Below, piece by piece: positions 1 to 35,058 of a stretch of DNA of 35,058 nucleotides; positions within the stretch are counted from its first letter, which is position 1; each line of letters starts with the position of its first letter. Position numbers and translations under genes: made by a program. The DNA lies in the NCBI GenBank assembly GCA_900088475.1, contig FLMG01002524.1, positions 1 to 35,058 of the forward strand, read 5' to 3'. Source of the stretch: Hyphochytrium catenoides. Its lineage: Eukaryota > Protista > Hyphochytriomycota. The notes beneath the pieces were generated by a model that ran no database searches, was not told the origin of the DNA, and worked only from the letters and a program-made list of their open reading frames with translations.

Positions 1-1560
1 ATCCACCTCGAACCGGAACATTGTGAAGGCACTCTCACACTGGTAGATGAGCTGGATCAGTAGCCTCCGGAATATCTGGAGAGCAAGGAGGCCTCCAGCT
101 CCGCAGAGGCTAGCAAGAACAAGGTTTATCGCCATTCTGGAAGAGAGAAAGAGCGCAAGAGAGACCTCCCCCTCCTCCTCCTCCCGTACTTCTTGGTCTT
201 CCCCTCCAAGTAGCTCTATCTTCTCCGCTTTTGTCCTGTTATTTCTTGCGTTCTCCTCCCTCTCTGTCTTCCTCGGCTCTGTTCCCGCTTCTGCTGCTCC
301 CTTCATGCGCAGTGTTTGTTCCTGAGGGCTGACGACTTCTACTCTGCGGCCAGGTGCCGCGCCCTTCCTTCTCTTTGCTTTGTTAGCCTTGCTTTCCTGA
401 TAGACGCTCCAACTGAGAGAGAGGTAATATCCCAGGGTGCCAAGACAGGTAGACAGCGCGACGTTCTCAAGGAACACTGGTCCTTCTTCTGTTTGGACGG
501 CCACCATCCCGTTAATCGTCAGTTGCGTGACCTCAAACGCAATCTGCATGTAGAAGAGAGTGGCGTCGACGCGCCTTCTTTTGGTCTTGATTTCTCTGTC
601 CTTCTTCCCCACTCTTCCTGGGCTGGAGCTCGCTCTTCTCTTCTCTGTGCTGTTGTCTTCTACTATTTCATTCAAAGCAAGAACAGATGAAGGAGAAAGG
701 CTCCCAGAGATGAGAAGCTTCTTGATAACAGCAGAGAGGGAGAAGAAGACTAAAGGAAGAAAAAGCTTCGCCACGGTAGGGCGAGAAAGGAAGTCTCCCG
801 GGAGACGAAGAACGAGCATGACGACAAGTGACGGAAGTCCATTAGCCACTAGATCCTTGGCAGCTCTTCCTAGGCGGTCCCAGTAATAGGAAGAGAGAGA
901 GAGAGAGTGTTGAGGAGGAGTGCCGGAAGAAGGAACAGTCTTGATGCTGCCAGAGGAGAGGAAAGACGGGGAAGGGGCGAACACTGCAGGACTGACGTAG
1001 AGGTAAAGCATAAGGAAGAGATATAGCATTTCCCCAACGTAGATGTGACGATGTAAGAGGTAGACCTGAAGAGAGAGAGAGATCGAGTCACATAGAATCA
1101 CGCCTCCGACGACTCGAAGAAGGCCCTTGTCCTTTCTGGCTTCGTAGACGGAGGAGAGAGAGCTCTCCCTGTACACGAAGAGAGCCGCGAAGAAAGAAAG
1201 GCCAGAGCCCAGTGTTGAATCTATAAGATGGCAGCCAATAGAGCAGTCAAAGACCCAGCAGGAGCGACTTTCTCCACTGCATTTCTCCCGGCAGTAGAGC
1301 GCGTCTCTCTCTTGGGGGAGAAGAGAGATCAGGAGGTACCAAGTGCCTAAGATCACACTTGCCAGGACAAAGCCTAGAGAGATAAGCAAAAGAGAGTCCA
1401 GTACAAAGAGAAAGACTTGCGCCACTCTGTGCGTCTTTCCTCGTCCTTCAGGAGAGCCTCGAGAGAAAAATAGAGAGAAGGTTTCCTTCTGTTGTCTGTC
1501 AGCTACCAGTCCTTCCTTTCCTCCTGCCGGCATGACTTTCTTCTGGGCCTGTGGTTGCAT
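1..1560 (-). CDS. Orphan multi-pass membrane protein, paralog A (3' end runs off the left edge of the window; 520 codons visible)
   Basis: Manual translation from ATG 1560, with an in-frame TAG at 1564-1566 just upstream: MQPQAQKKVMPAGG...VFLFVLDSLLLISLGFVLASVILGTWYLLISLLPQERDALYCREKCSGESRSCWVFDC...GEMLYLF...ANGLPSLV...AKLFLP...RVDATLFYMQIAFEVTQLTINGMV...NVALSTCLGTLGY...LFLSSRMAINLVLASLCGAGGLLALQIFRRLLIQLIYQC...FRFEVD. It is collinear with the 12897-14702 protein. It is absent from the ORF track because no stop lies inside the window. Confidence 0.88.
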   Translation of the reverse strand, partial: MQPQAQKKVMPAGGKEGLVADRQQKETFSLFFSRGSPEGRGKTHRVAQVFLFVLDSLLLISLGFVLASVILGTWYLLISLLPQERDALYCREKCSGESRSCWVFDCSIGCHLIDSTLGSGLSFFAALFVYRESSLSSVYEARKDKGLLRVVGGVILCDSISLSLQVYLLHRHIYVGEMLYLFLMLYLYVSPAVFAPSPSFLSSGSIKTVPSSGTPPQHSLSLSSYYWDRLGRAAKDLVANGLPSLVVMLVLRLPGDFLSRPTVAKLFLPLVFFSLSAVIKKLLISGSLSPSSVLALNEIVEDNSTEKRRASSSPGRVGKKDREIKTKRRRVDATLFYMQIAFEVTQLTINGMVAVQTEEGPVFLENVALSTCLGTLGYYLSLSWSVYQESKANKAKRRKGAAPGRRVEVVSPQEQTLRMKGAAEAGTEPRKTEREENARNNRTKAEKIELLGGEDQEVREEEEGEVSLALFLSSRMAINLVLASLCGAGGLLALQIFRRLLIQLIYQCESAFTMFRFEVD

Positions 1561-2371
1561 AGTCTAGCTCCTGACTATCACGTTCTTGTTCTCTAATGAT
1601 CACATCAGCTCTCTTCGCATGTCCTCCTCGTAAGCAAGGCAGTAGCAGGCATCACCAGCAATGGTGTCTCTCCTCCGTTAGCCTGCTGGCGTAGCATAGC
1701 CAAACGATCTCTCATCATTTGCTTCTTGTCCAGTCCTGCCGTCCAAGAAGTTAAGAAGCGTTATCGCTCTGTGCCACGTCACGAACTAACGTGGATCAAC
1801 TTGCTCTCTTGTGCCCGAGGCTGTTCTCTCTTCTCTCTTCATACAGGGCCCGTCTTCTCTTCTCTTCTCTTTATTCTTCTCTCTTCTTATCCCGGCCTGG
1901 CCGGCTCTTCTCCTCCGTGGCAAAGCAACTGAGAGGAGGCTCGCCGTGAGTTTCCTTTGTATCAGCACTTTGTGCTGAAGTCGGTGCTTTGTCTCTCAGT
2001 GCAAAAGACGTTCGCTTAGCTCCCCAAGCTCTTCTCTCTCATAGGAGGATCGATTTCGTTCCTCTCTCCCTCCCCCGCCGATCCCACCGCGTGGTCTCTC
2101 TCCTTCTTTTCCTCTCTCTCTCTGTCTCTCTCTCTGTCTCTCTCTCTGTCTCTCTCTCTCCCTCCTCTGAGGCTCTCCTCTGCCGCTCCTCCTCCCCCTT
2201 ACTTTCTGCTGCTCAAGCTTTGTAACGGCTGATCCAGGAAGGATGGGTGGGAGCAGGGAATAAGTGAGGAGGGCTAGGTGTGCCATCTCTCTCTCTCTCT
2301 GTCTCTCTTGTTCTCCTCTCTCTCTCTCTTCTCTTTTTCTCTCCTCTCTCTCTTTCTCTCCTCTCTCTCTT

Positions 2372-2406
<35 letters not shown>

Positions 2407-3907
2407 NNNNNNNNNNNNNNNNNNNTCCTGAATGACCATAGTAGCATGGCCCGTCCCAGCCCTGGGGAGCCTCATCAAGAAGACGAAAGAGACTTTATAG
2501 GAAGTTCCAAGCGAAGAGAGCTTGCGCACGGGCGACAGACGATAGCCTTGATGATAGACCTGGCTTCTCAGCTGCAGCCCGGCCGTAAGATGCTTTGTGA
2601 TGATGATAGCAGAAGAGTCATTCAGCCAACAAGTCGGTGCGTTGCAGGACACGGACATTGAGAACTCAGAGAAGACGATCCAGTCTTTCTTCTGCGTAGA
2701 GTCCCGACTCCAGGCAAGTCGACAGCAGGGAGGAGGGTCTTTTGCCTCTTCTTCTCTCCACTTCTGCCACCTCCTCTGCTTCTTCTTCGTTCATCTCAAT
2801 GATCTTCTTCTTCCGCTTCTTGTGCTTCCCTTTGCTTTTCCCTTGCCCTCCTCCATCATCCCTGCTGCTGCGTTCAGCCTCCTCCGTCTTGTGCCCCGGC
2901 CGCGTCTGTGCCGCACCTCGTCCTTTTCCTGGTTCTTCCACCTTGTCCGCTTCTCCTTCGGTCCTCCTCCTACTGCCTGACCTCTTGGCCTGTGCCATGT
3001 ATCGCTGACAATATTCTCAGTCTCTCTCTGTCATTCCTTGTCTTCGCCCACCTCTTCCTTGTCTTCTTTCTTGCTGCTAATAGTGTCATACTCCTATTAC
3101 TTCTCGCCTCATCTATCTTGAACCTTGCTGGTCCTATACGTAGGAAGTGCTATACTTGTCAGTCAATAGACCAGCAGGTAGCGTCGAGAACAGAGAAAGC
3201 AGCGATGCATTATATGGTAAAGGCCAAATCAAAGTGCAGAAGAAGCGGGAACAACGACGTGGTGAAGGCTTTAGCCTTCTCTCCTTGAACCAGGATCTGA
3301 CCTTGGTCTTTCCTGAGCACAAGACATCATCGCCTTTGGCATCGAACGACGAGACCATCAGCTGCTGCCAAGGATAGTGAGGCCAAGGAAAGCACTACCT
3401 CACGTTATCTATTAAGTCGAGTGTGAGCGAGAGCTCGCGGCTAATACTTTCCAGTAGAGGCGCCGCCTCGCGAGCATTTGCTCCTAAAATTTATCGAACC
3501 ACCTACCTTTTCCCTTATCCTCTCTGCCGCTCTTTCCCCCCGACGAGCACGCGCTGGTCATGAACTTCTTTAGCTGCTTCGTCTTTCATAGCCTTTGACT
3601 CTTCTTCTGTCGTTGGCCTCTCTAACCGCACTTATCAACAGCTTTGAAGGAAAGGCATAAAGATGAGAACATGTCACATGATTGCAAGCGATTGTAAGCC
3701 TGTGCCGTAGTTAATGTTAAACGATTTAAATTATCTCTATAGCTTTATCAAAGGGCGGCATTGCATTGAAGAAATAGCAGTATAAGAGTTGCATCCACCA
3801 CGCTAAGAGCTTGTCCAGCTTCAGAACGCCACCGTTGGCAGCTCCATACTCCCGTGCTTTAAGCCGATTGACCCAGAGAGAAAGCACGAAAAGACAATGA
3901 TTCAGTT

Positions 3908-5495
3908 CTAAGCCGTGGCTGGCGCTGGTACCTTTGGTGTAGGTGCGGGGGCCTTTGGTGTAGGGGCTGGCGTAGGTGCAGGGGTCTTTGGTGTAGGAGC
4001 TGGCGTAGGTGCAGGGGTCTTTGGTGTAGGGGCTGGCGTAGGTGCAGGGGTCTTTGGTGTAGGGGCTGGCGTTGGTACCGCTGGAGGATTGGATGGAAGG
4101 ACACGTGCCCTTTGACCGTTGTAACGAACATCATGAGAGTTGTTCGGTGCGCAAGACGCATACTCATTGACCTCAAAAATGTTGCCTGCACATCTGTCAG
4201 TGAACTGATCACAGCACATGGATTGCGGGCATGCTTTGTTATTCGTCGGACCGCATGTTCTGTCCTTGGTGATTTCCAAGCCAGCCCAGTTCTTGGTAGG
4301 CCGTGGTGCGCATTTGACCTTATTGGTAGGGTCGAAACCCGCAAGCTTGGCTGCACGACACACGTTGATCAAGCCGTGACCGTAAGCATCGTCTCTCCNN
4401 NNNNNNNNNNNNNNNNNNNNNNNNNNNNNNNNNNNNNNNNNNNNNNNNNNNNNTGCGAGTGCCCCTGGTGGTAATGTAGGCCCTGTTAGGGGTGCTTGTA
4501 TACGTATCTTCTCCTGGTGCAGCGAGGTCAACCTGGGCATTGCGCTTTGAGTCATAGACAACCTCTGCAAAAGCATCTACGGATCCCACGGAGATGACAC
4601 TGTCATAGGAAGCAGGGTAGCTCACTTGAGCAGCGCTATAGTCGCCTGCGCCGGCGACAAGCAAGGCTCCTCCATTGTAGAGTTGACGGTATGCCTCTTC
4701 CTCAGCGGCGGAATAGTCGGGACCGAGCAAACCTAGATGAATGATCACTTTTGATGAACCAGCCTCTTCCTTGCACTTCTGAGCGGCCGCAATAAGGTCC
4801 GAGGGATAAGCCTGGCAATAGTTGTTGAAGATGTTGAATGAGCGGATCGCTACACCACGTGCTACGCCAATGCCACCACGGGAGGCTATAGTTCCAGCGT
4901 ACCGAGTCCCGTATGCACAGCTATCTACGAGATCTCTGTCGGCTCCACTGAGAGGGACGCCAGCCAGGCCCTGGTGCTGACGTTGGACGCCAGAGGAAAT
5001 CACACAGACTTTCAACGCACTGGCAGGAGCTCCGGCGGCATTGAACGGAGTCACGTCGGCACCAATCATCTTTACACCATAAGTGAACGACGAGACTTGT
5101 TGCAGTTCCCTGTGAACAGCCCGAAGGGTACGAGAACCTCTGGGAGAGAGAGTCTGAGGGACGGAAGTGGAGTTGCGGATAACATCTTTCTCTATTTTGG
5201 CAACATCAGGAAGAGAGGACAGAGCCGCGATGGCACTTTCAGAGGTGATCTGGACAGCTTTGGCCCCAATGATAGCGAGGTCATGCACCTTCTTGATATG
5301 TGAATGGTCGTTGATGAAGGAATCCAACTTGTCAAAGCTTGCCTTAGAAATGCCGAGCTTGTCAACTCCCGCAGAGTCTCTCACTGCTGGGTCTCTTTTC
5401 AAGTACACGATGTACCGCCCTGGGCTCTGACTATCAGACGCAGTCGCCGCGCAGGCGAAAAGTGCCATGAGGATAACACGTTTAAGAGTCAACAT
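3908..5495 (-). CDS. Secreted subtilisin-like (S8A) protein, predicted catalytically inactive: signal peptide, I9-like prodomain, S8 domain, Cys-rich hevein/CBM18-like module and Pro/Thr stalk
   Basis: ORFs 4320..5495 and 3908..4576 join across the N gap 4399-4453. Visible elements are the signal peptide MLTLKRVILMALFACAATA, the prodomain RYIVYLK, S8 motifs KVCVISSG, YGTRYAGTIA, GIGVARGV, LLVAGAGD, YPASYDSVISVGSVD, QVDLAAPG and TTRGTR, and after the gap RDDAYGHGLINV, CGPTNNKACPQSMCCDQFTDRC and (PAPTPKT/PAPT)n ending at TAG 3908-3910. No intron is visible. Confidence 0.9.
3911..4085 (-). repeat. Coding tandem repeat for the Pro/Thr-rich stalk (33-nt unit, [11 protein letters not shown])
   Basis: Plus strand shows repeated ggggtctttggtgtaggggctggcgtaggtgca units. 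Confidence 0.9.
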
Positions 5496-8400
5496 CTTGC
5501 TACGGTGGATCTTTCCTCCGGCTTATCTCTCTCTCCTTGGTTATGGAAAGGTCTTGGGTGCTCCTGTTATAGGTTAGGACTTGGGACTGCGTCTTCAGTC
5601 TTCGGAGGAAAGTTGGAAAGTGATGGGTAGAGAGCTCTATCTGTGGTCGCCAGGAGGATTACCTGGGAAACCTCGAATGGGGCAGATAGACGCGCACTAA
5701 CCTGGGCTTCAGAGGGGAATAGCTGTTCAAATGTCCAGCAACTTACCGCTTTACCGCTTCTGCTTATAGTCAGGAGAATGCATTCTAGCTCTTTTGGCCA
5801 TACTCGTCCCCGTTATATCCCTACAAGATATTTCTTCGGCGAAGCTACTGGCTCTGGCAACCGCCCCGCATATTGAGTTTACCTCGTGGTAGATGCTGCT
5901 CCTTCCTTGAGGATCAGAGAGGAAGCAGATCAGGAAGACAGCAGCCAGGCATTCCCTTCCTTCGACCAAGAGGCACGACGAGAGCGAGAAACAATCGATG
6001 TGTCAAGGATGGGGAGGCAACATCCCCTATACACGTGATTTGAAGTGTCAGATGGATTGCCATTTTGAGTGTCGTTTTTACCTTTGAAACAGAGCCAACG
6101 GGGCGACGGGCACTAGCGGTCTTTAGTACTCAGCCAACGGAACCGCAAGCGATCCACATCGATCCTTCATCGGAGGTAGTGGATATTTCATGGGAAGTAC
6201 GAGGGTAGTACACCCTACTATCTCAGCAATGAATAGCTGAGCAGCTCTCGTTCTACAGTGAGAGAGTGCGGTCCTGGCCGTGTCTGAGACGGAGAGCAAC
6301 CTTCGCAAGTCAGCGGGCTGATCCATCGACGACCCAACCAATTATCCCTGCGCTATGGAGGATGTGGCTCTACTTGTTACCGTTTCTGTGGACCTTATCA
6401 CTCCTGCGAAAACGTCTACAGCGTTTGGACACCGACAATGTACCATCAAGGGATACCTACCCATTCTTTCCTGCCGAGAACGTCTGGGATAATATTTAAA
6501 AACGATAATGCTCAGATCAAGAAGGGCCGTTGCCCAATTTACCTTCTGTATGAACGTGCACCAGCCCTGATCCTACTGAAGAGGTTCAGATAATAATAAG
6601 CTGCGGTGGGCGGGATCAGCTTTACACCTTTTGTGAGATTAGAGGCACATTAGTGTTAGAAGTTAGAACTATCACGACTTTTTTCCGGGCTGTTATTCTC
6701 ACGTTGATGCATCCGCGACCAGCGACTACTGCTAGCACTTGTCAGAGGTAGAAGGATGAAGGAGAAGGGGAAGAAGAAGAAGGAGGAAGAGAGAACAAGC
6801 GCTACCAAAGCCAAAAAGCCTTAGTCTCTTCATCGGCTCTAGACTATCCGCTCCACACTCATTTTTTAGAAGAAGGAAGAATCATAGTTGACTTCTTTGA
6901 TAACGAGAGGAGAAGAAGATGATGAACCGCCGACGGCGGTTGTAATTATTGAGGGGATGGAATAGAAGAATAGTTATTATCAGGAAGGACTACTGAGCCC
7001 TTCGGAGTATTCTAATGCGTTTGCGCTTACTCCTAGTGCTACGCTGGCCTCGTAAGGTATCAATACCACTTGGGCACGGAGCAATAAAAGAGCAAAAAAG
7101 TTCCTATATATGAAAAAAAAGAAATCAACAGTAGTTCTACTACCGTTTTACCGAGGGACACAAACAAGACGGGCTTATCCTTACTATTCTAAAGGTTTTA
7201 GGACATCCCCCATCTCAAGACCGCGCCTGCTGTTGGCGTTGTTGGACGGTCAGGAAGGCATCCTCGCCAATCATAGCATTAAGTCTGAGACCTAGACCAT
7301 GGGAAGGTGGACGGAGACACAACGGTAGTAGTAGAACTATAAGTAGGGCAAAGGAAGGGCATGGAACTAATAATAGCCCTCTGAATCTGTCTTGGGTCGC
7401 CCTATCCTTAAATGTCGACATATGCGGTGCTGTGGCCATCATGATTGGTAGCTCCGCCCAAGGCTCTTCTCCAACGATCCAACAACCATGTAGTTCCTAT
7501 TATTAGTTCATTCCAGCGAAGATCTCTTAGACTGCCATGTTCGTGTTCCTTTAGCACTGCTCTGTACAATTAACGCAATAAAGTGGATTGTTAGTAGGCA
7601 GTCCTGTTTTCGCTGTGTTGGGGTGGCTTTCATTAGAAATGATGGGCTGGAGGAAACAATGAAACCAAGAATTTCATAAGACGCACACGGAACACTAGAG
7701 TGACGTCCTTCTGGCTGGGGTTGGTTTATGTCATATTCCTATCCAAGGAGTTCACACGGCAACCACTATCGCCACGGCCGCCGTGCGGGTCGTTCTACCA
7801 AGGGCAATCTGATCAGGCCGGACAATCCTTTAGTTTGACAAAAAGCTTGCGCCTGCGCGGATGTTCTTCTCAACACCTGCAATGCTCCTTCGAGGCTTTC
7901 ATCAACTCTTTCCTCAGCCTGAGAAAGCCTCGTAGCAGACGGAGCCAGCAGCCACCAATCATACTGCCCGTGACCCTCATTAGAAACCAGACATTTTGCG
8001 TGCCATCCATCCAGAAGGGCTCGCGAATGGCTGGATTAGCTGTGGGAGAGGGCAGATGATAAAAGTGTTTCACTAACGCTTTTGACCCTGGGTGGTCGCT
8101 TCTTTGAGTGACGACACGAGCTCCAGTGTTGAAAGATCTGAGGTGAGCTGCACAGCCATGAAAATTTGAGGTGACTGGTTAGCGAGGTTTAGAATGACTG
8201 TGCCGTCTATTAGGGGTCCGGTACATTGTTTGATTATTGTCGTGACATAATCAACAAAAAAAAAGAGGACACCCAGAAGATCCACCACTGAGAAGTCGTC
8301 ATCGCGGGAGCTACAAGCTTGTAATAAGAGACGTGCCTTTGTTTGTCAATCTCCCTTCTGAGTAGTAGTAGCTCATCCATTCTGATGTCGTAACATGAAA

Positions 8401-8971
8401 ACAGTGACGGATGGTGCTGGTGATGTTTCCAATAAATACACAGCACAGAAAGAAGTTAGCGGGTTACTCCGCTGGAGGAACCTCTTCAAAAGGCAATAGA
8501 ACTATCTGAACGCATCGTGGTGGGGGCTTAGAAGAGATCGAGCCAACAGCTCTAGCAGTGGCCTAGCAAGACCTCTTGGCCGAGAGGGGTCGTTCTACTT
8601 CTACGAGTTCGCCGTCATCAGATAATCCATACAATATGCAGAGGATTTCCTTCCAAGGCCCTTGAGATTATTGCAAAGACTGTAGACTACCAGCCACAAT
8701 AGGAGCCGGATCTTTTTCCAACAAAAGGATCGCCACCACAGCCGGCAGCCCGTCCGTAGCAGCAGTGAAGGCTCGCAATTGGCTGGATTCGGTGTGGTTC
8801 GCAGATGCGGATCAGTTGGTCTTTGAGTTGACTGTTCATTACCGTCACAACTGTGTGGTCGCTCCTTGTTATTACTGGCGTCGTCGCGGCCTCAACCTTA
8901 CCGGATCGATACGGTCAAGGTTTGAACGCCCAAATTTGCGAGTGTGGATCTAGATGTAGCCCAGCAAGGTT

Positions 8972-9032
8972 TTGAACTTCTCTGTCTGACCAGTTGATCT
9001 TCTCTGTCTGTTCAGTTGAACTTCCCTGTGTG
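8972..9032. repeat. Degenerate 22-bp tandem repeat, about 2.8 copies
   Basis: ttgaacttctctgtctgaccag / ttgatcttctctgtctgttcag / ttgaacttccctgtgtg. Confidence 0.75.
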
Positions 9033-9993
9033 CCTTGGGACAAGGCGTCTGTATACCGTAAGAAACCTTATGCGAAGGAAGAAGGACCTACCAAGAGTCT
9101 TCCGGCACCACTGAAGATAAAATAGCCGAGAGAGCCTATCAACCATCACTGAAGAGAAAAATCCTCTGGCCACGGTTGGGCCGCGTTGTGTTTTCGTTTT
9201 TAATGAGCCTACGGAGCACAGCAAAGTGGTCATGGTGGTGAAGAGATGATGATGTCCGCGATGCGGAGATTAGGTTCTCTCCTGGCGCCTTGCTCGTTCG
9301 GTCCGCCTTAACCCTGGCTTGCGGAAGTGGCAACAGAAGTGGAGGCCCCATTGATCCGAGCTGCACTGCGAAGGGCCTCAGGATGATGTACCATCCGTTT
9401 GTTCCCGTCGCTGCTGCAGATGAACATGACTGTCTGTTTAGGTAGGTGAATAGTAGGTGATAGAGTGATCGATAGTCTGCTAGTCGGGAGAAGACGGAGT
9501 GAAAGGCTCTTCCTGTCGCTTAACTTGTGATTAGTTACCATATTCAATGGAGACGATGCATCATCCTTAGAGGTAGTACGGCCATTCTTCCGCATCATAG
9601 CGCCGTGTTTCCTCGGCAAGGAGAAGCACAAATACGGTAGATTAGAATCGTTGTTTCTCTCTCTATCTTCCTCCTCTCTCCTCTCCCTTTTCTCGTTTTT
9701 CTTTTCTCAATTTCCCTTGGCTTTCTCTTTTCTCTTTCTCTGGCTCTTTCTTTGCTTTCTCTCTCTTCTTGGCATATCAACGCATTCTTTGTTCTACCCT
9801 CTTTCGAGTCTTCATAGTGCTTAGTGATTCCACTGTCCGTTACTTCGTCATTCCGTCCTCCCTCTTCCTACTTCGAGAGGAGGCGGACGACCTTACTTTC
9901 TCTTCTTGACCGTGAACACGCAGTCCTAGATTATTTGTTCTCCTTTTGCTAATCCAACAGCCAGGCTCAAGCCCTCTTCAGCAAATATATGTA

Positions 9994-10067
9994 GGAACAG
10001 CAAGGTTCTTACCAAGCGTGCACGGAACAAGGTTCTTACTAACGAGAGGTTCCTACTAACGAGAAGG
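9994..10067. repeat. Short imperfect direct repeats (aggttcttactaacgag-like, 3 copies)
   Basis: caaggttcttacc ... caaggttcttactaacgag aggttcctactaacgag. Confidence 0.7.
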
Positions 10068-11024
10068 TGAAGTCATCGATTGTGGAGTGAGCAGTGAAGA
10101 ATAAATGAGTCTTTCCATTGTCCTAAGAATCCTACGCATTGATATCTACTTCCATAATAGAGGATTATGAGGTAGTGGGGGGACGAATGAGGTAGGAGAA
10201 GCAAGGAGATGACGAAGGAGAAGAGAGAAGATACACAAACGTGGTCATATCTGTCCATCTTCGACTGACCTACAATGCCTCTGAGGCACGTGTAAGTGCC
10301 TGCGTGGACATTCGATGAGGCTTGGTGGTATAGATTTTGTGAGACCTATGCTAGCTACCAGCCAATGCCTGTCAGCGTGCCCCATTGGTCATTGTACCCC
10401 AAGTGTGAGAGTCCCACATGCTCCGACAATATAAAAGTAGTACTACAGATGAAGATCACCTCTCCTACTACCACTACTACCACCAGCAACAGCAGCTCCT
10501 CTTCTGTTGGCACTTTGAGCTGTACGGCGAAGTGCTGCGAGATAATCAACCGATTGTTGTTCCTCCGGCGCTGCAGATGTTGGCATGACTGTTTCTAATA
10601 CACTTTGGTAAGACTTTCTTTAGGTAGTAGGTGGATAGCATGTGATAGAGTGCTGGAAACGGGGGATGGAGTAGGGAGTGAAGCCCCGTCGCTTAGCTCA
10701 TAGTTTATCATAGGACACTGCTGCTTCTGCCGTCATAGAAAGAAGGGAATCGATGCGATGCTCAATAACAAAGAGGAGGACAAGAAGATATTGTATGTGA
10801 TGACTGCTTGGTTGAGGTTGTGCGCCGACTCAAGCGTTGATCGATGATACAACCGCTTCGTCTCTGCCCTCTCCTTCCCACCAGTGGCTTCTACCTCGAT
10901 GCTTTGCTAACAGTCCGACTACACTTTGTTTCTAGCATGGTGCGGGCTGGAAGATCAGATGATTGGTACCGAACGAAAGAGAGAAGGGGGAGAATGGTGT
11001 GCTCGACTCAAAGAGTAAGAGGCT

Positions 11025-11345
11025 AAGGGGGAGAGGGAGAAGGGAAAGAAAGAGAGGTTGAGGGGAAAGAGAGGGAGAGAGAACGAGAGAGAGAGAGAAA
11101 AGAGAGAGAGGAAAGAGAGAGAGAGCGCTGCTAGGAGAGGAGAGCGTGGGCAAGAGAGAGAGAGAGTATAAGGTGACGAGGAGATGTTTTTGAAGGGGGG
11201 AGAGGGAGAGGGGAAAGAAAGAGAGGGTGAGGGGAAAGAGAGGGAGAGAGAACGAGAGAGAGAGAGAGAGAAAAGAGAGAGAGAGTGCTGCTAGGAGAGG
11301 AGAGCGTGGGCAAGAGAGACAGAGAGATAAGGTGACCAGGAGATG
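11025..11345. repeat. Tandem duplication of a ~160-bp purine-rich unit (11025-11186 and 11193-11345)
   Basis: Both copies share non-microsatellite anchors: tgaggggaaagagagggagagagaacgag, gctgctaggagaggagagcgtgggcaagagaga and taaggtgac.aggagatg. Confidence 0.85.
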
Positions 11346-11596
11346 GTGGGAGGAAGGAGTGCGCCACGAGGTAGGCCGACAGGTGACCCACCAAAGCGCC
11401 TACAATCCGTTACAATTCTTATATATAAACTTCATTGAAACATTGTTTCTTGCAAGCTACGAATAAAGTTCCCTAGTCTAACCTATGTCTCTTTCAGAAA
11501 GAATAACAATACTATTCAGGAGTGAAACGTTACCTTTCCTCAACGCTGAGTCGCTAGCGAATGAGAGAGGGGATGAAGGGAAGCGAAGAGAGGAAG

Positions 11597-11801
11597 GAGA
11601 GAGAGAGAGAGAGACAGAGCAGAGAGAGACAGAGAGAGACAGAGAGAGACAGAGAGAGACAGAGAGAGACAGAGAGAGACAGAGAGAGAAAGAGAGAGAC
11701 AGGGAGAGAGAGAGGGACAGAGAGACAGAAGATAGAGAGACAGAGACAGACAGACAGACAGACAGACAGAGAGAGAGACAGAAAGACAGAGAGAGAGAGA
11801 C

Positions 11802-11861
<60 letters not shown>
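11597..11861. repeat. Compound microsatellite (GA)n/(GAGACA)n/(GACA)n
   Basis: Directly visible. It produces the spurious ER/RQ and SL-rich ORFs in the track. Confidence 0.95.
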
Positions 11862-11863
<2 letters not shown>

Positions 11864-12896
11864 TGTGTTGAGCCGCTAAGAATGAAAAGATGACCGGCAT
11901 GGAGGGAGTGGAAAAAAGAGGAGAGCGCGATGGGAACGGAGGAAGAGGAGGTGGAAAAGAGGGAAAAATAGACAAGGACAAGGGAAGAGCAGGAGGATAG
12001 AGAAACGCTGTTGCGATCTCAACGGTGCCTACCGCACGCACCAGCAGAAAGGAGAGATCTAAGGCATGCGGACAGACATCTAGGAGAAGAAAGAGCTTTA
12101 TCTAGAACGAGAGCAGAAGGGAAAGAGAGAGAAAGATAAGAGGAAAAGAGAGAAGTAATGAGAGACGTGGCGAAAGGCTTAGAGCTGCTGGTGGACAGAT
12201 GAAGAGTATCTCCTCTCATCTATCCTTTCCTTTTAGCTCTGGATAGTTGTTCTTTCGCTGCCTGCTGATGATCTGGATGGCACCACCTCTGCTGGATGAG
12301 AAGTTGGGAGAAGAGCGGAAGAGATACTAAGCGTAGAAACGAAAAGGAATGCAAGCATCAGGAACTCTCTCGTCCTCCAGAAGGTAGAAGGTTGCCAGGT
12401 TGATGCTGAGGCTTAGGCTTCTCCTGTTGCTCTCTCGCTCAAGCAATCATTTCTATCTCTCCGCCGACTGTCTCTCTCGGTTTGCTGCCTCCCTTTCTCT
12501 GTCTATCTGGAGATACGTTGGTCTAAGGTGCATCACGGAAGAGGTTTAGGCCAAGGGATAACGAGAGACAGTGGAGAGACCGAGAGGGTAAAAGAACCAT
12601 ACATAATATACAGGCAGAGCTCAGCAAACAAGGAACAGAGAGAGAGAGAGAGAGAGGGAGAAAGAGAAAGAGAAAGAGAGAGAGAGAGAAGAGTGAGAGA
12701 GCGAGAGCGAGGGAGAGAGGGAGAACGAGAAGTGAGCGCGAAGCAGGATGCAATAGGACGCATTAGCCGAGGAGGACGGAGAGAAGAGGCACGGAAACAA
12801 TAGAGCACGATGTGTCTAACGGATAGCGGGGCCCGAGGAATAATGAAGAGGACAGAGGAATAAAGGTCCCATCTTAGGAGACAGGAGAAGGACCTC

Positions 12897-14702
12897 ATGG
12901 GTCGCCTTCCTCTCACGAGTCAGCACAGGAAAGTAGTGCCCGCAGGAGGAGGAGGAGAAAAACCCACCGAGAGGAGAGGCGAGAAGAGCGGAGAAGAAGG
13001 GAAAAGAACAGAGCTCTTTGCCTCTCCTACTTCTCTCTGCTCAACCTCCTCCCGCCCGGCACCAGCAGTACCACTGCCTCGCCTTTCGTCAACAATAGAA
13101 AGACAGAGAAGAACCAAACGGCAACAGCTTGTTCTCTTTCTCTATGATTCTCTTTTACTTATCATCCTCGGCTTTGCCCTTGCCTGCATTACGTTAGGCG
13201 CCTGGTACCTCTCCATCTCTCTTCTTCCCCGAGAAAAAGATGAGCTCTTCTGCATTCGGAAATGTAAAAGCAACCGCTCGTGTTGGCTGTTTGATTGTTC
13301 TGTAGGGCGCCACGTCATGGACATGACACTCAGTATCCCTCTCTCTTTCCTGGCGCCCCTCATTGTTTACAGAGCGAGCTCTCCACCTTCTCTCTTCCAA
13401 CGAGAGAAAAAAGGACTGCTCAAAGCCGCGGCGTGGATTATCTTGGTTGACCTTGTCTCTCTTCCCATCCAGGCACACGTGGTTCACTATGACCTCTATT
13501 GTGGAGAGGTCCTCTATCTTTTTCTTCTCTTCTATCTTTACTTCCACCCATGTCTCCCATCGTTTGTTCAGCCCTCTTCTTCCTCTTCATCGCCAGTTAG
13601 TTTCGTTCGCTCTCTCTCGGATTCATCCTCCTCTAAACGAGCAACAGCAGGAACTTGCCTGAGAAGATTCACAGCCAATGGCCTCCCGTCTTTGGTGACC
13701 ATTGTCTTTCTCCGGCTTCCAGTGGAGCTTGTGTCTCTCCCTCTCGTTGCAAAGCTCGTCATACCCGGTCTCTTTTACCTTGTCTCTGCCTACGTCAAGC
13801 AGCTTCTTGCTGGTGTTTTCTCTCTCCCTTCTGTGCCTCTCCTCAACAACAACAAGGAAGATGGGAAGAAGAATAAGAAGGAAAAAGAAAAGAACGCCGG
13901 ACACGGAGTGAGAGAAGAGAGAGAAAAGAGGGTTGATGCCACTCTTTTCTCCATGCAGTTGGCTCTAGAAGTGACACAACTAGCGATCAACTGTATGGTA
14001 GTGGAGGCGACCGACGCCGTTGTCTTGCAGAACGTGGCACTCTCCACGTCCTTCGGCGCTCTGGGCTATCTTCTTTCTGTGTGGTGGAGCGTGAGTAGAG
14101 TGACGACAAAGAAGATGATGGAAGGGAAGAGCAATACTGGGAGCCCACCGAGTGCAGGCGACATAGGAGCAGAAACACGTGCCAACAACCATCAGCGGGA
14201 GAAAGAAAGAGAACATCAACAGGAGGAGAAAAGAAAGGAGGAGGAACAGGACGAACAAGAGAAAAGGAGAGAACAGAGGAAAATTAAAGAGCACTCTCTC
14301 TTCCTCTCGACAAGAATGGCAGTCAGCCTCGTCCTTGGCAGTCTCTGCGGCGCTGGCGGCCTGCTATCCCTGCAAATATTCCATCGCCTGCTATTGCGGC
14401 TCATCTATGGCTGTGATGCCTCCTTATTGCCAGTCTTTCGCCCTGACGTGGATCTACTGCTGGTGCTGATCGTTTGGGCCGTGATGTGCCTGTTTGTGCT
14501 CATCCTGCAGATGATCGGAGTGGACTTTCTCTCTGTTTGGAACGAAGAGAGACGATCTTTCTTTTGGATGGTGACGATTGTTCTCTTCTGCTATGGGCAG
14601 TACTTCTACTCTATGCTGCTCTCACAAACACTCGGCACCTCTACCAGTTGTACTCCTCTCCTGCACTCTTCCCCTCTATCTTCTCTCTCCCTCTCTCCTT
14701 AA
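12897..14702 (+). CDS. Orphan multi-pass membrane protein, paralog B (601 aa, intact, intronless)
   Basis: Longest ORF in the window. It has about 11 hydrophobic segments by eye, separated by two charged K/E-rich loops, and a Cys-rich loop CIRKCKSNRSCWLFDC after TM1. It shows strong protein-level similarity to the 1-1560 and 17781-19635 copies. Confidence 0.92.
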   Translation: MGRLPLTSQHRKVVPAGGGGEKPTERRGEKSGEEGKRTELFASPTSLCSTSSRPAPAVPLPRLSSTIERQRRTKRQQLVLFLYDSLLLIILGFALACITLGAWYLSISLLPREKDELFCIRKCKSNRSCWLFDCSVGRHVMDMTLSIPLSFLAPLIVYRASSPPSLFQREKKGLLKAAAWIILVDLVSLPIQAHVVHYDLYCGEVLYLFLLFYLYFHPCLPSFVQPSSSSSSPVSFVRSLSDSSSSKRATAGTCLRRFTANGLPSLVTIVFLRLPVELVSLPLVAKLVIPGLFYLVSAYVKQLLAGVFSLPSVPLLNNNKEDGKKNKKEKEKNAGHGVREEREKRVDATLFSMQLALEVTQLAINCMVVEATDAVVLQNVALSTSFGALGYLLSVWWSVSRVTTKKMMEGKSNTGSPPSAGDIGAETRANNHQREKEREHQQEEKRKEEEQDEQEKRREQRKIKEHSLFLSTRMAVSLVLGSLCGAGGLLSLQIFHRLLLRLIYGCDASLLPVFRPDVDLLLVLIVWAVMCLFVLILQMIGVDFLSVWNEERRSFFWMVTIVLFCYGQYFYSMLLSQTLGTSTSCTPLLHSSPLSSLSLSP

Positions 14703-15363
14703 AACTCTATCATCAATAGCTCCTTTACTTTTGTCGTCATCATGGCGCCATTGCTCTTCTTCTGTGTGCCTCTTGCATGAGAGTCCTTGTTACCTCTTCC
14801 TCCACTGCTGGAGAGTAAACATAATAGGAGAGGACGAGGAGAGACCAATAAAAAAACGAACAGCAGGTGGTCAGACAGAAGGAGGACAGCGGCGACCAAC
14901 AAGAAGCACTCGACGACGAGAGATTTCTGAACAAACATAATTCTAGTGAGCTCCTCTATGATGGCTTCCTCTTGCTCCTCTCCTAGTGGTCCAATTGAAT
15001 CATCTTGTCTATACACCTCTTAGGACGTGACTGACTTTATCATTAGCACGTCTATAGACATTGATATTTGCTTTTTGAGGTAACTCGTCGTAGACTAGGC
15101 TTCTGGGCGATGGGACATGTAGACAAAGGAATGCTTACATACTCCTAATGATGAACATATAATAAACCAGCAACTACTCACTGAGAAGAAGAGGAAGAAA
15201 GAAGAAGAAGAAAGAGAAAAAGTGGTAGAGGAAGAAGGACAAGAGACAAGAGCTACTACGAAGTCTTGATCACTTTGAATAATAAGCAAACCTCAGTCAG
15301 GACTCAACAAACGAAGAAGAAGAAAGGAAAAAGAGGACGACGAAGAAGAGACAAGAGCTACTT

Positions 15364-15492
15364 TGCGGACGATGGAGACAAGGAAAATCTGACAGTACGC
15401 GCAATACTCTCCACAGGAGGCATCGTTGCGTAGTAGATAGTACGACCGCTAGGAGGTTGACCAGTGCACAAATAATCCTTGTTGCCAACAAG
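15364..15492 (+). pseudogene. Possible decayed Arf/Arl small GTPase fragment
   Basis: With frameshifts the DNA reads roughly (W)D.G.Q.KI*...R.Y, TGGIV.VVDST.R..RL and IILVANK. This matches the order of Arf WDVGGQxKIR / TQGIIFVVDSxDRER / LLVFANKQD. It needs several indels and a stop, and about 20 aa are missing before IILVANK. Confidence 0.3.
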
Positions 15493-15796
15493 AGAAGTAC
15501 ACCGCAGCTCCTGAGGAACTCAGATTCTTCACTATTATAAAGTTCAGTCAGTTGGAAGGAGAGCCAAACCCACAGCGAAGAAGAAGAGAACCTACACATA
15601 TTTATAAATTAATAAGGTGAGCCAATCTTCTCTTCCTCATCAACAACAAGCATGATACAATGCGTACGCTTACAGAGTAACTGTTAGCAAGTAACTTTAT
15701 GAGAAAGTGAAAGGAAATCGATAGGGGCGTTCTTATTATCGAGAGCCCTCCAGACAAGAGAAATAGACAGAGTCAGGGAAATGAGGTGTGAGGTGT

Positions 15797-15842
<46 letters not shown>

Positions 15843-15939
15843 GGAAGAAAGTGAATGGAATTCCTGGATCACTTCGCAGAGGAACTGAACGAAAAATTAT
15901 AGAGATGGCAACGAGAGAGAGAGAGAGAGAAAGAGAGTA

Positions 15940-15979
<40 letters not shown>

Positions 15980-16072
15980 CGGAGCATCGAGACAGAGCCA
16001 CATCTCGACAAGAACAGTACGAATTAAGCCGGTAGAGATGATAAGATGAAGTACCGCCAACGTTCTTCTCAG

Positions 16073-16364
16073 TGTGAAAACTGATAGGTTACACATAGAA
16101 CTAGTGTAACCACATTTTCACATTTATGTTTCACACCCGCGGGTCCTCCTCTCTCTCTAGCTTGCTAGACAGAGTCCTGCACGGTGTCCTCTGTATCGCA
16201 CTACCCGCAGAGCGACGTCAGCCCCTCTGGGGGTAGCATCGAGATTTGTAGTAGTTCTAGTACTCTTCAACTCTATATAAAAGCGGTCAATAAAGTAGTA
16301 TCGTTCTACTGGTGTCAAACCGGTACAAGTACAGAAAACCAGTACAGAAGTAACACAGGTTATG
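16073..16364 (+). mobile_element. Putative LTR-like remnant with an adjacent palindrome
   Basis: TGTAAC at 16105, TATATAAA at 16274-16281, AATAAA at 16289-16294, and ...AACACA at 16357 followed by GGTTATG, which equals the first 7 nt of the copia-type tRNA-Met PBS GGTTATGGGCCCAG. No second LTR or gag/pol ORF is seen. Confidence 0.25.
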
Positions 16365-16783
16365 TATGCTCTGGGCAGCAATCGATTTATCAGATGGTTC
16401 AATGTTCCTCTGATATAATCAGAGAATGGCCAAAGAACTTCACAAAAAGAATTCACATTTTGAAGGGAACATCAGGTGAGTGGCCCGTTAACTCGCTCGC
16501 ACACTGATCTGGTTCAGCGACAGCAGTACGACGACCGCTAATGTCCCGAATCGGTATAGAACTACTAGTCTGGTCTGAACCCTTTTTAATAGTGTTAAGA
16601 GTAGTACAGTGGAAAAGTAGTAGTCCAGACGAACCTGGATCTCATGAAGGATAGAATGATTTCAACCGAGCGTGCTACTTGTACTTGTACCACAGACATT
16701 GCACCAATACAAGACTGGGATTGACCAGGGACTATATACCGGATACAATTTACAGTCCTAACACTCCCACTGAAGTCCAGGAG

Positions 16784-16843
<60 letters not shown>

Positions 16844-16891
16844 CTCTCTCTCTCTCTATCTATCTCTATCTATCTATCTATCTATCTATCT
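16784..16891. repeat. Compound (CT)n/(CTAT)n microsatellite
   Basis: Directly visible. Confidence 0.95.
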
Positions 16892-17780
16892 ACTCAGAAT
16901 CCGAAATGAGTAAGTGAGCCTCCTTGACTTCCCCATCAGGACTGTGGCCCATTCGGATTCCGGACATAGGCGGATTAACCAACAGTTATTAGGTATGTAG
17001 ATGAGGACTCAGTAACTGTAGTCGTGCACTATTGATTCCCCAACCAAGGGGCGTAACCGCTTCCACTACTCCTGTCTGTTTATTTACTAACAATAATAAG
17101 GCGGCGGCTCTACGTCTTCAATCACCTAACAAATGAGAGGACAACCGGTGCTCCGCCTCCTCGCTTTCCTCTTCATTTACGGGATGACAGAAGGAAGCCT
17201 ACGTGATAAGCTAGAACAGTGATGAGCTGCTGTTGTCGAGCTTGTTGCTGAAGGACTCCGTACCTCGCCTTCCTTTCTTCACTATCAATAGAGCTTCAAT
17301 GCCTCGTCTTGGGGACTAGCTCACCTTTCTCTGGAATGGTTCAGGGTCAAAGCTCGCGGACAACAGGGTAGAAGAGCTAGAAAAGAAAGCAAGGCACCCA
17401 AAAGTAGTGAGGACAAGGAGAAGCAGCAACGCCCCAAAGAGAGAGAGAGAGGACAAACAAAGAATAGAGCTCCTCTAAGAAGACTAGCAGCAGAGGCGTC
17501 CGGAAAGAGAGAAACGTGAACAACAGGAAAAGAGAGGACGATACAGAGGAGAAAGCAAGAGGCAGAAGGATCATATTATTCAGATGCAGAAGAAGCAGGA
17601 GCAGCTTCACAATGAGAGAGATCAGAAAGAAACAAGATCTTAACCGGAGTAGCAAGGGACGGAATGAAGAAGAGAACTGGAAAAAGGAAGTTGAGATGAT
17701 GCTCAACCCATGAAAGAAGAAAACGACTGCAGAGGAAAGACGGATAAAGACTCCATCTCAGGAGACAGGAGAAGGTTCTC

Positions 17781-19635
17781 ATGGACCTCTCTCTTCTCTC
17801 CGGTCAGCACAGTAAAGTACGACCAACTGGAGAAGCAGAGGACAACGCGAAGGAGGAGGGAGGAGAGGAAGGGAACAGGAGAGAACAATTAGTCTCTTCT
17901 TCTTCTCTCTGCGTTACCGCTTACTCTCTACCAGCCCCCGTCAAAGTGCGTCGTCTTTCACTAATAGAAAGACGGCAAAGAACCAAACGTCAACAGCTTT
18001 CGGTCTTTCTGCTTGACTCTCTTTTACTGGTCCTCCTCGGCTCTGCCCTTGCCTGCATTACCTTAACTGCCTGGTACCTCTCCATCTCTCTCCTCCCACG
18101 AGAGATACACCCGCTCTACTGCCTGCGGAAGTGTCAAAGAAGCCGCTCTTGTTGGCTGTTTGATTGCGCTGTAGGCCGATATATCGTGGACGTAACACTC
18201 AGCATTCCTCTCTCTTTCCTGGCGCCCCTCATTGTTTACAGAGCGAGCTCTCCCCGTTCTCTCTTCCAAATAGAAAAACGGGGACTTTTTAGATTAGCGG
18301 CATGGATTATCTTGGTTGATCTTCTCTCTCTTCCGGTGCAGTCGCACGTGGTCCACGCTGACCTCTATTGCGGGGAGTTCCTCTATCTCTTTCTTTTCTT
18401 CTATCTCTACTTCTACCCATGTCTTCCGTCGTTTGTTCGGCTCTCTTCTTCTTCTTCGTCTTCTGCATCCACTCCTTCTCTTTTCTCTCTCTCAGGCCAG
18501 TCCCTTCCTAAACGAGCAAAAGCAGGTACGTGCCTGAGAAGATTCACAGCCAATGGCCTTGCGACCTTGGTGACCATTGTCTTTCTCCTGCTTCCAGTGG
18601 AGCTTGTGTCTCTCCCTCTAGTAGCGAAGCTCGTCATACCCTCTCTCTGTTTCCTTATCTCTGCCTACATCAAAAGGCTCCTCGCTGGTGTCTTCTCTCT
18701 CCCTTATCTGCTTCTTCGCAATACCAAGGAGGAAAAGAACAAGAAGAGGAATAGTGGACCAATAGCGGGAGAAGGAGTGCGAGAGGAGAGGGAAAAGAGG
18801 GTTGATGCAACTCTCTTCTGCATGCAAGTGCCCTTAGAGGTGACGCAACTAGCGATCAACTGTATGGTGGTGGAAGCGACCGACGCCGTTGACTTGCAGA
18901 ATGTCGCACTCTCCACGTCCTTCGGCGCTCTGGGCTATCTTCTTTCTGCCTGGTGGAGCTTGAATAAAAGTGAAGACAAATAAGAAGGAAGAGCACAAGA
19001 GGAATAGCACTCTCTTACAAAGTGGAGGTGAGATAAAAGCAGAAACATGTGCCCACAAGCAACAACGGNNNNNNNNNNNNNNNNNNNNNNNNNNNNNNNN
19101 NNNNNNNNNNNNNNNNNNNNNNNNNNNNNNACAGAGAAGTATTGACGAGCACTCCCTCTTCCTTTCGACCAGAATGGCAGTCAGCCTCGTCCTTGCCAGT
19201 CTCTGCGGCGCTGGCGGCCTGTTAGCCCTGCAAACATTTCATCGGCTGCTACTTCGGCTCATCTATGGCTGTGATACCTCCTTATTGCCAGTCTTTCGTA
19301 CTGAAGTGGATCTTCTGCTGGTGCTGATCGTTTGGGCCGTGATGGGGTTGTTTGTGCTCTCCCTACAGGTGATCGGACTGGACTTTCTCTCTCTCTGGGA
19401 GGAGGAGAGACGATCTTTCTTCTGGATGGCGACGATTATTCTCTTCTGCTACGGGCAGTACTTCTACTCGATGCTGCTCTCAAAGATACTCGCCAACTCC
19501 ATGGACTGTGCGTCTGACCTTCACTCCGTTTCTTCATCTTCTCCTCTCCCTCTCTCCATAGAGACATTAAGTCACATCTCTCTTTCATCTACACATGGCA
19601 AGGCTCGCCTGCTTTTCCCTCTCTCTTTCTATTAG
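17781..19635 (+). pseudogene. Orphan multi-pass membrane protein, paralog C, with a +1 frameshift at ~18966-18969 (pseudogene or assembly error)
   Basis: ORF 17781..18983 matches the N-terminal two thirds of paralog B and ORF 18970..19635 matches its C-terminal third. Paralog B reads agc gtg agt aga gtg acg aca and paralog C reads agc ttg aat aaa A gtg aag aca, one extra A in an A4 run that gives TAA at 18981-18983. An N gap follows at 19069-19130. Confidence 0.8.
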
Positions 19636-19875
19636 CGTTACATTAGAAGAATGGATAATAAATAAAAGTGTATATCCCTCCTACGATCAGGAGAGAAGAA
19701 GGATCAAAGACCGAGGAGAGAGAGAGAGCACTTGAGTCTAGAGAGAGAAGAAGAGATACTGGACTTACGAGAGAGAAGTGACGACACAGAGTCGTGACGA
19801 CACAGAGTCGGAGCTCAGATGAAGGCAAGGACGACTAAATAATAAATAAAGTTGATAGTGAAGAGAGGAGAAGGG

Positions 19876-19929
<54 letters not shown>

Positions 19930-19969
19930 AAGAGAGACGGAACGTAGGGAGAGAAGAGAAGGAGATAAC

Positions 19970-22900
19970 TCAAATAATAGCAGGTGTCGACCCGTCACAG
20001 TCTGGTGGCAGGTCAAAGGCATCCTCATAGCTAAAACGCGCGGAGAAGGGAAGAGCGGAGAATCCTAGCCCTCGCTTTGCAAACCCTTTCCATATATCGC
20101 ATACATTTCTCCCTTCATTGTTGACTCTGTCTGCCTGCAGGATGGCATCTCTTGCCTGGATAAACGTTGGGTTGCAGGGCTGAAGCTTCATACCATCGAC
20201 AATTAGCTGGTTCATCACCGTGTTTCCCTTCCCGCTCCGCGTGTCTTCCCTAACATTCGCTGTATAACCCAGCTTGTCCACGAGGTTCCAATAGACTTCA
20301 TAGAGCATACTCTGCCAGACGCTGCCTCTCTTGTGCGCCTTGGACGGATAGTTCTCTTCCCCCAAGAAAGAGTAAGTTTGCGGGTTGATGGTCATGTTGG
20401 TGGAATAAGGAAAGGGACGAAGGCCTTCCTCTTTCCCTGACACATACTTTCCTAGGACGTAAGAGGCTGTCTCTCTCTTGTCAGAAGCTCTCATCCCTAG
20501 CGTTATCCCAAAGAAATCGCTCCAGCCCTCGTTGAGCCCGGCGCTTTCGTTGAATCTTAGGCAATTGGCGTTGTCCGGGCCTCCCGTCAGCCGTTGAGAG
20601 AGACCGTGCGTCATTTCGTGTATGATGACCCCGTTATCGAAGGCACCATCTCTATAGGGCGTTGTGTTCGTCCATCTAATAGAAGTATAGTTAGTGATGC
20701 TAAACGTAGAACAATTTGAGAAAGAGAGACAGACAGACAGAGGGACAGAGAGAGAGAGAGGGACAGAGAGAGAGGGACAGAGAGAGAGAGAGAGAGACAT
20801 GTATCGTACATAAAGAGTCTCATGCGGGCAGGTTGGCCGTCAGGAGGAGTAGCAAACTTGGCATTGTTCTTTCCTGAACCGTCCTGACAAGTCGCCACCA
20901 CTGGGTCATAGCCCTAACAAAGGATATCAGAAGGGAGGCGAATGAGCTGAAGGCAGAAACGGATAGGCTAGAAAGAGGGAGAGAGAGAGACAGGAAAAAA
21001 AGGAAAGGACTTCTCCCTTGGCACTCAATGCGCGCAAGGGAGTGGAAGTAACAAAACAGTAGTAGAAGAAGCTCTTAATGAGGACTTAGGTTTTCTTCTT
21101 TCTCCTTCCCTCTCTCTCTCTCTNNNNNNNNNNNNNNNNNNNNNNNNNNNNNNNNGCCTCCATTCGGAACCACCTGGAAGTTCCCTGCTGCGGATGTGAA
21201 GCCGTAAGCACTGAACAGATCGTGCATAATGTTGGCGACATAGAACATATTCGTGATCGACGCGTTTCGATACGACGCTGGCTCCTGCGTGAAGTCTATG
21301 GGAAAGTCAAAGGTATAAGAAGGAGACACGGCCGCGAAGATATCGAGAATATCTGCCTCAGAGCCTGAAAGGTTGTCCATGGCCAGCACGTTGTTTCCCT
21401 TGGTGATGCCCTCGGAACCGCGTCCAGAATCGTGCCAGCCCAGATGAGAATAGCGCAGATCCTGAGGGTCTGTCACGAGAGCGAGAGACCCGTCAAGAGG
21501 ATCGTTGAGGCCTTGAAATGCTGGGAGGACGCGGTAGGAGACATTCTTCCTTCCTCCTGCGGTGTCTCCCTGTCTTTCCTCTTCATCGGCCAGCTGGTCT
21601 TTATGCTCTCTTCTCGCGTTACCTTTATCAGCAAAAAGAGGGGACGAAGGAGGAGAAGGTGTCGAAGAGGCTGAAGACGAGGGAGAAGAGGAACGGAGGT
21701 ACGTAAAAGGCTCTGTCTCTTCGTCCTGTCTTCCTCTAGAGCCATGATGGTCGTCCTTTGGCTGGACAGCTCTCTGAAGGATTTCCTGCGTGGAAAGGAA
21801 GTCTCTGTCTCTCTCCTTTAGCGCTGGGTACTCGATGGCGATGGTCCCAACCTCCACTCCGCGCTGGGAGAAAAGAGGGACATCCGAGTGAGAATAGTAG
21901 TCAGAGACAGCAAGCACGGCCCCACTCTCAGCATCTACAAATACATTGAGCCTGTGAAGAGGGGAAGAAATGAAGGTTAGTGAAGGGAAGAGTGTCGGAG
22001 AGAAAGCTCGACAACAGAGAGACGACGATAGCTAAGAAGAAGGAGCTCAGTAAGGAAAGGGAGAAAGACAGTCCACCCTAAGCTAGCGAGAGAAAGAAAA
22101 GCTGGAGCAACTGAGGACACTTAGGCGAGGAACAATGAGAGAGTTGCGGAGAAAGTGAAGATCAGGAGAGAGGAAGGAACAGAGAGAGAGAGAGAGAGAG
22201 AGAGAGACGGGATGTGAGGGAGCGAGAGCCGGAGAAGTCTGGCTTACCAACTGTTGATGAACTCTATCTCCATGCTCCAGACCAGCCGCGTCTCTCTCTC
22301 AGCGGTGTGATAGTACTTTAGACACGCAGAAACATTTCCAAGAGAGAAGGAAGCACCAGAGATCGTCCAGTGAGTATGCACATCGTTGACGATATCTTCC
22401 GTATGAGAAGCCTGCAGTCTCTCTCCTTCCGTAGAGAGAGAAGCGCTTGTAGCAAAGCGAAGAAGAGCCTCAGTTGGAGAGAGAGGGGGAGGAAAGGGCT
22501 TTGTGTCGTTCTCTCCTCCTCTGATGGTATCTTGGAACGTGCTGGACCAGGAAATGACGTTGTTCTCTTTGTCGATTGCGACCTTAAGATATCCGTTTTC
22601 TATGGGGAGACCGTTCAAAAGCTGTCGAAAGTGCGCGTGGAGGACGCCATTATGCTCATCCTCATACTCTGAAGTTATCTTGGCGCCGAGAATGTCCTGT
22701 CCTGTCTCTCTCTCTTTCCCTTGGGATCTCTCTCTTCCCAACGTCTCTTTCTCTTGTCTCCCGTTCGTGTCTCTCGTGTTTGCTTTGTCCCTTCTTTCTT
22801 TTCTGGTCTGGGCTGCTGCTGCGCGCAGTCTCTCTTCCATGAACAGCACTGCTGACTCTGACTGTGTGGAGCCTCGACCAGGAACGAGACAGTCCGTAGA

Positions 22901-23047
22901 AAAGTTTGCAATGGGTTGCCAGTAGGAGACGGCCTGGAAGGTTGTCTTTGCTGTCTGGCCATAGATGGGAGAGAACAGAAGGGAGAGCGCAAAGCAGGAG
23001 ATAGACAGCTGCATGAGCCCGCCTAGGTAGAGGAAGGACAGAGCCAT
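19970..23047 (-). CDS. Secreted fungalysin metallopeptidase (family M36) with FTP/PepSY propeptide; 4 exons
   Basis: Exons: 23047-22248 (TG|gtaag); 21951 to about 21156, with the donor in the N gap (acag|G, giving [19 protein letters not shown]); 20913-20810 (ttag|[36 protein letters not shown]|gtacg); 20675-19970 (ttag|A TGG). Motifs: N-terminal hydrophobic signal, [16 protein letters not shown] (FTP), [44 protein letters not shown] (HExxH), [24 protein letters not shown] and FAKRGLG. Confidence 0.95.
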
Positions 23048-23262
23048 GATGCCCGTCTGACTTTGCTCTGCAGTGCTGCTTTACCAATTGTTTGCTCGTT
23101 TGCAGTCTCTCTCTCTTTGATCTTCGGAGCTGGTCGGCCGAGCCAAATAGAAGAGTTTGAGAAGAAGAAAGAGGTTGTTGCAGCCAGAGACCATGGGCCG
23201 CCGCCTCTTCTTCTCTTGCCGGAGAGCTTTGGCGGCAGGATGAAAATTGTTCACTGCTAGAC

Positions 23263-23269
23263 TTATATA
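23263..23269 (-). promoter_or_regulatory. Candidate TATA box of the fungalysin gene
   Basis: TATATAA on the minus strand about 215 nt upstream of ATG 23047. Position only; no transcript evidence. Confidence 0.25.
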
Positions 23270-24446
23270 GAGGAACCGTTGAAGAAAAGACACGAAGAGA
23301 AGTGATGGATGTTGCGGGTGAAGTTTGCTCATCATCCGGCCGCGCACCTCGCCGTCTGCCATGCGTGTTCCTAGGAACAGAGCATGGAAGAGCTCTGAAA
23401 GGAAGACCTCGACTTGAGAAGAAAGGGGTAGACAAAGTGCTAGGGTATCGAAAAAGAACGGAAGCGAGATAGGGGCAAAGAGAGAGGAAGATGTGAGAAG
23501 AGAGGCAAGAAGAGAGAAGCTGGGGTGCAGCTCAGAGGGCAGTCCACAGCGGTGTGACCTTTGGCTCGTTGCAAAGGATTGTAAATATTCTCAACTGCAC
23601 TACCCCTTTGTCTCTCAGCTCTCCTCTATACTATAGCTCTCACTACTGAAGATGATGAGGTTCACCCCCATTCTCTATCTATCTATCTTTCTGTCTCTCT
23701 CTCTCTCTCTCTCTCCCTCTCCCTCTCTCTCTCTCTCTCTCCCACACCCATAGAGGACGACGTCAGACACCCTACCTCTTATCATGTTCTCTCTTTAGGG
23801 GCTGCCCTCTGCGGCGGTTGGCCCTACTTAGACCCGAGGGGCCAAATGTGGGCGGTGCCCAGCAAAAAACAAGTTGATGAGGAAGAGAAGGGAGCGTGGG
23901 CTGGTAAGGGAGATAAGGAAGCTAAGAGACAAAGGTCAGCGTGCGACGGCGAGACAGAGTCGATTACTTTCAATAGTTAGTAGAGGGATTCACTAGAAAG
24001 AGATATAAGAGGAAGGATAGAACGATAGAACCTCTTGATGGGCAGTCCTTCCCATGAAGCAAGTGAGAGACAGAGTTTAGGTAATCTAAGATTAGGACAA
24101 GAAAAGAGAAAGGGAAGAGAGAGAAAGACTGTCGAAGAGATGTAGCATATGTCTTGCCTGTATAGGCCGTGAAGGGGGGTTTTGGACGCTATTAATCTGG
24201 AATACTTTGATGATTGTTGATTTTATCTATCATAAGAATCACAGGGGGTATACTTTATTACGAATAGCATGGCGAACTCGATTTAGGTAGCTCGAAGGGT
24301 AAAACGGTATCGCAGGTGTTCTACCGGTACTGACTTCCTTGTTGCTGCTCTCTTTTTCTCCTTTTCCTTGTCGCTCTTTCTGCTCTTTCTCTCTATGTTT
24401 CAATTCGTTGTGAGGTGTGACCCTCCCGCCTCGTCGATTGTGTGGA

Positions 24447-24517
24447 TCTCTCTCTCTCTCTCTCCCTCTCTCTCTCTTCTCTCTCTCTCTGTCTCTCTCT
24501 CTCTCTGTCTCTCTCTT

Positions 24518-24552
<35 letters not shown>

Positions 24553-24571
24553 TTCTCTCTTTCCCTCTCTT
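24447..24571. repeat. (CT)n-rich microsatellite
   Basis: Directly visible. Confidence 0.9.
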
Positions 24572-26936
24572 TTTATGGGTCTCTCCGCCTCTCTTACGCA
24601 CACCCACACCCACACAAATAGTGTTGGTGTCTCTCTGTGTCCAGACAAATAGTCTCTCTTTCTCCTATGCCACATTTTTTAAGGGAGGAGTATTCTTGTC
24701 CGTGCTCGCACCCGCCTCCTGCTGCTCTTTGGTATCCTCCTGTCCACATTCCTGTTGTCTGGGTCTTGCTTTACCTGCAACTATGCGCCGCGCACCGGAG
24801 CGTGTTTTCCCCGTGCTCTTTCCTCATTTGTCTTAGTCTCACACCATTATACAGTAACGACATAGCATACCCTGAACTACGATGGGATACTCCTTTGGAG
24901 GAGTTCTACAAAGAACTCGCTCGTCGTTCTCCTCTGTTTTCTCTTCCTCCATCATCTTCAGGATTCAGGAAGCAGCTGCATATTATCCGTCCTCCATCAG
25001 CGTAGAGGAGTGGTAGAGGCCAACTCACACTTCCATCACTTGGTGGTACAGGCACGAGCCTCATCTCATCAGCTGGCTCAACGTGGTAGTCCGAGTACCT
25101 CATATCCGTCATACAAACCACCGGACCGGTCATGATCAATGTTCTTAGCAGAACAGCGTACCAAAGCCAAAGGTTGCCATCGCTAAACTCGATCAATTGG
25201 GTTGGCACCATGAACTGCCATCTGTGCTCCGCGTTGCGAACTTGTGGAGGCAACAGCATCAAGAAGTTCAAAGTTACGGATACAGCCGCAACACCAGTAC
25301 GTTGGCGCTGAGAAAGAGTCAGGGTCGTCCTCGGATAATAAGTGTGAGTACGCTGGCGGCGTGAGTACGCTGGCGGCGCGCGCGAGAGACCTTCCAGGTC
25401 GTAGCCATAGTAGGCCATATGCACTCTCTTAAATAAGCTGCTTCTTCAGTACGAATACCCTCAGTAGTAGAAGCTCTTCTTTTTCTCTTAGATATCAACG
25501 ACGGAGGAAGGGTCAACACTTCCAGATAAGCACTGCCGCAGCGTAGTACTTCAAGCCTTTTAAGCGAATAGACGCGAACGGCTCCCAGTCTAGCAGGAGT
25601 TGGCTAAAGTATGGTCCTGACCGCTATTCGCTCCCGCTGCCTCACAAAGGAGGATGAGGAAGGTGATCACATGATTATTCCGGGCGAGGAACAAGACGCA
25701 GAGCTAGCAGAAGGACGAGGTCCTTGATATCACGGCGGCATAAGGAAATAGTCTTTTGTGCTGAATGCTTCTTCGAACCTTGGTGCCACTCATAGGTCAG
25801 ATTGTTGGCTAACGTCTCTATGGAATCGACTACTATCCAAAAGAGAAGCAAGGGCTGTAACTTCACCACAGACGCCAATAGCATGGAGTCTGCAGTACCA
25901 GACAGTAAGGAGTGATGTCCTCCACCCCTCCTACCATATAGTCAGCCCAGCTGTCCATGTTGTCTTGTCCACTGCCAAGTGCTTAATCAGCAATGCAAGA
26001 AGCGAACTTGATTTTTGAGCCACCGCAACAAGCTGCGCACCACCATCAGTGGTAGCGGTAAGCGGAGAGACATTGTCATTCATTGATGATTGTAGCACAA
26101 CAGTTGCTCTTTATATGTTGCTCAACCCTATTGAACAGCAACTGTGAGGCAACCATCAGTGTTGTCTCCTACAGCTCTCATAGGCACTTAGTGAGTCAAT
26201 CAGGGTTGTCGTGTATCAGGAAGAAGCGACGTAAGGTCCAATGGCATCCCCAAAGCAGCTGCGTGGGGACTATAAAGCCCACTGGCACCCCACAGCGCCT
26301 CTCTGAACGAAGCGCCTACCAAAAAGAAAGCAACCGTCGTTCACGAGTCCATCATCCGTCTAGCCATCGCACACACCTCCTGAAGGCCGCTGGCTCCTTC
26401 TAACTCATGATGCTTGTCCGTGCTCCCTGCCTCAGCCTCGCCCTTCGCTCTCTCATTAGCTAGAGGTAGCCCAAGAAGAACAACTGTCATTCTCTTCACG
26501 GAGACAAGAGAAGAAGAAGATGATGTCAAACCAGCCAAGAGCTATTCCTCTTTGTTGATGGGCATCGTCCATGTCTTTGCCCTTTTGCGCCTTTTGATTC
26601 TGAAGATGATACAGTAAGCACATGATGCAATGGATCAGGAATATGTTCTAGAGAAATGGAAACTTCCCGGGATCTCTATATGTGATATCTGTGATACCTG
26701 GCTTTCCTGGAGGAGGTCTGTGAATCTTGTTAGAAAATGGGGTTCCTTGAAGCGAAAGGAAGAAAGAACAGACAGGAGGTTTTTATCTCAATGTAAGAGA
26801 TATAGAGTAGGCTCAATGATTGAGGTTAAGGGCAATACAGAGTGACTGACGGCGAGAGACAGAGTCATGCGGAGATAGAGTATGAAGGCCTCCCACATCC
26901 ATCACTTTCAGAAGATTTTTCACTCTCTCCCACAAA

Positions 26937-26947
26937 CTCTCTTCCCT

Positions 26948-27023
<76 letters not shown>

Positions 27024-27025
27024 CT

Positions 27026-27068
<43 letters not shown>

Positions 27069-27070
27069 TT
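26937..27070. repeat. (CT)n microsatellite tract upstream of the ABCF gene
   Basis: Directly visible. Confidence 0.9.
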
Positions 27071-27480
27071 CTATCCCGTCTCTATCAACCCACCTCTTTT
27101 CTCTTTCTCTTGGTAGGACCCCTTCCCTCTTCCTCCCAACCTCCACCTCTCTCTCTACGAGTACTTGTTGTCCGCCTCTCTCTCCTTTCCAATCTCTCTC
27201 CTCTCTCGCTCTCTCCGCTCTCTCCCTCTCTCTTTTCTCTCCTACTGTCGTGTATCTCTCTGTCTCTCTGCTGATCAGTCTTCCAAACTCTCAACAACAA
27301 CCTCCGCATTCACCTGGCAAACTCTTGATAAACTCTCTCTCTCTCTCTCTCTCTCCTCTCCCTTACGTATCCTCCTCCATCTTCCAAAAACAGCAAGAGC
27401 GCAAGTGGCAGAAAGTTTCTTCTCTTTCGCTCTCTCTTCCCATCTGAAGCCCAAGAAGAGAGGAAAAGGAGACAAAAAGG

Positions 27481-29279
27481 ATGGCGGAGACAAGCGCTGA
27501 GGTGGTCAATAAAGTGAGGAAAGCAGTGGAGAAGGTCCTGCAGAGCATCGAGGACGAAAACATCCTCGAGTACATTATCAATGTCATTGCAGACTCGCCC
27601 ATCGAGGCGACCAAAGTGGATCATCTTCAGGAGACAGTCGGTCCTTTCCTTCTCTCTGCTGGCTGCGTAGAAGATGACGATCAGGTGGCGGCCAAGTGCA
27701 CGCAGCTGGCCGAAGCGCTAAAGAAAGAAGGCGTAGGAGAGAGAGAAAAGAAGAAGAAAGGGAAAGATGACGGCCCAAGAAAGCTTCACATGGACCGTTC
27801 TCTTGCCGATAGAGCGAAGGATGATGCCTCTCAGGCGGACTGGATGAACTTTATGTGGGGCTTTGACAAAGTGAGGAAGGAGAGAAACACGGAGTATAGC
27901 CTGCAGGACAATAAGAACAGGAAAGAGCAAAGAAGAGCGGCAAAGAAAGAAGCAAAGTCTTCGGTGGCGCAGGAAGAAGATGAAAGCAGCGAAGATGAGG
28001 CACCACCTCTGCCTACCAGTGATGGCAATGGAGAAAAGGTATGCACAGAGAAAGAGAGAGAGAGAGAGAGAGAAGAGAGGCACAAATGGCAGAGAAGAGG
28101 CAGGCTGCGGTGTCCTTCTTCCACGTTCTCAAAGTTGTTCCTTTGTTCTCCATATATCTCGCGTAGAGCACATAGCCTAGGACGCCATTCTTTCTTATCA
28201 TGACTCTCTCCCTCCCCTTGCTTGTCTCTTTCTTTCTTCTTCTTCTGTCTCACTCCCTCTTCTCTTCGTCGATAGCTCTCTCGCTCAGGGTTCAAGCAGC
28301 TTTACTGCTTCCCTACCTCCCTTTCTTTACCTTTCAACTTTCTCTTGGCCATATCTTAGCCGCAGTCTCCCTTTCACCAATTGGCAGTTGATCTTTCTCT
28401 CTAACATCTCCGTCTTTCTCCTTTCTCTCTCTCTGTCTGTCCCTCCCCTTTTCTCTTTCCCTCTCTCTGTCTCTCTCTCTCTTGCCACGGCTTACTCTCT
28501 CTCTCTCTTTCGGTCTCTTCCTCTATCTCTCACTTTCGCGCGCTCCTTCTCTCTTTCATATAGGATGTCCACGTCGAGCGTATCACCATTCAGTACAAGG
28601 GCAACGAGCTCCTCGTGGACGCAGATCTACACCTCGTGCATGGCCACAGATACGGCCTCGTAGGGAGGAACGGCATAGGAAAGACAACGCTTCTGAAGCA
28701 CATCGCGCGGTTTGACATAGAAGGCTTCCCGAGGCATCATAGGATTCTGCACGTCCAGCAAGAGGTACACGCAGACGAGAGAAGCGTTCTCCAGACCACT
28801 CTGGATGCCAATGTAGAGCTTAAGAAGCTGAGAGAACAGGAGAAGAAGATGATGAACGGCGGAGATGGAGATGGAGAGATGCAGATGACTGAACTCTATC
28901 AGAGACTCCAAGATCTGGACAGTGACACGGCAGAGTCAAGAGCAAGAGGAATCCTCACAGGCTTGGGCTTCACTCCTGAGATGCAGGATGCGCCGACCAA
29001 CTCCCTTTCAGGAGGTTGGAGAATGAGGTGAGCAAGCAGCAGCAGGAGAAGGCGTGTCTTTCTCCCTCACTCTCTTCAATCTGTCTCTCTATCTCTCTTC
29101 GGGGTCTGCTCACTTCAGCATTTCCTAGCTTTATTCTTGCAAATGTGCCACTCTTTGCTCCGCTTCTAGCCTGTTTTCGATTCTCTTTCTCTTTTTTTCC
29201 TTCCGCCTTGTTCCTTTTAGATGATCTTCTCATCCCTGCCTTCCATGATTTTCGCTCTTTATCTCTTATCTTAAACTCA

Positions 29280-29316
<37 letters not shown>

Positions 29317-31684
29317 CATCTATGATATCTCTCCCTGACTATCTCCTTTCCTCTTTACCTTAGGGTGGCGATTGCTGCTGCTCTTTTTGTGGAGCCTGAC
29401 ATTCTCATGCTGGATGAGCCGACCAATCACTTAGATCTCGAGGCCGTACTCTGGCTCGAGACGTACCTCCAAAACTATGAGAAAACATTGATGATTGTAT
29501 CTCACGACCGCAAGTTCTTGGACGAGGTGATCACGGATGTGGTCCACTTCTATAACAAGCAACTGGGTTATTATAAGGGAGACTATAGGACGTTCGAAGC
29601 CACACGAGAGGAGAGAATGAAGAACCTGAAGAAGCAGTACGAGGCGCAGATGCAGAAGAGAGCGCACATGCAGGAGTTTATAGACAAGTTTAGATACAAT
29701 GCAAAGAGGGCATCCCTTGTGCAGTCAAGAATAAAGGTGCGTCGCAAAGAGGAAGAGACAGAAACAGGAGAGAGACATTGGAGGAGAACGAGAGATGGAG
29801 ATCTCCAGTTGCCTCTCCTTTTTAAATGGCCACCTGTTAAACCTCTCCTTCATGCGTGTTTTGCTGCTCGAGTTCTTTCGTTCTCTCCTCAAGGCCTACT
29901 GCCTTAGTCAACACCGTCTGACGTGATGTGGGACATACCTCCTCTCTCTCTCTGTCCTGTGCGTCTCTCTCTCTCTCTCTCTCTTCCTCCGGGTCTTGGG
30001 ATCTAGGCTTTAGAAAAGCTTCCGCGCATTGAGGAGCCACATGAAGAGGCAGAGTTCCGCTTCTCTTTCCCTCCTCCGGAGCCGCTGGGGCGTCCCATTA
30101 TTCAAGTTGATAGCGTATCATTCGGCTATCAAGCTGAGAAGCCCATCTTCAAGGACGCAGACTTTGGCATTGATATGGAGAGCAGAATAGGAAGTAAGCG
30201 ACGTCTCTCTCTTCATTTTTTCTTCTTCGTGATGTCTCAAGCTTAGAGTTCTCTCTTCAAGTTATTCTGAACCTCCCTTTGGACCAGATGACCGCATTCC
30301 TGTCCCCTCTTCTAAACATGTTCAGTCTCTTTCTTTCTCTGGCCACATGTCCCGTGGTTTTGTTCTTTCTGTTATGTCCTGCGGCGCTCTCTCTCTGTCT
30401 CTTTTCGTTGAAAACTCAGTTGCCTTCACGACGACAATTCCTTCTTCGTTTCTCTGCCATGATCTCTTCTCTCCTCGGACCTAATACTTTGTTTCTTCTC
30501 TCCAGTTGTTGGGCCTAACGGCGCGGGCAAGTCTACCTTATTGAAGGTTATCTTAGGCATCTTGCAACCTCAAAGTGGGCATGTGAACCGTCACATGAAG
30601 CTTCGAACCGCGTACTTTACACAGCACCACACTGACCAGATCAACCTGGACCTTACCGCGGTGGAGAATATGATGACCAAGTATAGCGGCACCAAGGACG
30701 AGGTAAGATAAAGGGCAAAAGGAAAAGCGAAGAGCCAAGCAAGACATGTCATTAAGCAGCCAGCAAAGTGAAGAGAGCGGGAGAACTAGGAAGACAGAAT
30801 CTCACAGCTGTTCAAGATGGGCAGAATGTTCACAGATAGCCAGGGCTGTTCATGGATGGGCAGGGTTATGGCAGAGACGGCAGAGAGAGAGAGAGAGAAA
30901 AGGAGAAGGAGCTGCTGAATGGGATGAAGAGGACTGAAGCAAATAAGAGCAGTGAACCTCATGGACGAAGGAGAAGTGAAGAGAACAAGAACAAGACACC
31001 AGAGTCTCATGGCTCTTTTCGCTTTTTTCCACTTTGTAGGAGGTCCGCCGTCATCTAGGCCGGTTCGGTGTATCCGGAGATCTAGCAATGAAGCCTTGCA
31101 AGAGTTTATCGGGAGGAGAGAAGAGTCGCGTCGCCTTCGCTATCCTGACCTGGCCCAAACCGCACGTTCTTATTATGGATGAGCCCACCAATCACTTGGA
31201 CATGGGTGAGAGAGAGAGAAATCTCTTTTCTCTTTCCCTATCGCATAGCTGTATCACTAGTCTGTTGGCCTCGCTTTGACTTTTCTCATGTTATTGGGAT
31301 CGCCTACCTCTCTCTCTTATATCTGCGCTTTAGCCCTTTTGAGTCTTCAAAGACTCTTGTCCTCACCGCTCTTCTTGGTCTTCTTTATCCTTCCGTTGTT
31401 ATCTCCACGTCTCCTCCTCCTACCTCTCTCTCTCTCTCTCTCCCTCTTCTGTTTTCTATCGTTTCCGTATTGATGTTTCCTTCTTCTCCCCCTCAGAGAC
31501 TATCGATGCGCTCATCCTTGCCATCCGAGACTTTGCTGGAGGAGTTCTCGTGGTGTCACACGACCAGCATTTCATTGAGAGCTGCACTAACGAGCTCTGG
31601 GTCGTGGACAGCGGAGAAGTGAAGCTCTTCAGAGGACAGTTCAAGGATTATAAGAAGGTGGTCATGACCCAGAAGAAGAAGTAA
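27481..31684 (+). CDS. ABCF3: ABC-F family ATPase, ABCF3/GCN20-like (two NBDs, no TM domain); 7 exons, 710 aa
   Basis: Exons 27481-28038, 28564-29027, 29364-29736, 30007-30193, 30506-30702, 31040-31205 and 31497-31684. All introns are GT-AG with consistent phases (2133 nt total). NBD1: [46 protein letters not shown]. Linker: [28 protein letters not shown]2: [43 protein letters not shown]. The N-terminal [12 protein letters not shown] segment is typical of ABCF3. Confidence 0.95.
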
Positions 31685-33219
31685 GGAACAAAAGAAGAGG
31701 GAGGAAGCAAGAGACAGGAAAGAGGAAGAAAGCAGGGGACAGGAATGAGAGAGAAAGTGAAGAAGAAGAGAAGAGACAAAGCAATGGAGAGCCCCGCTGA
31801 TAGGACTCTCTGCCCCAACAGAATGGGACCGCATATGAGCAGACAGACAAAGAGAGAGAGCAAGCAAGAGAGAGACAGAGAGAGGGAGAGAGAGAAAGAG
31901 ACTTAGAAGGGAAATTGAACAACCAATGGAACGCTTGCTTGGAACCGAGGGAAGGATCAGTCAGAAAACATTCTTCAGCGCTTATTTATCGATATTCAGC
32001 TGCTCAAGCCTCTAGAATTGCATCCTTTTCCTCTCTCCTTTCCCGCGCTCGCCTGCTCTCTCTCAAGCTCTTGCCTCTCTCAGCCGGCCCAAGCACATCC
32101 AGTTTCTCTCTCGTTCCTGGGTTCAGCTGGAGCTGATGCGTGCTAACGAACAAGCGAGAGTGACTCTAAGAGCACAACAGCACTATCGGCATGAGGAACT
32201 TCAACATCTCCTCTTCCTTTCATGTTTGACATAGTCTCCTTGGTGTTCTTTCTCTTCCTCGCGCGTGCGCTCTTCCTCAGTCTCTTTGAACTAGTACGAG
32301 TAGGCCTGTTGTCAACAGACAGGACAGTGGACAGTGGCAATAGATGCAATGAGGAAACAAGCGCCGTGAAGACAGAGCTGAGAGAGGATCGATCGCAGAG
32401 AGGAAAGATGGGAAGAGAAAGAAAGAGGTCAGATGGGGAGAGAGAAGGAGGGGAGAGAGAGGGAAAGACGTGAGGGAGAGAGAGAGAGAGGGAAAGAGGT
32501 GAGGGAGAAAGAGAGAGGGAGAGAGGGAACAAGGTAAAGAGAGAGAGAGAAAGAGAGAGACTTATTTCTGCGGCTATGCTCTTCAACCTATCAGCGCATC
32601 AGACATGCTGTTCCTAGACTCCCCGTCCCCTAACCCTGTCCCACGTCACCTCGTCTCTGACCAAACAAGTCCATACATATATTATTGGCAGGGGCATTCC
32701 AAGTCTAACCTAACTCCTAGACCGGACGGGTTGGTCTGGTCCCTAGTTAGAGTGAAAAAAAAATGGGTCTGAACCCAATCATAAACCGCTTTTATTCAGA
32801 ACGGTAGAAACCATTACTGTTTTGTTCTAAAGCCTACTTAGAACTATAGGTACCTTTAGTCAAACCAGCTCTTCTCTATCTGAAAAAGTAGCACATGTCA
32901 TTATGGTAGTCACTCACTCACTGTTCTATCCTAAATCTAAACCTTATTTTAGCGCTAAAAAGTTCTAAAATCTTACTGAGTATTCATTACAGTAGTTAAA
33001 ATTTTCTTGAATCTTTGGAAAGATAAAAACGTAGATTTTACATAGGTTTCAGGAGTAAAGAGACAGTTATATATTTTCAGCGTTTTGTGAAAGTTATTGG
33101 TCAAAGCTTCCCCACCCAAATTGTTGACCCTTCGATCCATCACCATTTTTGCTGATCCAACAAGCGAAGAACTACAGTAGTCGAAGTTGTCCCTCTTTTC
33201 CTCTGTTTCTCTCTCTTTG

Positions 33220-33257
<38 letters not shown>

Positions 33258-33533
33258 CCCCTACTCACTTCTCTTTCTTTCCAAGTATTTCCCTCGCTCT
33301 GTCTCTCTCCTTCACCCTCTCTTTTTTTTTCTTTTTCTCTGTCTCTCTGTCTCTCCTTTCCCTCTACTGGTCTCTTTCTCTCGTCTTCCTGGTCTCCTGT
33401 ACCGTTTTATTAATTTAGAGTAGTAGGGAACCCTCAGCGCCTCTCCCTTCACCGTCACCTTTGACACAAGAGGAGGACCAGAACCCGCCAGAGACGAGAA
33501 GGAAAGCGAGAGAGAAGAGAGAGAAGAAAAGAC

Positions 33534-33535
<2 letters not shown>

Positions 33536-33588
<53 letters not shown>
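33536..33588. repeat. (GA)n microsatellite
   Basis: Directly visible. Confidence 0.95.
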
Positions 33589-33590
<2 letters not shown>

Positions 33591-34098
33591 CAGGCGAAAA
33601 GGTGTGGGAGAAGAGAGGACACAGGGAAGAGGGACAAAAGAAGAGGAGAGAGAGAGAGAGGACATGGACGGAGAGAGGGACGTAGAACAGACAAAGCGGT
33701 GAGAGTATCAGGTTCCACATCCTTCTCAGTTGATCAGTAGTCTGGGTGTCAATCGCATCCTCACCTCTCGTCCCAGACAGCTCCTCCCGCCCACGTCTCG
33801 GATGCTTTCTCTTCGCGTACATTCTCCTCTTTCCTGCTACATCATCAGAGCAGCGACGAATAATTTCTCCTCTTCAAGACCGACGGGCCATGGCGCGATA
33901 AGCCCGCACCTTAAAGTCTATCAATCCATTGCACTCTTTTCCCTCTTCCTCCTTCTGGGCTCCCGGCCCATAGTCTTCTCTCTAGCCCGCGCGCGCTCAC
34001 TCACTTTCGCGGGCTTGCGTTTCTCTCTCTCTCTCTCTCTCTCTCGCTCTCGCTCTCTCTCCCTTCTGTCTTTTAGACTGGGGTTCCATCTGCAAAAG

Positions 34099-35058
34099 AT
34101 GGTGCGTGCACAGGAGCTCTTATTAGCTGTCATAGCGCTATCAGTCTCTCTCTCTGTCTTTGTAGATGGAGCAAGAGAAGCGGGCCCCACTCTCTGCAGT
34201 GTCCAAGAGCCTCACGTTGACTTTGTGGGCGGTGACATCAAAGATGTCCACTCCTTATCTCCGTTGAACTGCTGCGTTCACTGCGGGCAAACACCAGGAT
34301 GCAATGCTTATTCCTGGACCAGTTGGAACAGTGGCACGTGCTGGCTCAAGTCCTTTAGCGCCGATATTGAGAGAAAAGCTGCTTTTGGCGTGGTGTCTTC
34401 CAGGCTGACGCATCCCTCCTCTGTTATCTATGCAGACACCGACATCTTCCTGGCAGATCTAGACGCAGTGCAATCGCCCTCTCCTTCCCACTGTGTCGCT
34501 CTCTGCTGGAGCCGGTCAGGTTGCAAAGGAGCATCCTTTTATCAAGGGACATGCTATCTGAAGAATGCGTACTCTTCCCTCATTGGGAAGCCAGGAGTCA
34601 CGAGCTTTGTACTACCTACCGCATGCCAAATAGAAGAGGACACTGACGTTCAAGGCTTGACCCTTGGCCAGGAACGTGTTGCCATCGCTGAGGGATGCTC
34701 GGAACGCTGTCTCTCTATGCCAGAATGCACTTCTTTCGTCTGGGTCCCTTCCAGTGGCGGGACATGCTACTTTAGAGGCAAGAGCCCGACTTTTGTCGCT
34801 AAGGAGGGCTCTAGAGCAGGCTCCTGTCGGCAAATTACCTCTCCTCCTGTGGTTCCCACACCAGTTCCTACGCCTAGGCCAACTCCTGCACCTACGCCTG
34901 CCCCAACTCCCAGACCCACTCCAGCGCCCACGCCTGCCCCAACCCCAGCGCCTACTCCCAGACCCACTCCAGCGCCCACGCCTGCCCTAACCCCAGCGCC
35001 TACTCCCAGACCAACTCCAGCGCCCACGCCTGCCCTAACCCCAGCGCCTACTCCCAGA
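34099..35058 (+). CDS. Secreted or surface protein with three PAN/Apple (PAN_4-like) domains and a Pro/Thr stalk; runs off the right edge
   Basis: Manual translation from ATG 34099, open for 320 codons: signal [24 protein letters not shown]; PAN1 [52 protein letters not shown]; PAN2 DTDIFLADL...[25 protein letters not shown]; PAN3 [11 protein letters not shown]...[17 protein letters not shown]...GGTCYFR; then (PTPA/PTPR)n. It is missing from the ORF track because no stop lies in the window. Confidence 0.92.
34855..35058 (+). repeat. Coding tandem repeat (12-nt PTPA/PTPR units) of the mucin-like stalk
   Basis: Repeated cccactccagcgcccacgcctgcc / ccagcgcctactcccaga units. Confidence 0.9.

What the first reader, a model, noticed from the sequence alone, without database searches (positions are those of the whole stretch)
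1..19635. Locally expanded, intronless orphan family of ~11-TM membrane proteins (3 copies in 20 kb)
Seen: copies at <1-1560 (minus), 12897-14702 (plus) and 17781-19635 (plus). Blocks conserved in all three: DSLLL..LG..LA...L..WYL.ISLLP.E; C-x3-C-x5/6-CW.FDC..G; GE.LYLF; ANGL..LV; AKL..P; RVDATLF.MQ...EVTQL.IN.MV; NVALST..G.LGY; LFLS.RMA..LVL.SLCGAGGLL.LQ.F.RLL..LIY.C. The intervening charged loops diverge freely, which indicates purifying selection on the core. I do not recognise any transporter, GPCR or channel signature. Inference: an intronless, clustered family with a disulfide-type outer loop, polar residues inside helices (Q, E, Q, N) and one broken copy fits the birth-and-death pattern of a chemoreceptor, channel or transporter repertoire. 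This may be an undescribed sensory family.
Basis: partly seen in the sequence, partly recalled or inferred. Interest (0 to 1): 0.8.

Follow-up and report, generated by a model that had tools for sequence, protein, structure and literature searches.

The report
Orphan eleven-helix membrane protein gene cluster
Three neighbouring intron-free genes in the soil 'pseudofungus' Hyphochytrium catenoides encode conserved eleven-helix membrane proteins; they are one branch of a family of at least 25 gene copies that matches no described family or solved structure, and its function is untested.

Summary
Three paralogues lie at 1-1560(-), 12897-14702(+) and 17781-19635(+). B and C are 72% identical in protein, B and A 47%.

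The genome is Hyphochytrium catenoides: a 100-residue exon is identical to HcKCR2 (PDB 8H87). The trio is not a three-copy family. It is a divergent clade of an intronless superfamily with at least 25 loci here. A few unnamed relatives occur in other public sequencing runs.

The helix-and-outer-loop core is under purifying selection (omega 0.14-0.27). The variable loops are the predicted cytosolic ones. AlphaFold models (pTM 0.78 and 0.83) give 11 helices, N-terminus inside, with a four-cysteine outer loop.

Copy C has one extra base about 100 nt before an assembly gap, so it is either broken or misassembled. Copy A is cut by the scaffold end.

The sensory-receptor reading has no support. A channel or transporter role is my guess. 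Earlier notes of this scan describe apparently related clusters on other contigs; I could not verify that.

The parts
1..1560 (-). Copy A: the first 520 codons of a paralogue (ATG at 1560). The C-terminal ~80 residues are missing because the scaffold ends at base 1.
   Evidence: Translation; 47% identical to copy B; E 3.5e-103.
12897..14702 (+). Copy B: intact intronless gene of 601 aa. It is the reference copy for the structure model.
   Evidence: ORF; translation; AlphaFold2 model with pLDDT 78.6 and pTM 0.78, 11 long helices.
13251..13298 (+). Copy B outer loop between TM1 and TM2, with four cysteines (C119, C123, C129, C134) and one N-x-S site (N126).
   Evidence: All four cysteines are invariant in the three window copies. 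Across the superfamily C119, C123 and C129 are invariant or nearly so in alignments A2 and A3; C134 is not. Positions.
13929..14000 (+). Copy B helix 7 (RVDATLFSMQLALEVTQLAINCMV). It carries the conserved polar residues D, Q, E, Q and N inside the membrane span.
14091..14297 (+). Copy B variable charged loop between TM8 and TM9, predicted cytosolic. It is the most divergent and indel-rich part of the family.
   Evidence: Alignments; low pLDDT; cytosolic loops are 30-57% identical.
17781..18983 (+). Copy C, N-terminal 400 codons (TM1-TM8), ending at a TAA in this frame.
   Evidence: 72% identical to copy B.
18964..18968 (+). Site of the single extra base (an A-run) in copy C relative to copy B. 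It shifts the reading frame by +1.
   Evidence: DNA alignment of B and C. The frame from 18970 onward is the one homologous to copy B.
19069..19130 (.). Assembly gap (62 N, length estimated) inside copy C's variable loop. Copy B has 74 nt here.
   Evidence: As scaffolded the frame is the same on both sides, which is not proof of continuity.
19132..19635 (+). Copy C, C-terminal part (TM9-TM11 and the terminal cysteine). It is open and conserved in the +1 frame, and the end coordinate includes the stop codon.
   Evidence: 85% DNA identity to copy B 14273-14701; omega 0.38.

Best explanation
These are three tandem paralogues (one intact, one cut by the scaffold end, one frame-shifted or misassembled) of a lineage-restricted, intronless family of multi-pass membrane proteins in Hyphochytrium catenoides.

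Shown: the trio is a distinct, long-branched clade within a superfamily of at least 25 loci. The superfamily also occurs, again intron-free and in one case again with two genes side by side, in a few unidentified eukaryotes sampled by other sequencing runs. The genes are kept by purifying selection on the helices and outer loops.

Predicted: 11 transmembrane helices. The N-terminus is cytosolic and the C-terminus outside. A short outer loop after helix 1 carries four conserved cysteines. Further conserved cysteines lie in the TM9-TM10 loop and in the C-terminal tail. A long, fast-evolving charged cytosolic loop lies between helices 8 and 9.

Inferred only: conserved polar residues in helices 4 and 7-11 (Q/E, D, Q, Q, S, N, E, Q) line a hydrophilic path. 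On that reading the protein acts as a channel or facilitator, with the variable cytosolic loop as the regulated part. The fold matches no solved structure with confidence.
For: Gene reality and paralogy.

Organism: an exon of the genome is 100/100 identical to HcKCR2, PDB 8H87. The genome's 4759 records equal the 4758 scaffolds plus the mitochondrial genome of the published assembly (PMC5795050).

Superfamily: a profile of 11 members finds 46 matches on about 25 loci, about 20 of them with intact ORFs of 470-1047 aa. In a quick tree (SH-aLRT support only; the careful search did not finish) the window trio is a 100%-supported clade on a long stem. One run-derived homologue nests inside another Hyphochytrium subclade, so the subfamilies are old.

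Outside relatives: the profile search of 1.84 billion representatives gave 8 real hits, all unnamed singletons, seven from Logan assemblies and one from ENA. One foreign contig carries two family genes tail to tail.

Selection: omega for the core is 0.27 (B-C) and 0.14 (B-A); for the loops 0.55 and 0.40.

Topology: hydropathy; two AlphaFold2 models with pTM 0.78 and 0.83, each with 11 long helices; K/R-rich N-terminus and inner loops, and cysteines confined to the predicted outer loops.

No known family: Pfam; PDB profile search; Foldseek against PDB, best E 0.04 and TM 0.15; ESM Atlas fold search, TM at most 0.30; viral fold library.

Native composition: GC3 is 0.53-0.56, like neighbouring intron-containing host genes.
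Against: No transcript or protein evidence could be obtained here; the protein is not on record in the assemblies collection.

The channel or facilitator function rests only on conserved polar residues in helices and on a weak fold resemblance. No assay, ligand or interaction supports it.

The topology is predicted, not measured.

Both structure models come from shallow alignments (20 and 28 sequences) of the same family, so they are not independent of each other.

A language-model search gives scores of 0.88-0.94 to unnamed oomycete membrane-protein clusters. The family may therefore be wider than HMMER can see.
Confidence: 0.6

Rival explanations
1. The family is a very remote branch of the TMEM16 / TMC / OSCA-TMEM63 superfamily. 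That would make it a dimeric channel or lipid scramblase with the ten-helix core plus one extra C-terminal helix.
Confidence: 0.22
2. One reading: a chemosensory or other ligand-sensing receptor repertoire, diversifying by birth and death.
For: There are many paralogues in tandem clusters with some broken copies. There is an outer cysteine loop that could bind ligands. The organism has swimming zoospores that need chemotaxis (from my own knowledge of hyphochytrids).
Confidence: 0.1
3. A non-conducting membrane protein: a membrane-embedded enzyme, or a structural or trafficking component of the cell wall or endomembrane system.
For: Function is unassigned, so this cannot be excluded. The conserved D, E, Q and N residues in helices could equally be catalytic or substrate-binding. 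Neighbouring genes encode secreted proteases: fungalysin M36 and a subtilase-like protein.
Against: No resemblance to MBOAT, GT-C, rhomboid or other membrane-enzyme folds appears in either structure search. No conserved histidine or classical catalytic motif is visible in the alignments. Gene neighbourhood carries little functional meaning in eukaryotes.
Confidence: 0.12
4. Decaying or foreign DNA: pseudogenes, or genes brought in by a giant-virus insertion or other horizontal transfer. That would also explain the lack of introns in a genome averaging 3.64 introns per gene.
For: Intronless genes are unusual in this genome (PMC5795050). The genome is known to hold giant-virus insertions (same paper). 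Copy C has a frame break.
Against: Long intact ORFs with omega 0.14-0.27 in the core. About 20 intact paralogues are dispersed over about 20 scaffolds. GC3 is the same as in flanking intron-containing host genes. No viral structure match. The subfamilies predate the split from another organism.
Confidence: 0.04

Closest known systems
TMEM16 (anoctamin) / TMC / OSCA-TMEM63 ten-helix channel and scramblase superfamily
   Different: The scores lie inside the noise range for helical proteins. There is no sequence or profile similarity. This family has an eleventh helix that puts the C-terminus outside. No cluster of acidic calcium-binding residues on helices 6-8 is visible in the alignments. Hyphochytrium has ordinary anoctamin and OSCA genes of its own.
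Other clusters of orphan Cys-rich multi-pass membrane genes reported by this scan in the same genome (notes s1-345824, s1-345879, s1-338251)
   Same: Same organism. All are intronless, clustered, about 550-800 residues long, with a cysteine-rich outer loop and no known relatives. My own genome search finds such clusters on contigs C4137, C3249 and C2090 and aligns them with the window copies.
   Different: I could not confirm by sequence that those notes refer to the loci I aligned; the look-ups by sequence were blank. The window trio is a separate, long-branched clade only 20-24% identical to the rest.
Unnamed oomycete transmembrane-protein clusters of the ESM Atlas (about 417-530 aa, about 110 members each)
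   Same: Nearest neighbours by protein-language-model features: 0.92-0.94 for the paralogue on C2498 and 0.88 for copy B. They are of similar length and come from the sister lineage of hyphochytrids.
   Different: No alignment or E-value is available. The HMMER profile search of 1.84 billion representatives, whose source collection includes NCBI oomycete proteins, did not find them at E of 0.001 or better. This is a lead only.

Membership tests
Hyphochytrium intronless Cys-rich multi-pass superfamily (unnamed, defined here) | Collinear conserved blocks from helix 1 (D-S/x-L-L-L) through the Cys loop, the VD..LF.M...Q.LQL helix, LW.RMA, and a terminal cysteine | tested here: met
   Alignments A2, A3 and A5. 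The profile finds copies A, B and C at E 1e-115 to 1e-43.
Hyphochytrium intronless Cys-rich multi-pass superfamily (unnamed, defined here) | A single uninterrupted ORF (no introns) | tested here: met
   Copy B is 601 aa in one ORF and aligns end to end with its paralogues. Copies A and C are collinear apart from the scaffold end and the one-base shift.
TMEM16 / TMC / OSCA superfamily | Match to the Pfam Anoctamin (PF04547), RSN1_7TM (PF02714) or TMC models | tested here: not met
   None of 28 members hits any of these even at E up to 1. The genome's genuine anoctamin and OSCA genes hit them at 3e-71 and 3e-19.
TMEM16 / TMC / OSCA superfamily | Profile-profile similarity to anoctamins | tested here: not met
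   hhalign of A5 against anoctamin alignment A6: probability 0.4%, E 0.14. A6 has only 5 sequences, so the test is weak.
TMEM16 / TMC / OSCA superfamily | The ten-helix fold | tested here: inconclusive
TMEM16 / TMC / OSCA superfamily | Homodimer; ion conduction or lipid scrambling | not testable with these tools
   Two copies exceed the 1000-residue limit of the complex predictor.
7TM receptors (GPCR-like or chemoreceptor families) | Seven-helix topology and a family signature | tested here: not met
   11 helices. No Pfam 7TM family matches. Only partial, low-Z GPCR alignments.
Repeat-built transporters (MFS, MATE and similar) | Internal duplication of a helix bundle, and fold similarity | tested here: not met
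PFF1_TM (vacuolar membrane protease transmembrane domain, PF22251) | Pfam match above the gathering score | tested here: not met
   Only 2 of 28 members match, best E 0.0019, below the 32.3-bit cut-off. I treat this as noise.

The most novel reading that the evidence does not exclude
The family is a previously unseen fold class of eukaryotic membrane channel or scramblase. It would be either a new deep branch of the TMEM16/TMC/OSCA superfamily or an independent eleven-helix architecture. It has expanded to more than 25 copies in hyphochytrids and their relatives, with the window trio as a specialised subfamily.
Probability: 0.25. Interest if true: 0.7.

Novelty: categorically new. Interest (0 to 1): 0.42.

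Why it matters
If the function were established, this would add a new family, and possibly a new fold, of multi-pass membrane proteins in the stramenopile 'pseudofungi'. That group has already yielded useful membrane proteins: the potassium-selective channelrhodopsins HcKCR1 and HcKCR2 come from this very genome.

A family kept at more than 20 intact copies under purifying selection is probably important for the organism's biology. Candidate roles include zoospore behaviour, osmotic or ionic homeostasis, and wall or membrane remodelling.

As it stands, it is a well-documented orphan family without functional data. Such families are common in poorly studied protists, so the immediate surprise value is moderate.

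Tried and rejected
- Word-index protein search with copy B and with the 28-sequence alignment: no hits. It missed even relatives found later, so it is uninformative.
- Pfam on all members: only sub-threshold noise (GEMI5_RBS, PFF1_TM, Claudin_3, ZIP).
- PDB sequence profile search: only charged-loop noise, E at least 0.38.
- Foldseek against PDB on both models: best E 0.04, TM 0.15.
- ESM Atlas fold search: TM at most 0.30.
- Viral structure library: nothing.
- Internal repeat test: negative.
- Anoctamin profile comparison: negative.
- Metagenome scan: the 28-sequence alignment had no stretch conserved enough to search with. The trio's own patterns found 98 pattern matches but no relative.
- Exact look-up of copy B in public assemblies, tried as a route to transcript evidence: not on record.
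- Literature search for the sequencing-run accessions of the foreign relatives: nothing, so their organisms remain unidentified.
- Hits P0009-P0013 of the big search are spurious (Stn1, DUF5684, weak PFF1_TM).
- My first guesses at the organism (coccidian or Phytophthora) were dropped. The SRS and elicitin searches were blank and their controls were silent. The HcKCR2 identity then settled it.
- Look-ups of earlier findings by sequence were blank.
Full report
**1. Observation.** The window holds three homologous reading frames at the stated places.

- Copy B (12897-14702, +) is an intact 601-codon ORF.
- Copy A (1560 to 1, -) is open for 520 codons and runs off base 1, which is also the scaffold start. 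Its C-terminus is unassembled, not broken.
- Copy C (17781-19635, +) reads 400 codons to a TAA at 18981-18983. It then continues in the +1 frame from 18970 to a stop at 19635.

B and C are 72% identical in protein, B and A 47%.

**2. Gaps and the frame break.** The gaps at 2407-2425 and 4399-4453 lie in a neighbouring subtilase-like gene and do not touch the paralogues.

- The gap at 19069-19130 lies in copy C's variable charged loop. Copy B has 74 nt where C has 62 N.
- As scaffolded, the frame is the same on both sides of that gap. The gap length is only estimated, so this proves nothing.
- The frame change is a separate event upstream of the gap. Relative to copy B, copy C has one extra base in an A-run at about 18964-18968.
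- From 18970 onward the +1 frame, not the original one, is homologous to copy B (VKTNKK... against VTTKK...; GEIKAETCAHKQQR against GDIGAETRANNHQR).
- One single-base insertion therefore explains the whole 'break'. It sits about 100 nt from a gap edge in a short-read assembly of a heterozygous diploid (PMC5795050), so it may be real, heterozygous or an artefact.
- The part downstream of the break is still conserved: 85% DNA identity and omega 0.38. Any inactivation is therefore recent.

**3. Organism.** I tested this.

- A 100-residue exon found with the rhodopsin Pfam model is 100/100 identical to HcKCR2, PDB 8H87.
- The genome's 4759 records equal the 4758 scaffolds plus the mitochondrial genome of the published assembly.
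- That paper reports 3.64 introns per gene on average, so an intronless family is unusual here.

**4. Size and range of the family.** Copy B finds weaker matches (22-32% identity) in long open frames on other scaffolds.

- A profile of 11 members finds 46 matches on about 25 loci. About 20 have intact ORFs of 470-1047 aa. There are tandem pairs on C4137 and C3249, and stop-containing fragments beside the gene on C2090.
- All members share one collinear plan: helix 1 with D-S-L-L-L, the Cys loop, VD..LF.M...Q.LQL, LW.RMA, QLLYGPY and a terminal cysteine.
- In a quick tree (SH-aLRT support only; the careful search did not finish) the window trio is a 100%-supported clade on a long stem. Only these three loci belong to it, plus a 1304-bp contig, C3574.
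- C3574 is 93% identical to 12011-13287, including 886 nt of upstream sequence. It is either an uncollapsed haplotype or a very recent copy.
- B-C DNA homology covers only the coding sequence plus 53 nt upstream.
- The HMMER profile search of 1.84 billion representatives gave 13 hits.
  - Two are 94-95% identical to Hyphochytrium paralogues.
  - One of those contigs is 95% identical over 3 kb including the flanks, so it is another strain or haplotype.
  - Five are full-length distant relatives, about 20-32% identical.
  - One is a short, very divergent relative (P0008).
  - Five are spurious.
- The real hits are unnamed singletons from Logan assemblies of four or five sequencing runs, plus one from ENA.
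- One run-derived relative nests inside a Hyphochytrium subclade. One foreign contig carries two family genes tail to tail. A neighbour gene on another foreign contig is 73-89% identical to Hyphochytrium exons, which hints at a related organism.
- No named oomycete or other protein was found. A language-model search does point, at 0.88-0.94, to unnamed oomycete membrane-protein clusters. That is a lead only.

**5. Selection.** Nei-Gojobori estimates:

| Pair | Overall omega | Core (helices and short outer loops) | Loops |
|---|---|---|---|
| B-C | 0.39 (dS 0.49) | 0.27 | 0.55 |
| B-A | 0.21 (dS saturated) | 0.14 | 0.40 |

Identity by predicted topology:

| Region | B-C | B-A |
|---|---|---|
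| Helices | 82% | 61% |
| Outer loops | 79% | 49% |
| Cytosolic loops | 57% | 30% |

Nearly all indels fall in the cytosolic loops.

**6. Architecture.**
- Hydropathy and two AlphaFold2 models agree on 11 long helices. The models are copy B (pLDDT 78.6, pTM 0.78) and the paralogue on C2498 (pLDDT 83.8, pTM 0.83).
- The K/R-rich N-terminus and inner loops, together with the placement of the conserved cysteines, give N-in, C-out. These cysteines are the four in the TM1-TM2 loop, C506 in the TM9-TM10 loop and C585 in the tail.
- This topology is predicted, not measured.
- No internal repeat is detectable.

**7. Comparison with known families.**
- By sequence: no Pfam family and no PDB chain.
- By fold, Foldseek and related libraries: Foldseek finds nothing in PDB, with best E 0.04 and TM 0.15. 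Nothing in the viral library. The ESM Atlas fold search gives TM at most 0.30.
- Among membrane proteins, the best full-length matches in both searches belong to one superfamily.
- Other membrane folds reach at most 5.0.
- I therefore name TMEM16/TMC/OSCA as the nominally closest fold, but I do not file the family there.
  - The scores are weak, and the two models share one alignment.
  - A profile comparison with anoctamins fails at probability 0.4%.
  - The genome has ordinary anoctamin and OSCA genes of its own.

**8. How it most likely works.**
- Shown: real, selected, intronless paralogous genes of a lineage-restricted superfamily.
- Predicted: an eleven-helix integral membrane protein with a disulfide-type outer loop.
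- Inferred: the many conserved polar residues inside helices 4 and 7-11 suggest a hydrophilic path. That points to a channel or facilitator, with the fast-evolving charged TM8-TM9 loop as a regulatory region. I give this functional guess about one in three.
- The sensory-repertoire idea gets about one in ten, because the outer loops are conserved and short.
- A foreign or decaying origin is unlikely: composition is native, many intact copies are dispersed over many scaffolds, and selection is purifying.

**9. Context.** The cluster lies among ordinary host genes: a subtilase-like gene (about 2000-5495, -), a multi-exon fungalysin M36 gene (19970-23047, -) and an ABC-F gene (about 29365 onward, +). 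Purine-rich simple repeats fill the intergenic DNA and explain the strong skew at 10-13 kb.

**10. Verdict.**
- At family and fold level, nothing known matches. Functionally it is unassigned.
- Earlier notes of this scan describe what look like other clusters of the same superfamily on other contigs of this genome. I could not verify the identity by sequence.

Noticed in passing
window 19970-23047 (-): A multi-exon fungalysin (M36) metalloprotease gene. Three ORF pieces carry the FTP propeptide motif and the N- and C-terminal parts of Peptidase_M36 (E 4e-86 for the last piece).
   Followed up: partly
window 1996-5495 (-): A subtilase-like (Peptidase_S8, E 3.5e-12) gene interrupted by two assembly gaps (2407-2425, 4399-4453). 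Other first-stage notes call it a pseudoprotease with a hevein-like module; I did not examine that.
   Followed up: no
window 11000-11860, 12630-12730, 15800-16000, 16784-16895, 19860-19965, 24447-24594, 26920-27280, 33190-33690 and others: Recurrent purine-rich (GA-type) simple repeats in intergenic DNA, on either strand. They explain the extreme GC and AT skew at 10-13 kb.
   Followed up: partly
G000:C3574:1-1304 (L004): A 1304-bp contig that is 93% identical along its whole length to window 12011-13287 (upstream region plus the first 130 codons of copy B; dS 0.054). It is either an uncollapsed divergent haplotype or a very recent fourth copy.
   Followed up: partly
L063 (Logan SRR21279713 contig, 2048 bp): The contig carrying distant relative P0004 begins and ends with the same 30-base string. 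This suggests a circular or tandemly repeated assembly unit of about 2 kb.
   Followed up: no
L065:3052-3879 (-) (Logan SRR32051688): The neighbour of distant relative P0005 is itself a C-terminal fragment of another family member, arranged tail to tail. The family is therefore clustered in another organism too.
   Followed up: partly
G000:C807 (L069:1264-4497, -): Hyphochytrium has a 1077-aa single-ORF anoctamin. Its closest relatives are oomycete anoctamins, three of the four fused to a C2 domain (P0014-P0016).
   Followed up: partly
window 12924-12944, 17808-17828, 1528-1545(-): All three copies share a short N-terminal Q-H/x-x-K-V-x-P-A/T-G motif in an otherwise variable cytosolic N-terminus. 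Another first-stage note flags it as a possible targeting signal.
   Followed up: no

Follow-up and report, generated by a model that had tools for sequence, protein, structure and literature searches.

A subtilisin-fold gene of Hyphochytrium catenoides with its four catalytic positions replaced

Layout of the locus and confirmation of the codons

The window, by which we mean the whole stretch of 35,058 nt of Hyphochytrium catenoides DNA that was analyzed (contig FLMG01002524.1), carries a subtilase gene without introns, comprising ~550 codons when a gap of 117 nt is counted and encoding 347 residues 5' of a run of N (table 1). The protein starts with a predicted signal peptide, which was called by sequence pattern alone; its residues 1-20 have low pLDDT in the structure model, and the N-termini of the two closest relatives, designated P0021 and P0026, resemble it. 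An I9-like prodomain and the subtilase (S8) domain follow, the latter interrupted by the assembly gap, and the protein ends in a six-cysteine module and a tail rich in Pro, Thr, and Lys. In the tail a 33-nt unit is repeated in tandem 4.3 times (3935-4076), a copy number that is uncertain as the short-read contigs break up there. A hevein/CBM18 reading of the cysteine module found no support, given that the Chitin_bind_1 profile scores 8.6 bits (E 3.1), well below its cutoff of 27.8, and aligns across just 20 of its 38 positions; an Atlas search with the module gave no reliable match.

Table 1. Features of the subtilase gene in the window, in the order in which they are read
Feature	Position	Strand	Basis or remark
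Whole gene	3908..5495	minus	ATG at 5495, stop at 3910-3908; open reading frames; P0021 and P0026 align collinearly
Predicted signal peptide, residues 1-19	5439..5495	minus	Sequence pattern: K-R, hydrophobic core, A-T-A before S
I9-like prodomain, residues 26-103	5187..5420	minus	AlphaFold2 model: beta-alpha-beta-beta-alpha-beta
Subtilase (S8) domain as far as the gap, residues about 136-347	4455..5090	minus	PF00082 and PDB phmmer matches
Ser167 (TCC), in V-I-S-S-G, at Asp32	4995..4997	minus	Codon 167; alignments; contigs agree
Tyr195 (TAC), in Y-G-T-R-Y-A-G, at His64	4911..4913	minus	Codon 195; alignments; contigs agree
Substrate-binding strand, G-L-L versus S-L-G	4725..4733	minus	Ser125 to Gly, Gly127 to Leu (Gly127 from motif alignment)
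Asp285 (GAC), in G-A-G-D, at oxyanion Asn155	4641..4643	minus	Codon 285; alignments; contigs agree
Arg347 (CGC), in G-T-R, at Ser221	4455..4457	minus	Codon 347; spacing; contigs of three runs cross it
Assembly gap, 55 N	4399..4453		Junction 4398 to 4454 in X1, X2, and X3: 117 letters
S8 domain end	4304..4396	minus	Y-G-x-G-L-I-N-V-C-R-A-A-K-L-A-G...C-A-P motif, found elsewhere only in P0021 and P0026
Six-cysteine module	4151..4255	minus	No family assigned; absent in P0021 and P0026
Pro/Thr/Lys-rich C-terminal tail	3911..4096	minus	Holds a 33-nt tandem repeat

To interrogate the codons we turned to three public DNA runs (X1, X2, and X3, from two samples, with contig depths of 334, 29, and 3.8), whose Logan contigs we aligned to positions 3800-5600. 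One contig per run spans 4454-5600, and none of them has a differing letter in a catalytic codon. The X1 contig shows zero differences over this span; that of X2 differs at 4727 (G>T), at 5525 (A>C), and in one further unlisted letter, none of which is reported at a catalytic codon. Within the gene, the only differences are 4727 G>T and a low-depth single-base insertion at 4668. The former is found in X2 and X3, but not in the assembly or X1, and replaces Leu257, which aligns with Gly127, by Ile.

The true spacing across the gap is 117 nt rather than 55 nt, as given by the contigs of all three runs. The A at 4454 opens the codon before the gap and the GG at 4398-4397 closes the codon after it, and since 1 + 117 + 2 nt make 120 nt, or 40 codons, both halves of the gene lie in one frame; the apparent frame shift between them is an artefact of the gap size, given the 117 letters that bridge the 55 N. 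The sequence just 3' of the gap opens with the usual end of an S8 domain, R-D-D-A-Y-G-H-G-L-I-N-V, and the span from Thr346 to R-D-D measures 41 residues, compared with 43 in both P0021 and P0026. By this placement, the central helix on which Ser221 normally sits is expected within the gap. It should be noted that the open frame refers to the 509 codons read outside the gap, the gap itself being judged by the length of the bridge only. The sequence-only reading had proposed that the codons be confirmed in raw reads and the gap be closed: the contigs of the three runs show all four codons unchanged, and the gap was closed as to its length and frame.

The remainder of the window contains other genes and repeats. 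A multi-exon M36 fungalysin gene (19970-23047, minus strand) lies about 15 kb from the subtilase gene and encodes an FTP propeptide (PF07504, E 5e-11) and a catalytic domain (PF02128, E 4e-86) whose H-E-x-x-H motif is intact; it is broken by an N gap at 21124-21155, and most of the Atlas clusters nearest to it belong to the Chytridiomycota. A multi-exon gene for an ABC-F ATPase (GCN20/ABCF3-like; 27481-29907, plus strand) has its ABC_tran and ABC_tran_Xtn matches on separate exons. The window is also rich in long (GA)n/(CT)n microsatellites (2278-2660, 24239-24836, 26842-27447, 32143-32586, and 33415-33822), several of them adjoining N gaps, which yield spurious open reading frames of the E-R-E-R or S-L-S-L type.

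Family membership, catalytic positions, and predicted structure

The Peptidase_S8 profile (PF00082) matches the window protein with 46.6 bits (E 3.6e-12, cutoff 21.8), which places it in the S8 fold family, and phmmer searches against the PDB gave E values of 6e-20 to an alkaline protease of Pseudoalteromonas (1v6c) and 1e-16 to subtilisin Carlsberg. The positions of Asp32, His64, and Asn155 were located through the phmmer alignments to these two enzymes together with a MAFFT alignment of 172 sequences. Arg347, whose codon is 1 base from the N run at 4399-4453, is assigned to the Ser221 position because it comes right after the aligned G-T and because the spacing from the A-P-G motif fits: 17 residues separate that motif from the G-T site in the window protein, and 16 and 17 residues do so in its two nearest relatives.

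The Asp32-His64-Ser221 triad and the oxyanion Asn155 of active S8 peptidases are absent from the window protein, and His67 (to Arg), Val68 (to Tyr), and Ser125 (to Gly) are altered as well. In the MAFFT alignment, the D/H/N/S set is intact in 149 of the 171 nearest relatives. Most of the remaining relatives are truncated or misaligned at a single position, and P0026 is the only one of the 171 in which, as in the window protein, all four catalytic residues are gone. An S8 fold with its catalytic residues replaced in an otherwise intact reading frame (509 codons read) points to a pseudoprotease. The sequence-only reading had claimed that each catalytic codon is changed and that canonical catalysis is lost. 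Its proposed alignment to the S8 family bears out both claims, with TCC, TAC, GAC, and CGC found at the codons that align with Asp32, His64, Asn155, and Ser221, and the replacement of the four positions is seen in the independent contigs too.

An AlphaFold2 model of residues 1-347 was built from 91 aligned sequences and reached a mean pLDDT of 84.9 and a pTM of 0.85; the central helix, falling in the gap, is missing from it. Residues 26-103 of the model adopt a beta-alpha-beta-beta-alpha-beta arrangement, with pLDDT values of 96-98 across residues 50-100, and would correspond to the topology of an I9-type prodomain docked on the subtilase domain, whereas the linker at 110-132 has low model confidence. 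The Pfam I9 profile had no match on the window protein, and the matches to pro-subtilisins, in sequence and in fold, extend across this domain. The prodomain, which had been described as intact from the sequence, is thus also confidently folded and docked in the predicted structure.

The top match of the model in a Foldseek search of the PDB was unautoprocessed pro-subtilisin E (3whi; E 4e-21, TM 0.70). The other best fold matches were S324A variants of pro-Tk-subtilisin and PCSK9, with TM values ranging from 0.63 to 0.70, and the prodomain is attached in all of these structures. In all of them it is docked on the subtilase domain as in the model of the window protein. These pro-subtilisins and PCSK9 are, however, active enzymes or engineered single mutants, whereas the window protein has four natural replacements. 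PCSK9, the textbook example of a subtilase acting through binding rather than cleavage, still autoprocesses once, whereas the window protein has lost all four residues.

Relatives and phylogeny

An exhaustive phmmer search over 1.84 billion representative proteins recovered only P0021 and P0026 as close kin of the window protein. Word-indexed searches for closer relatives, such as a dN/dS estimate would need, yielded nothing beyond 31-39% identity except P0026 itself, and scans of metagenomes for closer relatives found none. P0021 is the outstanding match (416 aa, E 6e-45, 38% identity across residues 12-337) and is encoded on a contig of run SRR28521185. It shares with the window protein the signal peptide, the prodomain, the S8 layout, and four core cysteines, and its ending V-N-V-C-K-A-A-K-L-A-G...C-P matches that of the window protein. 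P0021 differs in having the D/H/N/S set intact, a shorter branch, and neither cysteine module nor Pro/Thr tail.

P0026, the sixth match, is annotated as hypothetical protein HDV05_002506 in Chytridiales sp. JEL 0842 (GCA_027604305.1). Its gene is intact and free of introns (432 codons), and the four catalytic positions are occupied by Ser, Ile, Asp, and Thr. At Asp32 and Asn155 it thus agrees with the window protein in having Ser and Asp, and its Ser125 is changed too, but it is only 28-30% identical to the window protein, has Ile and Thr rather than Tyr and Arg at His64 and Ser221, and lacks the C-terminal extension. Since both relatives are without the cysteine module and the Pro/Thr tail, these were gained in the lineage of the window protein.

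Four active proteinase-K-like S8 genes form the array in which the gene for P0026 is embedded (L002 1-9138, JADGIY010000017.1); these neighbors have I9 prodomains, and their D-[ST]-G, H-G-T-H, and G-T-S-M-A motifs are intact. An origin of P0026 as a recent local duplicate of these active neighbors was considered and rejected, its identity to them being merely 30-33%. At the other end of the window, tandem PAN/apple-like cysteine domains (...G-C-x-A-[FY]-[ST]-W...G-T-C-W-L-K-S; 34186-34830, plus strand) are 42-46% identical to a gene beside that of P0021 (L001 2991-3431, minus strand). This match hints that L001, the contig of P0021, may represent a paralogous locus or belong to a related organism.

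In the phylogenetic analysis with IQ-TREE, the window protein, P0021, and P0026 form a clade with a support of 99/100, and a C-terminal ending of the form V-N-V-C-x-x-A-x-L-A-G...C-P is found only in these three. The three topologies inside the trio lie less than 0.4 log-likelihood units apart (AU p 0.43-0.48), and activity could possibly have been lost either once or twice within it. The codons of the shared Ser at the Asp32 position differ, being TCC in the window gene and AGT in P0026, so that this Ser does not by itself point to a common origin of the loss. We consider it a speculative and unlikely scenario that the window protein and P0026 go back to one ancient inactivation; they would then represent a long-lived lineage of secreted dead subtilases with an extracellular binding role of its own, marked by Ser32 and Asp155 and spanning a non-fungal protist and a chytrid through old descent or gene transfer, to which the window copy would have added its cysteine module and Pro/Thr stalk.

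Maintenance, decay, and possible role

Of 46 alignment columns with a conservation of 90% or more across 169 relatives, the window protein keeps 33. These include the Gly/Pro framework and four Cys that are invariant in the family; the 13 lost columns comprise all four catalytic positions together with His67, Val68, and Ser125, among others. Two rough tests, both picked after the data had been seen, were applied to this pattern: the loss of the catalytic positions has a hypergeometric p of 0.004 (0.0015 to 0.007 at other thresholds), and in a simple Jukes-Cantor simulation over the 509 known codons, with indels ignored and the catalytic loss assumed to be by drift, the joint probability under neutrality that no stop arises and that three more catalytic residues are replaced does not exceed about 2e-4. 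In a copy that decays neutrally, losses should fall evenly on the conserved positions, so that the uneven loss argues against such decay. Both tests argue against plain neutral decay, and a pseudoenzyme that died recently would look alike.

The branches of the window protein (2.37) and P0026 (3.03) are long beside that of P0021 (1.32) and the median of 0.77, and the long terminal branch of the window protein shows a relaxed constraint on the sequence. It also speaks for the gene being a non-functional copy that decays after duplication, its open frame reflecting recent death or luck. Further in favor of such a copy, the bridge of 117 letters is known by its length and not its content, the look-up of public runs listed none of RNA, although this does not indicate a lack of expression, and a fungal survey treats S8 genes without a triad as pseudogenes, having dropped 89 of 993 subtilase genes (about 9%) with unclear catalytic regions for this reason (PMC5371821). 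We nevertheless regard decay as somewhat unlikely, since the neutral model rarely yields an open frame of this length with such a loss of the active site, the structural positions and the disulfide cysteines have been retained while those of the active site are gone, the length of the gap fits the frame, and the predicted signal peptide and prodomain are intact. In addition, the nearest homolog is 38% identical, so the gene is no fresh duplicate of any database sequence searched. The claim of the sequence-only reading that the gene is maintained rather than decaying finds support in the kept structure beside the lost active site, the frame across the gap, the neutral model, and the well-folded, docked prodomain of the structure model.

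A hydrolase with a non-canonical site, using a sedolisin-like oxyanion Asp and Ser167 or another residue as nucleophile, was also considered. Sedolisins have a Ser-Glu-Asp triad, in which the nucleophile equivalent to Ser221 is kept and a Glu occupies the His64 position, and an oxyanion Asp. The change from Asn155 to Asp introduces this oxyanion residue of the S53 type, and Ser32 and Asp155 recur in the chytrid P0026. However, the positions of the nucleophile and the base are held by Arg and Tyr here and by Thr and Ile in P0026, the substrate strand is altered, and the closest matches in both sequence and fold are classical S8A and not S53, which makes such an activity very unlikely; membership of the sedolisins as such was rejected, as just the Asp at the Asn155 position fits, with Arg at the nucleophile position and Tyr at the base position. 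The chance that the four substitutions are an artefact of sequencing or assembly is close to negligible: contig ends are error-prone and the Arg codon is the one that sits beside the gap, but contigs from three runs and two samples pass 4454-4457 and the gap without a differing letter.

We thus lean toward the window gene encoding a functional, secreted pseudoprotease of the subtilisin fold, a reading that we judge somewhat probable. What is observed is the fold family, the four substitutions as seen in the contigs, a frame that stays open, and a loss that selectively affects the active site; from these we infer secretion, retention of the prodomain, and a non-catalytic binding role. The signal peptide would take the protein into the secretory pathway, where its own I9-like prodomain may help it to fold. 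In S8 peptidases the prodomain acts as a folding chaperone before the active site of the enzyme itself cuts it off, and catalytic mutants remain unprocessed (PMC7200643). With the nucleophile (now Arg), the general base (now Tyr), Asp32, and the oxyanion Asn all absent, the window protein would be expected to cleave neither itself nor a substrate by the subtilisin mechanism. Because S8 autoprocessing needs the triad (PMC7200643), the uncleaved pro-form most likely persists, as the sequence-only reading had supposed, unless another secreted protease trims it, and may act outside the cell as a non-catalytic binding or structural protein, to which the six-cysteine module and the Pro/Thr-rich tail could contribute an added binding or spacer part. 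The altered strand (Ser125 to Gly, Gly127 to Leu or Ile) suggests that substrate-like binding in the cleft has changed too. Of the roles that the sequence-only reading had put forward (inhibitor decoy, substrate binder, or adhesin scaffold), a simple decoy for canonical inhibitors is weakened by this change, and a role in structure or in some new kind of binding would be preferred to it.

Pseudoproteases of the subtilisin type have already been described (PMC7200643, PMC5520436), and the window protein adds a member that is not close to any of them. In Clostridioides difficile, the S8 pseudoproteases CspC and CspA retain their prodomain and regulate the response to germinant signals (PMC7200643, PMC6636752, PMC12880746). 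They provide a precedent for the window protein in combining a subtilisin fold and a substituted triad with the absence of autoprocessing, a bound prodomain, and a non-catalytic role. They are, however, intracellular spore proteins of a bacterium that have lost the triad only partly, whereas the window protein is eukaryotic and has all four positions replaced. CspC and CspA were not among its listed sequence or fold matches, and the likeness to them carries no implication of small-molecule sensing. The Plasmodium protein PIMMS2, a subtilisin-like pseudoenzyme of the ookinete surface that is required for midgut traversal, is like the window protein eukaryotic, with a signal peptide and degenerate catalytic motifs, and its role is extracellular and non-catalytic (PMC5520436). 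PIMMS2 differs in having a transmembrane domain and in the way in which its motifs were lost, and is likened here by description and not by sequence.

The window protein does not change what is known of the S8 family. It represents a eukaryotic case, confirmed in reads, with all four catalytic residues exchanged but the fold, the disulfide cysteines, the predicted secretion signal, and the prodomain retained. Few subtilisin pseudoproteases have a known role, and subtilase genes without a triad are usually thrown out as pseudogenes. The most interesting aspect is the small clade of mixed active and dead proteins: with one active and one dead relative, the window protein provides a usable test case for secreted dead proteases in protists and zoosporic fungi.
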